This document shows positions 1 to 64,000 of a stretch of DNA of 64,000 nucleotides, one piece after another (position 1 is the stretch's first letter; each line of letters starts with the position of its first letter). Position numbers and translations under genes: made by a program. Source of the DNA: Hormiphora californensis (Eukaryota; Animalia; Ctenophora). The DNA lies in the NCBI GenBank assembly GCA_020137815.1, contig CM035360.1, positions 1,240,001 through 1,304,000 of the forward strand. The letters are read 5' to 3'. The notes under the pieces are model-generated. The model saw nothing but the letters and a program-made list of their open reading frames with translations. It ran no database searches and was not told the origin of the DNA.

Positions 1-821
1 ACGTTATCAGTAGAAATATAATTTACTAGAAAACACCGCCAACCGTCTGTCTGTCTGTCTGAATCAGCAATGGAGAAGGAGAGCTAATGGGATTTGCTAA
101 GTTCAGCTTGTGGGAAATGGGATTGAAGACCGATTAAATAGAGAGATGTAAAAAATAATATTGTCTGTCTGTCTGTATGACATAGAAGTCTATCTGTCAG
201 TATTGTGCCTTATCTGGAGAGGAGAACGTTTCATCTAACCTTTAATACGAATACAAAACTCTGGAGATAGTGGGACCACTAACGGTTATGAATATAAGAA
301 GGTTGTACATTAAGAATCTATCTGAATTTTCAAAACCAATTAAAAATAAATAGTATTTCAAATATTCAGATCTATCTATTGTATTATCTAAAGACAACTC
401 AAAGACTCTGAAACTCTCCAACTCTCTCCAGTCTCCACTCTCATCTCTATCGGTCTATCTCTACACTCCTCCTCGCAAGACTCTCGGACTCACAGTAAAT
501 TCATGTTGTCACACTTACTGGTTGGAACCCATGAAGAACAAAGATACTAGATAATATTATATAATAACTTGTTGAGTACTCAAAAAATAATAACAGCATG
601 CATAATCACTATCAGTGATATCTAAATAAATACTTTACTTTTTATTCGTTTTCATTGTTTTCTACAGGATAAACTGATAATGTCCGAGAATTCAACTAAT
701 CAATTAAATTCCGTCTGGTTAGCATCCTCTCGCTAACGTTGACCTCTTAATAACATTGAGCTCCATTATAAGGCTCTATCATGATATAAGGCTCTATAAT
801 AAATACAGCAAACTGGTTGTT

Positions 822-3800
822 TCATGATCTAATCCAGTTAACTATTTTAGCTCTCACAGATGGGTTCGCAAAATAATAAACAACACAATCACACAGGGGT
901 ACACTATAGTAACAGGTCACTAAGATAACCTGTGCAGTAAAATAATTGAATTGGATACCTTGCTGAAGTAAAAAATCCGGAATTGCAGTTGACATATTGG
1001 ATAGACAAATCAGGAAACTGAGTTTTAACAGTTTAGCACAAGCCCTCCCGTTGAAGTAGACAGTCAGGAAGATGGCTAAGTAGAGGAGAATGGAGATGAA
1101 GAATGGTATGATGTCCATGACGATGGGGATTAGACTGGTGTTGATGATAAGTGATCCATCCCAAACACATCGGTGGTACTTCTGTTTGTAGATTATCTAG
1201 GGAGGGGGGTTTTGATAAATCTGGGGGATGCACGTTTTGGTGGGCGGACTCTAGTGCTAAACTGCTAACGGACTCTTTATCTAAATCCAAGGCGGACTCT
1301 ATATCTAAAAACGGATTTTTTATCTACAGTTAGACTGTGAAAAAATAAAGAGTTTTTATTTTATAGGAGGATTTTTCTGGTGTATCTGGTATGGGATTGC
1401 GCTTGTAGTTGTACTGTTTCACCGCGCCCCGCAGGGCACATATATAATATATAATAGAAGGGTTAGAACATAACAAATATGCGAGTAGTTTATTTGAAAT
1501 GGGAAGGGGGAGTGGTTGAAATTTAGAAAAAAGAGACTATACCTTGGACAGTCCAAGTTGCAAGGTAGTTACCCTGATAACGGTCATAACAAGGGTTGGT
1601 CCATATGCAATTGTTATCATTACCACCTCAAAAACCCATGAACCCTTTAATTTTCGGTGTCGTATTAAGGGCATTACCACCGCTAAAAACCTGTCTACCG
1701 ATATCGGTACAATAACCAGCATCTGACTACCCCTTAGAGTGTCGGATTTTGAAATAATCTTTCCACTTCCATCTTTACTACACGTATTTTTTCACGCTGA
1801 TTCCGAATCTGTCATTTATTTTGATCTACGACCACGTCTTCCCCTGGAGACGCCCTCCTGAATGAATTGCTTGTGCGTCGCGTTGCAGTGCTGTCACTAT
1901 GCGCTCTCTCTCGCCAATTAGCTGCGCTCGCAAATTTACACACAGCTGTGTCACCTGAGATGGATCTCAACGGAGTTGCTGTCTTCTCAGTTCGGTAATT
2001 TCGAGAACAAACACTTGTAACTTGGTGGCATAAAATAAAGTAATATCTCAATCTCATCTCTCAAGCAAACTTCACAGAAGCTAAAAACTGTAATCTGTTA
2101 AATAAAACAGGTTGTAAATTATACATGTTGTCACGCATGTTACACATAAATAGGTTAAAATTGTCTCTATGTTCTATAAAAGTCCCTCTGCCTGATCCAT
2201 GCGACGTTGTAGTTTTCCTACACGAACCTTCCCTGGGTTCTCCTCTCGGTTCCGTTTGATTGCCAGGGCCATACCCACTTGCCTCATATGCCCGGTGATG
2301 CGGTCGACACACTTGGATGTGAGGGCCACGTTCCGTTCCACGTGTTATATCTCATCGAAAAATAGGTCAAAATGGTTAATCTAACAAAAACAGTGTTACA
2401 TAGAGATTAGAGAATTGTCAGGAAAAATGTTTGCCTGACAATTATCTACAACACTGTTTTTGTTAGAACCATTTTGACCTATTTTTTGATGAAATATGAT
2501 CAATTTAATGGAGCCCCGTCAAGACTCAAAATCGCAGGTCACGCAAGGACAGTAGAACACCCTGTACTACAATATGATGATAACATACTAAGCTAGACAG
2601 GCCACTGTAATAGGAATTGTTGGCTGTTGGTTGAGGGTAAGACACAGACCACAGTGATATCTTACGTTTGTATTGCATTAAACTAAACACACACAGTACG
2701 TGAAAGGCACACCCCACTCAAAGCTAAGCCACTTGAATTCCGTATCGTGATATATATGAATCGTGTAATTGAATCGTACATCGGGCCAGCTCTAATTGAC
2801 AGTGCCATACACCCAGATATCAAGGATTTTCACAAGTTGGTATGGGCTATGGCTGCATCGAGTTGGTATGGAAGCGTTATAGAGACTTTAATACCCTCCA
2901 TACCAACTCTCTAAATATAATCTATGAGTTGGTATGGAGGTCACTGAACCTCACAAAACGCTTCCATACCAACACCCTCCATACCTATGTGGTATGGGGG
3001 ATGTTGGTATGGAGGTTGTTGGCATGTAAGTGTGGAACCATAATAACTACCATTTTTACAATCGAAATATCGAATCTCTTTCTCGAAGCACGTGATTTGT
3101 CACGTGTTGAAGACATAACCCCGCTAAAAGTGAATGAGATTGGGCACTTCCTACTCACCCTAATGATTTTATATTAGATGGCCTAACTGGGTATTTCTCC
3201 TTTTAGATCTTTTTTCCTGTTGTTTGGTTCGTGATTCCAGCCCAGGTTGAGTTTCAGGAAATATCGATATTTCCTGAAACTCAACCTGGAATTACGAACC
3301 AAGCAACAGGTCCAATTCATTAGCAAATGATCAATTGATGATGGATTGGATCTTAATTGTCTTGGCGTTTAAACTCAAAATTTCTGACCGCTGAGCAGCT
3401 TCGTTGAGATCCATCTCAGCTCAGGTGGCACAGTTGTGTGTAAATTTGCAAGCGCAGCTAATTGGCGAGAGAGAGCGCATAGTGACAGCACTGCAACGCG
3501 ACGCACAAGCAATTCATTCAGGAGGGCGTCTCCAGGGGATGACGTGGTCGTAGATCAAAATAAATGACAGATTCGGAATCAGCGTGAAAAAATACGTCTA
3601 GTAAAGATGGAAGTGGAAAGATTATTTCAAAATCCGACACTCTACTACCCCTGCAAGATATGTTAATTTAGGAACTATTGATATCTGGAAGTTGGGCTAT
3701 TATACTAGACAGTAAGGGAAAATCACGACATTATATCAATTGAAGAATGATTTGTTGGAATAATAATGCGTCGTGTAACTGTAAATACCATATGCATACA

Positions 3801-4328
3801 AAATGTCCCAAAAGGGTATAGATTTTACAAAAGTTGTTTGAAGTTGTCTTGCCATCCTCGATATCCCAAATATCACTGGTTAGAATGCCTATACCACGAA
3901 TAGTTCCCACTACCGATACTAGCACGTTCGTCAGCATAAGCAGTAAGATGCATCTTACATGTAGAGATTCTGGCCGGGGGGGGGGTATTGGCTGATCAAG
4001 TCTGGTACAAAAATTTAGCCGCGTCAACAACAGATCAGCTAAATTTTGAAAATAACAACTCAATTAATTAACTAAACCAGTTACCTGACTGCCTGGTAAT
4101 CGTAACCGTGCTGTAATTATGTTGAATGATATGAAGGCAGCCCCAACTGTACCCGTTAGCCCTATACCAGTTATTACTGCACCCTATAATAGTTGAGAGA
4201 GGAAAATTAAATTTAAATTGAAGGGATAAAATTATAAAGATTAAAATTGTACTCACATTAATAAGTCTGAATTTACAAACAGGGATGGTATCATTGACAC
4301 AGTCGTTATAACTAATATTGTAGGACAT
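822..4328 (-). CDS. Orphan class A (rhodopsin-type) GPCR, 5 exons
   Basis: Exons 4328-4257, 4183-4085, 3991-3789, 1733-1543, 1196-822 join in frame at GT-AG sites: MSYNISYND..GAVITGIGLTGTVG(TM1)..LLLMLTNVLVSVVG(TM2)..FCKIY..WGSQMLVIVPISVDRFLAV(TM3)..YHRCVW..DCVVYYFANPSVR. The exon 3 acceptor is the least certain. Confidence 0.85.
1735..3644. mobile_element. Non-autonomous hAT-like DNA transposon
   Basis: About 245-bp terminal inverted repeats starting TAGAGTGTCGGATTTTG; perfect 8-bp target duplication CTACCCCT at 1727-1734 and 3645-3652; no transposase ORF; internal hairpins near 2348-2498 and 3216-3310. Confidence 0.9.
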
Positions 4329-4926
4329 GTTCCATAAAACCTATTAACAATTGAATGGGATAAATTATTTAATTAATATAATAAAGACTAACTGGAACTA
4401 AAATAATAAAATGGATAGTATAATAAGGTACGTAGAACTATAGTTCCATTTTAGTGAGGGCCATATTATATTTGACGCATGCCTGGGACAAAAAAAAGTG
4501 AAACGAAATGTAATGCAACAATTGAAAAATTAAATGGTGCCTTCAGGAAGCATGTGAAACCTTTACTAAATCTGGGTATCCGACATCCGTAGGTAAAAAG
4601 TGAAGGTATCAAAATGTGTAGCATTTTTGCATTTTGTGTGTTTTAAAGGAAGAGAGAGAAATCAACTATGCTGTTTGATACTCAATGAGTCAATGCTGTG
4701 TTGCTGTCCGGCACCGCAGACCCCATCTGAGCGCATTGAGAATCAAGTCGGGATACTACTGAGTCGGGATACTGAGTCTGAGAAAATAAAAATGAAGTAT
4801 GAACAATTCAACTATATAGATCATCTAATTTGCCACAAGATTGGCGGGGCATGAGATGACAAAATTTGTGTGAAGAAGAAGACAAAAGTAAACCACATAA
4901 TTGTAATTGTCCAACAATAAACTCAT

Positions 4927-5812
4927 TAGGGTCAGCGCACAGGGGGAAAACAGTCGTGCCTACAAACCTCAGGTCAAGTACACGGCTATTTTCCACTGAG
5001 ACCTGAGACAAACTGAATATGTAGTGGCACTAACTACTAACTACAACCAAAGTGTTATAGCTCATTAGCTCTCCTCTCCCCACTGCGACACTACTATCTA
5101 GTATACTAGATTGTATATAGTACATAACGTTCTGCACGCAGTGCAAGCGCGCCATATACGCTCTGCACTGCAGAGCGTATATGGAGGTGAAATGCACGAC
5201 AGCGGAGCTGGAGTGCATTTCACACCTATATTGCACGAGTGAAACGAGTGCGATATAGGGGCGCTTGCACATGCCGTGCAGGACGTTATTGAGTATATAT
5301 TCCGCGAGAAAACACATGACAAGCAAAACAATCATAATTTTGGGTGGTTACACACACAGAGATGTGACAAAACAAGGTCCAAACTAAGCAAAAACACACT
5401 CAAAAATACTAACAGACACTACTGCAACTCTTACACACAAGGGAAACAATGTCTGATAGTTTGAAACAGTGAAAAGAAGAGAAGATAAGAGAGGTGCGAG
5501 AGAGGGAGATGGAATTCTTGGAAATAGCAACAACAAAACTGATAGGGATTTTAGGTGAGAGAAAAGGGAGAGTGAGGTAATTTGACAGACCCTTTGTGTC
5601 GTGTAGTACTTGTCAGTCATATTCTGTGTGTTTTTGTGTGATAAGGGGTAAAAACACGCGAGAACACATTTCTTACTTATATCCCGCTCCCTCTATCTCT
5701 GCACGCTCCCGCGGAAAGCACGTGCAATATTTCAGCGTGCAATGGTCCGCGCACAGCGGAGTTGAGTATGTGCCCTCGCGGTAATCACTGCACTGGCAAG
5801 TGCCCTGGCCTA
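4927..5812. mobile_element. Probable MITE-like insertion
   Basis: Imperfect inverted ends TAGGGTCAGCGCAC / GTGCCCTGGCCTA; similarity to the paralogous segment at 11300-11457 stops at its left end. Confidence 0.4.
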
Positions 5813-7035
5813 ATGGGGGTCTGGGGGCAAAGCCCCAGCACGAAAAACATCCACCCCTTCTAAGGTCATCCTAGAACATTATAAAATCAATCTGAAAGGA
5901 TAAACTCGGCGCGGAAAATTAATTTCGCCGATCCGGGGCCATTGCAGTATACCATATACTGAATGTGACTTTCGCCCCTTTTCGAGCGTCTATTTAACCA
6001 TGTTTCCCGACAAGCTAGCACGCTTGAATGTTGTATGTAAAGCTACTCAATTGATATCTATAGTGTTTAAAATGTCAAGTGGATCGATGGTTTCGTTCAA
6101 AAGTTACGAGGGGGGTCCCAAACGCTTGCTCTGTATATACATCATACATCACTGCGCTGGCAAGCGCAAAGGTTGCCATTCCCCCCCCCCCCCCCTCAAA
6201 AAGCGCCGCCAGAAACGCTAGTTATCGTTTTATGGGTGTTTGTGCTGAAAATCCAGATTTCAGAAGGCTATAGCGTGGCTCCCTTTCATCCGTTTGGCTT
6301 GAAATTTGGAATGTATACCCGGCTTGGGGTCTTTGACTCAAGTTCAAAATTTCAAGTCTCTATCTCATCTGGAACCGAAGTTACAGACAGGTCCCATTTG
6401 CCCTAAATTCAGTGTAACAGGCATGCGCGCGCGCACGCGCGTAGGAGAGACGCTTTTTATAAGTGAATGTGTCGCCAACGAAAGAGATAGAGACTTCATC
6501 TTTTCACAGCTGGTAGATCTACTGGATGTGTGTGCATTAGTCGTAGTGGGGTCCCTTTTCATCGCCAGGAACGTCCTACAGAACGTCTTAAAGTCGTCAT
6601 TTTTCAGACTCTAACCAAAATTCTTTGAGCTCAATTAACACCCTGAAGACGGATTCTAATCGAAAATTTAAGACTATATCATGGAAAGAGAATTGTCTGA
6701 ACTTTCAGAAACTATATTGTGAATTTTGAAAACCAGACGTATAAGGGTCTTAAAACGCGTCGGAAGTGTTATGACTGTTTAAAAACAGATATGACGTTAT
6801 GGGTTTTCTCGCTATAGCGACTCAATCTCATCCAATCGATCTCAAACTTGGTCAGTATCTTCATCTAGGTGGTCCCGATAATATGACGTCATAATTTGAC
6901 GTTACAACGTCGTGACGTCATTTTATGACGTCAAAATGACGTCAAAATGAAAATTTCTCAATTTCGCGATTCTAACCTCTCTGTACCTATTCTACTAAAT
7001 CTACATGGATAAAAAATCCCAAAAATGATGCAAAT

Positions 7036-7232
7036 TATACCAAAACTAATTGAAATTAGTAGGCCGGAAAGGTTGCCTTACGATTTGAGCTACCTTTGGC
7101 ACTGGTTCATTCCCTTTTGAAGATAACCGAAGCATCTGTAACCTGTCTATACCCCGTGAAAGTTACGGTGCCTAAGGTAGCTCAAATCGTAAGGCAACCT
7201 TTCGGCCTACTAATTTCAATTAGTTTTGGTAT
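7036..7232. repeat. Fold-back inverted repeat with about 65-bp arms
   Basis: TATACCAAAACTAATTGAAATTAGTAGGCCG..GGCAC and its reverse complement at about 7169-7232. Confidence 0.8.
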
Positions 7233-7298
7233 AATACATAATACATACATACGCACGACCTTTTTACAACCAAACTGAGCAAAACGGCTGGATTTAGA

Positions 7299-8190
7299 GC
7301 TTTTTGTCCCGGGGAAGACCCCCCATAAATCGACTATCTACATGTCGTAGGCTATGTAAAATTTTGATTTGAGCATGGGAAGTCATTAATATGCATAATT
7401 TATGTATAATTTTATGATTATCTCGGTATTGGTTGTTGTAAGGACATTTCAAAGGACATATTTCGACGCAGAAGAGTCGATTTATGGGGGGTCGTCCCCG
7501 GGACAAAAAGTCGTATCTCGCACCGTTTAGCCGTTATTTGCATACTTATGCGCAGAATCATGATTTAATGCATATTCTGAATATTTCCACTTCAGATGGT
7601 CCTAGAACGTTTTCATGGACATATTTCGACGCAGAAGAGTCGATTTATGGGGGGTCGTCCCCCGGACAAAAAGTCGTATCTCGCACCTTTAGCCGTTATA
7701 TGCTATTTATGCACTGATTCATGATTTAATGCATATTCTGAATATTTCCACTTCAACTGGTCCTAGAATGTTTTCATGGACATATTTCGACGTAGAATAG
7801 TCGATTTATGGGGGTCGTCCCCGGACAAAAAGTCGTATCTCGCACCGTTTAGCCGTTATTTGCATATTTATGCGCAGATTCATGATTTATGCATATTCTG
7901 AATTTTCCACTTCAAATGGTCCTAGAACGTTTTCATGGACATATTTCGACGCAGAAGAGTCGATTTATGGGGGGCGTCCCCCGGACAAAAGTCGTATCTC
8001 GCACCGTTTAGCCGTTATATGGATATTTATGCACTGATTCATGATTTAATGCATATTCTGAATTTCCACTTCAGCTGGTCCTAGAATGTTTTCATGGACA
8101 TATTTCGACGTAGAATAGTCGATTTATGGGGGGTCGTCCCCCGGACAAAAAGTGTATCTCGCACCGTTTAGCCGTATTTGCATATTTATG
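7299..8190. repeat. About 160-bp tandem repeat, 5 copies, plus one inverted partial copy
   Basis: CATATTTCGAC recurs at 7457, 7620, 7781, 7940 and 8099; an inverted fragment lies at about 7299-7340. Confidence 0.9.
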
Positions 8191-8215
8191 TTACCTGTTT
8201 ACAAAACCCTGAGAA

Positions 8216-8463
8216 ACTAGACCAAAAAACAAAGGAAATTTGTTTGGAACACCCGTGGCCTTTTTCGATACTTGACGCTGCGGGAAATGCACCCTTCGTC
8301 AGAGCAAGAGTGAGAGAAAGTGTGCGTATGTTAGAACTTGGAGAGCGATGGCACAACGATACCTAGTAGTATAGCTCAGATTATGGGTACATTTCCCGCA
8401 GCGTCAAGTATCGAAAAAGGCCACGGGTGTTCCAAACAAATTTCCTTTGTTTTTTGGTCTAGT
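8216..8463. mobile_element. MITE with about 80-bp inverted arms
   Basis: ACTAGACCAAAAAACAAAGG..GGGAAATGCACCC and its near-perfect reverse complement. Confidence 0.75.
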
Positions 8464-8729
8464 ATATTATTATTAAGGATCCCAGTCAGAACTCCCGTCT
8501 CCCACCTCGAATAGAGCTAGGAAATGGAGCCAGGGAAATCCGTATACGCATTGACAGATCATTAATCTGTCAATGCGTAGACGGATTTCATAATTATGTG
8601 CACATAATTATGTGCTTTCTTCGCACAAGAGACATCCTTGGCAGCGAAGCGCATCACGTACCGGTACAGGGGATAGCGCGACTTTCCTAAAAAAAAGAGA
8701 CATCCAGTGCGCAACGTTATCAGTAGAAA

Positions 8730-9128
8730 TCTTAATTATAAAGTACAAATGAGTGGCGTGATGATGATGATGATGGAGTATCCTAGCTTGCAACACTAGC
8801 GTGCAACAATTTGCCCCATTTGCCCGTGCAAATCAAGGGGTTGTTATGGTTGGTGGGCAAGGGTGTGAATACTGCACGTGCATGTTGTTTATTGTTTGTT
8901 GTGTGTTCCTGCGGTGTTTTGCCATCTACTGTTGCTGCCCCGATGAATACCAAAGCGTTTCTAACTACGTACCCCCGTTAACTACTCTACACAGCTACAA
9001 TTCTACGGATGTTTATCACCTAATTCGACACGTTTCAAGCGGCTCTCTTCTGATCACCCTTGATGTTCATCACCATCCCTCTACCACTCTACCAACCTCC
9101 ATATTCTTCAGCCCGACACGGACATGAT

Positions 9129-9186
<58 letters not shown>

Positions 9187-9229
9187 AGAGAGACAGAGAG
9201 AGAGAGACTGAGAGATAGAGCGAAAGATA

Positions 9230-9267
<38 letters not shown>

Positions 9268-10145
9268 AGAGAGAGAAGAGAGAAGAAGAGAGATGAAAGA
9301 GAGATAAAAGACACAAGGAGATAAAGAGGATAGAGAGAGTGAGAACAGAAAAGGAGAGAGACAGAGAAGGGGGATAAGGGAGAAAGCTAGAGAGACACAG
9401 AGAGAGATGGATCGAGAGAGATATAGACATAGGGACAGCGAGAGATATAGATGGACAGAGAGATAGAGACAGAGAGGTAGACAGAAATAGAAAAGATGAG
9501 TAAGGGGGGGGAAGACGAGAAGAGAGAGGAGAGAGAGAGAGAGAGAGAGAGAGACGAGGAGACTCAGAGAAGAGAGAGAGATATCCACAGTAGAAAAGCA
9601 GAGACTGAGAAGAGCGACTCCGAGAGGCATCGGAGGATCGAGAAGAGCTCTCAGTTGTTCTCCGGGGTTCAACAACGGGGTTCAACCAACGGGCTTTCTA
9701 GATCCTTATTATAAAGTACAAATGAAACGTCGTGATGAGGAGGAGGATGTCACTATCATCACGTGCAATGGTGGGGTTGCCAAGGAGGGGCTTGGGAGGG
9801 TATTGGAGGGGGATACTGCACGTGCATGTTGTTTGTTGTTTATTGCGTGGTTCTGTGGTGTTTCGTGGTGTTTTGGGATCTACTGCTGGGCCGCCATGAT
9901 TGCAAAGCTGTTCTACCTACGTACCCTGTTGACTTTCTACACAGCTACAATTCTACGGATTTCATATCACCTGATTCTACATGTTATTCAGCGGGATTTT
10001 CCTTGATGTTTATTCACCAGCGCTCTACCACTACCAACCTCCGTATTTCTTTACCCCGACATGGAGAGACGAAGATGAGAGGGGGGGGGGCATAGAGACG
10101 GGTGGGGGGGGGGGCTGTTATAGGACTTAACAATGGGCTTTCTAG
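8730..10145 (+). mobile_element. Two head-to-tail non-autonomous Helitrons (8730-9701, 9703-10145)
   Basis: Both begin TC(T/C)T(A/T)ATTATAAAGTACAAATG and end GGGCTTTCTAG; inserted between A and T with no TSD; the empty site is visible at window positions 16/17. Confidence 0.85.
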
Positions 10146-10654
10146 TATAATAATAATAACAAGAAAACACCGCCAACCGTCTAGGTCTGTCTGTCTGAAT
10201 CAGCAATGGAGAGGGAGAGCTAATGGGATTTGCTAAGTTCAGCTTTGGATTGGAAATGGGATCGACGACCGATTAAAGAGAGTTGTAAAAAAAATAATAT
10301 GTCTGTCGTCTGTATGACATAGAAGTCTATCTGTCGTATTGTGCCTATATCGGCGAGAAGGAACGTTTCATTTAACCTTGAACGAATACAAACTCTGGAG
10401 ATAGTGGGACCACAACGGTTATGAATATAAGAAGGTGTACAAGAATCTATCTGAATCTTCAAAACCAATTAAAAAATAAATAGTATTTCAAATATTCAGA
10501 TCTATCTATGTATTATCTAAAGACAACTCAAAGACTCTGAACTCTCCAACTCCTCCAGTCTCCACTCTCATCTCTATCGGTCTATCTCTACACTCCTCCT
10601 CGCAAGACTCTCGGACTCACAGTAAATTTATGTTGCAACACTTACTGGTTGGAA

Positions 10655-11257
10655 CACGGTCGCTTGTAGTGGGAAAACGGTAATGGAAAACGAAGATACA
10701 GTAAGACGACGCGCAACCGTGACCAATCAGGGCGCTAGTACGTGCTGACACATGAACTTTTTGCTGCGCGTTATGCACCGTGCGCGTCTCCTTACTGTAT
10801 TTTGCGTTACCGTATTTTGACTACAAGCAGCACTGTATCTTCAAGAATTTCCAACCTGTGCTATTTCCGAACTATCCTCCATTTAGTTATACTACTCAAA
10901 CACCTTCCGAGATAGGAGCATTTCCATTATGCTCCTATCTCGGAAGGTTGGTTGGTTGGTGACACTAAGCCGACGTTCTACCAAGCTCTTTAAGCGGTGT
11001 GACGCGGTGACTCCCAATACAAACTGACTATCCCAATCACTTGTGTGAAAGAATGGTGCCCCTTGGCTTCCTTACACGGTCGCTTGTAGTGGGAAAACGG
11101 TAATGGAAAACGAAGATACAGTAAGACGACGCGCAACCGTGACCAATCAGGGCGCTAGTACGTGCTGACAAATGAACTTTTTGCCGCGCGTTATGCACCG
11201 TGCGCGTCTCCTTACTGTATTTTGCGTTACCGTATTTTGACTGCAAGCAGCACTGTA
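10655..11257. mobile_element. Two direct copies of an about 180-bp transposon end
   Basis: ACACGGTCGCTTGTAGTGGG..CAGCACTGTA at about 10655-10837 and 11074-11256; the ..CACTG-TA end suggests a Tc1/mariner-type terminus. Confidence 0.55.
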
Positions 11258-11513
11258 AGCTTACTTAGCTTCGTTAGCTAAATGGAGGTACAAGTTCGGA
11301 AATAAAAAATAAAGTATGAACAATTCAATTATATAGATCATCTAATTTGCCTTCTAATCTGCCACAAGATTGGCGGGGCATGAGATGACAAAATTTGTGT
11401 GAAGAAGAAGACAAAAGTAAGCCACATAATTGTAATTGTCCAACAATAAACTCATTGTATATAGATTCAAATTAAAGTTTGTGACGTGCACTCTTTTTGA
11501 ATACTTCAACAAA

Positions 11514-12150
11514 CTAGCGCACCCATTGGGTGCGCCTCAAGTAAGGGCTTTTTGATAACCCACCCGCCCTTTCAACGTCAATAACACGGTTTCCATGGCA
11601 ATTAAAGTGGTAACTATGGGGACTGGCATGTTTAAAGTCATTCGAAAGTATTAACAAACTTCCACTGGAAGTTCCAAAAGTGTGAGCAAGCAACGCTTAC
11701 CAGCTTTTGGTCATATAAATTGTTTTATGAAGGAGCAGGCATTCGCTTAGATACCGCCTAACGAACGGCCATCACTTCGACGTCGTTCATCTCCAAATTA
11801 TAATAGAGACTAGCGCACCCATTGGGTGCGCCTCAAGTTAGGGCTTTTTGATAACCCATCCGGCTTCGCCGGATGGTTCTTTTCGCCCATTTCAAACGTC
11901 AATAACACGGTGCCATGGCACTGAATTGTTGAAATTCATTCGAAAATATAACAAACTCCACTGGAAGTTCCAAAAGTGTGAATAACTCTTTACAGGCTTT
12001 GGTCATATGAAGTGTTTTATGAAGGGGGGCCAGGCTGTCGCTAGATACCGCCTACGAACGACTACACCCTTCCGACGATCTTCATCTCCAAATATAAAGA
12101 GACTAGAAAAGCCCATTGCGAAGTCCTACAATACCCCCCCCCCCCCCCCC
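11514..12150 (-). mobile_element. Tandem non-autonomous Helitrons (11514-11809, 11810-12102, 3' end of a third from 12103)
   Basis: On the minus strand each starts TCTCT(A/T)TT and ends with the hairpin GCGCACCCAATGGGTGCGC overlapping CTAG; the third end matches the 8730 family. Confidence 0.75.
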
Positions 12151-12216
12151 ACCGTACTCATGCCGCCCCCCCACCTCTTACTGATCTCGTCCTGTATTTG
12201 GGGCCCACCTTTTTTC

Positions 12217-15200
12217 ATGAAACCCCAGCAATAATAGGTAACCTGATATTGTACTCTTAGAGAACGGTACCTGGCTTTCTTTCTCTGTAAGCCCTCCTAA
12301 CTCTCCTTAACATGAGGAAGGGTTGAGTAAGGCAACTCAAGGGAGCTGTAGGCATTAAAAAACACAAGTCTGCCCATTATATATCGGGGTCTGCAGAAAG
12401 GACTCAACTTTCTATATTTCTAAACTCCCCCCTTCCCTCCCAGGACAAGTTACACCCCAGCTACCTCATCCTTTGATACACCCTCAACATCCTTTGGCAG
12501 GGTACCCCCCTCCACACCAAGATCTACAAAACGGCAGAGAAACGAGAGCTGCTCATCTAACCTTGATTCATCTTTCTACAGTGAGTACATTGTACAGTGA
12601 GTATATGTACATTGTACATTGAGTACATTATACATAACTGAGTGCAGTGAGTGTATGTAGAAGGTGTTGTGATTCTTGGTTTGAGTAGTAAAGTTGTTAT
12701 AGTGGTGTGTGTGGTGAGTGGAGGTTGTGAGAGAATAACTGCAGTGGTGAAGTGACGGCGGTTTCAATTGTTATATATTAGAGATAATAGAGGGAGAGAG
12801 AGAAAAAGAGTAAATCTAGAAAACAAAGATAGCATGTAACCAGTTTTTAACATGCATTTACATTGCGTGATGTTTCACACTGAGTGCGTTGCTATGGTAA
12901 CCATGTGATAGTTGATACCTCACTCTTGGGTATCATGGGGTCCCTTATTTTTCTCCCACACATTACATAACCTAGTTGCCCGTGGTAACATGTGTCTCCC
13001 CTTCTTACCCCACTGCAGTGCCCCAAAAGGGGTACAGAACTGTACAAAACTCTTTCTCTATCTCTCTTTCTCTCGCTCTCACTCCCGGGATCTCCCCTTT
13101 TCCACTATCCTTTTATCTCCCTCTCTCCCTCCCGTGCTCACTTTCTCTCTATCCCAGACCCCTCTATTTGTCCGTGATCCCCCTCCCCTCCCAACCCAGG
13201 TCCAGATACCACTCCGACGCTAAGCGGTGGAAGCAGATGTAGAGCCTCTAAATCGTTAGGATCCCTTACTGGCAGGTGAGAATCGTTATTTTTTATTTTT
13301 TGTTTCTGTCTTTCTGGTATCTTTATTATTTCTTTTTTCTTCTTGTTTTTCCTTATTTCTTTTTTTTCCTTGTTTTTCTCCAACACACCTTACAACCTGG
13401 TCTGAGACCCTATCATGAAAACAGTAAACGCAATCCCGCTCAGGACCAATTGATTACTTCGTTGAATTTCAGGAAATTAAAGAGAATGGAAAGAGAAATT
13501 ATAATTCTAGGTTCTTTAGCCTCCCAACACAACTCCATATATGGCTGTGTCCATATAAGGAGTTGTGTTGTGAGTTGCCCGGGCCCCACCACGTGGAGGT
13601 AAACCTAGGTAGGAGCACTCTCTTTCTTAATGTTCTCTCTCTCTTCCCCCCTTCTATCTCTTTTTCTGATTTCTCTCTCTCTCTCTCTCTCACTCTCTCT
13701 CTCTCACTCCCTCTCTCTCTCACTCTCTCTCCCCCTCTCTCTCTTTCTCTCTCTCCACAAACTAAGAAAGAGACTGCTCCAGCTGGGTGCCCTGGTGCCC
13801 GTGACCGGAAGGCGATGCCCGACCACTAGCCGCCTGTTGATAGCGGATGGCGTGGCTGATTCGGACGGTGCAACCGGTACACAAAGCGGTAGGACGGCAG
13901 GGGAAGAGAGAAAGAAATAGGTTCTCTCAACCTCCCCCCACACATCCCGAAATCGGAGGCGAGTAGCATGCCCGGCTCAGGCATGCTCCCCACCTATAGC
14001 GAAGTAATCATTGAGCATAGCAGAGTTGTGTTTGCTGAAACCACGACAGAACCTCACACCAGGCCATCTTCATCTCGGCGTGGCTGAGGGCAGTTACCCG
14101 ACTTATCGTGTAGAAGTCAGACTAGATGGGGCAACAAGAGAGTGAGGCTGTGTGTGTTGTACAGCTGCTTATATAATGAGGGCTAGTCACGTGGTGTGCG
14201 TGGTGATCACGTGGTGTGCTTGTTGCGCTGTAGCAGCACAATGTGATGGTCACGTGATGTGCGCCTCCTGCACTGCCGTGCTGGTAGAAGCACTGGGGTC
14301 GTGTGGGGGAGGCGGCATGATCTAATAGCAAGGATAGAGAGCAAAGGAGAGAAAAGAAAGGGAGAGATAGAGAGATACTGTTGAACAAACGGATAATCTC
14401 TCACCGCTACAGCTGGCTACGGTCTGAATAGCGAGAGACAGAAAGAAATAGGATAGAGATATAATTATAGAGCGACAGAAGTGTGAGAGAGAGATAGATG
14501 GAAGTATGACGTCATGCCCCAGAAATAACTGTTCATGATTGGTTGCTAAGCAAACAATAACAGTCGCTGCAACAAGATGGGGGGGGGGTGCAGCCCAAAA
14601 AAAACCAACCATACCCTGGATTTTCAAAAGTGTTGATTTTTTTTGGTCGTTTTTGATTTTTTTTGATTTTTTTTGATCTTTTTTGATTTTTTTTGATCTT
14701 TTTTGATCTTTTTTTATTTTTTTAAATTTCTTTTGATCTTTTTTTATTTTTTTGATCTTTTTTGATTTTTTTTGATCGTTTTTGATTTTTTTAAAATTTT
14801 TTTGATCGTTTTTGATTTTATTTGATCGTTTTTGATTTTTTTTGAACTTTTTGTTCAACATTAAACAATCAAAAAAAATCAAAAACGATCAAAAAAATTC
14901 AAAAACGATCAAAAAAATTCAAAAAAAATCAAAAACGATCAAAAAAAATCAAAAACGACCAAAAAAAATCAAAAACGACCAAAAAAAATCAAAGAAATTT
15001 CAACCAAAAACGACCAAAAACGACCAAAAAAACCAACCATACCCTGGGTTTCGGAAAAAGTTTGAATTTTTTTGGGGCTGCACCCCCCCAAGATGAATTT
15101 GGTGCAATAGCCAATACATGCTAAATGTAGAATTCAACTTCAAAACAAAGCAAAATGGTTTGGTGCCCTTCGGCAGTACAAGAGACTGAAATGAAGTCCC

Positions 15201-17170
15201 CCACTCACCTGAGCAATCCAACATTCATTAATGAAAATAATAATTATCTCCCGTTCTCACTTCTCCAGACACCAAACACTTCCTAGTTCCTATAACTTCC
15301 TAGATATTCTAACAAATAATTGTTCAACATGTCTAGACGGCAGTTTCCTTTGGGATTATATGTGCATAATTAACTCTCCACACACGTTTCTTTCCTTCTG
15401 GAATATTCTAAACTATCATCCCATACTCTTTTCTTTTTCCACTCTCTTCTTTCTCCGTGGACCGTGTGTTGTTACATGCGTCCTTGTGTCGATTATTATA
15501 ACTCTGGTGTTGATTTGCTTTGTTCGTTATCTTCATCTCTCCCTGAATATATTTTTAGTTGCCTAGCTAGACTGTGTTTCGCGCGCCCCGCCCGCAGATG
15601 TAAAGGAGGGTTAGAACATCACAAATTTTTAGTCCTAAATCCAACTATTCCTCAGGTTTTGTACCCTATTAGCCAGCTCTGAGGACAGCTCTCTTGATCT
15701 CAATTATGCGTGCTCCAAATTGGGCGTTGCTAAGCGACGGATCTATGATATCACAAACGTGTTAGAGGGTGTTGGTCTGATTGAGAAAACTACCAAGAAT
15801 CTAATCAGATGGAAGTGAGTTTTGGGAACTTTTGGGATTTTTTAATCGAGGAATAAAATTCAATCCGTCACCTCCAAGCTCATTTTATGATAATGCTATT
15901 ATTTTTACCATGGCAACCAAAGGTAACATAACACTCTACTCTCCCCCAGGGACAACTCAGGTGATTCAGAAAGTGCAAACTCTTCTGCGGAAAAAGAAAA
16001 ACAGAAAAATATCACATTATTACAGTCAGAAATTTATTCTTTGCAGTTACAGGTAGCTATTAATTATTTAATTGTACTAGTTTCAATTACTAATGAATAC
16101 TTAGCTTGTTCATCTATCTTACCTCTGGGACAGTACAACATTCAATTCAGAGATGGTACCACCCTGTACTTTTGTTTGTTTCCCATCACACCCCCCCCCC
16201 CCCTATCAGGACCAGCACCTAGAAAAGATAATGGACTCTCTGAAAGCGGACCTGGATTCCATCTCACCCGAATTAGGAAAAGAAAACCAAACGTAAGCTG
16301 CCCAAATATTCAGCCCCCTGATTCCTGATCTATCTTTAACCCAACAAGAATGATATAATAGTATTTCTTGATCCAGAGTTGTACTGAATCTTGCTTTTAA
16401 CACGCCCCTTCCCCATAGAAAATGCTACAAATACATAACAAATGATGATCTGAACAGTATACCAGAGTTTTGGAGTAAAATGGTGATTCCCATCCCAGCT
16501 CCAAAACAGGCTAAATTGGAAGTTGTTGACAAGGAACCGGGACAAACGGTAAGAGTTTAGACTGACTTATAATGTGACTTAGATTGAATCCCTACTTGTA
16601 CAACCCCCCCCCCCCCCCCCCCCCCCGATAAAAGGTGAAATTACATATATCCCCCTTTCTCAGGATATCAAGATAAGGATCAGTAGCGAAGACACGCCCT
16701 TCGTTGTCTACGAGCCCATCTACCCGCTCAGTCCTGCTGAAATTAAACCACTACTCCCAACTTTGGAAGACCTTCCTCCTCCCCATCACCACCATCTCCC
16801 TCAGCCCTCAATAACAGCCCCCTTGGCACCTCCCCCAGGATCCCTTCCAGAACCCTCCCTCGCCTCCTCCTCATCCTCCTCAATGACCCCCACAAAAAGG
16901 GGAGTCCTCTCAACCCAGACCCTCACCGCAACGCCAGTCAAGACTCCGGGCAAGGTGTCACGGCATTCCCTCGAGTTTCCATCACCCCTCTCGGTGTTCA
17001 GGTCACCGTTCAAGTCACCCCTCAGTTCCCCGTACAAGGTGTCACCCTACAAGTCACCTTTTAGGAGAAAGTTGTCATTTGGTATGCCCGCCAGTCCAGA
17101 TCTAAATTTTGACTTTTTCTCCGGGCTGGGAGATAACGAGGGGATCAGAGATTTGTATGATGCGTGGTAG
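12217..17170 (+). CDS. E2F: E2F transcription factor (typical E2F1-5 type with Rb-binding C-terminus)
   Basis: Exons 12444-12580, 13200-13275, 15656-15814, 15950-16052, 16210-16292, 16419-16548, 16664-17170 join in frame: [56 protein letters not shown]; marked-box-like YITNDDL..VIPIPAP..LEV; C-terminus [16 protein letters not shown]. The first exon (12217-12237) is tentative and needs a homopolymer correction. Confidence 0.93.
13752..14143 (-). ncRNA. Candidate structured transcript nested antisense in E2F intron (family unidentified)
   Basis: Minus-strand TATATAA at 14175-14169, Inr-like TCACTCT with A at 14143, several hairpins, no convincing ORF, near-identical second copy at 23311-23702. 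Confidence 0.35.
14143..14260 (-). promoter_or_regulatory. TATA + Inr + CACGTG E-box cluster
   Basis: TATATAA begins 32 nt upstream of the Inr A; three CACGTG within about 85 bp upstream of the TATA; the same layout occurs at 23702-23836. Confidence 0.5.
14580..15088. mobile_element. Fold-back MITE with internal 10-bp repeats
   Basis: TIR GGGGGGTGCAGCCC; (TTTTTGATCG)n facing (AAAAACGATC)n; direct repeat CAAGATG at both flanks (5-7 bp TSD); absent from the duplicate region near 25070. Confidence 0.85.
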
Positions 17171-17302
17171 AGTTGTAAAATGCCATACTACCTTTGGTTT
17201 CGCTATTTTATCGGGAGTTGACCCGAAATCAGAGCTAGCAATCTCAGACGGTTTTCTAGCAGATCTACACTCTGTTTCTCTTGTGGAATCATGCTTGACA
17301 AG

Positions 17303-17411
17303 CAGGAACCGACCGAATCAGGAAATACTAGTCTCTGATTGGCTGATAGCCAGTCACGTGACCTAAATAACGAGCTCTGATTGGTTGTTAACTTGGTTCG
17401 GTCGGTTCCTG
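17303..17411. mobile_element. Short hAT-type MITE
   Basis: TIR CAGGAACCGACCGAA; 8-bp flanks TTGACAAG / GTGACAAG. Confidence 0.85.
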
Positions 17412-17577
17412 GTGACAAGCCACCTGGTAGTGCAACAAAAGGAATAAAGACAAAACGTAAATTCAGTTCAGCGACCCTAATTCTTATTTGAGATTTCACC
17501 CTGTAAATACTGAGAAAGATAGAGAGACAGATCGAGGGAGAAAGAGAGAGAGGGAGTGTGTGTGAGAGAGAGAGAGA

Positions 17578-17630
<53 letters not shown>

Positions 17631-18282
17631 AGAGAGCAGAGAGCAGAGAGCAGAGAGAGGGACAGTTATTCAAAATGCTAGCCTTTTGATCAAATTTGTA
17701 AGGGAATTTCATTGTGTCTCGATGTTTGTTTTTGGGGATCATTGGCGAATATTTTAGCTCGAGATCGAGGAAAGAATACAGAGAGTTGAAAAGCAGGGAG
17801 TTGGGAGTTATTATATATGCACGCTCCAGAATAGTCTTTGTATATTCTTTGTACATTTAGTGATAGTATAGACTATTATAGAGCTGTTAAAGTAGCGTAA
17901 TAATCAGATAATACTTTTCAGTGCTTCTTTTCTCTCCCTAAATACTCATGATTTTCTGGCCCGTTTGTGTATCTTTATCCCTGTCAATTAAATCGAGTTG
18001 ATGATCCCAATTTTATCGTTTAAGGAAAGCTCTTACATATAATACCTTGACAGTCAATTATTTTATTAGCAATAGTTTTACATATATTGTAGACAGGCAA
18101 TTAAAGTATGTAAAAACTTAGTGATGGAATAGTTTATTAGTTGTGGGATAGTGTGTGACGAGTCGGAGTATAACAGTACAGATACACAACCGTGTCATGT
18201 TCTGACCCTCTGCGGTGTGAGAGAGGGTCGAGCAATATGTTTTGTTATTCGTTTGCTGATAGAAAAAAAGAAAGATTATATA

Positions 18283-18355
18283 CAGTCGGTCCCCGATTTA
18301 CCGGGAAAGGTACCTTTTTTTTCCCCAAGCATCCCGGTAAATCAGGGTCCGTCTG
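18283..18355. mobile_element. Short palindromic MITE
   Basis: TA-CAGTCGGTCCCCGATTTACCGGG..CCCGGTAAATCAGGGTCCGTCTG. Confidence 0.7.
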
Positions 18356-18698
18356 CAGTACCTGTGAAGTATCTGTGAAGTATAGAAAGCTGTGATGTGT
18401 CCAATTCTCTTACAACTGTTCAACAAATCAATGTTTTTTAGAGAGCGTGAGAAATCAGAAGATTGGCCGATTCAATATATATCTCTCTCCTTGTTTTTCT
18501 CTTATTGCAGCACATCTTCTGCTTTTTCATTGATACGTGCAGTCTTTGTGCGTTCATCTCCTCTGATTTTGAAGCGGTAGCTCAGCTTCCCCATCTATTC
18601 AGTCCTCTTACATCCCTTCTAACATTGCCCAATTCCCCCAACATTCGATTCCATAACATAGCTCCCTTAAATATTTACCTCTCTCTCCATAGCCAGCC

Positions 18699-18847
18699 AT
18701 GTCTCATTTCGGAGAGGTAGATCCTATGTGGAACTACCAGCTGTGTTTCATCTCAGTGGCAGGTTTGCAACCGACACAGATCTGCTGACCATTGGAGCGT
18801 ATAGGACCGAAGCTGGGAAACCTTGGGTACTACCATGTGTTCGACAG
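18699..18847 (+). pseudogene. Isolated degenerate copy of aspartate aminotransferase exon 1
   Basis: Near-identical to 25759-25917 but with a 2-bp insertion and loss of the ANKVN codons; no downstream exons follow. Confidence 0.85.
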
Positions 18848-19223
18848 GTAAACTACATTCCTGGGTGACAAGTCCCAAAATGTGTGTTGAAAGGGGCTAT
18901 ACAATACGGAATACCCTGTGCCCACATCCCTATCTACTCTGTTCCCAGTTCCTGACGGTCGCTAATATCTGGCACCATTGGTCGAGTCTATATGTCCCCC
19001 GTCTATCGTCTCTCTTACGAATTGTATACCCCTCCCCCAGCAGCCTATAGCATGCAACTTTAAATACTAACATCCGGATAGAATAGTACACTCTAGTAGT
19101 ACACTCTACTGGGTGGCAGCTAGGTACACAAAACTCTTTCTCTCTATATCTTTCTCAGCCGCTCTCACTCCCGGGAGCTCCCCTTCTTCCACTATCCCTT
19201 TATCTCCCTTTCTCTAACTCCCT

Positions 19224-19271
<48 letters not shown>

Positions 19272-19349
19272 TTCTTTTATCTTATTTCCTCCTTGTTTTT
19301 TTCTTATTTCTTTTTTTTCTTCTTGTTTTTTCCCACACTCACCTTACAG

Positions 19350-22300
19350 CCTGGTGGGACCTATAAAAAAACAATAACGCAAAAACCCCTCGGACCAATT
19401 GATTATTCCTTTGTTTGTCCACAAAAAGGAATAAAGCCCCAAAAACTTTTTAAATTCATTTTTCAGCAAACCCTTTAATTCTTATTTGAATTTAAAACCC
19501 TTTGTAATACTGAAAAAGTTTTGAGAGACGATCGAGGGGGGGGCAAAATGAGAGGGGGGGGTGGCGGGGGGGAAAAAGGGAAAAGGGGGGAGGGGGGCAA
19601 GGGGAGAGAGAAGGGGAAGGGAAAAGGGGAGGAGGATGGGAGGAGGAAGGGGAACCCGGGGGGGGGGGGAGGGCCGAGGGGGGCCCCGGGAAAAGAGGGC
19701 CCGTTTTTTCAAATGCAACCCTTTTTTATAAAATTTTTGAAAAGGGAAATTTTATTGGGGTTTTTCTCGATGTTTTTTTTTTGGGGATCTTTGGGCCCGA
19801 ATATTTTAGCTCGAGATCGGGGGGAAAAAAAAATACAGAGGGGGTTGGGAAAAAAGCAGGGATTTGGGGGTTTTATTTTTATGCAGTTTCCAGAATAGTC
19901 TTTGTAGTTTCTTTGACTTTTGGGTGATAGTATGACAAATTATAGAGCTTTTTTTAAAAGGGGTATTTTAAAAATCAAAAAACTTTTTCATTGCTTTTTC
20001 TCCCCAAAATACTCATGATTTTCTGGCCCGTTTGTGAAATTTTCCTTTATCCCTGTAAAATTAAATCGATTTTATGACCCCAATTTTTAAATCGTTTAAG
20101 GAAAAAGCTTTTTACTTTAAAAAACCCTTTGACATTTCAATTTTTTTTTTTGGGAAATATTTTTACATATTTTGTAGACAGGAAAATTAAAGTATGTAAA
20201 AACTTAGGATGGAATGTTTTTTTTTTTTGGGATAGGGGTTTTGGGCCCCAAAGTCGGAGTATAACAGTAAGATTAACCAACCGGGGGGGGTTCAATTTTT
20301 GACCCCCCTTCTGGGGTTTTGTGGGGAGAGAGGGTTTTGGGGGGAAAAAATTGTTTTTTTTATTCGTTTCTGATAGAAAAAAAGAAAGTTTTATAAACAG
20401 TGGGGCCCCGATTTCCCGGGGGGAAAAGGGGTCCCTTTTTTTTTTTCCCCAAAGCACCCCCGGGTAAATCGGGGGGCCCGGGTTTCCTGGCAGTACCTTG
20501 AAGTATCGGGAAAAAGGTTTTTCAGAAACTTTTGGAGGGTGGGTTTTCCAATTCCTTTACAAATTTTTAACCCAAAAAATTTTTTTTTTTTTTAGAGGGG
20601 GGCGGGGAGAAATAAAGAAAAATTCCCCCGATTCAAATAATATCTCTCCCCCTTTTTTTTTCTTTATTGACAGCACATTTTTTGCTTTTTTTTGAAAACG
20701 GCGGGTCTTTGTGCTTTTCATCCCTCTTGTTTTAAACTTTTAACCCCCCCCCATTTCCCCCCCCAAATTTGGGGGTTTTTTTTTCCCTCTTTAAACCTCC
20801 TTTTTTTTTAACATTCCCCCAAATTCCCCCCCCAAAATTGGGTTTCCCAAATAACATAGCTCCCTTAAAAATATTTACCCCCTTTTCTCCATACCCCACC
20901 CAATGGCTCTTTTCGGAAAAGGTGGGAATTCCCTATGTGGAACTCCCAGCTTGTTTTTCATCTCATTTTGGCGGGGGTTTGGGGGGCAACCGAAAAACAA
21001 TCTGTTTGACCATTGGACTTTATAGGCCCCGAAGCGGGAAAACCTTTGGGTACTACCATGTTTTTTCGACGGGTTTTAAAATACTTTCCCTTGGGTGGAC
21101 AAGTCCCAAAATTGTGTTTTTGGGGAAAGGGGTAATTTAAACAAAATAGGGAATACCCGTGCCCACATCCCTATCTACTCTTTTCCCCAATTTCCCCGGG
21201 AGGGTTTCCCCCTTTAATATCGGGGAAACCTTTGGTTTCGGGTTATTTTTGGTCCCCCGTCTATCTTTTTTTCCTTACGAATTGTATACCCCCCCCCAGC
21301 GGGCCTATAGAAATCCCAAATTTAAAACTAAATCCGGTTTAGAAAAGAAAACCTCTGTAGTACCCCTTTTACTGGGGTGGCAGTGGGTAACAAAACCCCT
21401 TTCTCCTAATATCTTTTTTTCCCGGGGGCCGCTCTCCCCCCCGGGGACCCCCCCTTTTTTCCCCACATCCCTTTTTTTCCCCTTTTCTCAAAACCCCCTT
21501 TAATTCTCTCTCCCCTCTCGCCCTTCCCTCCTTTTCCCCCCTTCGTTTTCTTTTATCTTATTTCCTTCTTGTTTTTTTCTTATTTCTTTTTTTTCTTCTT
21601 GTTTTTTCCCACACTCACCTTACAGCCTGGTGTGAGATCCTATCATAAAAACAGATAACGCAATCCCACTCAGGACCAATTGATTACTTCGCTTGAATTT
21701 TGGGAAATTGAAGAGAATGGAAAGAGAAATTATGGTTCTAGGTTCTTTAGCCTCCCAACACAACTCCATATATGGCTGTGTCCATATAAGGAGTTGTGTT
21801 GTGAGGGGCCCCCGGCCCCCCCCGGGGGGCCTTGGGGCCCCTTTTTAAAACCGGGGCCCCCTTTTTTTTTTTTTTTTTTTTCCCCCCCCCCCCCTCTTTT
21901 TTTCCCCCCCCTTTTCCCCCGGCCCCCCCCTTTTTTCCCCCCCCCCCCCCCGGCCCCCTTTTCCCCCCATTAAAAAAAAAATTTTTTTTCCCCTTCTCCC
22001 CCCCCCCCCCTTTTTTTCCCCCCCCCCTTTTTTTCCCCCCCCCCCCGGGGGGTCCCCCTTTCTCTCTCTCTCTCTTTTTTCTCCCCAAAAAACCCCTTTT
22101 TTTTTTTTTTTTGGGTTTTTTCCCCCTCCCCCCCGGGGGTTCCTTTTTTGGCCCCCTGGGTTTTTTCCCCCTTTTTTTTTTGGGGGGGGCCCCCCCCCCC
22201 CCCTTTTTTTTTTTGGGGGCCCCTTTGGGGGTTTGGGGCCCCCCCCCCTTTTTTCCCCCCCCCCTTTTTTTCCCCTTTTTTTTTTTTCCCCCCCTTTTTT

Positions 22301-23280
22301 TTCCCCCCCCCGGGGTTTCCCTTTCCCCCTTTTTTCCCCGGGGGTCTTTTTTTTGGGGGCCTTTTTTTTTTTTCCCCCCGGGGTTTTTTTCCCCCCCCCT
22401 TTTTTCCCCCCCTTTTTCTTTTCCCCCTTTTTTTTCCCCCCTTTTTGGTACTCCCCCCTTTCCCCCCCCCTTCTTTTTCCCCCCCTTCCCCCCGGGGGGG
22501 TTTCCCCCCCAAAAAAACCCGGGGCCCCGGAAAAACCCCCCGCCCCCCCCCTTTTTCCCCCCCGGGGGATTCCCCGGGGGGGGGGGAAGGGGGGGGGAAA
22601 AAAGGTTTTGGGGGCCCCCCCCCGGGGGGGCGGGGGGCCCCGGGGGGGTTCCCCAACGGGGGGGGGAAAAAAAAAAAAGGTTTTTTTCGCCCCCCAAAAC
22701 CCCCAAAAAAATTTTTTAAAAGGGGGGGGCCCCCCGGGGGGGGGGCCCCCCCTTTTTTTACTGGGGGTTTTTGGGGGGGGGGGCCCAAAAAAGGGGGGCC
22801 CCCCTTTTTTTTTGGGGGCCCCAAAAAAAGGGGGGGGGAAAAAAGGGGGGGGTGGGGGGGGTTTTGGTTTTTTTTTTTAAAAAGGGGGGTTTGGGGGGTT
22901 TGGGGGTTTTGGGGGGGGGGGGGTTTTTTTTTCCCTTTTGGGGAAAACCCCCCCCCCGGGGGGGGTTGGGGGAAGAGGGGGGGGGGGGGGGGGAAAAATT
23001 TTTAAAAAAAAAGGGGAAAAAAAAAAAAAATTTGGGGAAAAAAAGGGGGGGGGGGGGGGGGGGGAAAAAAAAAAAAAAAAAAAAAAAACCCCCCTTTTTC
23101 CTTTTTTTTAAAAAAAAAGTTTTTAAGGGGGGGGGGGGGAAAAATTTATTTTTTTTTTTTTTTTTTTTTAAAAAATTTAAAAAAAAAAAAAAAAACCCCT
23201 TTTTTTTTAAAAATTTTGGCGGGGAAAATTTTTTTTTTTTAAAAAAACCCAAAACCCCCAAAAATTTTTTCCCCCTTTCC
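19350..23280. other. Low-quality homopolymer-inflated sequence (probable assembly artefact)
   Basis: About 19690-21560 is a noisy re-reading of about 17660-19300 with stretched runs; 21810-23270 is almost only G/C/A/T runs. Confidence 0.9.
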
Positions 23281-23310
23281 TCTCTCTCCTCTCTCTCTCT
23301 CCTCTCTCTC

Positions 23311-23702
23311 TCTCCACAAACTAAGAAAGAGACTGCTCCAGCTGGGTGCCCTGGTGCCCGTGACCGGAAGGCGATGCCCGACCACTAGCCGCCTGTTGAT
23401 AGCGGATGGCGTGGCTGATTCGGACGGTGCAACCGGTACACAAAGCGGTGGGACGGCAGGGGAAGAGAGAAAGAGATATGTTCTCTCAACCTCCCCCCAC
23501 ACATCCCGAAATCGGAGGAGAGTAGCATGCCCGGCTCAGGCATGCTCCCCACCTATAGCGAAGTAATCATTGAGCATAGCAGAGTTGTGTTGTCTGAAAC
23601 CACGACAGAACCTCACACCAGGCCATCTTCATCTCGGCGTGGCTGAGGGCAGTTACCCGACTTATCGTGTAGAAGTCAGACTAGATGGGGCAACAAGAGA
23701 GT
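23311..23702 (-). ncRNA. Second copy of the candidate nested structured transcript
   Basis: About 6 substitutions versus 13752-14143 by manual comparison; TATA at 23734-23728. Confidence 0.35.
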
Positions 23703-23959
23703 GAGGCTGTGTGTGTTGTACAGCTGCTTATATAATGAGGGCTAGTCACGTGGTGTGCGTGGTGATCACGTTGTGTGCGTGGTGATCACGTGGTGTGCTT
23801 GTTGCGCTGTAGCAGCACGCTGTGATGGTCACGTGATGTGCGCCTCCTGCACTGCCGTGCTGGTAGAAGCACTGGGGTCGTGTGGGAGAGGCGGCATGAT
23901 CTAATAGCAAAGATAGAGAGCAAAGGAGAGAAATGAATGTGCCAGTGAGAGAAAAAGGA

Positions 23960-24031
<72 letters not shown>

Positions 24032-24112
24032 TCTTTAACAAACGGCTATTTTCTCTCGTTTCTCTCTCACCGCTTTGGTCTGAATCGTGAGAGACAGAAA
24101 GAAGTGTTAGAG

Positions 24113-24937
24113 GGGGGGGACGACATGTTAATTGTTAATAAATCACCTCTTTTTTTCGATTTTGTTAATTAACGTTAATTAACAAAATTAACAAAGTTAA
24201 CAAATGCGAAAAGACTGTTCTTATTGGCTGATAATACAACTTTGACTGGTTTGATTTTATAGTTTAATGACTTACCTAACACATATAAACCCAAACAAGG
24301 CCTTTTCCGATAACCCAAGTCCGACATACAGGTTTTTTGGCTCAAAATCGATAAAAATCCAAAAGTTACAAATATTTCAATTTAGCGTAAAAAATCTCAC
24401 TTTAACGTAATTTTTTTCATTGGTAATCGATTCTTAGTGCTTAATAAGATGGTATACAACGCTTCTGTTGGAAAAAGAAATAAAATTTTTCCAAAATCAA
24501 TTTTTCGGTCAACGATTGAAAATTTGCTTCGCTACAAATCCTTGTGTTTTTTTAGAAAAATACATTTTTGGGATATTTTTCGTTTTAAGGTAAATTCATG
24601 AGTCTTATTTAGTTTTTAGGGTTGGAAAATGTGGATTAGGGTCATTTGACTTCCATTGCAGTATAGTTTGGCTTGTTTTTATTAAGATTTACACAATGGA
24701 ACAAATCGCTGTAGAAAAGCCGTAGTAGAGGTAGTAGTGGTATGTAAATCGTGCAAAAGGAACAACTTTGCTCGCAGAACAAGTGTTAAATACCAAAAAA
24801 AGGGCTAAAGGGGGTTTAGATGGCATAAATGGCATTTGTTAACGTTTGTTAACTTTTTGTTAATTTTGTTAATAAATCACCTGTTTTCTCGATGTTAATA
24901 TTAACAAAGTTAACAAAATTAACATGTCGCACCCCCC
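24113..24937. mobile_element. Non-autonomous DNA transposon with 8-bp TSD
   Basis: TIR GGGGGG..CGACATGTTAATT; TSD TGTTAGAG at 24105-24112 and 24938-24945; absent from the E2F-intron copy. Confidence 0.85.
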
Positions 24938-25758
24938 TGTTAGAGAGAGATGGAATATTATAGAGAGATGGTTTGAATGTAGCGGTAGATAGATGGAAGT
25001 ATGACGTCATGCCCCAGAAATAACTTGTCATGACTGGTTGCTAAGCAAACAATAATAATCGATGCAACACAAGACAAGCAATTGGTGCAATAGCCAATAC
25101 ATCCCAAACGTAGAATTCAACTTCAAAACAAAGGAAAATGAATGGCATGGTATGGCGCCCTTTGCCAACTGCCAAGATACTAATTAATTTCTCCTACTCA
25201 ACTGAACAATCCAATAATTATCTCGCGTCCTCTAAAGACACCCAAACACTTCCCATAACTGCATCCTAAAGATGTTCTAACAAAGAATTGTATGTCTAGA
25301 CGGCAGTTTCCTTTGGGATTATGTGCATAATTAACTCTCCACACACGTTTCTTTCCTTCTGGAATATTCTAAAATATCATCCCATACTCTCTTCTTTCTC
25401 CGTGGACCGTGTGTTGTTACATGCATCCTTGTTTCGACTACTCTGGTGTTGAGTTTCTTGTTCGATACCTGAATTTTATATTTTAGTCCTAAATCCAATT
25501 ATTTCACAGGTTTTGTACTCTGTTAGCCAGCTCTGAGGACAGCTCCCTTCAACTCAGCTATAATGCACACTCGAAATTGGGCGTTGCTAAGCGACGGATC
25601 TATGATTTCCCAAGTCCCCCCAACACTACCCAAGTCCCCCCAACACTACCCAAGTCCCCCTAACATCCCGCCTAACATTGCTCCCTAACATACCCCTGCT
25701 TCTAACATCCCCTGGCACCCAAGCTGCCTAACATACCCTCTCTCTATTATAGCCAGCC

Positions 25759-28700
25759 ATGTCACATTTCGGAGAGGTATCCTATGTGGAACTACCTGCT
25801 GTGTTTCATCTCAGTGGCAGGTTTGCAGCCGACACAGATGCTAATAAAGTTAACCTGACCATTGGAGCGTATAGGACCGAAGCTGGAAAACCTTGGGTAC
25901 TACCATGTGTTCGACAGGTAAATCACAGCGCTGGCAGGCGCCCTGGGGTCAATATTCTATATGATTTAGGGAGAGGTTTGGAGCCCGTGACACAGTCCAG
26001 GGTTAATCAACTCAAACTAAATATCAAGTTTGTCCTGAGATATAATTGCCCTTCAATTAAATATCTTCTACCCCGTGCTTCAGGCTGAAAGTATCCTAGC
26101 ATCAGATGAAACTATTAACAAGGAGTACCTCTCCATGTCGGGTCTCCAGTCTCTTTGTGACGCGGCCATGAGGCTGGTGCTGGGTGAGAGTAGTCCTGTG
26201 ATTCAGGAGGATCGAGCTGTAGCGCTCCAGACCCTCAGTGGAACTGGTGCTCTCTACATCTGCTTCCAGGTACTGATGACGTCATAACGCGTGACGTCAT
26301 AACGTGTGACGTCATCTTGTGTGATTTGTGACGATTCAATGCTCAATGTTGATGGAATTGTTCATTCATCTGATTAACTACGAACTTCATTTCATTGTTC
26401 AATATTTTAGTTTAAAGTTCGTTGTGGCCTACCTACTAAGTAACACCCCCCCCCCATTTTCAGTTTATTGCCCAGTTCTAACACCCCCCCCCCCCCCCAT
26501 TTTCAGTTTATTGCCCAGTTCTAACACACCCCCCCCCCCCCATTTTCAGTTTATTACCCAGTTCTAATACCCCCCCCCCCCCATTTTCAGTTTATTGCCC
26601 AGTTCTAATACCCCCCCCCCCCCCATTTTCAGTTTATTACCCAGTTCTAATACCCCCCCCCCCCCCATTTTCAGTTTATTGCCCAGTTCTAACACCCCCC
26701 CCCCCCCCATTTTCAGTTTATTGCCCAGTTCTAACACCCCCCCCCCCCATTTTCAGTTTATTGCCCAGTTCTAACACCCCCCCCCCCATTTTCTGTTTTG
26801 GGACCACCTAACACCCCCCCCCCCTCATTTTCAGTTTATCGCCCAGTTCTATGGCGGTTGTAAAGATATCTATGTCAGTGACCCATCATGGGGTAACCAC
26901 AAGCTGATGATTGATAGGATTCCCGGGGTTAACTTTAAACAGTACCCTTACTACAACTCTCAGGTATGAAATTACTTGTCAATGACATGTAGTACATGAC
27001 AATTAGTATGACAAGTCTTGTCATACTACATGACTGCAATGTCGTGCGACGTGCACGGTTCGGAGAGGGCATTCTTTTGTGAGACAAGAAATCTCCGATT
27101 ACTTTAATTCTCTTGCTGGGAAAAGGGATTTGTGTTTTTTAGCCCAGCTGCTACTTGGGCGATTCTTATCTTCTCGTAAGAGAGGCAATATTCTACCACC
27201 ACACCATATTAAATCATTATGATTTTATGCGAAGGGAGGCTGGTGTCTTATTACCCAAACTCACAAGGTTTGTCGCTATCCCGTTTGGAGGGTATATAAA
27301 GGGGCATGAACCCATCCTAACAGCCCTGTATGGGCGCCGGTGTTAGTTCATAACTACCCGGTAGAAACTGTTGGAGTAGGTCGGGAGTGCATTATAATTA
27401 CCGTATGGCCCAATGTTGCTCCCGTCTTGTTTCCTCAGTTTCAAAATGCGTAAAGGATCCATGATCTTTACAGTTTCAAAATGCACGTAATGGATCCATG
27501 ATCTATACAGCGTTACTACAGTGTTATATAATACAGTGTCATTACAGTTGAACCATGCTCAACTGTGATGTGTTCAGTGTTCCATGAACATGAACATACA
27601 GAGTACAAGTACAGGTACAAATATCAAATACAAATAAAAAATAGGGGAGAACTCTCCCCACCCTTTTTGTTAACCCTATAACCGTTTTCATCTCTCTCCC
27701 GTCTTTTTTCATCGAATCCCTCGCTGCATTCTTCCCCATTAAATTTCCAATTCTAATTAAATCTCCAACTAATATTAGAGATACCTATTTCAATTAAATT
27801 AGTAATTACAATCTCTCTCAGACCATGGCTGTGGATGTTGATGCCATGTGCAAAACTCTGGAGGAGGCTGCTGAGGGTAGTGTAGTTCTACTACACGCTT
27901 GTGCCCACAATCCAACAGGTGTGTACTTCCCTTAGTTAAAGTAACAATCTCACCCTACCCTCTCGCCTAGTTAAAGTAACAATCTCACCCTACCCTCTCG
28001 CCTAGTTAAAGTAACAATCTCACCCTAATCTCTCCCCTAGTTAGAGTAACAAACTCACCCTGATACCACCCCTATTATTATACAGGCATTGATCCAAGTA
28101 GGGACGATTGGGTAAAGATAGCTGCTGTCTGCCAAAAGAAGAATCTTCTGGTTATCTTTGATTTAGCCTACCTCGGTAAGAAGAGTCTTTTTTATCGCAT
28201 GTTGTACCCATTTCTATAGAGAGAGAGAGAGAGAGAGAGTTCTTCCCTACCTAATTCATACTGGCAATATCCCTCTACCTGATCATCGCCCTTCCTTTCG
28301 TTGCTAAGTAACGCGGCACTTGATGACTAAAAAACAACCCAAACTCTAACCCTCCCCTCGTTGCTAGGTTACCAAACTCTAACCCTCCCCTCGTTGCTAG
28401 GTTACCAGACTCTAACCCTCCCCTCGTTGCTAGGTTACCAAACTCTAACCCTCCCCTCGTTGCTAGGTTACCAAACTCTAACTCTCCCCTCGTTGCTAGG
28501 TTACCAAACTCTAACTCTCCCCTCGTTGCTAAGTTACCAGACTCTAACCCTCCCCTCGTTGCTAGGTTACCAAACTCTAACCCTTCCCTCGTTGCTAGGT
28601 TACCAAACTCTAACCCTTCCCTCGTTGCTAGGTTACGCGTCTGGTGACTACAACGAGGATGCATGGAGTATCCGATACTTCGCAGACCTAGGCATGGAGT

Positions 28701-29612
28701 TCTTTGTTTGTCAGAGCTTTGCTAAGATCATGGGACTATACAGTGAGAGAGTTGGAGCGCTCCATTTTGTAGGAGCAACCAGTGAAATTGCACACAAGTG
28801 TCTTAGCCAGGTACAAAATGGGGGATTAGGGCAGGGCTCGCCACAATACCCACTTCTCATTACTTACAGGATCATTCCTCAGCTTCCTAAATCATGTTTA
28901 AATCCTGTTTAAAATCATGTTTAAATCATGTTAAAAACCTGTTTTTAACCCCCCTACCAGATGAAGATTATTGTCCGGTCCATCTACTCCAATCCTCCCT
29001 CTCATGGAGCCAGGATTGCCAGTCTGTGCCTAAATAACCGGGATCTGAGAATAGAATGGGAGGAATGCTTGAAGGAGATGCATGCTAGGTAAGTCACCGA
29101 TGGGAGGCCGTCATTTCTTGAGTTGAGGTTGAGGTCCTGGCCAAGAGGCTTTTCTCTTGGTTTCCATCAATAACTCTTCCTCAGGATCCGAAGAGCCAGG
29201 ACTTACCTTCACACGGCGCTGAAGATGGCAAACGTGCCAGGAAATTGGGATCATATCCTCTCTCAAAATGGAATGTTCTCTTACACCGGTGAGTAGTCGT
29301 GTTTTGGTGTTGAGAGGCCTGCATACTTTATATACCCGTGTCTTGTCTCAACCCTTACTTAACAAGCCTGCTCTTGATTCTTTGTCAACTTCATTCTTCA
29401 AGTGGGAAATAGGAAAACGATAAAATTTTGATTGAATTCTAATATGATCTGTTTCAGGTTTGACGAAGGCCCAGTGTGAAGTGTTGATTGAAAAACATCA
29501 CATTTATCTCCTAAAATCTGGTCGAATCAGTATGTGTGGTGTCACTGAAAGTAATGCTAAATACGTCGCTGAGTCCTTCAAGGATGCCATCGAAACGGCC
29601 AAGGAGAACTAA
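25759..29612 (+). CDS. GOT1: Aspartate aminotransferase, cytosolic type (GOT1-like), 9 exons
   Basis: Exons 25759-25917, 26084-26269, 26835-26963, 27822-27918, 28086-28175, 28632-28810, 28961-29088, 29185-29288, 29458-29612; motifs KVNLTIGAYRT, QTLSGTGAL, DPSWGNH, LLHACAHNPTG, FDLAYLGYASG, SFAKIMGLYSERVG (PLP lysine), RSIYSNPP, GMFSYTGL, SGRISMCG; no transit peptide. Confidence 0.95.
26440..26850 (+). repeat. About 41-bp tandem array of the intron 2/exon 3 junction
   Basis: Unit CTAA(C/T)A-polyC-ATTTTCAG|TTTATTGCCCAGTT; AG ends at 26463, 26506, 26549, 26590, 26632, 26674, 26716, 26756, then one degenerate unit, then the real site at 26834. Confidence 0.95.
27930..28060 (+). repeat. About 36-bp intronic minisatellite, about 4 copies
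   Basis: TAGTTAAAGTAACAATCTCACCCTACCCTCTCGCC repeated in GOT1 intron 4. Confidence 0.9.
28339..28636 (+). repeat. 33-bp tandem array of the intron 5/exon 6 junction
   Basis: Unit ACTCTAACCCTCCCCTCGTTGCTAG|GTTACCAA; AG ends at 28367, 28400, 28433, 28466, 28499, (28532 mutated), 28565, 28598, and the real site at 28631. Confidence 0.95.
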
Positions 29613-30358
29613 AAACAATCCAATGTTTGGTTGAGTTTTTATACGAAGAACTTTTAGATTTTTGTGTGTAAAGTATGTTTAACTAAATAATGGCTATGTG
29701 TTACCGTTCATTCTAGGACGATTCCGGCGTAGCAGGGGTAATTTATTCATATTGTCAATGTCTTGTTCTGTAGATGTCACCATGTTTTTTCAATTTTAAA
29801 ACACCCTATAAAAGCGTTTTATTTTTCAAATCGTCAGGATATTTGTTAGGGGATGATGAGGTTTATCGCTTGTGGAGCAGGACCATCCGATGACAGATCA
29901 CCGTGAATAAATTAGCTGGGCCTCGTTGTTGGTGGTTTCAAGCGCGCGCGTTTGAATTGCGCGTTACATAATGAAAACTTGCGCGTTCGCGCGGGATAAA
30001 ATAAGGACAAAAGTCGCGTTGGATGACGTAACCTTTGGTGATGAGAAGTTTGCCTCTTGACACAGCCCATTGGCTTACTACTTCCGTGGGCAATTACCGG
30101 CCATGTGGAACTCCAATTTCGATACGACGTATGCCCAAGTTGGTTGCTAAGCACTATCGATTATGCTCTGTTGTTGGTCAGGTTGATACCGAAAGATTCT
30201 AAGTTTAAACTTACTTACAGCAGCTTTTGCCTTTCATACATGACGAATTATCTGACGTAACGGTAAATCATCAGCTCTTTTAAAATCCTCAAACGCACGA
30301 GACTCATTTCTTGCTTGTTTGAATCTTGAATAATCGTAATATCACTTTTTGCTTGTTA

Positions 30359-31083
30359 GGGTAGAAAGGGGTAAAATGGCACACTTTCTAACGTTTTAGG
30401 TTCTAAAATACTCAATTTATACAGCAAGAAGAAAAAGAATTATATAGGCTATCCAATGAAACGTTTTCCTTTCAGACGAGCTAAATTTTAAAATCTGAAA
30501 GTTTTATTTAATAGCTTAATTAATCAATTCAAAAAGTTTGGTAGGGCTTTTTTTGGAAATTTTGCACTGGGGTAAAATGGTCCAGCCAATAGCATTGCTC
30601 GATTTTTATCACGTGCCTGGTGTTGTTAGAGCACTGGGGTAAAATGGTCCATGTTATCTTCAGTAATTTCTGTTCTGCTGGACCATTTTACCCCAGTGTG
30701 CTGGACCATTTTACCCCAGTTGGTATCACGTGGTATTGGAGGCTCGATTTCATTGGTCCCAGGGTGAACCATTTTACCCCAGCGAGGGTGAACCATTTTA
30801 CCCCAGTTTGACTAATTTGACAATTTAATCAACTTAATAGTGGGTTTTTTGAAAAATTTTTATACCAAGTTTTAGAAGGATAAAAACCCTAACTGGCAGT
30901 TTTTGCAAAATTAAAATCGGCCAACTCAAACAGAAATTACAGCAGTTTTAAAGCAAAAATTCGGAACAGAACGAGCAGGTCTCCGCTGGAGAAAAAGTCA
31001 CGTGACTACATGTAATAACTAGGACCATTTTACCCCATACATGTGCCATTTTACCCCGTGTGCCATTTTACCCCTTTCTACCC
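30359..31083. mobile_element. pogo/Tc1-type MITE
   Basis: TIR GGGTAGAAAGGGGTAAAATGGCACAC; TA on both flanks; internal GGGGTAAAATGG motifs. Confidence 0.9.
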
Positions 31084-31159
31084 TAAATTCATCTTTGCTT
31101 TGCCCTTAGCTACAATCCTACTGTGAATGGTTCGGGTCCCATAGATATGACGACTATTG

Positions 31160-31910
31160 ATGGCTCTATCAGTCGATACAACGCCCGCTAAACATGTCAC
31201 GGTCCTCCGTAACGGCGACAACAAGTATGAGGGTCGCAAGTTTGTTGTCAGCAAGCGCCGTTACCGAACCTTTGACTCCCTTCTCTCCGACATAACGACT
31301 CAAATCAGCGCTCCTTTTGGCGCTGTTCGACGCCTGTACACCCCGAAAGGGAGTCGCCAACTCCGATCTATCGACGATGTAGAAGGAGGGGCGACATACG
31401 TGGCAGGAGGCACCGAGAGATTCAAACGGATCGAGTAAGTTTTGAAGTTTTGGAACTCATATCTTTATTAGAAACACAAACTTAACTTGGAAGTACTACT
31501 CCAAATGGTAACATTAGTAACATTTCCTTTCAGTCTTGTTTCAGTTACAGTCCCAGCAAGGAAGCGCTTCGAAACTGGGGACTTAACTCATTACATAGGG
31601 TATGTTACAGCCATCTATATCTCTAACAAATAGTCGATAATTAATGGCCTTTCGGAGAGATCTATAGGTTATAACTAAACCGTAAAAGCTAAACGAGAGT
31701 AACTATTAGAATAGCCTACCTTTTAGTAGAGATTAGAGAACATGGTACTGTAGCTAAAGTGAGAGTGGTTCATCGTTTTGTCTACTTATAATGGTTTACC
31801 GGTTTGGCATTGAGCTCAAATGTTGCCATGGCAACAAAATAGCTGCTATACTAATCTTACTCCCTCTCTTTCTTCCGCAAACTACTATGTTGTTCTCTCT
31901 ATTTATATCC

Positions 31911-31980
<70 letters not shown>

Positions 31981-33663
31981 TCTCTCTCTCCACCCTATCT
32001 TTCTCTCTTTCTCTCTCCGCATCACTGTTTATTCTATTTATTCTAAACTCTAGTTACAACTTGGGTTCGTTGGCAATTATGTACTGTATTTTACCAAGTC
32101 GATGTCCTTAAGTTGTCCCTCTCTTTTTTGTCTCTCTTCATCTTGCTATCTCTAAGTGCTCATTAACTATTCCATTGGAACAATTGCTGGCGAGTGGCGA
32201 CTTACTCTGCTTCAGTTCTTTTTTCTAACGAGCTCTCATTAATTCTAAGATCATACTATCGATAATTTGGTTGACGCTTCTAACTTCATAGTCTCTTACT
32301 GTCAAGTTATTTCTTCAGTCCTCTTCCATAATATAATGGTTCATATCTTCCACAAAGTTCTATAGAATTCCAATCAAGATCATGCTTGTCGCACGTGTCT
32401 ACTTTTCAATTCTTTTGTTCCTTTCCCCGTCATTCTCTTTTCCTCCATCGCTAAATTCCTCGAATTCTCCATGTGACAACTGTCTTCCGTGCAACTGTCT
32501 ATGTCCTATGACGCAGGTCTATCGGTTTTTATCCACCCCCTCTCTATCTCTCCTTCTTTCTGTATCCTTTTCTCCTTGTCTCTATTGAGTGATATGACAC
32601 AATTACTTGGGCTCCCTAATCACCTCACCGATTAGTCCAATCGAAACTTGCTTGCTACCCCATGGAGCTCCCTCTTGCTCCCTCTCTCGCCCCTCTCTTC
32701 TCTCACATTCACGTACTACATGAGTAGTAATAGTAGGAAGCGATCCATCAAGCTCAGTGCGAGGTCTAGGTGGATCATGTTGATCAATCGAAACGTGGAT
32801 AAATCTTCTAAAGGGGTATGTTTTGATCTTGACTTTATATTTTTGCCTGCCTTTTTACCTTGACTCTCATTGTGCTTCGGCCCGGTTCGGAGAGGGCAGT
32901 CTTTTGTGAGACAACCTTATTATTACGATGTTTTGCCTCCCTAGTAACCCCATTGTCTGGCACAATATAGCTAACGCCCACCACTCTGCTATTGTTCTCC
33001 CCTTTTGACCACTTAGAGTGCATTTGTTCTACGTCAAATGGCCTGAGCGTCCCCAAACTGCCAAATTTGTGTGTTTGTCTTGGAGTTGTGTAACCATGGA
33101 AACAAATTATACACCCCAGCTTCTTGGACCCGCTATCATTCTCTCGCCCCCTCTTTCTCTGCGATATCGTATTCTCCCAAGGCCTTGTTATTCCTATTCA
33201 CGTCCCCATGGTTACCAGTCTCGAACACACAAACTCAGAAATGAGGCAGCGATTTACTTTCTCTTAGTGTGAGAAAGTGAGATGGAGAGAAAGAGAGAGA
33301 TAGAAAGAGTGAGAGAGAGAGAGAGTGAGAGAGAGAGAGAGAGATAGAAAGAGTGAGAGAGAGAGTGAGAGAGAGAAAGAGTGAAATCAGAAATATTAAA
33401 TGTACTGAGAAGAACGAGAGGGAGAGAGAGAGAGATGGAGGGAGGGAGGAAGAGAGAGAGATAAAAAAGATAGAGAGAGAGGGATAAATGGTGAATAAAG
33501 CTAAGATAGAGCTACTGAGTTGGCTAGTAAATCGTTGTGAGAAGTGGGTAAAAAGAGCCAGGAGACTGCTCCACCAGCCCTAGTAGGAGCCAATAGTGAT
33601 CGGAATTCAATTAGGAATCATCTGTTACAGTTCCAGAATACAGAATACAGAATATCCCTTTCA

Positions 33664-33759
<96 letters not shown>

Positions 33760-36026
33760 TATTTCTCTCTCCCCCAGTCCCTTCGCTTATTGAATATGCC
33801 ACCCCGTGATTCCCTGAAACTTGTTACCATTACTGTGTCGCCCTGTCTTAAAACCCCATTATCATGATTGTCGGGGGGAGGGCTTTTAGTAACTTCCAAC
33901 TAGGACTTCCAAACTTTTTAACATACCGATCTAATAGAGAAATAACAGTTCCTCTTTTGCCCTAATGGCCTCCTTTTATAATTTCCCTAACAAAGAACCT
34001 TCTATATCCTAAAATCCCTCTATTTCAGCCTGGTTTCCTGGCAGACGATCCGCCGCCCTTGGTCCTTCCCAGAAAAAGCAGAAAGTATGCCCAAAGATCG
34101 GCCCAGTTCCATAAAATTGGCCAACCAGTACAATTTACGTAAGTTTTCCGATCAAATAAAACGAGTTAGTTTTAGAAAAGTGGGTTTGTACAATTTAATT
34201 ACAACATTGTGATATGAATACAATTCATACATTACATAGTGAATTTGTACAGAGTTCGGTTTGGTTTGTTGACTCAAATCGAGTCATTTATGCCTTCTTG
34301 GCGGTCTTCTTGGCGGTCTTCTTGGCGGTCTTCTTGGCAGCAGCCTTCTTGGGTTTGGCTACGGAGGCTCCCTTCTTAGCAGCGGATCCAGCAGCACCGG
34401 CTCCCTTTTTGGCGGCTCCAGCGGCAGCACCGGCTCCCTTCTTGGCGGCTCCAGCGGCCTTGGAAGCGCCCTTCTTGGCAGCCTTGGAGACGGGGTTGTT
34501 GACAGCGGCCTTAGAGACGGGGTTGTTGACGGCGACGTTCTTAGTTTTCTTGGCGACCTTAGTAACACCCTTGGTCAGGGGGTTGTCCTTGAGAATGTTG
34601 GCATCATCGGGGATTGGTGCGGAGTAAACAGCCAGGGCTACCAGAGCCAGTAACACAAATCGGAACATAGTTGTGAGTGGTAGTACACACCGAGAGAAAA
34701 GGTAACTGAAGGTTGGAAAAACTAACTGACTGAATAGTCTCCTTTGCTCTCTCTGCGTTTAGAAGTCTCCCGCACACCCAACCATCTAGATACAAGTGAC
34801 GTCATTCTGTAGTGACAGAGATGAGGCTGTGTCAAAAAGGATAAACGGGGTATTTAGGATAGTTTCATATCAATGAAGTTGATATCTTTTTTGAAGCGCT
34901 CTCTCCAGAGGATTGGTTTCCGATTTATAATCGGGCCCGATTTGTAACCGCTACCCTTGCGGGTAGTAAGAGCGTAAGCCAAGTAACTCATATACAATCA
35001 GCTCCCGTGTTTGCTTTTAGAGGGTAGAGAGATAGATAGTTAGAAGGGAGTAGTTACAGTGAAGTAATTTTGATATGATCTCCTTCTGGTGATCAACACA
35101 CACACGCCCTCTGTACAACAGTTTAATGGGGAATCTCACACATAAACGGGCAGAACTCGGTTAAGGAGAGATCAATTATTCAATTAGTATTCTGAATAAT
35201 GAGTTCAGAGCAAGAATTAAATAGGGAAGAAAATCGAAAAATACTGGGTTTGACCGGGAATTCAACCAGGGACCTCCAGATAGACATGCTCGGAGCTATA
35301 AACCACTAAGCTACCAAATTACTTTTTGGTTGAACGATATTCGGTAAATGCTACCCGAAAAAAAAGCTACCAGACCATGTTTTCCCAACTTATGCAGATC
35401 TGCAAAATAATATTCCTGTGGAGTGTGGAATCTAGATTTGTGATTCAGCTAGCTTATCTCCAGTAAACTAACACTCTTACATTCTCTTTTTCAGGGTGTT
35501 CAAAAATGGTTTACCAAGTGAAAAGGGATCAAAGTTTTTGCTAAAAGCCCGGGAAATGAAGTCTTATGAAACGGTTAGTGTTGGGGTGTGTAAGTGTCGG
35601 TTTGTGTTACTGTTAGTTTGAGGGTGTGTTAGTTTTGGGATGTGTTTATTAGTTTTGGGGTGTGCTATTCTGTATGATCTGGTCCCTATCATGGGGGTGG
35701 GGATACTACTACAAGTGTTTAGTCTCTTTTCCCCTTCGTAGTATTATAATACTTCTTTGATGTAGAACCCATTATGAAATAAAATGCGGTGACCGCTGTG
35801 CTTCACAACTACTATACTTCTGTCTCTTTAAATACACTGCAAATGACCCATTACCTCTTTTTCCTCAGGTGTTATCGATAATTTCCTTTAAAATTCGTCT
35901 TGTGGAGGGGGCCGTGAGAAAGTAAGTAAAAGTAAAAAGGTAGGACATATGTCCTGGAAAAAGTGATAAAGCTCAGAGATGATGAAACTCATCTGTCTAT
36001 CTCCACACTGTGTCGCCATAGCAACT

Positions 36027-36105
<79 letters not shown>

Positions 36106-36121
36106 GAGAGAGAGAGAGAAG

Positions 36122-36198
<77 letters not shown>

Positions 36199-39100
36199 TG
36201 AGAGAGAGAAAGAGAGAGAGCGAGAGAGAGAGAGAGAGAGAGATATGCTAGGAAAATGAGAGGGAGAGAGATTCTTGCTGGGGGTAGGAGCTTAGACCGC
36301 TATTATCCTCTCTGCTTGAGAGCTTCTCAACTTATAGGAACAAGGAGTATAGTGAGGAAAGATAGATAGATAGATAAATGGAGAGAGAGAGAAAAGTAGA
36401 TAGATAGGCCTAACTCCCATCACGGTAACCAACACACTCTCATTGGAACCTAAACTGTTATTCCTAATTTTTCAACAAAAAAAGAACGGTCTTGGCCAAA
36501 GGAATTCAAAAATATTCAGTGTTCTTCATGTTGAATTCAAAGTATTGTCTTTCAAATCCATTTATCCCTCACCTTCTACATACTGCACCAAACATTCTAT
36601 ACAATTCACATTTTCGGTATCGGTTTGATTTTTAGGTCTTTAGGACGCACCCATTATTATTTCCCAAAACGTATTCTCTCACTTCATCTAGGACTCCATG
36701 TCAATATATCAACTCGTCATGATATAATTTCACGATATCAGATATATATTAAGATCACGTCGAGTCCTCCATTCTCTATATTAATTATCCTGCTTGATAT
36801 TATTCAATATATCTCTCGTGCACGAGAAATATCTAGAAAGAAATAGAGATTGGCATTTTCGATACTTGTCACTACTTCCCCGCTAGGTCTGTTTTGATCA
36901 AGGTGTTCTCTTACTCGAGAAAGAAAGAGAGAAATGAGAAGATAGATCGAGATAGAGAGATGGAGAGATAGAGATATGATAGATAGATCCAGGATCGGGG
37001 ATCCTATAGTCTCTCACTATTTCTTCTTTTTTTCTCTCGATCCCCTTCTCTGTCTAAAATTTCCACTAAACCCCTGCTCTAACTATGGGGCTCATTTAGT
37101 CCAAAAACCAATTAAATAAATTAGTTTGGATGCCCGGGCCCATTTGGTGTCACGGGGGTAAAACCTTTAGGCTACTGTCATAAATAATGGCATATCTCGT
37201 TTCTTCTTTTTTTTCTCGATCCTCTTCTCTGTCTAAAATTTCCACTAAACCCCTGCTCTAACTATGGGGCTCATTTAACACACGTCACACATTTAGAGGG
37301 CTGGCTAACTAAGTTATAGTCCTACAAAGGGAGGGGTGTTTTAATTTGGTTGCCTACAAATCATTGACCACTAGTTAAGTATAGTACCTACCTAGTCACT
37401 AGTCAGTAGTCAGTGAGTAAAATGAGTGAATGTAGCCTTGGCAACCCGGTACCTTTTTCTGACCCCCCTCCCCCCTCGGCTAATATTATTTTATTATCGA
37501 TAAGACATATTCTTTTATGTGCATTTTAGTTGTACTCAACATTATTATCATGTAGGTACCCACCTTTTCCAAGTTTTGTCCTCTAGTACCAGAACAGCAT
37601 GAGAGTTCAGAAAACACAAGACTCCGACCTCCGTTTTTTCCACTTCGTCTTTTCACGGTGTTTTTCTCAAACTAGGAAATTGATGTTCTCCTCTACACAG
37701 ACCACAGTTTCACAAATCTGTGTAGGAAATCGAGAGGGGGTTGACAACTTAACTCAAAACTTGTTCAGCTGACTTCATTTCTGACCGCTGCAATTTTCCC
37801 CACTCTGTTCACTCTCGGTCTACTTGACGTAACGCGCGGCCCCTTATTTTCTAGAGTTGACCGCTGGAAATTGCGCAGTGGTTTGCTGCGCGCGCGGCAC
37901 CCATCCATCACGCTGGTCAATCTCAACAAGCAACACACACATATCACGTGATGAGTCATAAATCATGTGTGTGTGAGAGAAACTCCTAACAAGCAAAATA
38001 TAATATGTGACAAACACATCTCTCTCTTGACAGGCTGTTCACGTTGGATGGTGGTGTGATAGTTGGGGCCGATGAAATCACGGATGGGGGTCAGTATGTG
38101 GCCGTTGGACATCGCCGGTTTGTTCCAGGAGCGTATGGGCACGAGGCAGCCGGACCGGCTAGAGTTGCACCACAAAAGTTAGTAGTTGGGTCTTGGGACA
38201 TATGGTAGCTAGGACCTAGGTATTTGAAGGGATAGCTTAGCTGACAGCTGTAGTCTGTTTACTGATAAGTGAGAGAAAGGAACCAATTTCTAAAGGTTTT
38301 ACCCGGTTTCTAATTTACCGCCTTTTTCAGATTACCGGCAGTCAGGCGATTTAAAAATCCAACGCATGCATCGGTAGGTTGCTAAATATCATCTCTCCGA
38401 TTTTCACTTCAATGCTTCACCTATTGGAACTATTTCTCAGGGCATGAAGTCGTTACCTCAAAGATTTATTAACTTAGCAATCCCCTCTCTTCCCTCCAGC
38501 CTCGAACGAAATCAAACCCACTGCCCGGAATTCAAAACGGCAAGCCCCCAGGCAACAAGAAAAGTACCCGCTCGGAGAAGGATTCCCCTGCTCCAATCAA
38601 AGGTATAGATGATGAAGATGAAGAAGAAGTGGTTGTAGTTTCTAGGGGTAGTCAGGCTCAAATTGTTCCTGTAGTAGCGGAGGTGGGTGCCCGACCTCTC
38701 ATTCTACCCGCGAGTAGCAGCCCCCTGGCAGTTGAACAACGAGTTGAGATGTTCTCGGCTACACCAGAGTCTACTTCGGTGGTTGGGAAAGAACCGTCAA
38801 CTACCCCCACTCCACGGACCCCCAAAACAGGCTCACTTGCTCCGATTGAGGTTCTAGTGACCCCTGAAGCACAACTCCTAGACACCCCAGCTGCAGAAGA
38901 TGAGGATCTCTACACACCGTTCCCTGTCGAGGGGGAGGAGGATGAAGAGGATGAGGAGGAGACGCCAAGCCCTGCCGTCCTTACCTTCAAACTATCAGAA
39001 GAGCCGGTGCAGGACACACCAGGTCTATCTTCCAATGAGTTCCTAACACCGGGTATCCAGGATACTCCCTTCTCCTCCAACGCTCTGTCCTCCAACGCTC

Positions 39101-40789
39101 TCTCTTCTGGAGCCCTGGACACCCCACACGTCCAGGCATCTAACGCTCTCTCATCTGGAGCCCTGGACACCCTATACGTCCAGGACACCCCGGACGTCCA
39201 GAATTCTGAGGGAAACACTCCGCCGAGTGAAGGACACGATGATATGGGAGGGTATACACCGTTTGTGGAAGAAGGTGACACACTTTGCATGGATCCGCAT
39301 GTTTTATATTTAGTGTCTCAAGTGTTCTTTCTATCTTTTGTGGGGACAACGGGAACCGGGCAGAGTTCGAAAGATGGCAAACATTCCGGAGTTGAAGGGG
39401 CGGCCTAAAATACCTGGAATTTCTGTGTGAAGCTGTGTCTTGTGCTTGTTTTGTTCAAACCCTTTTTGTTATAGGGGATCGAACAAGGCAATCTTGTGCA
39501 GCTGTGAAACTTGCTGTTTAGTATCATCATTATATTGTCTGTGAATTGTCTGCGTTATTTCTTCAGTGACTGTGAATTGTAAAAGACGCACAGTTTCCCC
39601 CGAATTATTCACAACTATTATTTGTTTTTCAGAAGTTGAAGATGACGAGATTTCAAGGGAGGAAGTCCAGGTTAAAAAGAAGGGATCTCCGGCAAAATCT
39701 ACTGCCGAACAGGGCGTCACTCCAGGTATAAAGAAGAGAGAGAGAGAGAGAGAGAAAGCACGCTAAAAGACCAATGTGCTGATGCCATTTTTGACACCTT
39801 CACAGTCATTACCCATTCTTTTTATCTCCAACGATCAGTAGTGCTATTGCATCATGCACAGGCCATACAACCCTGACGGTGGTAGCTACACAACACGTGA
39901 TAGGTCGATACATGTCTTTTTGTCCTGTTTTCACGACTTCACGTGATCTGATACCATTGCACTTGTCAACCGCTGCAACAATATATCACACAGTATCGCT
40001 CCAATCATGCAGTAGTCATCCCAAAATCACACCACCGTCACACCACATTGCTGCACAATCACACCGCCGTCACACCGCATTACCCCACATACCATAATCA
40101 CACCGCCATCACACCACCGGCTACTTACCACATTACGTGTTGCTAACCCGCTGTGCTAAGATCGTGAGGTGAAGGCTGTCCCGAACAAGAGCACGTTAAG
40201 CCGAGACCCGCCTAACAAAAAGAGCACTACAGATCAACAAGACACAGTGTTCAACGCCACGGGGAAACCAGGAGGAGCGAGTGGGACCGAGGGACAGTTC
40301 CTGATGGACAATGTTAATGATGGTAAGCAATGGGTTTAGCACATTTTATTTCAGCGTTCTTTTCTTTGTTTCCGAAAATTACAGTTCTATAGTTTTATTT
40401 TACTGATCCAGCTGGTGAGAGGTGTTTTCAGATTTTGTTGTACAATATCACCACCTGTTTCCCTAATTAATTACCGATTTTCTCTCATCCCCCCTCTCTC
40501 CCCTCAGATAAGGTTGTAAATGGAAATGAAGCGGAGGAAGAAGATGAAGTAGAAGAAGACAAAAGTAAGTGACCAATGATCTGGAAATTTTGACAATTGT
40601 CAGATTGGGTAGGCTGCAGCTGAGTGCTGATCCCATTTTAAATTGTTGAATAAGGGGTGGAGAACCCCCAGGCTAAATTTAGAAACTCTACAGCTCATAA
40701 TAACGTCCCTCCCTCCCCTAGACATTAAAGAAGATAAACCAGTAGAACTTCAACAAGCGGAGGAAGTGGTCGAAGAAGAGGACCACTAA
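31160..40789 (+). CDS. DCDC2: Doublecortin-domain protein, DCDC2-like
   Basis: Exons 31160-31434, 31545-31599, 34029-34138, 35495-35573, 35869-35921, 38034-38177, 38331-38373, 38500-38602, 39633-39725, 40161-40322, 40508-40564, 40722-40789; DCX1 LRNGDNKYEG..APFGAVRRLYTP..YVAGGTERF; DCX2 VFKNG..GAVRKLFTLDG..YVAVG; C-terminus KPVELQQAEEVVEEED. Confidence 0.9.
31822..31835. promoter_or_regulatory. Perfect RFX X-box
   Basis: GTTGCCATGGCAAC palindrome in DCDC2 intron 2. Confidence 0.5.
34288..34668 (-). CDS. Nested single-exon gene for a secreted Lys/Ala-rich 126-aa protein
   Basis: ATG to TAA; signal peptide MFRFVLLALVALAVYS; strong GCC/AAG codon bias; AAKKG and KKTA repeats; lies within DCDC2 intron 3. 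Confidence 0.85.
   Translation of the reverse strand: MFRFVLLALVALAVYSAPIPDDANILKDNPLTKGVTKVAKKTKNVAVNNPVSKAAVNNPVSKAAKKGASKAAGAAKKGAGAAAGAAKKGAGAAGSAAKKGASVAKPKKAAAKKTAKKTAKKTAKKA
35246..35340 (-). mobile_element. tRNA-derived SINE head or tRNA pseudogene
   Basis: A-box TAGCTTAGTGG and degenerate B-box GGTTGAATTCC; the anticodon arm is not canonical. Confidence 0.6.
37021..37277 (+). repeat. About 77-bp direct repeat, 180 bp apart
   Basis: TTCTTCTTTTTTT..CTAACTATGGGGCTCATTTA at 37021 and 37201. Confidence 0.8.
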
Positions 40790-41223
40790 ATAGAGCGATA
40801 TATATCACCTACTCTCTCTTCCCAAAGACATTTTCCTTTCCTGAGACTCTGATATATATTTTCCAGACTGTGTGAGAGCCAGAGTTTTTAACTTTTTGAC
40901 ACAGAAAGATCTTGTTTTGGACGCGAGTGAAGCTTTTAGTTGCTAAATGTGTGTATTATGTGCTATATCAGAAGGCTGGTAAAAGAGATATTGAGATCTA
41001 GAGAAATTATTTTATTCAGTTAAATATCATCTGTCTGGCGCCGTTAGACCCTGTTTTTACAGGGTGTACAGACATACAATCGCCAGGAAGGATGTATCAT
41101 AGTTAGGCATTTAGATTTGGGCAGGAGTTTTATTTTGGCACACGCATCTGTTAATATTTTCCAAGATTGTACATGTAGAGTGAGTCGAGAATTCAGTTGC
41201 TTTCCGCAGATCATTCGTCTAAT

Positions 41224-42013
41224 TAGTAGAGTCGATAACTACATCGACCTCTCCCAATTGTTCCAGTTTTTGTCACATCTGTTTGGAGCCTCGACACGAC
41301 CTCTAAACAGGTGTTACTTTTTCACTAACTGTTTTCATCTTGGTGTAATCAGCATTTGAAATGTTGCTGATCATAACAAAAACCTAACTATTTTTTTTCA
41401 ACTTGGGGTAAAACCATGGGTGTCAAAAGTTAGCTCTAGGTCCCCTGAGTAACCATCCGGAGACTCTAAGAGATATTTCAAGCCGTTCTCGCGTAATCAT
41501 TAATCCCGGTGGAGAAAAAAATACAATGCAGACGTACGTGAGCGCTGGCAGGCTGTTTACATGTTATTGTATGTCTCTCACTCTCTCTGGAAAAACCGCA
41601 CGTGCGGTTGCGCCGCGCGAGATAACTCTTTCTCAAGGGGGAGAAAAGAGAGAGACGCACATTAACGTTATACAAAGTTGAGGTTGTAGGCAATTGCACG
41701 TACGTCCATACTCAAATATGTGCTCTATCGGGATTAATGATTACAGGAGAACGGTTTGAAATATCTCTTAGAGTCTCCGGATTGTTACTCAGGGGACCTA
41801 GAGCTAACTTTTGACACCCATGGTTTTACCCCAAGTTGAAAAAAAATAGTTAGGTTTTTGTTATGATCAGCAACATTTCAAATGCTGATTACACCAAGAT
41901 GAAAACAGTTTGTGAAAAAGTAGCACCTGTTTAGAGGTCGTGTCGAGGCTCCAAACAGATGTGATAAAAACTGGAACAATTGGGAGAGGTCGATGTAGTT
42001 ATCGACTCTACTA
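41224..42013. mobile_element. Non-autonomous DNA transposon, Academ-like
   Basis: About 255-bp TIRs with TAG..CTA termini; 3-bp flank AAT on both sides (a TA-TSD reading is also possible). Confidence 0.85.
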
Positions 42014-42992
42014 AATTTTGTCTCTTAAATTATCGATACGATAAAAGGGGTAGCACCTGGAGCAGGCAAGATAATGACGGATTTGTCTTTTAAATTCTGA
42101 ATTATAATCGTAGTGGACCATCACGATCACGTGACTATTATCGGCCACCAGGTGCGAAATAGAGCTAGAAAGGTGCGGAAAGGGACATATAAAAAAGGGG
42201 ACAATGATTTTATAAAAGCGTTCCATTATTTTATCATCACCTTTCGGCTTTCAGTGATCTGTTATAGCAGTGCTTTCCATCTCGCTCTCAACCAGATACC
42301 TCCCCCTCTCTAAACGTTTTGTCGTCTCTCTCTCTTTCTCTCTCTCTCTAGCAATGGATCGCTCCACCTGATCCCCTTCATTTCATCAAATAGTTATCAC
42401 TGCCTTGTTGTTATTTAGTGTTGCATAACCGCATCGATATTATTGATAATCCAGATACATGTGACCCGCCTAGATATATCTGGTAGGACCCCGGCCTGCC
42501 TCATTCAGCAATTCTTGGTAGACTCATTTTTTGCTCCATGATTCCGCCCAAATCGCTGCCGTCCTAGGTTTAGAAAACCCAGCTATTTGATACGGTTTGT
42601 ACTCCCTCACATGACACTGATCGCAACAGCTGTTGTGTTGTTCAAGCTGCGAGGAGACAGATGTACATTGTACATTTGTGTATAGTCTGCGCGCGAAATT
42701 ACTGACAGGCATAATAAGGATGTCGTCGCGCGTGACGCTAACAACTCATTATGGGTCTGGTAGTGCGACAAATGTATTGTCTCACTTTTACATTTGTGGA
42801 ATCTGCTGCAACACACCAGAATTCTCAAGTATAACATGCCCAGTGTTAACCTCATGGGTGGTAATTGCTGAAAATCATTTTCCCATTTCCCACAATTTCA
42901 CCACCCCAAATAATTATATCTGACTCTCAATTCACTAACTAGAAGTCAGCTTGACCCCAAGACCAGGAGATAGGAAGGGAGTTTGGCTGTCA

Positions 42993-45867
42993 ATGATTAC
43001 ATTGGTCCTGCTGGTGTTGGTAACTGTTGGCCGGGTCCAAGGTCGTATACCCCATCCCACTGACTGCTCAAGGGGACACAACCAGGTAACCTCCATATTC
43101 TTGTTTATACCAACTCCCTTTCACACAGGGCCCCCAAACCTACTGCGGTGTCCAGTATAACCAACACACCAACACACCCTCCCTGCAGGTTCAAACCTAT
43201 TGTGGTGTCCAGTATAACACCCACCTTGCAGGTTCAAACCTACTGTGGTGTCCAGTATAACACCCCCACCTTGCAGGTTCAAACCTACTGCGGTGTCCAG
43301 TATAACCAACACCCCAACCCTGCAGGTTCAAACCTACTGCGGTGTCCAGTATAACCAACACCCCATACCTGCAGGTTCAAACCTATTGCGGTGTCAGGTT
43401 CCTTTGCAAGTGTGTCAAGAACGTATCGACATACTATGACGACCTAAACCCCACCTGTGCTTACGAGCTGAATATCCATGAAAAGCTGACTACATTCGTC
43501 CCCTTTGTCCTGAATGAAGAAGAAGCCCTGAAATCCACACCTGACGTTGATCTGGAGGAAAATGAAACAGAGGAAGAGGAAGATATTTGGGATCTGATCC
43601 CTAACCCACCCGTTTATCTGGATGATGCTGAGCCAAAAAGACCAAGTAACTACCACATTACTACCACAATCACTCACTGCCCTCACCATGGCAACCGCGA
43701 AAAGAACAAGTAGAATGATGATTGTATCATAGTCGGACGCCGGTTGACTGTGTTACTGAGGGGGGTAGTTTTTAGATTGTTGAAACATACCGTAAGTTGG
43801 GGTAACTTTGTACCACTTTTTAGCATTCTCCTAAAATTACTCCTTGCTAGAACCACACTCGAAAATTTTTGAACCAAATAATCCCGTTCCAGACCCAGTA
43901 CACCAGATATAACTAGTGAAATTTTTGGTCCCCTCTCATTTGATTAGATTAATTAACACGTATTTTAGTGTAAGTGGGGTTTTAGGGCATGGGGTAACTT
44001 TGGAATGAGGGTGGGGTAACTTTGGACACATTTTGCAATGATAAATAGATGAACATAAAATGTTTAGGTTTTCGATATGAGCGTTTGTAGAGTTGCCTTA
44101 GACCCTCTCTGACTTGTTTAGGACCATATGACTAAGATTCAGCCCAATCCACACCCGTTTTCATCCATATATTCGCTAAGGTAGTGAAAAAACGAGGATT
44201 TGGTCTATTTTATGGAGCTAAATCACAAACAACCGTCCTAAAACACATCAACCTTCAATAATTTGGGGGTCCCTCATCCACCCTCTAGCTTGGTAGGTGG
44301 TATTGGCCCGCTAGGCGGCAGTATTAGTTCTTTTTACTGAATCGGTCTGCCAGGAAGTGGCCGAACACTTATGGGTACTGGCTAAATAAAGGAGTTTTGG
44401 TGCCTGTGTTCCTGCATAGATTGTCCACAAGAACTAATAGACTCGCCTAGAGGGTCAATACCATCTACCAAGCTACAGAATGGATGAGGGACCCCACATT
44501 ATTGAAGTTTGATGGGTTTCAGGTCGGATTTCTATGAATTAGCTCCATGAAGTAGAACTAATTCTGGTTTATTTACTACCTTAGCGAATAGATCGATGAA
44601 AATGGGCATGAATCGGGCTAAATCTTGGTCAGATGGTTCTAAACAAGTCAGAGAGGGTTTAAGGCAACTCTGCAGACATCAAAAGTTCAAAACATGTAGT
44701 ATGGGGTAACTTTGGCACCCCGTCCAAAGTTACCCCAAAATTCAAAATATGGTGGGGTAACATTAGCCAACCCAATTAGTCTCAATTAAAGTAATTGGTC
44801 GGATTTGAAAAATGGTGCCCCGAATTATTTGATCGAAACCCTTCCACTCTATGGAGCAAACTTGATTCGATCATTTGCCCGGTCAGATCTATGGTACCCA
44901 TTTTGATTTGAACATTTTTAGCGATTTTGACATCAATTATGTTTGACCCTAATTAGGAGCTAATTAGCATAGATTTGGAAAAATAATTGTACCGTTAGTT
45001 AGACATTTGTGGGTCAATTACTTGTACACCCAAAAAGTTTTCCAAATCTCTCGTTATCTGTTGGTAATTTTGGACTAAATCCAAATTTTGAAAGTGTCCA
45101 AAGTTACCCTGCAAAACAAAGTTACCCCAACTTACGGTATATCCTAGATACTAGATAGAAAACCCTATTTCAGTGGACCCGGACACCTTTGGGTGTGGGT
45201 GGGAGTGGGACGAGGATCTGTTGACTGTCCGACTGGCAAAGATCAAATCTCGGAATGGGCGCTGGTTGAAAGTGGGCCTACCTGGGAATATTATTGCAGT
45301 ACTCAAGGCTGTCCACTACCGCAGTAAGTGTGCAGTAGCTCTACTTTATTTTTGTCTTCTCACACTCAATTTTTATCCTAATCGTTTTGTCTTCTTTTTA
45401 CTGCAGTAAAATTTCGAGTAATCAAAACTCTGCATATTTTTGTTTATACATCGGATATTTGTTAACTAATCTCCACATTTTCTCTCCCAATTAGCAAACG
45501 GTGAGTGCCAGTATATTAACCAGCTACCATTCGATGATTGCCTTGAGCCAGCAACACCTGGACAGACCCGGGACAGAGATGAAGACCTCTTATACTTCCA
45601 AGTTAGAATATCTGATTGGAGGCTGAGAGATACAGTTATCAATACGATAGACCAAGATTACAGGATGTATTATCAAAGAAAGAGTTCCTCATGTTATAAA
45701 GGCCAAAAGGTAAGCTGTGCGACACGCAGTAGATATATATTGTCTGTCTGAGCGCACTTTTTTGAGATTTAAGACGGCGCCAGACAGTACATGTTCATTA
45801 ACGTTTCTAGGTAGATTCCTCTCCTATATATAATACTACTACTATCACCTACCAATCTCTCTTTTGA
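42993..45867 (+). CDS. Uncharacterised secreted Cys-containing protein, 5 exons
   Basis: Exons 42993-43085, 43375-43645, 45174-45323, 45495-45709, 45811-45867 join in phase; signal peptide MITLVLLVLVTVGRVQG; no family recognised; the last exon is tentative. Confidence 0.7.
43135..43395 (+). repeat. 43-49-bp tandem array of the intron 1/exon 2 junction
   Basis: Unit TATAAC..CCC..TGCAG|GTTCAAACCTAYTGYGGTGTC; AG ends at 43188, 43231, 43276, 43325, and the real site at 43374. Confidence 0.93.
43790..45137. mobile_element. pogo-like non-autonomous transposon in intron
   Basis: TIR CCGTAAGTTGGGGTAACTTTG; TA on both flanks; internal GGGGTAACTTTG motifs and an internal inverted block. Confidence 0.9.
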
Positions 45868-46689
45868 CGGAATTCCAAAGAGTGGAAACTACAATTTTAA
45901 CGAAACCCCCTCCCCTTTAGAGAGAAGATATTATCTGCCATCTGTAAAGGGAATATCAAGCTTGCTGGCTCTCTCTCAATTGACACTCTGTTGACACACC
46001 TCTGTTAACACAACGGCTCCCCTGTCACAAGCTCCCCTCGCTCCACCTCGCCGATGTGATAAAGCTGCGTTGGAAACTTTTTAAGTTATTTGGCACCCTT
46101 TCGAACTGACTCTCTCTCCGTGTGTTCTATTCTCTCTCGTTTAATGTTAAAATTGTGGTTCAATAATGCCCCATTGTTCCTCAAAATCTCAAGTTTTGTG
46201 TCACAAGAACCTAGGAAACAAACATGTCACACTGTTTTATTGTCTTTAGCCTTCCTTCGCTATCCTGCGGCAGGATTCCTGGCCTGTCTATTTGGCGTGA
46301 TTCCCCCAAACTGTTGTTACCCAACAACCAAAATGAATATATTCGACAACTGATACAAATAGCTGACAATGGTTAAAACATTTCAAACTTACTGATAATA
46401 CACATTAAAATACACATTAAAACATCGTTACACTACAAATAATCTAACATCTATTATGTAACTAGCGCACTCAAGTGGTAAAGTGCGTTTCAAACGACTT
46501 GACCTGAGATTCCTGGAAATTCAGGATTTCCCCTTTGTAAATACACGCGCAATGCGCCAAATTCCAAGAATTACGGGTCAAGTCGCTTGAAACGGACTTG
46601 ACACCTGAAGTATGGGCTGTCGATCTGACAATGCGCTACACCATGTCCCTACTATTGCACACATCTCACAAGTCAGTCTATAACTTGTC

Positions 46690-49091
<2,402 letters not shown>

Positions 49092-49286
49092 GTTATCCGC
49101 CTAGTGGGGGTAGGTAACGGTTAACCCTGGTTAAATGTGTTAATATTTACTTCTGCTTTGCTTGCTTTTGCCACATTTACGGAAAAGAAAGCAAACCAAA
49201 TTCAAAATGAAAGACGTTTAGAGTGAGAAGAAGCCGCTTGAATAACATCAGGAGGGAAGGACTCTAAAATAGACTACTACAAAGAG

Positions 49287-49355
<69 letters not shown>

Positions 49356-49585
49356 TAGAGACCGATCTTTTCACGCTCCAGATGTATGATATATAGTATA
49401 CCAACGACTAAGGAATATATTGACTCCAATAATTGAATAATAACATGGTGGGTGATGAAACCAGCTGCAGCAGTAGGTACTGGTCAGCTGAACGACCCCC
49501 TCCTTAATAGTCATAGTAATACAAGAAATATATCTCACAAACATTATGATCTCGCGAGGATCATGTCCAGTGTAATGTGGCCAGT

Positions 49586-49641
<56 letters not shown>

Positions 49642-49659
49642 GAGTGAGAGTGAGAGTGA

Positions 49660-49752
<93 letters not shown>

Positions 49753-49858
49753 TGACATATGGAAGAGGGAGGTCACAGTTGAGTCCACTTAAGATTGTTC
49801 TATGACAACTTGTCACCCTATATCGTATTACTTTGTTTAAAGACAATGAGTTGATTAA

Positions 49859-52812
49859 CCCATTAGTGACCTGTGACGCGTTATCGCAACCCAGGTTTGG
49901 AGGCGTATTACGGCTAGATATGAGCATTTGAAATGCTGTAACCACCACACATCACTTGAGAATCGTTCCAACTAAAATTTTAGTCATTAAAAAGTTTTCT
50001 AAATTGACCCTAATTTCCGTAATTATCAATCAAAAAGTACCAATTTCTGGCATTCGGACTAATGCACATAAATGTGCATTTATGTAATATATCTCGACTA
50101 GTTACCGATATGACACATAGCTGATCAGTTAGAGAAATGTTCAGAGATGTTTCTGTAAAAAAACTAGATCTCAAACGGATTTCCTGTTGGCCCTGTAGAG
50201 CCTCAAACAAGTGGGTTGCGGAAACGCTACACTGGCACGGGGCATATATTGGAGGTTTTCAAAGCATGTTAAGGGGCAATTTAAAATAAATAAAAATTAT
50301 AGGGCTATTTTTGGTGCCTTTTTATATTTTTTAAAATCGATTAAAGCAAAAAAATCAACTCAAAAAATTTATCGTTGCGTTTTCGCAACACACTTTTTGG
50401 CTGTTTCTGCCGGTTTCTGAGTCATTTAGTGGGATATTTAGCAAAATTATACATCAGTATACATCAGTATGCTTATAAACATTACATTTTACAACTGTGG
50501 TTGGTTGAAAGTGTGTATATGAACCGTTTCCAATCGTTGCGTTTTCGCAACATCTATAAAGTAAACAATTTAGTACTGTAAATGACTCTGGGCCATTTTT
50601 ATCTTGTTATTAACGATTCTAGTGTTTGATATGTCTAACCTATGACCTCGTGGGACATCTGGGACGAGCTAGAGGCACCCGGCACGACTTCGGGAGCACC
50701 CAGAACGGCAAATAGAGCACCCAGGAGGTCCCAGTGATCGTCTGGGACAACTCAGAGACCACCAGCAACAACTTAGGGAACGCCTGAAACAACCCAGGGG
50801 AGCGTGGGAGGACTCCTCGAGCAAAGTGGACGACTCAGGGAGCACCTGGGATGTCCCAGGACGAATCAAGGAGCATCCAAAACGGCAAATGGAGCACCCA
50901 GGAGGTCCCAGTGATCGTCTGGGACGACTCAGAGACCACCAGCAACAACTCAGGGAACGCCTGAAACAACCCAGGGGAGCGTGGGAGGACTCCTCGAGCA
51001 AAGTGGACGACTCAGGGAGCACCTGGGATGTCCCAGGACGAATCAAGGAGCATCCAAAACGGCAAATGGAGCACCCAGGAGGTCCCAGTGATCGTCTGGG
51101 ACGACTCAGAGACCACCAGCAACAACTCAGGGAACGCCTGAAACAACCCAGGGGAGCGTTGGAGGACTCCTCGAGCAAAGTCGACGACTCAGGGAGCACC
51201 TGGGATGTCCCAGGACGAATCAAGGAGCATCCAAAACGGCAAATGGAGCACCCAGGAGGTCTCAGTGTTCGTCTGGGATGACTCAGAGAGCACCAGCAAC
51301 AACTCAGGGAGCGCCTGAAACAACCCAGGGGAGCGTAGGAGGACTCACCGAGTACACTGAACGACTCAGGGAGTACCTGGGAGGTCTCAAGACGACTCAA
51401 GGGGCATACAGGACGCCTAAAAGAGCGTTTGAGAGGTCCCCGAAAGCGCCTTGGGCGACTCAGGGAGCACCTTGGAGGTCCCAGTACGTTTCATGGAGTA
51501 TATAGGACTTTTTAGGGAGTATCTAGAGCGGCTCAGCGAGCTCTCAGGAGTCTCCGGGAAGCACCTGGGACAACTCAGAGGACGCCCCAGTGAGTGATTA
51601 TGGCCTGGGAGACACAGAATAGCTAAGGATATGCCCACTGGGCTTGAAAGTGGCTATACCCCCACACTAAACACTATATTTTCATGAATTTTCGGTCAAA
51701 TTTACAAATATTCAACCTTATTTTCTAATCCAACATGATCTCCCACCTTCCAATATCGATATGATTCACCCAATGTCGGTTCAAATCAAGTTTAGTGATA
51801 ATTTAACTGCTATTTCATAATGAAATTATATTGGTGTGAGGGTGGCACTATTTGCTGACATTTTTGCATGTTGCGGAAACGCAACCTTTCTGATTTCCTT
51901 CAAATTCCCCATAGATACCGTAGTAAGACCTTTACGGTGCTGCTCAGTAGTATAGAAATCAAAAACACTGTACGAGATGGCCAGATTTGCTGTCGAATGA
52001 GGTGTTGCGAAAACGCAACGAAACTCTAAGCTGCCCCTAGCTTAAATCTGACTATCACAAACTATTTCTACTATTACTAGACTGCCATTAATAACTTAGT
52101 TTGAAAAAAATTATTGAATGTTTAGCTGTTAACAGGCTCCGAATGTTGTTGCGAAAACGCAACGAAATTTAAACTTGCCCGGAGACAAAAACTAGATATC
52201 ACAAATTATTTTCATAACCCCCTAGTTCCATGGGCAGAACTCCGCAAAAGGATCTGCCGTTTGAAAGTGAGCACTTCGGTTCCACGGGAAGAAAAATACT
52301 GACACACAGCCGCACAAACTCCGTGTGAGATGGTTTTTCACGCCCTAATTAAGCATGGTGTGAAAGAGAGATCTACTGAGTTATTTCATTGATCAATTAG
52401 ATGTGTGAATAACACCCTCCCGAGGGGCTACCAAAAAGGCCGAATTACGCCTTTTAGGCGTAATTCGGCCTGTGCACAAGGCGTAATTCTGCGGCGTAAT
52501 TCGGCCGCAGAATTCGGCCTAAACGGCGTAATTCAGCCTAAATTTGGCTGAATTCTGCCCATGGAACAAGTTGAAGTATGTTAAGTGAAATTTTAATATG
52601 ATTGCATCATAATTTTAGCTGTAAAATGACTTTGAAAAGTGTTGCGAAAATGGGACGTGCCAGTGATGCGTTTTCGCAACAGGTTGTTTTAAGCACTTCC
52701 CGATAAGATAGAGACTTCCGCTTTTCAACTTACCATATTGGTGCTGCTAGGGCACTATTTCCAAAAAATTGGAAAATTTCTTCAAAAATTTCGATATCTG
52801 GGCACTAATGGG
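49859..52812. mobile_element. Non-autonomous piggyBac-like element with internal 177-bp tandem repeat
   Basis: TTAA at 49855-49858 and 52813-52816; TIR CCCATTAGTG; repeat anchor GAGCACCCAGGAGG at 50715, 50892, 51069, 51246; recurrent GTTGCGTTTTCGCAAC motif. Confidence 0.85.
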
Positions 52813-54496
52813 TTAATGTCACCACTCAACTACTAGAGCTCAGCAAACAAACAAACACCTCAAAGAATCTGTGTATTAATATGGAGAAGGATAGTTGAAT
52901 TGTTCATACTTTCGGGAGCACGAACACAGTGTCAAGCGACTCAAAAGGATAGCTGGTATTGTAATTCATGACACCCTCCTAGCTCCTTTTTGCCCCATAT
53001 ATTTTATCAATTTACATACAGTAGCTAGCTTACAAAGGGCTGGGTAGATATAAATATATGGAGAGGGAGGGAGCTGGGTGTACCATGTTGTGATATGGAG
53101 AATGGAAGAGGGAGCCGGAAGATGTTGTGATAGAGGGGGCAAAGTTCTATAGTTTGCAGATTAGTATAGCTGTAGAAGAGGGGTTTGCATCGAGAGACTA
53201 TAATATATTGGAGACAAATTGGACAGTTGGGTTCTGCTGAATAATTTATTAGGTGCCCGCATTTTGGTACTCTAGTAGAAGAAGGCCAACGACAGCAAGA
53301 TGCTAAACAAAACAAAAGGTATAACTCTTTCTGACACCCAGCTTACTCAATTAGACTTTACACAGGACACTAACGACCTTTAAAAACACAAAAACCTTCC
53401 AAGACGTCGTTTGTAGAGTCTATATCTGACGTCATAATTCTGGCACAACTATAGTGTGCCAGTACCACGTGGCAGGTCATGGATGTCACTGTCTTAGTAA
53501 TTACTAACGTGACACTCGTCTGACGTGCTTAAAGACTAGACAAGCTATAGTACGTAATGGCCCGCACTAAACATAGTAATCTAGTGGACAACAGAAGTGA
53601 CAAGATCATGACTGTGTTGTAACACCATCAAAACACACATGGTACCCATCAAAACACACACAGTTGAGGTATATATTGTTACTGAAGAAAAACAAATGAA
53701 CTGTTGTACCGCTGAGCTGGTACTATAATAGTATAGCGCCGCGATGTGTGTAAATTGTGCTTGTTAACTCTTTGTCTGTCTACACAAACACGTTTTATAC
53801 CGCAATACTAACTACGGACGGAATTGTTAATAATAATAATGCCTAAACTCACTTCCATTTTCCACTATAGAATATTGTTAATAATAATAATAATATTGCC
53901 TAAACTCACTTCCATTTCCCACTTACCCACTATAGAATATTGTTAATATGCTGGTGGTCGCTGAATATAAAACACACAGCTTTTTCGTAACATGAACATA
54001 TTATGTCGAACCACAGAACACGTAATTTAAAACCACCACCTTCCAATTACAAGGTTTGTGGTAAATATATTAGGGCGTTCTGGTACAGAACTCACATGCA
54101 CATGAAAGTTACAGGTAATCAATACCAAAATCCTAGGCAGACAAGTGCCTATTGTGGGAACTCGAGATTTAGCTGCCGAATACGAGAGTTAATAACTGGA
54201 GAGTTAACCGGTTTTTACCAAAAGCATCCATGGAACATTTACCGCAGGAGGGCAAACTGACAGACTCTCACAAACTGACAGACTGACAGATTGACACAAA
54301 AGAATTAGCTAGAGGCCGGGGCACACTAAATAGCGCTATAATAGTGCTCTAGATATATTGTGATCCACATGACAATGAGAAGAACAAAAGATCCCTCTCT
54401 ATTTAGGTCACGGGACTGTAAACAGACACACTTGAAAAACAAAGGTATAAATAAGCTAAACGTCGTATTATACTAAGCTAAACGTCGTATTATACT

Positions 54497-54617
54497 AAAC
54501 GAGGCAGGCCTACGAAAACCTTTGTGGACGTTCTACGGGTATGGGCGACACGCAGGAGATAGCTTCTGTGATGGAGGAGCGTGATGCATGGAGAAAAATT
54601 GCTCAAGATGAGATGTA
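54497..54617 (+). mobile_element. RTE-clade LINE 3' fragment
   Basis: Broken frame reads KRGRPTKTFVDVL..QEIASVMEERDAWRKI, typical of the RTE ORF C-terminus. Confidence 0.6.
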
Positions 54618-54927
54618 GAAATGAGTCTTGCGGAACTAGCCTCTTTCTTTCGGAAGATGAGATGCACGCATCTAATGTTCCTTGTTTCCGAACGCCTTGA
54701 ATATTGTATTATCGATTGTATTATCGATTCTATATTCTACCCTATAGAACACAATTATCATATTTTATCATTAACACCTGCATTATATTTGAAACCAAAT
54801 ACGTGGGTTTTATCAAGAAACCTGAAAACAAGCCAAGAATAGGGGGTTATAATAAGCAAGCTAGGTTTATCATTAGTGGAGACACGAGTCTGATAACCTC
54901 CCGACGTAGAATTGTCAATAAGATATA

Positions 54928-54960
54928 CTAGTAGGCCCGTTCGCCCTACGGGCGAATTTC
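54928..54960 (-). mobile_element. Helitron-like 3' terminus
   Basis: Minus-strand hairpin TTCGCCC-GTA-GGGCGAA followed by ..CTAG|T; the 5' boundary was not determined. Confidence 0.5.
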
Positions 54961-55715
54961 GGGGAAATGGTAGCTGGATTAGGGAACGCTGACATCACAT
55001 GCACCATCCGTTCCTAGCCTCTCTCACTTTCTCCCTACCCATGTTGTTGTACGCTCTGGGCTTCCTGACAATTTCAAGGTGCGAATTTAAGAGATCAATG
55101 TCATGGAGGTGCAGTGCTGTTCCAGAAACTCATCACGTGAAAACTTCGCCGCTATGTAGCCGATTCGGAGATTTCTATATTCGACTGGAGTAATCACCCT
55201 TGGGCGACGTTGGGTAAAGCTATCCGTAGTCGTTGTCCGTTGATTGGCTCGCTTGAACACGTTGGCGTAATCTGTCATATTCTCTAGCCTGCTCCCTGAC
55301 AGCAGCAGATCTTCTGGACCTATATAACCGTTGCCGAATAGCGCTTGGGGTGGAAGAGCTAGACATCAGGACAGAAGTAAAAGAATGCACGTGCAGAATT
55401 GAATTGGCCCTTGGTACCCAAAACTGCAACTGGGAGTGAGGTTTCTAAGTTGCTCTAATAATTGCACGTGCAGGTGTAGTTGCTAGGTGATGTAGCACTG
55501 ACAATTTGAATAGTAAGTAGTATGATGGCAACAGCTCACCCCTGTGCCCCACTCACAATCAAATATATCCAAGCAGCCTAGTGCAGCACACTTAGCACCT
55601 AGTCGCCACAACGAAACAAGGTGTGCATAACATTGTGTGCACTATTATATGACACGTGTAACGATAATAGCACCGGATCTGGGGCATATTATATATTGGA
55701 TACAATCACTAGCAA

Positions 55716-55809
<94 letters not shown>

Positions 55810-55865
55810 AGAGAGAGAGATAGAGAGTTATAGAGATAGATACAGGGATAGAGACATATTGTATC

Positions 55866-58117
55866 TAGTTAGGGGACAAAGGCTCATGAATGGGAAAAAA
55901 TTTGCAACAAGCTAATTCCTTCACTAATGTGTTCCTAAGGGTCTCCACTAAGCCCCCAGAAAAGTGTAACGCGGTGTGAGGGGTGCAACATGGTCATTTC
56001 CGGTTGGGCGTGGCCGCGCATGGTGAAGATTGACACTTTCGTTCCTTTTGGGTTAAATAGTAAAATGAGGACATTAAAATGTGCAAAATCGACGGGTTAG
56101 TGGGGGTAGAACATGTCAAAATTAAAATTCCATGATTATTTTATGAGATAATTGCATAATTAGCATAATTAGTGCTCGCGCAAGCTAAATGTTATGGTTT
56201 ATGGGGTACGATGGGTTTGGACCCAGAAAAAGATCTACTCCGACCGAAAACATCGTGTTAGTAGGGGTAGAGCATGTCAGACTTTTAATTAAACCATTTT
56301 CTAATGAGATAATTGCATAATTAGTAGACTAATTATCGAAAAAGTTTAAAAATTGGAACTTTGGATCCGGAAAAAGATCTACCCCGACCAAAAACAGCGT
56401 GTTAGTGGGGGTAGAGCATGTCAAAATGACCCTCAAACCATTTGCTAATGATATGACCCTCCCAGATACCCCTCTGATCCTCCCAGATACCCTTCAGACC
56501 CTACCTGATACCCCTCTGACCATCCCAAATAGCCCTTAGACCGTGCTAGATATCCCGCAGACCATACTAGATACCCCTCTGACCATCCCAGATACCCCTG
56601 AGACACTACCTGATACCCCTTTGACCGTCCTAGATACCCCTCAGGCCGTGCTAGATATCCCGCAGGGCGCAGACCCTACTAGATACCTCTCTGATCCTCC
56701 CAGATACCCCTCAGACCCTACCTGATACCCCTCTGACCATCCCAGATAGCCCTTAGACCGTGCTAGATATCCCGCAGACCCTACTAGACACCTCTCTGAC
56801 CATCCCAGATACCCCTCAGACCCTACCTGATACCCCTCTGATCCCACCAGATACCCCTCAGACCCTACCTGATACCCCTCTGACCATCCCAGATACCCCT
56901 CAGACCCTACCTGATACCCCTCTGATCCCACCAGATACCCCTCTGACCGTCCTAGATATCCCTGAGACCGTGCTAGATACCCCTCTGACCATCCCAGATA
57001 CCCCTCTGACCATCCCAGATACCGCTCCGGCCGTGCTAGATACCCGTGAGACCCTATCTGAAACTCCTCAGACCCTACTAGTTACCCATAAGACCCTAAC
57101 TGATACCCCTAAGATCCAACTAGATAGCCCTTTGACTTGATTCCCCTCAGACCGAGCTCAAAGGGGTATCTAGCACGATCAGAGGGTCTAACACCGTGCT
57201 AAATACCTCTCAAAGCATGCTAGAAACCACTCAGATTTTCTGCATCATCTGTATTTATCACGGTCTAAGGGCTATCTGGGAGGGTCAGAGGGGTACCTAG
57301 CATGGTCTGAGGGCTATCTTGTAGGATATGAGGGGTATCTAGGTTGGTCAGTGAGGTATCAGGTAGGGTCTGAGGAATATTTAAGAGGGTTAGAAGGGTA
57401 TCAGGTAGGCTCTGAGGGGTATCTGGAAGGATCAGATGGGTATCAGGTAGGGTCTGAGGGTATCAGGTAGGGTCTGAAGGGTATCTGGGAGGATCAGAGG
57501 GGTATCTGGAAGGGTCATATCATTAGCAAATGGTTTGAGGGTCATTTTTACATGCTCTACCCCCACTAACACGCTGTTTTTGGTCGGGGTAGATCTTTTT
57601 CCGGATCCAAAGTTCCAATTTTTAAACTTTTTCGATAATTAGTCTACTAATTATGCAATTATTTCATTAGAAAATGGTTTAATTAAAAATCTGACATGCT
57701 CTACCCCTACTAACACGATGTTTTCGGTCGGAGTATATATCTTTTTCCGGGTCCAAACCCATCCTACCCCATTAACCATTAAATTTACCTTGCGCGAGCA
57801 CTAATTATGCTAATTATGCAATTATCTCATAAAATAATCATGGAATTTTAATTTTGACATGTTCTACCCCCACTAACCCGTCGATTTTGCACATTTTAAT
57901 GTCCTCATTTTACTATTTAACCCAAAAGGAACGAAAGTGTCAATCTTCACCATGCACGGCCACGCCCAACCGGAAATGACCATGTTGCACCCCTCGCACC
58001 GCGTTACACTTTTCTGGGGGCTTAGTGGAGACCCTTAGGGACACATTAGTGAAGGAATTAGCTTGTTGCAAATTTTTTCCCAGTCAGGGCCTAAATCTGC
58101 CTTTAATCCCCTAACTA
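55866..58117. mobile_element. Fold-back element, Academ-like, with internal minisatellite
   Basis: About 640-bp inverted arms; TAG..CTA termini; 3-bp flank ATC on both sides; core of GATACCCCTCTGACC-type repeats in both orientations. Confidence 0.9.
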
Positions 58118-58219
58118 ATCGATTTCCCCTAGGCCCTAGCCCGATCAAGATATATTATGTAGACAAAAGGATATACTACTGAACTGGGCCGCTAATCGCT
58201 CATTATCTAGGCTTTATGT

Positions 58220-58417
58220 CATTAGTAAGACTTTCTGATTGTGGTACAGGTGTACGGGGTGGAAACTGTGTAGGTGGGGAAACACGTCTGGGGCGTACGA
58301 GGTCATAACAAGTCAAAACACGGATATATTGTTCGTACAATATATCCGTGTTTTGACTTGTTATGACCTCCCACGCCCCGGACGTGTTTCCCAACCTACA
58401 CATTAGTAAGACTTTCT
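58220..58417. repeat. Long hairpin bounded by a 17-bp direct repeat
   Basis: CATTAGTAAGACTTTCT at 58220 and 58401; about 65-bp stem at 58268-58401. Confidence 0.85.
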
Positions 58418-59311
58418 ATCAAATAAACCATTGACCATTCCATCAATCTCTAGATTGCTATACAAATGATTTTACGTGATTTTCAATGATCAGACTGTCA
58501 AAACCAGGAAAAGGACAACAAGGATAAGATCAGAAAAAAACAGCTCAAATGATGAAATCTAATAATTGTTTTTGCTGAGGTTAGGATACTGTCAAAATTG
58601 CCGTGAACTATTGAAGAACACAGTGGTTGTAACAACGTGGAACTGTCTATTGTAGGACAGATAGTATAAACAGTGAACATGAAATGAGTCATTATAATTA
58701 GCTTTAAATAGTCATCTGGAACTGTAATGATGTCTATTGGGGAGTGGGAAGGGAGATAGAAAGAGACTTGGTTGCACGTTTGGTTAACATGGTCTAACGT
58801 GTTGAGCACTTACATCAACTTAGCCTTACATTATTACATGTTCAGTGTTCACGAATAAGTAATGTGTTCCTGACTACTAGTTAGATTTAGAAGTTTGTAT
58901 CCTGGTAGAGTGCTCGATCCGGGGATGCGGAGAGCTGAACTATTGTGACAAGTGAAACAAGGTTTTACAAAATGTGTTCCTGACTACATAATTTGGCCCG
59001 ACCTAACGCACTTATACCGGGCCACTAAACGAAGGACAGATCACACACGTCAAGTACTTAGCAGCTACTATGACGTGACGCGGGAGATTTAATTGCCTTT
59101 AATTAGGAATGAAGGACATGTCGTATGAAAGAAAAGGAAAGAATATCATGGTAGGACACACAAGGTCGATTTATCCGAATTGAATTGAAGGTATGTAGAG
59201 GTGTATGGTAAATCGAGGTTCGACTCAATAACTTGAAGAAAACGAACTAGTTGTCAAGGATTAGAAATCCAGGCAGGAAGCCAGGAGATTATCAGTAGTG
59301 CATCGGCTGCA

Positions 59312-59390
<79 letters not shown>

Positions 59391-60110
59391 TTCTCTGCAG
59401 CACGTGGCTATATGACAGGTCGTTAACGATGATCAACTCTCCCAGATGAACACGTGTCAATCCATTGTATACCTACCGCCAGAATAATTAGAATAATAAA
59501 TATTAGCAGTGGACATGAAGAAAACAAATAATTTGATAATAACTGTTGTAATATATCTCAACTCATTCTATTTATTCAAACCACGGTTCTTAATTATCTC
59601 TCACGGTTTAACCCGGAAAACATCATCATCATTTGAATTTCTAGCCACGTACTGAACATGTTGTATCTCATGTTGTGTCTCATGTTTTAGTCCCAGCTAG
59701 AAAGCGAAAACGCGTGACATGGGAACATACAGAAGAATCCCGGAAGTAGAGATCACGTGTGTGTGAAACTGTGAGCTGAGAACTTTAAACAGCTCTCAAA
59801 GTAGAAGATAGCTATAAGTAGCTAGGGGATATTTATATTATTCAACAAATCAATTATGCAATTAATGCAACTGTCAAGGAATGATTTATTGATGGAATAT
59901 GACTAAATGACTTATTCAAATAGGCAGGATCCGTTTCCCGACAATCGATCTTGTATATCAATTGGGACAGATCATCTCCACCGTCTGTTTACTATTCAAA
60001 TTTTAGGAGAGATTTACCCATAGACCAGAGGTACAAAGCAATATTGTATTCATGGAATTCATTATTCACCAAACGGCAGATTAGGTCCAACGCAGACCAC
60101 ATTAGATAGA

Positions 60111-60185
<75 letters not shown>

Positions 60186-60690
60186 CGTGAGAGAGAGAAA
60201 GAGAGGGAGAGACCCAAAACGACCACACGATCTTGAATCTTGACAAAGAGAGCTCTGATATTTTTACTCTCTGAACGGGTGTGGAATACTGTTGAGCAGG
60301 TGTTGGAATGTTTATATATAATATACTATGTATACTATATATACTCTTTGGACACCAAAAACATTAAAACAAGTACCCTCCAATGACCACTCCCCTAAAA
60401 GTGTAATATGAAATGCATTACAATAATATTATTATTCGATGCATTACATAACATACTAATTCTAATTCTAATTCTACTCAAGTGCTTCCGGCTCCAAACC
60501 GTCTCATTTTTAGATGCCCCGCACCCAGTTTCCTAAAGTGCCGCACTTAAGAGAGAGAGATACGAGATCAGGACAGTGCGACATTATCAGCTGATCAGAT
60601 AAAAGAATCGTAAAATGCATGCTAAAAGGGTCCAAGGAGAAGAAGAAGAAGAAGAAGAGGCAGGAGGGGCTTTGAAGCCACAATTCCAAA

Positions 60691-63600
60691 ATGTCGTTGT
60701 ACCGATTGGTCACTCTTCTCGTAGCGTTTCTACTGCTTTCAGAGGCTCACGGTGGCTGGGGTGGTAGAAGGAGGGGACATCGTGATAGATCATCAAAGGG
60801 GGCCAAACGTCACAGCAGGGGATCAGGTCGTTATTCAGACTACAACAACGGAGACCATGGTGTAATCATGGTAAAAGGCATGTCTGCAGGTGAACCTCAC
60901 AATGGTTACAACATGCACAGTGGAATGAACTCAGTGCAACATTATGAACCTGCTGCAGCGCTAAACATGATTTGGGAGGACCCGAATGAATGGAACCTAT
61001 GAAAACTGAAAACTGGAACAACTGGGTCGAAGATCAAAAGAAAAAGGCGCAACCAGCATATGAGGATTATATGGATCAGCATGCAGCGCCAATTATGATT
61101 TGGGAGGACCCGAATGCGTGGAACTATGAAAACGAAAACTGGAATAACTGGGTCGAAGATCAAAAGAAAAAGGCGCAACCTGAACCTGAGGTGTACCAAC
61201 CAGCATATGAGGATTATATGGATCAGCAGGAAAAGCTCAACCGGATCTGGGACGATGTGAGAGGCTACTGGGCCAGTTCGGAGAAGAAGGACACTTGGAG
61301 CCAATGGATTGAGGAACATCTTGTGGATTGGAGCAACTGGAGCTATGAAAAGGAGAAGGAAAATTGGATGAATTTTGAAAAAGAAAAGGAGAAGGAACGT
61401 TGGAGAGAGTCTGAAGTTGGGCAGGACGGTTGGGGTAACTGGGTTGATGGAGATATCGACAGTTGGGCCGACTGGGTAGCAGTAGGTGAAGATGAAAATT
61501 GGGGCTCCCTTGAAGATGAAAAGAAAGAAGATGTAGTAGATTGGAGCGACTGGACTGAGAAACATCTTGATTGGAGCGAATGGGACAATGCAGAGAGCAA
61601 GGACGATTGGGACAACTTGGTAGAGGCGAATGCTGCCACTTGGGCAGACTGGGTACAAGCAAGTGATTGGAGTGACTGGGTAGGAGAAAATAAGAAAGAA
61701 AGCGATGTTGATGAAGCTTGGAGCGAACTGGGGATCAGATGAGAAGGAGAAACCTTGTAATGACTGATGAGGATAAAAACCCCGAGGAGGAAGAGTGGAG
61801 TCCGTGGGAATCGTGGGATGACATTAAGTGGGTGATGGACGGTGATGATTCAGACCTGATTCATGAACTTGGAGAATTAATTGAGAAAGCGGCGATGTCA
61901 CCTGAAGGTGAGGCGGTAAGTTTGTTGAGGTCATTGGTGAAAGATGATAATGATAATGATGATGATGATAATGATGATGATGATGATGATGATAATGATA
62001 ATGATAATGATAATGATGATGATGATGATGATGACTTATCAGGCAGTATTCATGATGGGTCAAACTGGGTGGATTGGACGGGCTGGTGGGATGAGACAAA
62101 CTGGTGGGATGATGATGTTTGGAACGATAACGACGACGACTGGGGCTGGGGTTCTGGAAAATGGGGTTCTGGGAAGTGGTGGAAAAAGAAGAAATGGCTG
62201 AAGAACTGGAAGAAAAATAATTGGTGGGGCGGCGATAACTGGGGATCAGATGATTGGGGCACGTGGGACGGTGGATGGATGGACGGTGGATGGTGGGATG
62301 CTGACTCTTGGTGGGATGGGAGCACAGATACAGATTGGATAACCGACCTGGATGACATCCTCTCCTTGCTTAATGGTGATGTTGATGATGGTGATCATGG
62401 TGATGGTGATGATGGTGGTGATGTTGCTATAGCAACTGTTCCTCCAACAGTGCCTCCAAAACCTGTAACAACTGAACGTCTTGTAAAACCAGTGACACCA
62501 TCGAAAAACCCACCAATAGTAGCTGGAAACTCTACAACCAATACGACGAGAACAAAACCTCCAAAACTCGCAGAAGATCCTACCATGGTCCCGGATAAAG
62601 TGTATGTAATTCCAGTAACAGATGTTCCAGTGAACCCAGCATACCTCCAAGTAAATCCAACCCTGGTAGAAGAAGATGTCCACCACTTGGAGAGGTTGGA
62701 TTTAACTGACCTAAAGGCACTGATGGAGACTCTCAGTTACGGGGAGGATGTTCTCGGTGATAGGGATTGGGTTTGTGACGTCATCAAGGACCCTGACGTC
62801 ATGGGGAGCATTGATCTTCTATTGGATGGTGAGGAAGCTACTGAACCTACTGGCATTGAAACGGAAACTGGATCTGGACTTGACGAGGAGCCAACCGAGT
62901 CTGGCATTGAAACCGCGGTAGTGACTGGATCTGGAATTGGTGGTGAGGCGATAGTAAATGGTACTGAAGTGGTAGTTAATGGTACCGGAACGAATGAGGA
63001 GGACGCAATCGAAACAGACTTTGTCATTGAGGAAGGGGAAGTAGGGAGTGGCGGTATAATAACCATGATGGTACCATATGTTGATGTAATTACTGACCCG
63101 GTAGTGGGAGCAACTGGAGAGGTTCCTGAAGAGGAATCTGGGGAGGTTCCTGAAGAGGAATCTGGGGAGGCATCTGCTGACCGTTATCCGATACTGATCA
63201 CTCAGATCCCGACTGCTTTGCAAGAAGAAGCTGTTACTGCAATTCCAGAAGAAGAAGGGATCCTGATCGTAGAACCAGGGATGTGGGAGTTAATGGGGTC
63301 GGTGGATGTTATGATTGTGGACGAAACCATGGCAACACCACCACCAGTGGAAAATGCAGTTTCATCAACGTTTTGGTACACAGAGCCGCGTGTTTTAGAG
63401 GTGGGTGTTCAGGATGATGAGATGGATTTCCCTGAACTGGAGGTGAGCGGAAACACGGACACCTTTGAGGAAGAAGAAGAAGAAATAAAGAAAGAGGAGG
63501 AAGAGGAATTATATGCTGGGACGTTCTTCGACAGGTTAGAAGAGAGGTTGGCCAACCCTGAACTAGGTGACCGAGCCCCAATTGCACTTCCAACTACACT

Positions 63601-63949
63601 GGAAGACCGAGATGAAGAAGTTAAAGAATACAAAGATAAACATGTTGGAAAGGAGGAAGATGTCGAGATAGAAAAGAAAGAGGAAATAAATGGGATGACA
63701 GATAAACTCGATAAAGTACGTCCAGCAGCTTCGAACGTAATTCGACCGGTCCCAGGGTTCGCTGGTTCGGGAGAATTAAACTTCAACTTGCTTTCCAGTG
63801 ACGCCAAAATCAGGGGCAAACGGTCCGCTATCTTCGCTCCGAAATCTGGATTTTCTGCCACAGGAATGCTATCTCGACGGGAGGAGTTGGGCCTGCGAGT
63901 CTACTTTTCCTTCCTGAGATCATTTTGTAACCAGCGGGAGGAAGTGTGA
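60691..63949 (+). CDS. Large secreted Trp/Asp/Glu-rich low-complexity protein (about 1080 aa; apparent frameshifts)
   Basis: Signal peptide MSLYRLVTLLVAFLLLSEAHG; three overlapping ORFs of the same composition; the internal duplicate (MIWEDPNAWNYENENWNNWVEDQKKKAQP) shows single extra bases near 60997 and 61007; a second shift lies near 61725-61751. The C-terminus is uncertain. Confidence 0.8.
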
Positions 63950-64000
63950 GAGAAAATTACTCTGGACAGTGTGTAGTATCATTGATAGCTTACTAAAAAC

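Follow-up and report, generated by a model that had tools for sequence, protein, structure and literature searches.

Antisense within a single intron of an E2F gene in the ctenophore Hormiphora californensis lies what is probably an autonomous gene whose product, an abundant non-coding RNA some 350-380 nt long, we predict to be made from the minus strand by Pol II under a TATA/Inr and CACGTG promoter of its own. The unit is present in two near-identical copies, one of them inside the E2F intron, in the 64-kb stretch of DNA analysed here (the window). A first-pass annotation of this DNA had proposed a novel ncRNA or micropeptide gene with a solo LTR or gene conversion as alternatives. The ncRNA reading is supported by an own promoter, the lack of an Rfam family, better preservation than the flanks and RNA in three studies; the micropeptide and the solo LTR were not supported. 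The available literature text has very little on record about ctenophore non-coding RNAs, and an uncatalogued promoter-bearing RNA is a handle on the RNP repertoire of an early-branching animal lineage. It could also mark ctenophores in metatranscriptomes.

A promoter-bearing unit nested in an E2F intron

Host gene and unit are laid out as follows (window positions).

13202-13275, plus strand: host E2F exon (...SKSLGSLTG), with the donor GT next, at 13276
13276-15655, plus strand: E2F intron with GT..AG ends, housing the RNA unit
15656-15814, plus strand: host E2F exon, winged-helix DNA-binding domain (Pfam E2F_TDP, E 5.6e-22)
14188-14193, 14208-14213 and 14251-14256, minus strand: E-box cluster of three CACGTG, some 50, 70 and 113 nt upstream of the predicted start
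14175-14169, minus strand: TATATAA box, read from the sequence and found by pattern search
14139-14146, minus strand: Inr-like CTCA(+1)CTCT with the predicted start A at 14143, read from the sequence
13764-14143, minus strand: predicted transcribed unit of about 380 nt, of which RNA-library contigs cover 13797-14127
14077-14087, minus strand: internal 11-nt repeat UCAGCCACGCC, first occurrence
13849-13859, minus strand: internal 11-nt repeat UCAGCCACGCC, second occurrence
13755-13763, minus strand: AGUUUGUGG, a Sm-site-like motif at nt 381 in both copies and the final conserved bases before (GA)n
13629-13754, minus strand: (GA)n-rich tract 3′ of the unit, where the alignment of the two copies ceases

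Joined in frame, both flanking exons give a continuous E2F DNA-binding domain, and the unit with its promoter (13755-14256) falls entirely within the one intron, on the opposite strand. It behaves as a self-contained, antisense-nested unit with its own promoter. According to the available part of the H. californensis genome paper, nested intronic genes are common in this species, with 1654 host genes (PMC8527503). The unit resembles the nested genes described in that part in being wholly contained in one host intron, here on the opposite strand; it differs in that those genes were annotated from polyadenylated Iso-Seq transcripts (PMC8527503), whereas the unit has neither a conserved ORF nor a poly(A) signal.

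The predicted start lies 32 nt past the first T of the TATA box, and the E-box cluster (14188-14256), TATATAA (14175-14169) and Inr (14143) stand at the canonical spacing reported in the first-pass annotation. CACGTG-N5-35-TATAWAA has two matches in the window against 0.10 expected, only at the two unit copies. The E-boxes alone are not special here because CACGTG is 5.5-fold enriched across the whole window (33 matches versus 6.0 ± 2.5 expected). Two of them, 14188-14193 and 14208-14213, sit in a 20-nt repeat, and an extra 20-nt E-box-like repeat is present in the second copy and in organism B, a source of related contigs. At a distance of 150-250 bp from the unit there are another E-box and a palindrome that contains two CArG-like boxes.

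GC content of the roughly 380 nt after the start is 56%, compared with 43% for the window, and this stretch terminates at the (GA)n tract, in line with the earlier description of about 390 GC-rich nt ending there. The repeat UCAGCCACGCC has four matches in the window (0.40 expected), two in each unit copy. AAUAAA is absent within 444 nt. Over the same length copy 1 has no T4 run, on which ground Pol III is disfavoured; in copy 2 the first TTTT comes at nt 439, in junk. Minus-strand transcription would begin near 14143, and the RNA would end at the (GA)n tract or a little ahead of it.

Two copies, better kept than their surroundings

The whole block recurs further along:

23302-23952, minus strand: copy 2 of the whole block (0.6 kb), with TATATAA at 23728-23734, predicted start at 23702 and transcribed part at about 23323-23702

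Positions 13760-14219 and 23319-23778 are 98.48% identical, with 7 substitutions in 460 nt, two of which (13916 and 13920) lie in the loop of the GAGAGAA/UUCUCUC hairpin. Identity is 97.0% between 14194-14260 and 23773-23839, and a 20-nt indel upstream accounts for one additional E-box-like repeat. Identity drops to 86.5% in the duplicated E2F exon (133 compared, with 15 mismatches and 1 gap) and is 84-93% in the other duplicated flanks. The unit (7/460) has diverged less between copies than the flanks (62/780; Fisher p = 3e-7). These figures bear out two earlier observations, of a duplicate at 23311-23836 with about 6 substitutions in about 430 bp and of a more diverged duplicated E2F exon. 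The region adjoining copy 2, 19.5-23.3 kb, is homopolymer-inflated junk, and Pfam assigned no family to the duplicated ORFs at 18671-18868 and 25753-26088.

The selective preservation after duplication that had been proposed stands as far as the contrast with the flanks goes, but preservation is not confined to the transcribed part: the high-identity block, uniformly similar, also spans the promoter and about 230 bp upstream of the start. Gene conversion, not selection, is a possible cause of the 98% identity, since it is uniform through promoter and upstream sequence and since variants are mosaic among sequencing runs (the contig of X1 agrees with copy 2 at three sites and with copy 1 elsewhere). 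Here a nested gene has outlived its duplicated host, the E2F copy having decayed while the RNA unit stayed nearly identical. Because copy 2 kept the unit while its E2F host exon decayed, a role in trans is favoured; the RNA may act as an RNP component, and UCAGCCACGCC, present twice in it, is a candidate binding site.

RNA contigs in seawater surveys

Contigs of three marine metatranscriptome studies lie wholly within the unit and jointly cover about 330 nt of it (13797-14127).

13797-14079: RNA contig X12, 283 nt
13840-14127: RNA contig X14, 288 nt
13866-14126: RNA contig X20, 264 nt, depth 30.5

Each shows 9-10 differences from the unit, and over the unit they present neither splice joints nor loose ends. 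Across 13300-14700 the same three studies leave the unique flanks uncovered, matching only low-complexity repeats at both ends. X14 ends at 14127 and X20, which is from another study, at 14126. The predicted start is 16-17 nt upstream of these ends, and DNA runs continue past that point (X1 contig, 13763-14345); we take this shared stop as a weak hint of a start near 14143. The low-coordinate (3′) ends are ragged (13797, 13840 and 13866). Logan contigs reveal neither strand nor true ends, and the minus-strand assignment is based on promoter anatomy, fold asymmetry and the shared stop at 14126/14127.

Four runs (X1, X5, X7 and X15) behave as DNA because they cover the flanks too. In X5, of undeclared library type, summed depth over 13764-14239, promoter included, is 7-25 times that of the flanks, which might reflect gene copies missing from the assembly, contig depth being no copy number. 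Depth serves poorly as a copy count in X1 as well, where the block has 84 and the flanks the near values of 34-65. X22, possibly RNA of organism A, leaves the unit uncovered, which is not evidence of absence. Organism B differs at 11/236 positions in the flank and 9/355 in the transcribed part, no clear contrast.

These data bear on the reading of the unit as repeated or mobile DNA, a solo LTR or other multi-copy element, its similarity owed to recent copying or gene conversion, with contaminating DNA of a many-copy sequence behind the survey signal. Like an LTR, the 630-bp block has a TATA promoter within it, and the X5 depth excess, promoter included, and the mosaic variant states would suit it. 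Yet the 64 kb hold two copies only, both in the same order within a larger, older duplication whose flanks align too (84-93%); neither TG..CA ends nor target duplications were seen at the block ends; the X1 block depth is near that of its flanks; and two metatranscriptome contigs stop at 14126/14127, short of the equally deep promoter part. We consider mobile DNA quite improbable, and the solo LTR once put forward is not sustained, given two copies in the window, both within a larger decayed duplication, and no TG..CA seen at the block edges.

Predicted fold

The minus-strand unit folds at -146 kcal/mol (z -2.39; 1/100 shuffles as good) and the plus strand no better than expected (z -0.71; 22/100), a fold predicted from the same sequence on which it is judged. 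The following hairpins were scored in windows picked after viewing that fold.

13957-13996, minus strand: hairpin with a 10-bp stem AGCAUGCCUG/CGGGCAUGCU and an outer stem, -27 kcal/mol, z -4.46, 0/200 shuffles
13889-13950, minus strand: purine/pyrimidine hairpin GGGGGGAGG..GAGAGAA / UUCUUUC..CCUUCCCC, -33.7 kcal/mol, z -4.97, 0/200 shuffles
13815-13870, minus strand: nested hairpin including CCGCU/GGCGG, -20 kcal/mol, z -2.54, 4/200 shuffles

Of the hairpins listed in the first-pass annotation, those built on AGCAUGCCUG and GAGAGAA score far better than GACUU/AAGUC, which does not outdo shuffles (z -0.87). The first 12 nt would pair with nt 359-371 and so enclose the several hairpins; the 11-bp terminal stem is matched by 9/200 shuffles. 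The loop of the purine/pyrimidine hairpin contains the variable sites 13916-13920. Set against the MFE fold, 16 variable positions include five that are unpaired, four that turn G-U into G-C or A-U and three that break a pair; X14 carries a two-sided pair change (A222-U228 to G-C). Covariation is almost uninformative because every related sequence seen has 96% identity or more; contigs of organisms B and C are likewise too close (about 94-98%). Overall, the predicted structure lends the unit moderate support.

Fold asymmetry also speaks to whether the RNA is a by-product without a function of its own, either an enhancer or upstream-antisense RNA, arising at an E-box-rich enhancer in the intron or at an internal E2F promoter, or a stable plus-strand piece of the E2F intron. 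The location in that intron, the nearby E-box and palindrome with its CArG-like boxes and the strand-blind contigs fit such an origin. By-product RNAs are usually unstable and rare, though, and this RNA was assembled at depth 30.5 in a seawater survey. The unit, moreover, has its own TATA box and Inr, and is retained at 98% in the copy whose E2F exon decayed; the plus-strand fold does not outdo shuffles, GT is missing from that strand at the shared stop, and joints to E2F exons were not seen. A by-product is in our judgement rather unlikely.

Coding potential

Two ORFs could make the unit a short micropeptide mRNA, one of 21 codons (AUG at 14073) and one of 52 (AUG at about 13976). In favour of the former, the single changes that it has outside codon 14, at 14047 and 14029, are both synonymous, and one contig of organism B lacks 6 nt with the frame kept. 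Codon 14, however, reads Q, T, R or W across sources, and the ORF region is the most variable stretch of the unit: 5 of its 66 nt vary, compared with 1 of the first 70 nt. By hand count in a small sample (the two gene copies and contigs from 7/8 runs), non-synonymous changes in the 52-codon ORF number at least 6 and synonymous ones 3; the former include A>S, R>I, P>H, I>T/N, L>P and Y>H. Pfam returned nothing for the ORFs of the unit, the AAUAAA signal is lacking within 444 nt, and a 64-codon plus-strand ORF, standing in for genes predicted on related contigs, had no match in a protein database. The micropeptide gene suggested earlier does not agree with a 21-codon ORF that is the most variable part or with mostly non-synonymous change in the 52-codon ORF, and we hold it to be very improbable.

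Comparison with known RNA classes

Searching the whole window against Rfam 15 gave 0 matches at the gathering threshold. Relaxing E to 10 over stretches of 1001 nt and 391 nt added only chance-level matches below threshold: U54 (19.9 bits versus 40 required) and miRNA-like hairpins (14-18 bits versus 60-88). The earlier statement that the unit matches none of U1-U6, U3, 7SL, RNase P/MRP and a TTAGGG telomerase template is in agreement, Rfam having returned no such family at E up to 10. No tRNAs and no telomere-like repeats were detected in the window. Beyond it, a 21-nt core of the main hairpin met 3 loci among JGI metagenome contigs, each unrelated outside the 21-mer, and two other stretches of the unit had 0 matches each in IMG/VR.

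Several classes were tried and rejected. For a Sm-class snRNA, the lone Sm-like AGUUUGUGG, which we take to resemble the U1 Sm site, comes at nt 381 and is followed by (GA)n with no stem-loop after it, Rfam is without a match, and the U1, U2 and U6 signature strings are absent from the unit. For a box C/D snoRNA, TGATGA is absent and CUGA occurs only at nt 24 and nt 164. Likenesses to 7SL Alu-domain strings, U11 strings, U3 box A, the 18S rRNA segment UUCUUAGUUGGUGGAG and the 7SK 3′ end were noticed by eye and are not backed by Rfam. A spliced-leader RNA was dropped as well: with 3 mismatches allowed, the window still holds nothing that matches the Hormiphora leader, as given in the available part of the genome paper (PMC8527503), and the RNA contigs run through the unit for over 260 nt.

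A very divergent 7SK, RNase MRP/P, telomerase or SRP RNA, invisible to Rfam models, would fit the size (at least 331 nt covered), the abundance, the own promoter and the closed fold; the non-coding RNA gene would then simply be one with a known job. The 3′ end of the unit, GCAGUCUCUUUCUU, a pyrimidine-rich tail after GCAGUCU, presumably resembles that of 7SK, and outside bilaterians both 7SK and telomerase RNA are known to be elusive. The available literature text yielded no description of a ctenophore 7SK, telomerase, RNase P/MRP or SRP RNA. Against this reading, Rfam finds no match in 391 nt although E was allowed to reach 10, and motif searches with consensus patterns came back empty: the 444 nt of either copy hold no GAUC, the unit none of the six CCCUAA permutations (TTAGGG telomeres being assumed) and 0 matches to the RNase P/MRP motifs CR-I GNAANNUC, CR-IV AGNNNNAU and CR-V (AUNCNGA), and copy 1 no T4 terminator. 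A divergent member of these classes is unlikely, if conceivable. An animal telomerase RNA would have ACA three nt from the end of a 3′ H/ACA domain; the sole ACA in the 3′ half of the unit is at nt 307-309, inside the RNA-covered stretch (to nt 347), the RNA 3′ end itself being a prediction. With similarly low probability, one may speculate that the unit is the lineage's missing version of a universal RNP RNA, regulatory or catalytic (a 7SK-like elongation brake, MRP or telomerase), diverged past recognition by covariance models and hallmark motifs, under a growth-linked E-box promoter seated within E2F, a cell-cycle gene.

Taken as a non-coding RNA gene of its own, the unit can be set beside three known systems. 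The first is the sea urchin U6 snRNA gene, whose promoter reportedly (Li, Parsons and Marzluff, 1994) combines a TATA-like box with an essential E box bound by USF; both are marine-invertebrate small-RNA genes with a TATA-like box and an E box. They differ in that U6 is a Pol III product ending at a T run, which the unit does not have, and in that ACAGAGA, an Rfam match and a definable proximal sequence element are all missing from the unit. BC200, 4.5SH and snaR, lineage-restricted abundant small RNAs made by Pol III, derive from SINEs or tRNAs, an origin not visible in the unit; like them, it appears abundant and confined to a narrow group of near-identical sequences, in its case with no Rfam family. 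The third is 7SK, for which a repeated GAUC motif is the HEXIM site in the available part of the source (PMC2995076). The unit is unlike 7SK in lacking the repeated GAUC, the T4 terminator and a match to the Rfam 7SK model, and is like it in plan: 7SK, which is nuclear and abundant and measures about 330 nt, has its own TATA promoter and pairing ends.

Promoter and genomic setting

The E2F/DP winged-helix domain detected by Pfam at 15639-15818 (plus strand, E 5.6e-22) aligns from profile position 11, and its missing start is found in exon 13202-13275 (...SKSLGSLTG), which is followed by GTGAGA. This exon joins in frame at the acceptor AG 15654-15655, so that the candidate RNA gene (minus strand, about 13764-14143 plus promoter), annotated at first pass as nested antisense in E2F, falls within intron 13276-15655 on the opposite strand. 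A partial E2F CC-MB domain lies at 16372-16560 (30.9 bits, under the 33.9 cut-off). Elsewhere, an ORF at 46690-47550 (minus strand) carries a rhodopsin-family 7TM receptor domain (7tm_1, E 4.1e-10), which fits an animal genome.

The minus-strand reading agrees with the E-box cluster, TATATAA and Inr at canonical spacing described by the first-pass annotation ahead of a GC-rich stretch:

14256-14251, 14213-14208 and 14193-14188, minus strand: CACGTG boxes, the latter two within a 20-nt repeat
14175-14169, minus strand: TATATAA, from sequence reading
A at 14143, minus strand: Inr CTCA(+1)CTCT, every position equal to the Inr consensus, 32 nt after the first T of TATATAA

The predicted transcribed part is about 380 nt long, has 56% GC vs 43% for the window and runs into a (GA)n tract. 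A window pattern search for CACGTG-N5-35-TATAWAA returned two matches (0.10 expected), namely the unit and its second copy. CACGTG itself is common throughout the window, with 33 sites vs 6.0 +/- 2.5 in shuffles, so the E-boxes look genome-wide rather than specific to the unit. Clusters occur at 3089/3101, 9760/9819, 30610-30999, 39894/39940, 55134-55653 and 59401-59754, and CACGTG may serve this genome generally as a promoter or regulatory motif.

The same intron harbors a palindrome at 13525-13572 (arms of about 20 nt with one mismatch, 6-nt loop), each arm with a CArG-like box (CCTTATATGG / CCATATATGG) and with a CACGTG 20 bp away (13590-13595). Its region, 13462-13596, is repeated at 21693-21827 (90%) and found also in two coded organisms, B and C; Rfam gave sub-threshold miRNA-like matches only (25.7 bits vs 70). 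An SRF-type enhancer module of the E2F intron is one possible identity, a small inverted-repeat element another.

RNA evidence

A sequencing-run search listed 22 runs, including DNA-like runs of two coded organisms in which the stretch is present mostly or in part. Seven of the 22 are recorded as RNA; all are metatranscriptomes (marine, seawater or aquatic), they come from five studies, and each has 13-19% of sampled words. Such marine survey matches fit a planktonic animal. Contigs of eight runs were compared with 13300-14700, three of these runs being metatranscriptomes (X12, X14 and X20), each from a separate study and each yielding one contig wholly within the unit:

13797-14079: X12 contig, 283 nt, 9 differences
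13840-14127: X14 contig, 288 nt, 10 differences
13866-14126: X20 contig, 264 nt, 9 differences, depth 30.5

Across 13300-14700 the unique flanks were left uncovered by these three runs, which outside the unit matched only low-complexity repeats at both ends. Because the contigs are strand-blind, this cover carries no strand information. The X14 and X20 contigs stop 16-17 nt downstream of the predicted start, positions that DNA runs pass (X1 contig, 13763-14345; X7 contigs, to 14375), and the common stop is a weak hint of an RNA end. The opposite ends are ragged, one of them, 13866, adjoining the variable site 13865. No joints or loose ends were found at the unit in contigs of the compared runs.

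Two further runs are ambiguous. X22, guessed to be RNA of organism A, has zero cover of the unit, which proves nothing either way. X5, of unrecorded library type, is deeper over 13764-14208 (summed depth 1400-5700) than in the flanks (about 200); extra copies, open chromatin or RNA could each explain the excess. Separately, a 10-nt tandem repeat at 14598-14892 (about 20-29 units) is covered enormously deeply by all DNA runs, with summed depths as high as about 100,000 (X1); given this depth and its matches in metatranscriptomes, it is a very abundant, satellite-like repeat.

The finding is genuine, and expression of the unit puts it on firmer ground than the first-pass reading could tell.

Predicted structure and coding capacity

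Folding of the minus-strand RNA (14143-13760) gave -146 kcal/mol (z -2.39), a value matched or bettered by 1 of 100 shuffles; for the plus strand of the same stretch z was -0.71 (22/100). Hairpin windows, picked after the fold had been seen, scored as follows:

13957-13996, minus strand: local hairpin, z -4.46, 0/200 shuffles
13889-13950, minus strand: local hairpin, z -4.97, 0/200 shuffles
13815-13870, minus strand: hairpin, z -2.5
14052-14092, minus strand: hairpin, z -2.3

The first two were among the hairpins initially proposed and stand up well, while the proposed GACUU/AAGUC hairpin is at chance level vs shuffles (z -0.87). A predicted terminal stem pairs the first 12 nt with nt 359-371 (11 pairs, probabilities 0.56-0.86); at least 11 terminal pairs arose in 9 of 200 shuffles. 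Each copy also carries an exact 11-nt repeat, UCAGCCACGCC, in two places separated by 228 nt, which makes 4 matches window-wide vs 0.40 expected.

Sixteen variable positions, gathered from copy 2 and the runs, were set against the MFE fold. Five are unpaired, four turn G-U into G-C or A-U, and three changes break pairs. Pair 222-228 is changed on both sides in X14 (A-U to G-C) and on a single side in other sources; at the loop-closing pairs 110-123 and 111-122, X20 retains wobbles and copy 2 loses the pairing. The variants agree with the predicted structure and are no proof of it, as the fold was computed from one of these sequences and all of them share at least 96% identity.

A micropeptide from the first AUG, as initially suggested, finds little favor in the same variation. 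The 21-codon ORF (AUG 14073) shows two synonymous changes, loses 6 nt in frame in one organism-B contig, and has Q, T, R or W at codon 14 depending on source; it has 5 variable positions in 66 nt vs 1 in the RNA's first 70 nt. A 52-codon ORF has A>S, R>I, P>H, I>T/N, L>P and Y>H vs three synonymous changes. Pfam found nothing in the unit's ORFs, and a plus-strand ORF translation had no match in the protein database. From this small sample we conclude that the unit is not protein-coding.

A near-identical second copy

By repeat finder and alignment, block 13743-14373 recurs at 23302-23952. Between 13760-14219 and 23319-23778 identity is 98.48%, and it is 97.0% over the upstream 67 nt; copy 2 has one additional 20-nt E-box-like repeat. 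The block belongs to a larger, older duplication whose remaining pieces are far more diverged (blastn self-comparison):

13322-13587: duplicated flank, 89.0% identity
14492-14574: duplicated flank, 92.8% identity
15239-15440: duplicated flank, 84.4% identity
15441-15526: duplicated flank, 86.0% identity
15627-15756: duplicated E2F exon, 86.5% identity

With 7 substitutions in 460 positions of the unit vs 62 mismatches in 780 of the flanks (Fisher p = 3e-7), the selective preservation noted at first pass is correct as an observation. Its cause may be another matter: the high-identity block extends some 230 bp past the start on the upstream side and ends sharply at microsatellites, and variants are mosaic across runs, the X1 contig carrying copy-2 letters at 13891, 14240 and 14241 and otherwise copy-1 letters, and organism B sharing the 20-nt insertion of copy 2. 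Inter-copy gene conversion may thus have as large a share in the identity as selection.

The 19.5-23.3 kb adjoining copy 2 is homopolymer-inflated (mean run length 2.0-5.2 vs 1.2-1.6 in neighbouring bins; runs of up to 24 in 19500-23300). Run compression brings out alignments at 75-83%, first to 17.9-19.4 kb and next to 13.3-13.76 kb. The stretch has the look of an assembly artefact, seemingly a low-quality read filling a gap, which makes the exact duplication layout between the copies uncertain.

The E2F exon copy, 25493-25663, is degenerate (E2F_TDP 23.6 bits, under the 25.7 cut-off) and diverges past RRIYD. A further duplicated piece, 18678-18852 and 25737-25922 (88.8% identity), holds an open frame (...VELPAVFHLSGRFA.DTD...TIGAYRTEAGKPWVLPCVRQVN) that presumably resembles the start of an aminotransferase; Pfam assigned no family to either short ORF. 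On the copy-2 side this piece comes directly after the decayed exon, so about 2.9 kb (15757-18677) is absent there. Other repeats are tandem arrays, some inside long open frames:

7423-8207: period about 160 nt
28273-28668: period 33 nt
50678-51508: period 177 nt
56392-57172: period 21 nt

Relation to known RNAs

Rfam 15 gave no match in the whole window at gathering thresholds, and relaxing E to 10, on 1001 nt or on 391 nt, added only chance-level matches, in line with the first-pass placement outside known families. A 21-mer scan of JGI metagenome contigs found three loci, all unrelated, and two IMG/VR scans found none.

In 444 nt of each copy, a comparison with consensus patterns found no GAUC (7SK HEXIM site), CCCUAA permutation (telomerase template), RNase P/MRP pattern (GNAANNUC, AGNNNNAU, AUNCNGA), UGAUGA (box C), U1, U2 or U6 signature string, or AAUAAA/AUUAAA; TTTT (Pol III terminator) is absent in copy 1. 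The sole match, at nt 381, was an Sm-like AGUUUGUGG that no stem-loop follows. A spliced-leader RNA finds no support: the Hormiphora leader (PMC8527503) is not in the window, and the RNA contigs are much longer than leader RNA.

The reading with most support is that of a self-contained gene whose product, an abundant RNA of about 350-380 nt, has no coding capacity and is probably made by RNA polymerase II, given the TATA box and Inr and the lack of a T run. The gene would be nested antisense in the E2F intron, and it is maintained as two near-identical copies. Since copy 2 survives where its host exon decayed, a role in trans would be favored over regulation of E2F in cis.

So far the RNA is an orphan without an assigned class. 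By eye we take it to have likenesses to 7SL, U11, U3, 18S rRNA and the 7SK 3′ end, which have no tool support and serve as leads only. It is moderately interesting now and would be much more so as a diverged universal RNP RNA. For the promoter type, the sea urchin U6 gene offers a precedent: a small-RNA gene of a marine invertebrate that reportedly depends on a TATA-like box plus an E box to which USF binds.

Follow-up and report, generated by a model that had tools for sequence, protein, structure and literature searches.

Minisatellites that reiterate an intron-exon boundary are known from lancelets, where they have been called mirages. In amphioxus, either boundary may be duplicated and the arrays are unstable, while splicing is undisturbed (PMC3087553, PMC3902484); the recorded cases are the globins BflGb6 and BflGb9 (PMC3087553), troponin C and PGBD5 (PMC3902484), and Adh3 (Canestro et al. 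2002, as related in PMC3087553 and PMC3902484), which has units of 10-72 bp and for which length polymorphism and somatic instability were shown. Donor-side counterparts occur in human genes, where the first monomer lies across the exon-intron boundary in F7 IVS7 (37 bp), IFI6-16, CBS, LMNB2 and PDGF; the exon-attached copy is used as a rule, two pseudo-sites are used too in 6-16 and CBS, and the F7 mechanism was tested with minigenes, pointing to 5'-to-3' oriented scanning (PMC1557585).

Here we describe three arrays that reiterate splice acceptors in a ctenophore, Hormiphora californensis, within a window of 64 kb (64,000 nt, the whole stretch of DNA analysed). We consider it highly probable that these are mirage-type minisatellites, likely to have originated by slippage or unequal exchange, and likely to be tolerated through splicing to the final acceptor, the one attached to the exon. 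The type of repeat is already known from lancelets, and its occurrence here is likely to be a side effect of a genome rich in repeats, and one that is tolerated.

Anatomy of the junction arrays

Arrays 1 and 2 share one aspartate aminotransferase gene, lying in its introns 2 and 5 respectively (Table 1). All eight introns of this gene are GT-AG (166, 565, 858, 167, 456, 150, 96 and 169 nt), and the spliced model encodes 408 aa with two residue differences from P0007; exon 2 matches Pfam PF00155, and the cluster of enzyme proteins includes a member named Pleurobrachia_bachei by EukProt, in agreement with a ctenophore source in Pleurobrachia or a near relative. Array 3 takes up the greater part of intron 1 (289 nt) in another gene (gene 3), which, to judge from a predicted signal peptide, probably encodes a small secreted protein. 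Its exon 1 ends CAG/GTAACC in phase 0 (the slash marks a junction), and the orthologues P0012 and P0013 read GHNQ/VQTYCGVQF and PKRPTN/GECQ. A word-based search returned no relatives of 61-196 aa for gene 3, and an exhaustive search returned four; neither search for relatives produced a transcript from the same species.

Table 1. Features of the window. The true exon starts at 26835 and 28632 were set by the spliced model, that at 43375 by orthologues. TRF, tandem-repeat finder.
Feature	Position	Strand	Basis or description
Aspartate aminotransferase gene, 9 exons	25759..29612	+	tblastn of P0001, spliced model, Pfam
Exons 1-3	25759-25917, 26084-26269, 26835-26963	+	
Exons 4-6	27822-27918, 28086-28175, 28632-28810	+	
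Exons 7-9	28961-29088, 29185-29288, 29458-29612	+	
Array 1	26446-26851	+	TRF: period 42 nt, 9.8 copies, 91% matches; 3' end of intron 2
Fourth array	27933..28061	+	TRF: 35 nt x 3.7; takes up most of intron 4 (167 nt)
Older, decayed duplicate of the junction between intron 5 and exon 6	28289..28332	+	Local alignment; upstream of array 2
Array 2	28339-28636	+	TRF: period 33 nt, 9.0 copies, 96% matches; 3' end of intron 5
Gene 3 exon 1 (MITLVLLVLVTVGRVQG...GHNQ)	42993..43085	+	ORF; tblastn of P0012, P0013; start codon and predicted signal peptide
Array 3	43135-43395	+	TRF: period 49 nt, 5.4 copies, 81% matches; gene 3 intron 1
Gene 3 exon 2 (VQTYCGVRFLCKC...PKRP)	43375..43645	+	Donor A/GTAACT; orthologues P0012, P0013
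Gene 3 further exons	~45176-45370; from 45497	+	

A preliminary description of this DNA had reported three minisatellites at splice acceptors, with mutually unrelated units that each combine a branch-point-like motif, a pyrimidine tract, YAG and 5-21 nt of exon start. The tandem-repeat finder recovered all three, and the common plan is seen in each: CTAAC/CTAAT or ATAAC as the branch-point-like motif is followed by a tract rich in C and T and by YAG, after which come the first exon bases, 17 nt in array 1, 5 nt in array 2 and 21 nt in array 3. The units prove unrelated to one another, as had been claimed, and a common origin of the three was rejected, the observed plus-strand scores being reached by 57, 61 and 38 of 300 shuffles. 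What did not survive was the placement of the arrays in unrelated genes, since the first two belong to the same one.

The unit of array 1 (39-43 nt) runs from the exon-like TTTATTRCCCAGTTCTAA through CTAAC/T and a run of 10-15 C to ATTTTCAG. Eight decoy acceptors are intact (the G of AG at 26463, 26506, 26549, 26590, 26632, 26674, 26716 and 26756), and the copy adjoining the true site (26796-26834 in the boundary-divergence comparison) has decayed, CAG having become CTG with loss of the AG (G at 26795); the true AG ends at 26834. Splicing to any decoy, in phase 0, is predicted to read F I A Q F and then an in-frame TAA. The 33-nt unit of array 2, GTTAC followed by CAAACTCTAACCCTCCCCTCGTTGCTAG, provides seven intact decoys (G of AG at 28367, 28400, 28433, 28466, 28499, 28565 and 28598) and one further copy with TAG changed to TAA (28532), before the true AG that ends at 28631. 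This unit is in frame and free of stops (intron phase 1), such that each would add YQTLTLPSLLG, and between -33 and +5 the closest decoy does not differ from the true site at any base. In array 3 the units measure 43, 45, 49 and 49 nt and consist of the exon's initial 21 nt (GTTCAAACCTAYTGYGGTGTC), then CAGTATAAC, a stretch rich in C and A, and CTGCAG; the subsegment 43171-43395 is recovered by the repeat finder as 4.9 copies with 90% matches. Four full exon-like starts (43189, 43232, 43277 and 43326) and a partial one at 43132 precede the true exon start, the full copies by 186, 143, 98 and 49 nt, so that using them would shift the frame or bring in TAA in frame (43303-43305). These decoys keep the Gln codon (CAG) of the orthologues, while the real exon has AGG (Arg); the copies therefore predate this change. 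Counting all upstream copies, the branch-point-like motif, pyrimidine tract and AG are intact in 8/9 for array 1, 7/8 for array 2 and 4/5 for array 3.

The fourth array, absent from the preliminary description, consists of GTAAC, a pyrimidine tract and TAG (four decoy TAGs) and carries no exon bases; its last unit has diverged and continues into the true acceptor TATACAG, ahead of exon 5. It resembles array 2 at 13 of 15 bases of the pyrimidine core, a score matched by 5 of 600 composition-matched windows, and this hints weakly at a possible kinship; a two-unit version of the comparison is biased by repeat doubling. The relic upstream of array 2 aligns with 28614-28653 at a score of 36, which none of 1000 shuffles reached (maximum 23), and it likely includes some 22 nt of exon-6-like sequence, a part whose own score falls short of significance (reached by 226 of 1000 shuffles). 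Within the 64-kb window the exon-start motifs occur inside their own arrays only (9, 9 and 6 matches, with none in any of 100 shuffles), no copy of the units, of the dispersed kind expected of transposon-derived (introner-like) intron sequence, lies outside the arrays, and an Rfam scan gave no match at the gathering score.

The acceptor in use

All four transcript-sized contigs that encode the 408-aa enzyme (P0001, P0007, P0008 and P0009; 1372-1522 nt) are spliced to the last acceptor in array 1 as well as in array 2, the proteins reading ...CFQ/FIDQFY... at array 1 and ...LAYLG/YASGD... at array 2. The gene spans 3854 nt and the contigs are therefore spliced, and, being assembled, they reveal dominant isoforms only. 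No insertion at either site is present in five more distant relatives of 406-420 aa. Enzyme relatives were found at 68 loci in metagenome contigs, the top three of which (69-76% identity, 1518-1559 nt) match without interruption and are mRNA-like; none of the loci is from this species or carries the arrays, and they were left out of the further analysis. The unit-to-unit junction of array 2 has no exact match in metagenome contigs, and a query for the in-frame isoform (44 translated array residues and 24 exon residues) matched, among assembled dominant forms, only P0001, in its exon part (41% of the query). For array 3, the last acceptor is supported by both full-length orthologues, from related species, which read through GHNQ/VQTYCGVQF.

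The preliminary description had proposed, as one of two alternatives, an unusual choice of the distal acceptor by exon definition or resplicing, and had known of no account of such a structure. Distal use is upheld by these four contigs and two orthologues, but it is not unusual, being the same in amphioxus mirages (PMC3087553, PMC3902484), and these, together with the human donor-side cases (PMC1557585), mean that such structures had already been described. Ratchet points and NAGNAG tandem acceptors likewise place several acceptors one after another in the same intron. Ratchet points, however, need a strong donor to be regenerated after the AG (GTRAGT-like consensus), and NAGNAG acceptors are 3 nt apart; here the spacing is 33-49 nt and every acceptor has a branch-point-like motif of its own, and the AG is followed by TTTATT in array 1, which regenerates no GT, and by GTTACC and GTTCAA in arrays 2 and 3, which are poor donors. 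Resplicing or recursive splicing was rejected for want of a good donor, and is unlikely.

As a natural experiment on the choice of acceptor, array 2 is a clean one: assembled transcripts show the last site only, although none of its decoys shifts the frame or brings in a stop. Decay therefore cannot police these decoys. With the nearest decoy identical from -33 to +5 and the last site used, what decides between them would presumably be a property of the exon body or of position.

Origin of the arrays and competing explanations

In accounting for these arrays as mirage-type minisatellites, we propose that a segment reaching from an intron end into the start of the following exon would have been duplicated in tandem, in a genome rich in tandem repeats, with slippage or unequal exchange as the likely cause. 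The window is 13.2% tandem repeat, with 24 arrays of period at least 15, and the Hormiphora genome is reported to be 13% tandem repeat (PMC8527503). Introns of about 70-200 nt would thereby have been lengthened to 167-565 nt. The last copy would prevail as the only one that leads into a real exon body and a downstream donor, that is, by exon definition; the decoys offer 5-21 exon bases followed by pyrimidine-rich intron, which may be why they are passed over. Occasional use of a decoy in arrays 1 and 3 would produce a premature stop and presumably nonsense-mediated decay.

Whether duplication is directed at acceptors is a separate matter. Purely random placement of the arrays is not established: three of six intragenic arrays span an acceptor and none a donor, against 0.55-0.90 expected under a crude founder-duplication null, and the probability of at least three is 0.012-0.047, a post hoc value for a window picked for the pattern, resting on six arrays in two genes. 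A mutational bias in which slippage is seeded at intron 3' ends by their C-rich pyrimidine tracts, and minisatellites arise there more often than at other places, would account for this excess, for the C-rich, G-poor sense strand of all four arrays (C 0.37-0.48, G 0.07-0.18), for the varying length of the C runs in array 1 and for the acceptor-like units of the intron 4 array. We nonetheless regard such a bias as rather unlikely, because the nominal significance is of the kind just described, because amphioxus mirages affect both boundaries (PMC3087553), and because in ancestral introns of ~70-200 nt a 33-49-nt duplication would overlap an exon edge 10-25% of the time regardless. It would in any case refine the origin of the arrays and is compatible with their being neutral afterwards.

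Much less probable is that the arrays are devices, either a splicing rheostat tuned by copy number, in which decoys lower productive splicing or yield regulated isoforms, or internal targets for spliced-leader trans-splicing, a process present in pleurobrachiid ctenophores. Trans-spliced leaders are reported in Hormiphora (PMC8527503), most decoys keep intact signals, and array 2 is in frame and stop-free; young copies would, however, keep their signals even without selection, and the three units have no sequence in common. A decoy junction occurs in none of the four transcript-sized contigs, and the isoform query found exon sequence alone, a weak point given that assembled forms are dominant ones. 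Moreover, the 11-residue insertion would fall between FDLAYLG and YASGD, in what we take to be the conserved cofactor-binding core of the enzyme. We attach only a very slight probability to the fuller proposition that ctenophores possess an acceptor-directed duplication, seeded by C-rich tracts, that builds copy-variable decoys which titrate 3' splice-site factors or draw trans-splicing and so tune the output of host genes. Assembler stutter, in the arrays themselves or in their copy numbers, is likewise very improbable. An odd block of long C/T/G/A runs lies at ~21860-23170 in the window, and one amphioxus mirage is noted as misassembled in the draft (PMC3087553); against this, the units carry ordered point variants and, in arrays 1 and 3, vary in length, some copies have decayed and a relic is present, unlike the stutter of a single unit, and four separate arrays with different units have the same architecture. 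Junction arrays can mislead gene predictors and assemblers.

Relation to described systems

The arrays resemble the gain or expansion of introns through tandem duplication across AG/GT proto-splice sites, as in the Rogers model (PMC3265369, PMC4974935, PMC2891723), in that exon sequence ends up inside an intron, but no new intron has arisen; existing GT-AG introns, all needed for the 408-aa frame, have been lengthened. With the human donor-side minisatellites (PMC1557585) they share the reiteration of identical splice sites in an intron and the use of the exon-attached copy, although they are the mirror image, acceptors here and donors there, and acceptor choice here is read from transcript-sized contigs and orthologues.

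A literature search on intron repeats in ctenophores and Pleurobrachia found nothing on junction repeats. The closest likeness is with the amphioxus mirages. Each array is a head-to-tail minisatellite whose unit spans an intron-exon boundary and many of whose copies keep splice signals, the authentic copy lies at the array edge and, as in BflGb6, the unit joins the 3' end of an intron to the 5' part of the next exon. Normal splicing is kept, as seen in contigs for arrays 1 and 2 and in the two related-species orthologues only for array 3. As in amphioxus, where edge copies escape the homogenisation of interior copies and diverge (PMC3087553), the boundary copies have diverged, through the lost AG in array 1, the relic of array 2 and the partial first copy of array 3. 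The units (33-49 nt) fall within the range of Adh3 and are shorter than those of the globins (150-160 bp). What differs is that the host is a ctenophore and not a cephalochordate, and that acceptors only are affected in this window. Mirage junction minisatellites are thus extended from lancelets to a ctenophore, and this case fits the view that such arrays are generally a by-product of the turnover of tandem repeats where animal genomes have short introns, rather than an oddity of one lineage.

Anatomy of the arrays

The three arrays, head-to-tail copies of an intron-end/exon-start junction, were all recovered by TRF at the places named in the preliminary description. Reading the sequence and cutting it at each AG bore out the unit proposed there; in every unit of arrays 1-3 a branch-point-like motif (CTAAC/CTAAT or ATAAC) precedes a C/T-rich tract and YAG, and the bases that follow repeat the start of the next exon. 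Matches to the exon-start motifs (at most three mismatches) number 9, 9 and 6 for arrays 1-3 and all fall within the array concerned, while 0 of 100 shuffled controls gave any match. That the three share no common sequence also held, since the observed plus-strand score was reached by 57, 61 and 38 of 300 shuffles.

Array 1 contains eight intact TTTTCAG decoys (upstream copies with an acceptor AG), each followed by TTTATTRCCCAGTTCTAA, which agrees with 17 nt at the start of the exon except at one base, and a single decayed copy immediately 5' of the true site with CTG in place of CAG. In this phase 0 intron, translation through any of the decoys would give F I A Q F before reaching TAA. In array 2, seven decoys are intact (CTAG/GTTAC) and a further copy carries CTAA; between -33 and +5 no base distinguishes the nearest decoy from the true site. 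The intron of array 2 is phase 1 with a reading frame open across the whole array, and each unit included through decoy use is predicted to insert 11 residues after FDLAYLG and before YASGD. The four full copies and one partial copy of array 3 (units of 43, 45, 49 and 49 nt) place decoys 186, 143, 98 and 49 nt upstream of the true start, and their use would lead to an in-frame TAA at 43303-43305 or to a frameshift.

Repeats and neighbouring features in the window
Feature	Position	Strand	Description
Array 1	26446-26851	+	TRF: period 42, 9.8 copies, 91% matches
Array 2	28339-28636	+	TRF: period 33, 9.0 copies, 96% matches, no indels
Array 3	43135-43395	+	TRF: period 49, 5.4 copies, 81% matches
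Array 3, alternative TRF call	43171-43395		4.9 copies, 90%
Fourth array	27933-28061	+	35 nt x 3.7
Junction relic	28289-28332		intron 5/exon 6
Aminotransferase exon 1 partial copies	16420-16551, 18722-18859, 20928-21041	+	5-7 kb 5' of the gene
Gene 3	42993-45715	+	secreted, cysteine-containing protein
Gene 3 exon 1	42993-43085	+	codes predicted signal peptide
T-rich 10-nt array	14633-14852		TTGATCTTTT
Adjoining A-rich complement	14863-15032		AAAAAATCAA; inverted array pair
21-nt minisatellite	56454-57136	+	about 31 copies
Its reverse complement	57268-57517		about 12 copies
Inverted 9-mers	56148-56172, 57801-57825		border the 21-nt pair
Alternating runs	about 21860-23170		C10T7, T/C, then G- and A-runs
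177-nt repeat	50693-51407		4.0 copies, 95% matches
Doublecortin-domain exon	31151-31435	+	PF03607, E 6e-22
Rhodopsin-family receptor	46693-47550	-	PF00001, E 4e-10

Host genes and the acceptor in use

In a protein search, a 63-residue exon translation recovered the 408-aa enzyme protein P0001 at 100% identity, and tblastn of P0001 with a spliced model gave an aspartate aminotransferase gene of nine exons (25759-29612) with GT-AG borders at 8/8 introns. The spliced product is 408 aa long and differs by two residues from P0007, a further protein of this enzyme. Intron 2 ends in array 1, with exon 3 starting at 26835, and intron 5 ends in array 2, with exon 6 starting at 28632; two of the three hosts previously described as unrelated genes are therefore one gene, and with that exception the observation is real.

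Most of the 167-nt intron 4 is occupied by the fourth array, whose units consist of GTAAC, a pyrimidine tract and TAG, without exon bases. This array and array 2 have in common a 15-nt pyrimidine core, TCTNACCCTNCCCTC (13/15), a similarity whose score was equalled by 5/600 composition-matched windows and which could reflect common descent or convergence.

The 90% cluster of the enzyme includes the EukProt member Pleurobrachia_bachei, and stretches of the window further upstream are matched by that model as well, so the window belongs to Pleurobrachia or a very close relative. Partial copies of aminotransferase exon 1 upstream of the gene show residue identities of 82% and 45%, and the first copy takes in the codons as far as the donor. 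The EukProt model (P0006, 682 aa) joins such exon 1 fragments and exons 6-8 from a second copy in one protein, and is thus probably a mis-prediction or based on a duplicated assembly.

Gene 3 is small and houses array 3 in intron 1; for this gene an exhaustive protein search among 1.84 billion representatives returned four relatives (E <= 0.001); the protein has no Pfam family, and the gene family is probably restricted to ctenophores. The orthologues P0012 and P0013 read ...GHNQ/VQTYCGVQF..., so that exon 2 begins at 43375, and they also point to additional exons near 45176 and 45497. P0013 contains exon 3 (about 45176-45370), which P0012 lacks.

For four 408-aa enzyme proteins (P0001, P0007, P0008 and P0009) the source contigs are 1372-1522 nt long and must be spliced, given that the gene spans 3854 nt. 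All four carry CFQ/FIDQFY and LAYLG/YASGD, the junctions made by the last acceptors of arrays 1 and 2, and five more distant relatives (406-420 aa) show no insertion at either array site. Translated array 2 plus exon, used as a query, matched P0001 alone and over the exon part, which is weak negative evidence. For the last acceptor of array 3 the support is purely cross-species, from P0012 and P0013.

History, chance and repeat context

Decayed copies are the edge copies of the arrays. For the intron 5/exon 6 relic the score was 36, and the best of 1000 shuffles reached 23; the relic probably includes some 22 exon-like bases, suggestive of a duplication that was older and longer. Array 3 decoys retain CAG (Gln), as in the orthologues, where the real exon now has AGG (Arg), and the copies are accordingly older than that change. 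With the arrays subtracted, about 70-200 nt would remain of each host intron, comparable to the array-free enzyme introns 1, 6, 7 and 8, which measure 96-169 nt in the spliced model.

Tandem repeats make up 13.2% of the window, in 24 non-overlapping arrays of period at least 15, and 13% is reported for the related Hormiphora genome (PMC8527503). The 21-nt minisatellite and its opposed copies form a large foldback-like structure. The long alternating homopolymer-like runs, open in all frames, represent a genuine low-complexity island or else a fault in assembly or basecalling. The region with the 177-nt repeat carries an open frame on each strand (273 aa for the minus strand) and has no Pfam match.

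Under a null model of uniform founder duplication across collapsed introns, with at most 25 exon bases allowed, the chance that an array spans an acceptor is 4-25%, and at least three of six arrays on an acceptor has P = 0.012-0.047, a nominal and post hoc value. The split of 0 donors to 3 acceptors is by itself not statistically significant. A mutational bias directed at acceptors is a less likely possibility, and a regulatory role for the decoys is unlikely. The arrays are most likely tolerated junction minisatellites, in which the exon-attached acceptor would be picked via exon-body or positional information.

Comparison with known junction repeats

No junction-type repeat in ctenophores was found in the literature searched. 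The preliminary description was wrong to consider the arrangement undescribed, for the 'mirage' minisatellites of amphioxus, which span intron-exon boundaries, match it (passages of PMC3087553 and PMC3902484). According to passages of PMC3087553, which cite Adh3 as the first case, the BflGb6 mirage comprises the 3' end of an intron together with exon 2's 5' portion; AG/GT signals recur in many mirage copies with splicing undisturbed, and the arrays are unstable in length, with boundary copies left out of homogenisation. Mirage features are likewise reported for PGBD5 and troponin C (passages of PMC3902484). Donors reiterated by minisatellites are described in human F7, 6-16, CBS, LMNB2 and PDGF, and in F7 the exon-attached site alone is used (passages of PMC1557585). 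Of the defining features of a mirage, the arrays described here display those covered by the analysis: head-to-tail minisatellite-sized units, units that span an intron-exon boundary, splicing at the exon-attached acceptor and divergence of the edge copies.

Follow-up and report, generated by a model that had tools for sequence, protein, structure and literature searches.

Tandem copies of an intron 2 acceptor in a GOT1-type aminotransferase gene: probably a tolerated mirage minisatellite

The window analysed here, meaning the whole stretch of 64,000 nt, carries a gene for an aspartate aminotransferase (AAT) on its forward strand, and it also codes for a doublecortin domain and a rhodopsin-family receptor. 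The gene model combines a tblastn search of the window with protein P0001, the joints seen in RNA contigs and the sequences at the boundaries, and comprises nine coding exons. P0001 is a 408-residue protein from a transcript-sized Logan contig of 1474 nt that was found with exon 2 as the query, and it is 100% identical to exon 2 of the window. The parts of the gene are as follows.

25759–25917, + strand: AAT exon 1 (tblastn with P0001)
26084–26269, + strand: AAT exon 2, ending in phase 0 at TTCCAG/gtactg (tblastn with P0001)
26270–26834, + strand: AAT intron 2, 565 nt, GT..AG
26835–26963, + strand: AAT exon 3, 129 nt or 43 codons, opening with TTTATCGCCCAGTTCTATGG (tblastn with P0001)
27822–27918, + strand: AAT exon 4 (tblastn with P0001, RNA joints)
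28086–28175, + strand: AAT exon 5 (tblastn with P0001, RNA joints)
28632–28810, + strand: AAT exon 6 (tblastn with P0001, RNA joints)
from 28961, + strand: AAT exon 7 (tblastn with P0001, RNA joints)
about 29185–29290, + strand: AAT exon 8 (tblastn with P0001, RNA joints)
29457–29609 plus the stop codon, + strand: AAT exon 9 (tblastn with P0001, RNA joints)

Judged by its sequence, the gene is a cytosolic-type aspartate aminotransferase, for which the label “GOT1-type” is fair. Exon 3 alone matches aspartate aminotransferases in the PDB (best E = 5e-4), P0001 carries PF00155 (aminotransferase class I/II) in a precomputed annotation, and the protein starts with MSHFGEV, without a presequence. 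Its best named relatives are annotated as “aspartate aminotransferase, cytoplasmic” and share 45–51% identity with it (sponge, insects, hemichordate, fungi, and ciliate), while eight further relatives are found at 69–77% identity. The gene is also present in seawater metatranscriptomes. Together with the doublecortin domain and the receptor, this indicates that the host is a marine animal. An acceptor-like site lies just 5′ of the ATG; the designation “intron 2” in the original prediction therefore holds, but for the coding exons only.

Intron 2 contains a tandem array with a period of 42, 9.8 copies, 91% matches and a score of 640 in Tandem Repeats Finder (TRF), the last copy of which is the genuine boundary between intron 2 and exon 3 and runs on into the exon. 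The 42-bp unit is composed of a CTAAC branch motif, a poly-C tract, ATTTTCAG and 16 nt from the start of exon 3. A motif parse returned ten occurrences of ATTTTC(A/T)G, at intervals of 43, 43, 41, 42, 42, 42, 40, 39, and 39 nt, which divide the array as listed here.

26446–26851, + strand: probable 42-bp acceptor-type mirage minisatellite (TRF, unit parse, X1 and X5 contigs)
26456–26787, + strand: eight decoy units, each reading ATTTTCAG/TTTATT(G/A)CCCAGTTCTAA(C/T)A and then C12–C15
26788–26826, + strand: unit 9, at the edge, diverged and lacking an AG, reading ATTTTCTGTTTTGGGACCACCTAAC and then C11TC (motif parse)

The C run that precedes decoy unit 1 is C10, and unit 10 is the real boundary, with C11TC, ATTTTCAG and then exon 3 (TTTATCGCCCAGTTCTATGG) from position 26835. 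The decoy AGs end at 26463, 26506, 26549, 26590, 26632, 26674, 26716, and 26756, so that the first exon-like bases are 26464, 26507, 26550, 26591, 26633, 26675, 26717, and 26757. The ten sites, the 9.8 copies and the eight decoy acceptors show that the array described in the original prediction is real.

Compared with each other, decoys 1–8 are identical at 27–29 of 29 positions, and because they are so nearly identical the sequence indicates that the array is probably young. Against the real unit they agree at 22–23 of 24 positions, compared with 15 of 24 for unit 9. The interior units are thus homogenised and the edge unit is diverged. The splice signal CAG is kept in eight of the nine non-authentic units; unit 9 reads CTG. 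That the unit in front of the real site lacks its AG had been proposed before and is correct as far as it goes. The account of a single lost AG does not hold, since both AGs are missing and only 15 of the 24 positions match. Unit 9, which differs from the real unit at the other 9 positions, nevertheless supplies the CTAAC branch motif (26808) for the real acceptor, and it is also present in a contig from sample X5 in which the array is missing. An origin by one simple duplication in place was considered, but it fails to explain why the diverged unit 9 stands between young decoys and the real unit.

Around the acceptors themselves, decoys 2–8 each have one CTAA(C/T) motif 22–25 nt upstream of the AG and an AG-free zone of 26–29 nt. 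The real AG is preceded by an AG-free zone of 64 nt with two CTAAC motifs, a length that results from unit 9 being without both AGs. Pyrimidine content is 0.79–0.95 for the decoys versus 0.89 for the real site. By these measures the local signals of the decoys look as good as those of the real site. An RNA structure sequestering the decoys was not found when intron 2 was folded (z = 0.11), and no Rfam family matched in 25500–29800 (E ≤ 0.1).

One rival reading is an assembly artefact, with the array absent from the genome in whole or in most of its copies. The assembly is indeed locally unpolished: 19694–21686 is a homopolymer-inflated copy of 17656–19405 with 72.7% identity, and this stretch sits 5 kb upstream of the AAT array. 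Short-read contigs of X1 (2019) and X5 (2025), both DNA samples of the same organism, were mapped to the window. A 73-nt X1 contig lies on 26453–26525 with 0 differences and spans decoy 1, a C15 run and decoy 2, a 230-nt X1 contig on 26746–26975 runs from decoy 8 through unit 9 and the real acceptor into exon 3, and a 52-nt X5 contig matches 26696–26747 with 0 differences. Contig cover is sparse over the middle of the array (26526–26695), and, as short contigs cannot count repeat copies, the count of eight comes from the assembly alone. X1 may be the source sample of the assembly. Tandem decoy units exist outside the assembly, carried by contigs of both samples, and we consider an artefact extremely improbable.

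The same X5 data hold a variant of the locus. One contig links 26445 to 26789 through TCTCC, has 32 nt on its shorter side, and shows a depth of 20.3 versus 75–100 in the flanking contigs. It keeps unit 9 and the real unit and is without the eight decoys. This single contig hints that presence of the array is polymorphic and that an allele without the eight decoys exists. X5 further differs by poly-C indels at 26483 and 26695. Within exon 3, variants occur at 26855 and 26864.

What the decoys would do to the message can be read from the frame. Twenty AGs lie at least 60 nt into intron 2: the eight TTTTCAG decoys, eight inner CCCAG sites, three upstream of the array, and the real one. From exon 2 in phase 0, all eight decoy CAG sites translate to FI(A/T)QF*, with the in-frame TAA 16–18 nt after the decoy AG, and all eight inner CCCAG sites translate to F*. 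Exon 3 itself has C at position +6 and TATGG from +16, where the decoys have T at +6 and TAAC or TAAT from +16. The proposal that any decoy leads to an early in-frame stop is thus borne out at every site, as is the remark that the stop TAA doubles as the CTAA(C/T) motif of the following unit, 22–25 nt upstream of the next AG. In an exon extended by decoy use, the stop would come after 5 codons (or 1 codon), at a point that lies six junctions upstream of the last exon, and decoy-spliced RNAs are therefore expected to be targets of nonsense-mediated decay (NMD).

From this the original prediction had gone on to a poison switch, in which regulated decoy use would set GOT1 output through NMD and the loss of the AG from unit 9 may have been selected to protect the real site. 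The early stop in every decoy speaks for such a switch, as do the complete, strong-looking 3′ splice-site modules that the decoys form and the absence of both AGs from unit 9, by which the AG-free zone ahead of the real AG becomes twice as long. The origin of the stop codon points the other way. In the repeat (CTAACA) as well as in the exon (CTATGG), the end of the unit (...CCCAGTT) runs into CTA, and we infer that a duplication joint on this common CTA would have turned TTC TAT into TTC TAA in the first copy. As the TAA would have been made at the joint and inherited by all copies, the eight stops would represent one event and not eight. For comparison, 14 random codons would include one stop or more with a probability of 0.19 under the local base composition and 0.49 under a uniform one. 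The stop codon is likely a by-product of copy formation rather than a designed switch. The near-identical units of what appears to be a young array, and the one contig without decoys, also argue against regulation.

Further arrays in the window bear on the same question. Two more lie in the AAT gene and one in a gene for a secreted protein.

27933–28061, + strand: 35-bp array with 3.7 copies, filling most of AAT intron 4 (27919–28085) (TRF, sequence)
28339–28636, + strand: second mirage, a 33-bp array with 9.0 copies and 96% matches in AAT intron 5 (TRF, sequence)
43135–43395, + strand: third mirage, a 49-bp array with about 5 copies in the secreted-protein gene (TRF, sequence)

The units of the intron 4 array bear CCTAG without copying the real acceptor, and they belong to a repeat family that is high-copy in the genome, with an X1 depth of 1000–1600 versus about 40. 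The unit in intron 5 consists of CTAAC, a pyrimidine tract, and TTGCTAG followed by the opening 5 nt (GTTAC) of exon 6. Seven intact decoys are found there, all in frame at exact multiples of 33 nt and with 0 stops, next to one decoy with AA instead of AG; their use would insert 11-residue blocks. Its last copy is the one used in RNA contigs of X7 and X8, which come from two studies; these contigs join 28175 to 28632. In the third mirage, which fills most of a 289-nt intron (43086–43374), four decoys copy CTGCAG/GTTCAAACCTAYTGYGGTGTC, reaching 21 nt into the exon that follows, and the homologues P0122 and P0123 read ..GHNQ/VQTYCGV over the junction.

Because the sister array in intron 5 persists free of stops, a stop is not required for an array to be tolerated. 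Together with the single inherited stop event and the apparent youth of an array that is absent from one X5 contig, this leaves the poison switch unsupported, and we regard it as very improbable. That 64 kb hold three acceptor-type arrays, stop-bearing and stop-free, suggests a mutational habit of the genome rather than a device of GOT1. The same number could be taken to mean that such arrays are useful without being poisonous, with stacked modules recruiting U2AF/U2 for exon 3 or providing raw material for new exons or introns, and mirages are proposed as a source of new introns in the amphioxus globin paper (PMC3087553). There seems, however, to be an allele that lacks the decoys, and neutral tandem duplication filtered by exon selection would leave just such arrays behind, so a useful role of this kind appears doubtful to us, and strongly so.

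Evidence on splicing at the exon 2/3 junction comes from a public transcript-derived protein. P0001 reads ...YICFQ/FIDQFYGG, which corresponds to the canonical junction 26269/26835. Two residues set it apart from the window's exon 3 (A to D and N to K), and for this reason it would derive from another haplotype, which may be without the array. The RNA contigs of X7 and X8 cover exons 3–9 only and confirm introns 3 to 8; the X7 contig covers 26850–26956, is joined to exon 4, and has its 5′ end at 26850, past the exon 2/3 junction. Two further RNA or RNA-like runs, X9 and X12, gave no contig on 26000–27000, so that cover of exon 2 and of its junction with exon 3 is nil in all 4 runs, a blank that bears on decoy use in neither direction. 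Assembled RNA contigs drop rare isoforms. A truncated product of ~120 aa, as the poison switch would predict, was not among the 6 proteins matched, which counts weakly against it. A search for orthologous loci in metagenome contigs with exon 2 gave 599 pattern matches, 0 of them confirmed.

Taken together, we consider it highly probable that the intron 2 array is an acceptor-type mirage minisatellite that came about by slippage or unequal exchange, is tolerated, and acts as no switch. Such an array would have arisen and grown via replication slippage or unequal exchange, a process that the C10–C15 runs, which are G runs on the opposite strand, may favour. The spliceosome would pick the last copy as the sole one with an exon body and a donor 129 nt downstream (exon definition), and the two CTAAC motifs over the 64-nt AG-free zone may also serve this copy. 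Silence of the decoys is assumed in this account. If a decoy were used now and then, the resulting RNAs with a stop would be removed by NMD, and the array would therefore be neutral or slightly deleterious. On present evidence, the GOT1 array is an ordinary, tolerated repeat.

A bolder extension would have mirages frequent in this lineage and varying in copy number, with the number of decoys setting the loss to NMD, so that the array would be a heritable, fast-mutating dial for the expression of a central metabolic enzyme; we rate this as a long shot. Under the tolerated-repeat reading, the locus is of interest as a clean test, set up by nature, of how a 3′ splice site is chosen, with eight near-perfect acceptors upstream of the acceptor that yields the enzyme. 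Near-exclusive use of the last copy would mean that exon-side information must outweigh local acceptor signals; otherwise, the copy number of the array would be an expression variant. For the sister array in intron 5, decoy use would result in in-frame insertions rather than stops.

Known cases of NMD-coupled unproductive splicing are conserved, demonstrably used and responsive to regulators. The GOT1 decoys resemble NMD poison sites in that an alternative splice choice would introduce a premature stop with several exon junctions downstream of it, but they differ from them in belonging to an array that seems young, is apparently polymorphic, and has a sister array without stops.

Two general models of splice-site use and repeat origin can also be compared. 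The first-AG-after-branch-point rule and the AG-exclusion zone, as presented in PMC7317903, fit the architecture of the array, each unit being a branch motif, a pyrimidine tract and a first AG, with the longest zone (64 nt) at the real AG. The rule covers the AG that follows a chosen branch point and not the choice of the last of nine GOT1 branch motifs. On the choice of AG after duplication of an acceptor, only general 3′ splice-site papers were found. Tandem repeats at exon–intron boundaries are described as a supply of duplicate splice sites (PMC2812944 for human internal tandem repeats; PMC3087553), and the Rogers model and the human repeats share this feature with GOT1. Unlike in the Rogers model, the GOT1 copies stay within a pre-existing intron, and no new intron or exon is formed. 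The sources found on boundary arrays as such were those on amphioxus mirages and on human internal tandem repeats (PMC2812944).

The closest parallel is with amphioxus, where mirages are described as minisatellite tandem copies of an intron/exon boundary, first in Adh3 with units of 10–72 bp (PMC3087553); reported host genes are Adh3, the globins BflGb6 and BflGb9, troponin C and PGBD5 (PMC3087553, PMC3902484). The GOT1 array differs in several respects: the AAT has no named match above 51% identity, which places its host outside the cephalochordates; the units carry C10–C15 runs; and the 64 kb hold three arrays, two of which share a gene. In other respects the two agree. The BflGb6 mirage covers the 3′ end of the intron together with the 5′ portion of exon 2, two haplotypes having 6 and 3 units, and AG/GT is kept in many but not all copies of amphioxus mirages, according to the globin paper (PMC3087553); in GOT1, too, boundary copies lie inside an intron, the AG is kept, and the authentic copy stands at the end of the array. 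The haplotype differences in copy number may have a counterpart in what one X5 contig hints at. The unit of 42 bp falls within the range of 10–72 bp given for Adh3 (PMC3087553, PMC3902484). Amphioxus mirages are reported to be unstable in length, with interior units evolving in concert and edge units excluded (PMC3087553), which matches the homogenised interior and diverged edge seen here. Splicing of the amphioxus genes is regular by RT-PCR in the same source, and the canonical GOT1 junction in P0001, possibly from a haplotype without the array, is at most a hint of undisturbed splicing. The GOT1 array would thus be a new example showing that mirages reach beyond lancelets, in a host outside the group in which the kind was named.

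Acceptor-type mirages, that is, minisatellites made of tandem copies of an intron/exon boundary, were found at two places in the window besides intron 2 of the GOT1-type gene:

28339-28636, second acceptor-type mirage, intron 5 of the GOT1-type gene (+ strand), 33-bp unit in 9 copies
43086-43395, third acceptor-type mirage, secreted-protein gene, 49-bp units

The intron 5 mirage holds seven intact decoys (extra acceptor copies upstream of the genuine one), all of them in frame and without stops, and its last copy is the acceptor used in the RNA contigs of two studies. An additional AG at +12 nt was noted in exon 3, at GCCCAG|TTC (26847-26851; also 26476), the use of which would remove four residues, FIAQ, in frame; this deletion is seen in none of five proteins inspected, the 408-aa transcript-derived product of the gene (P0001) and its relatives P0002-P0005.

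Other repeats lie within the same gene. Just inside intron 2, a 15-bp repeat (26277-26315) includes three perfect palindromes of the CRE-like motif TGACGTCA; the short-read contigs of both DNA samples (X1 and X5) branch there, so the element has further copies at other genomic sites. Intron 3 carries a 32-nt element (27056-27087) and intron 4 is filled by a 35-bp repeat (27933-28061), and since, in both DNA samples, contig depth over these two is 25-40 times that of the flanking sequence, they are members of high-copy dispersed families.

The stretch upstream of the ATG (25609-25758) contains a 20-bp repeat and five copies of the motif CTAACA, along with TATTATAG|CCAGCCATG, which resembles an acceptor. 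This suggests either trans-splicing or an intron in the 5' UTR, in which case "intron 2" would be the third intron. The segment 19694-21686 is a homopolymer-inflated copy of the neighbouring 1.75 kb (17656-19405; 72.7% identity) and looks like unpolished long-read sequence. Further 75-95% duplicates of the gene's upstream region (segments concerned include 13322-15756 and 21547-25613) and a pseudo-copy of exon 1 (82%; 18722-18859) suggest haplotype duplication or misassembly.

A long 21/63/105-bp array adjoins its own inverted copy (56454-57136 and 57268-57517), and CCCAG is present within its units.

The 49-bp units of the third mirage, which duplicate CTGCAG together with 21 nt of the exon that follows, take up most of the 289-nt intron of the secreted-protein gene, where the junction reads ..GHNQ|VQTYCGV in homologues.
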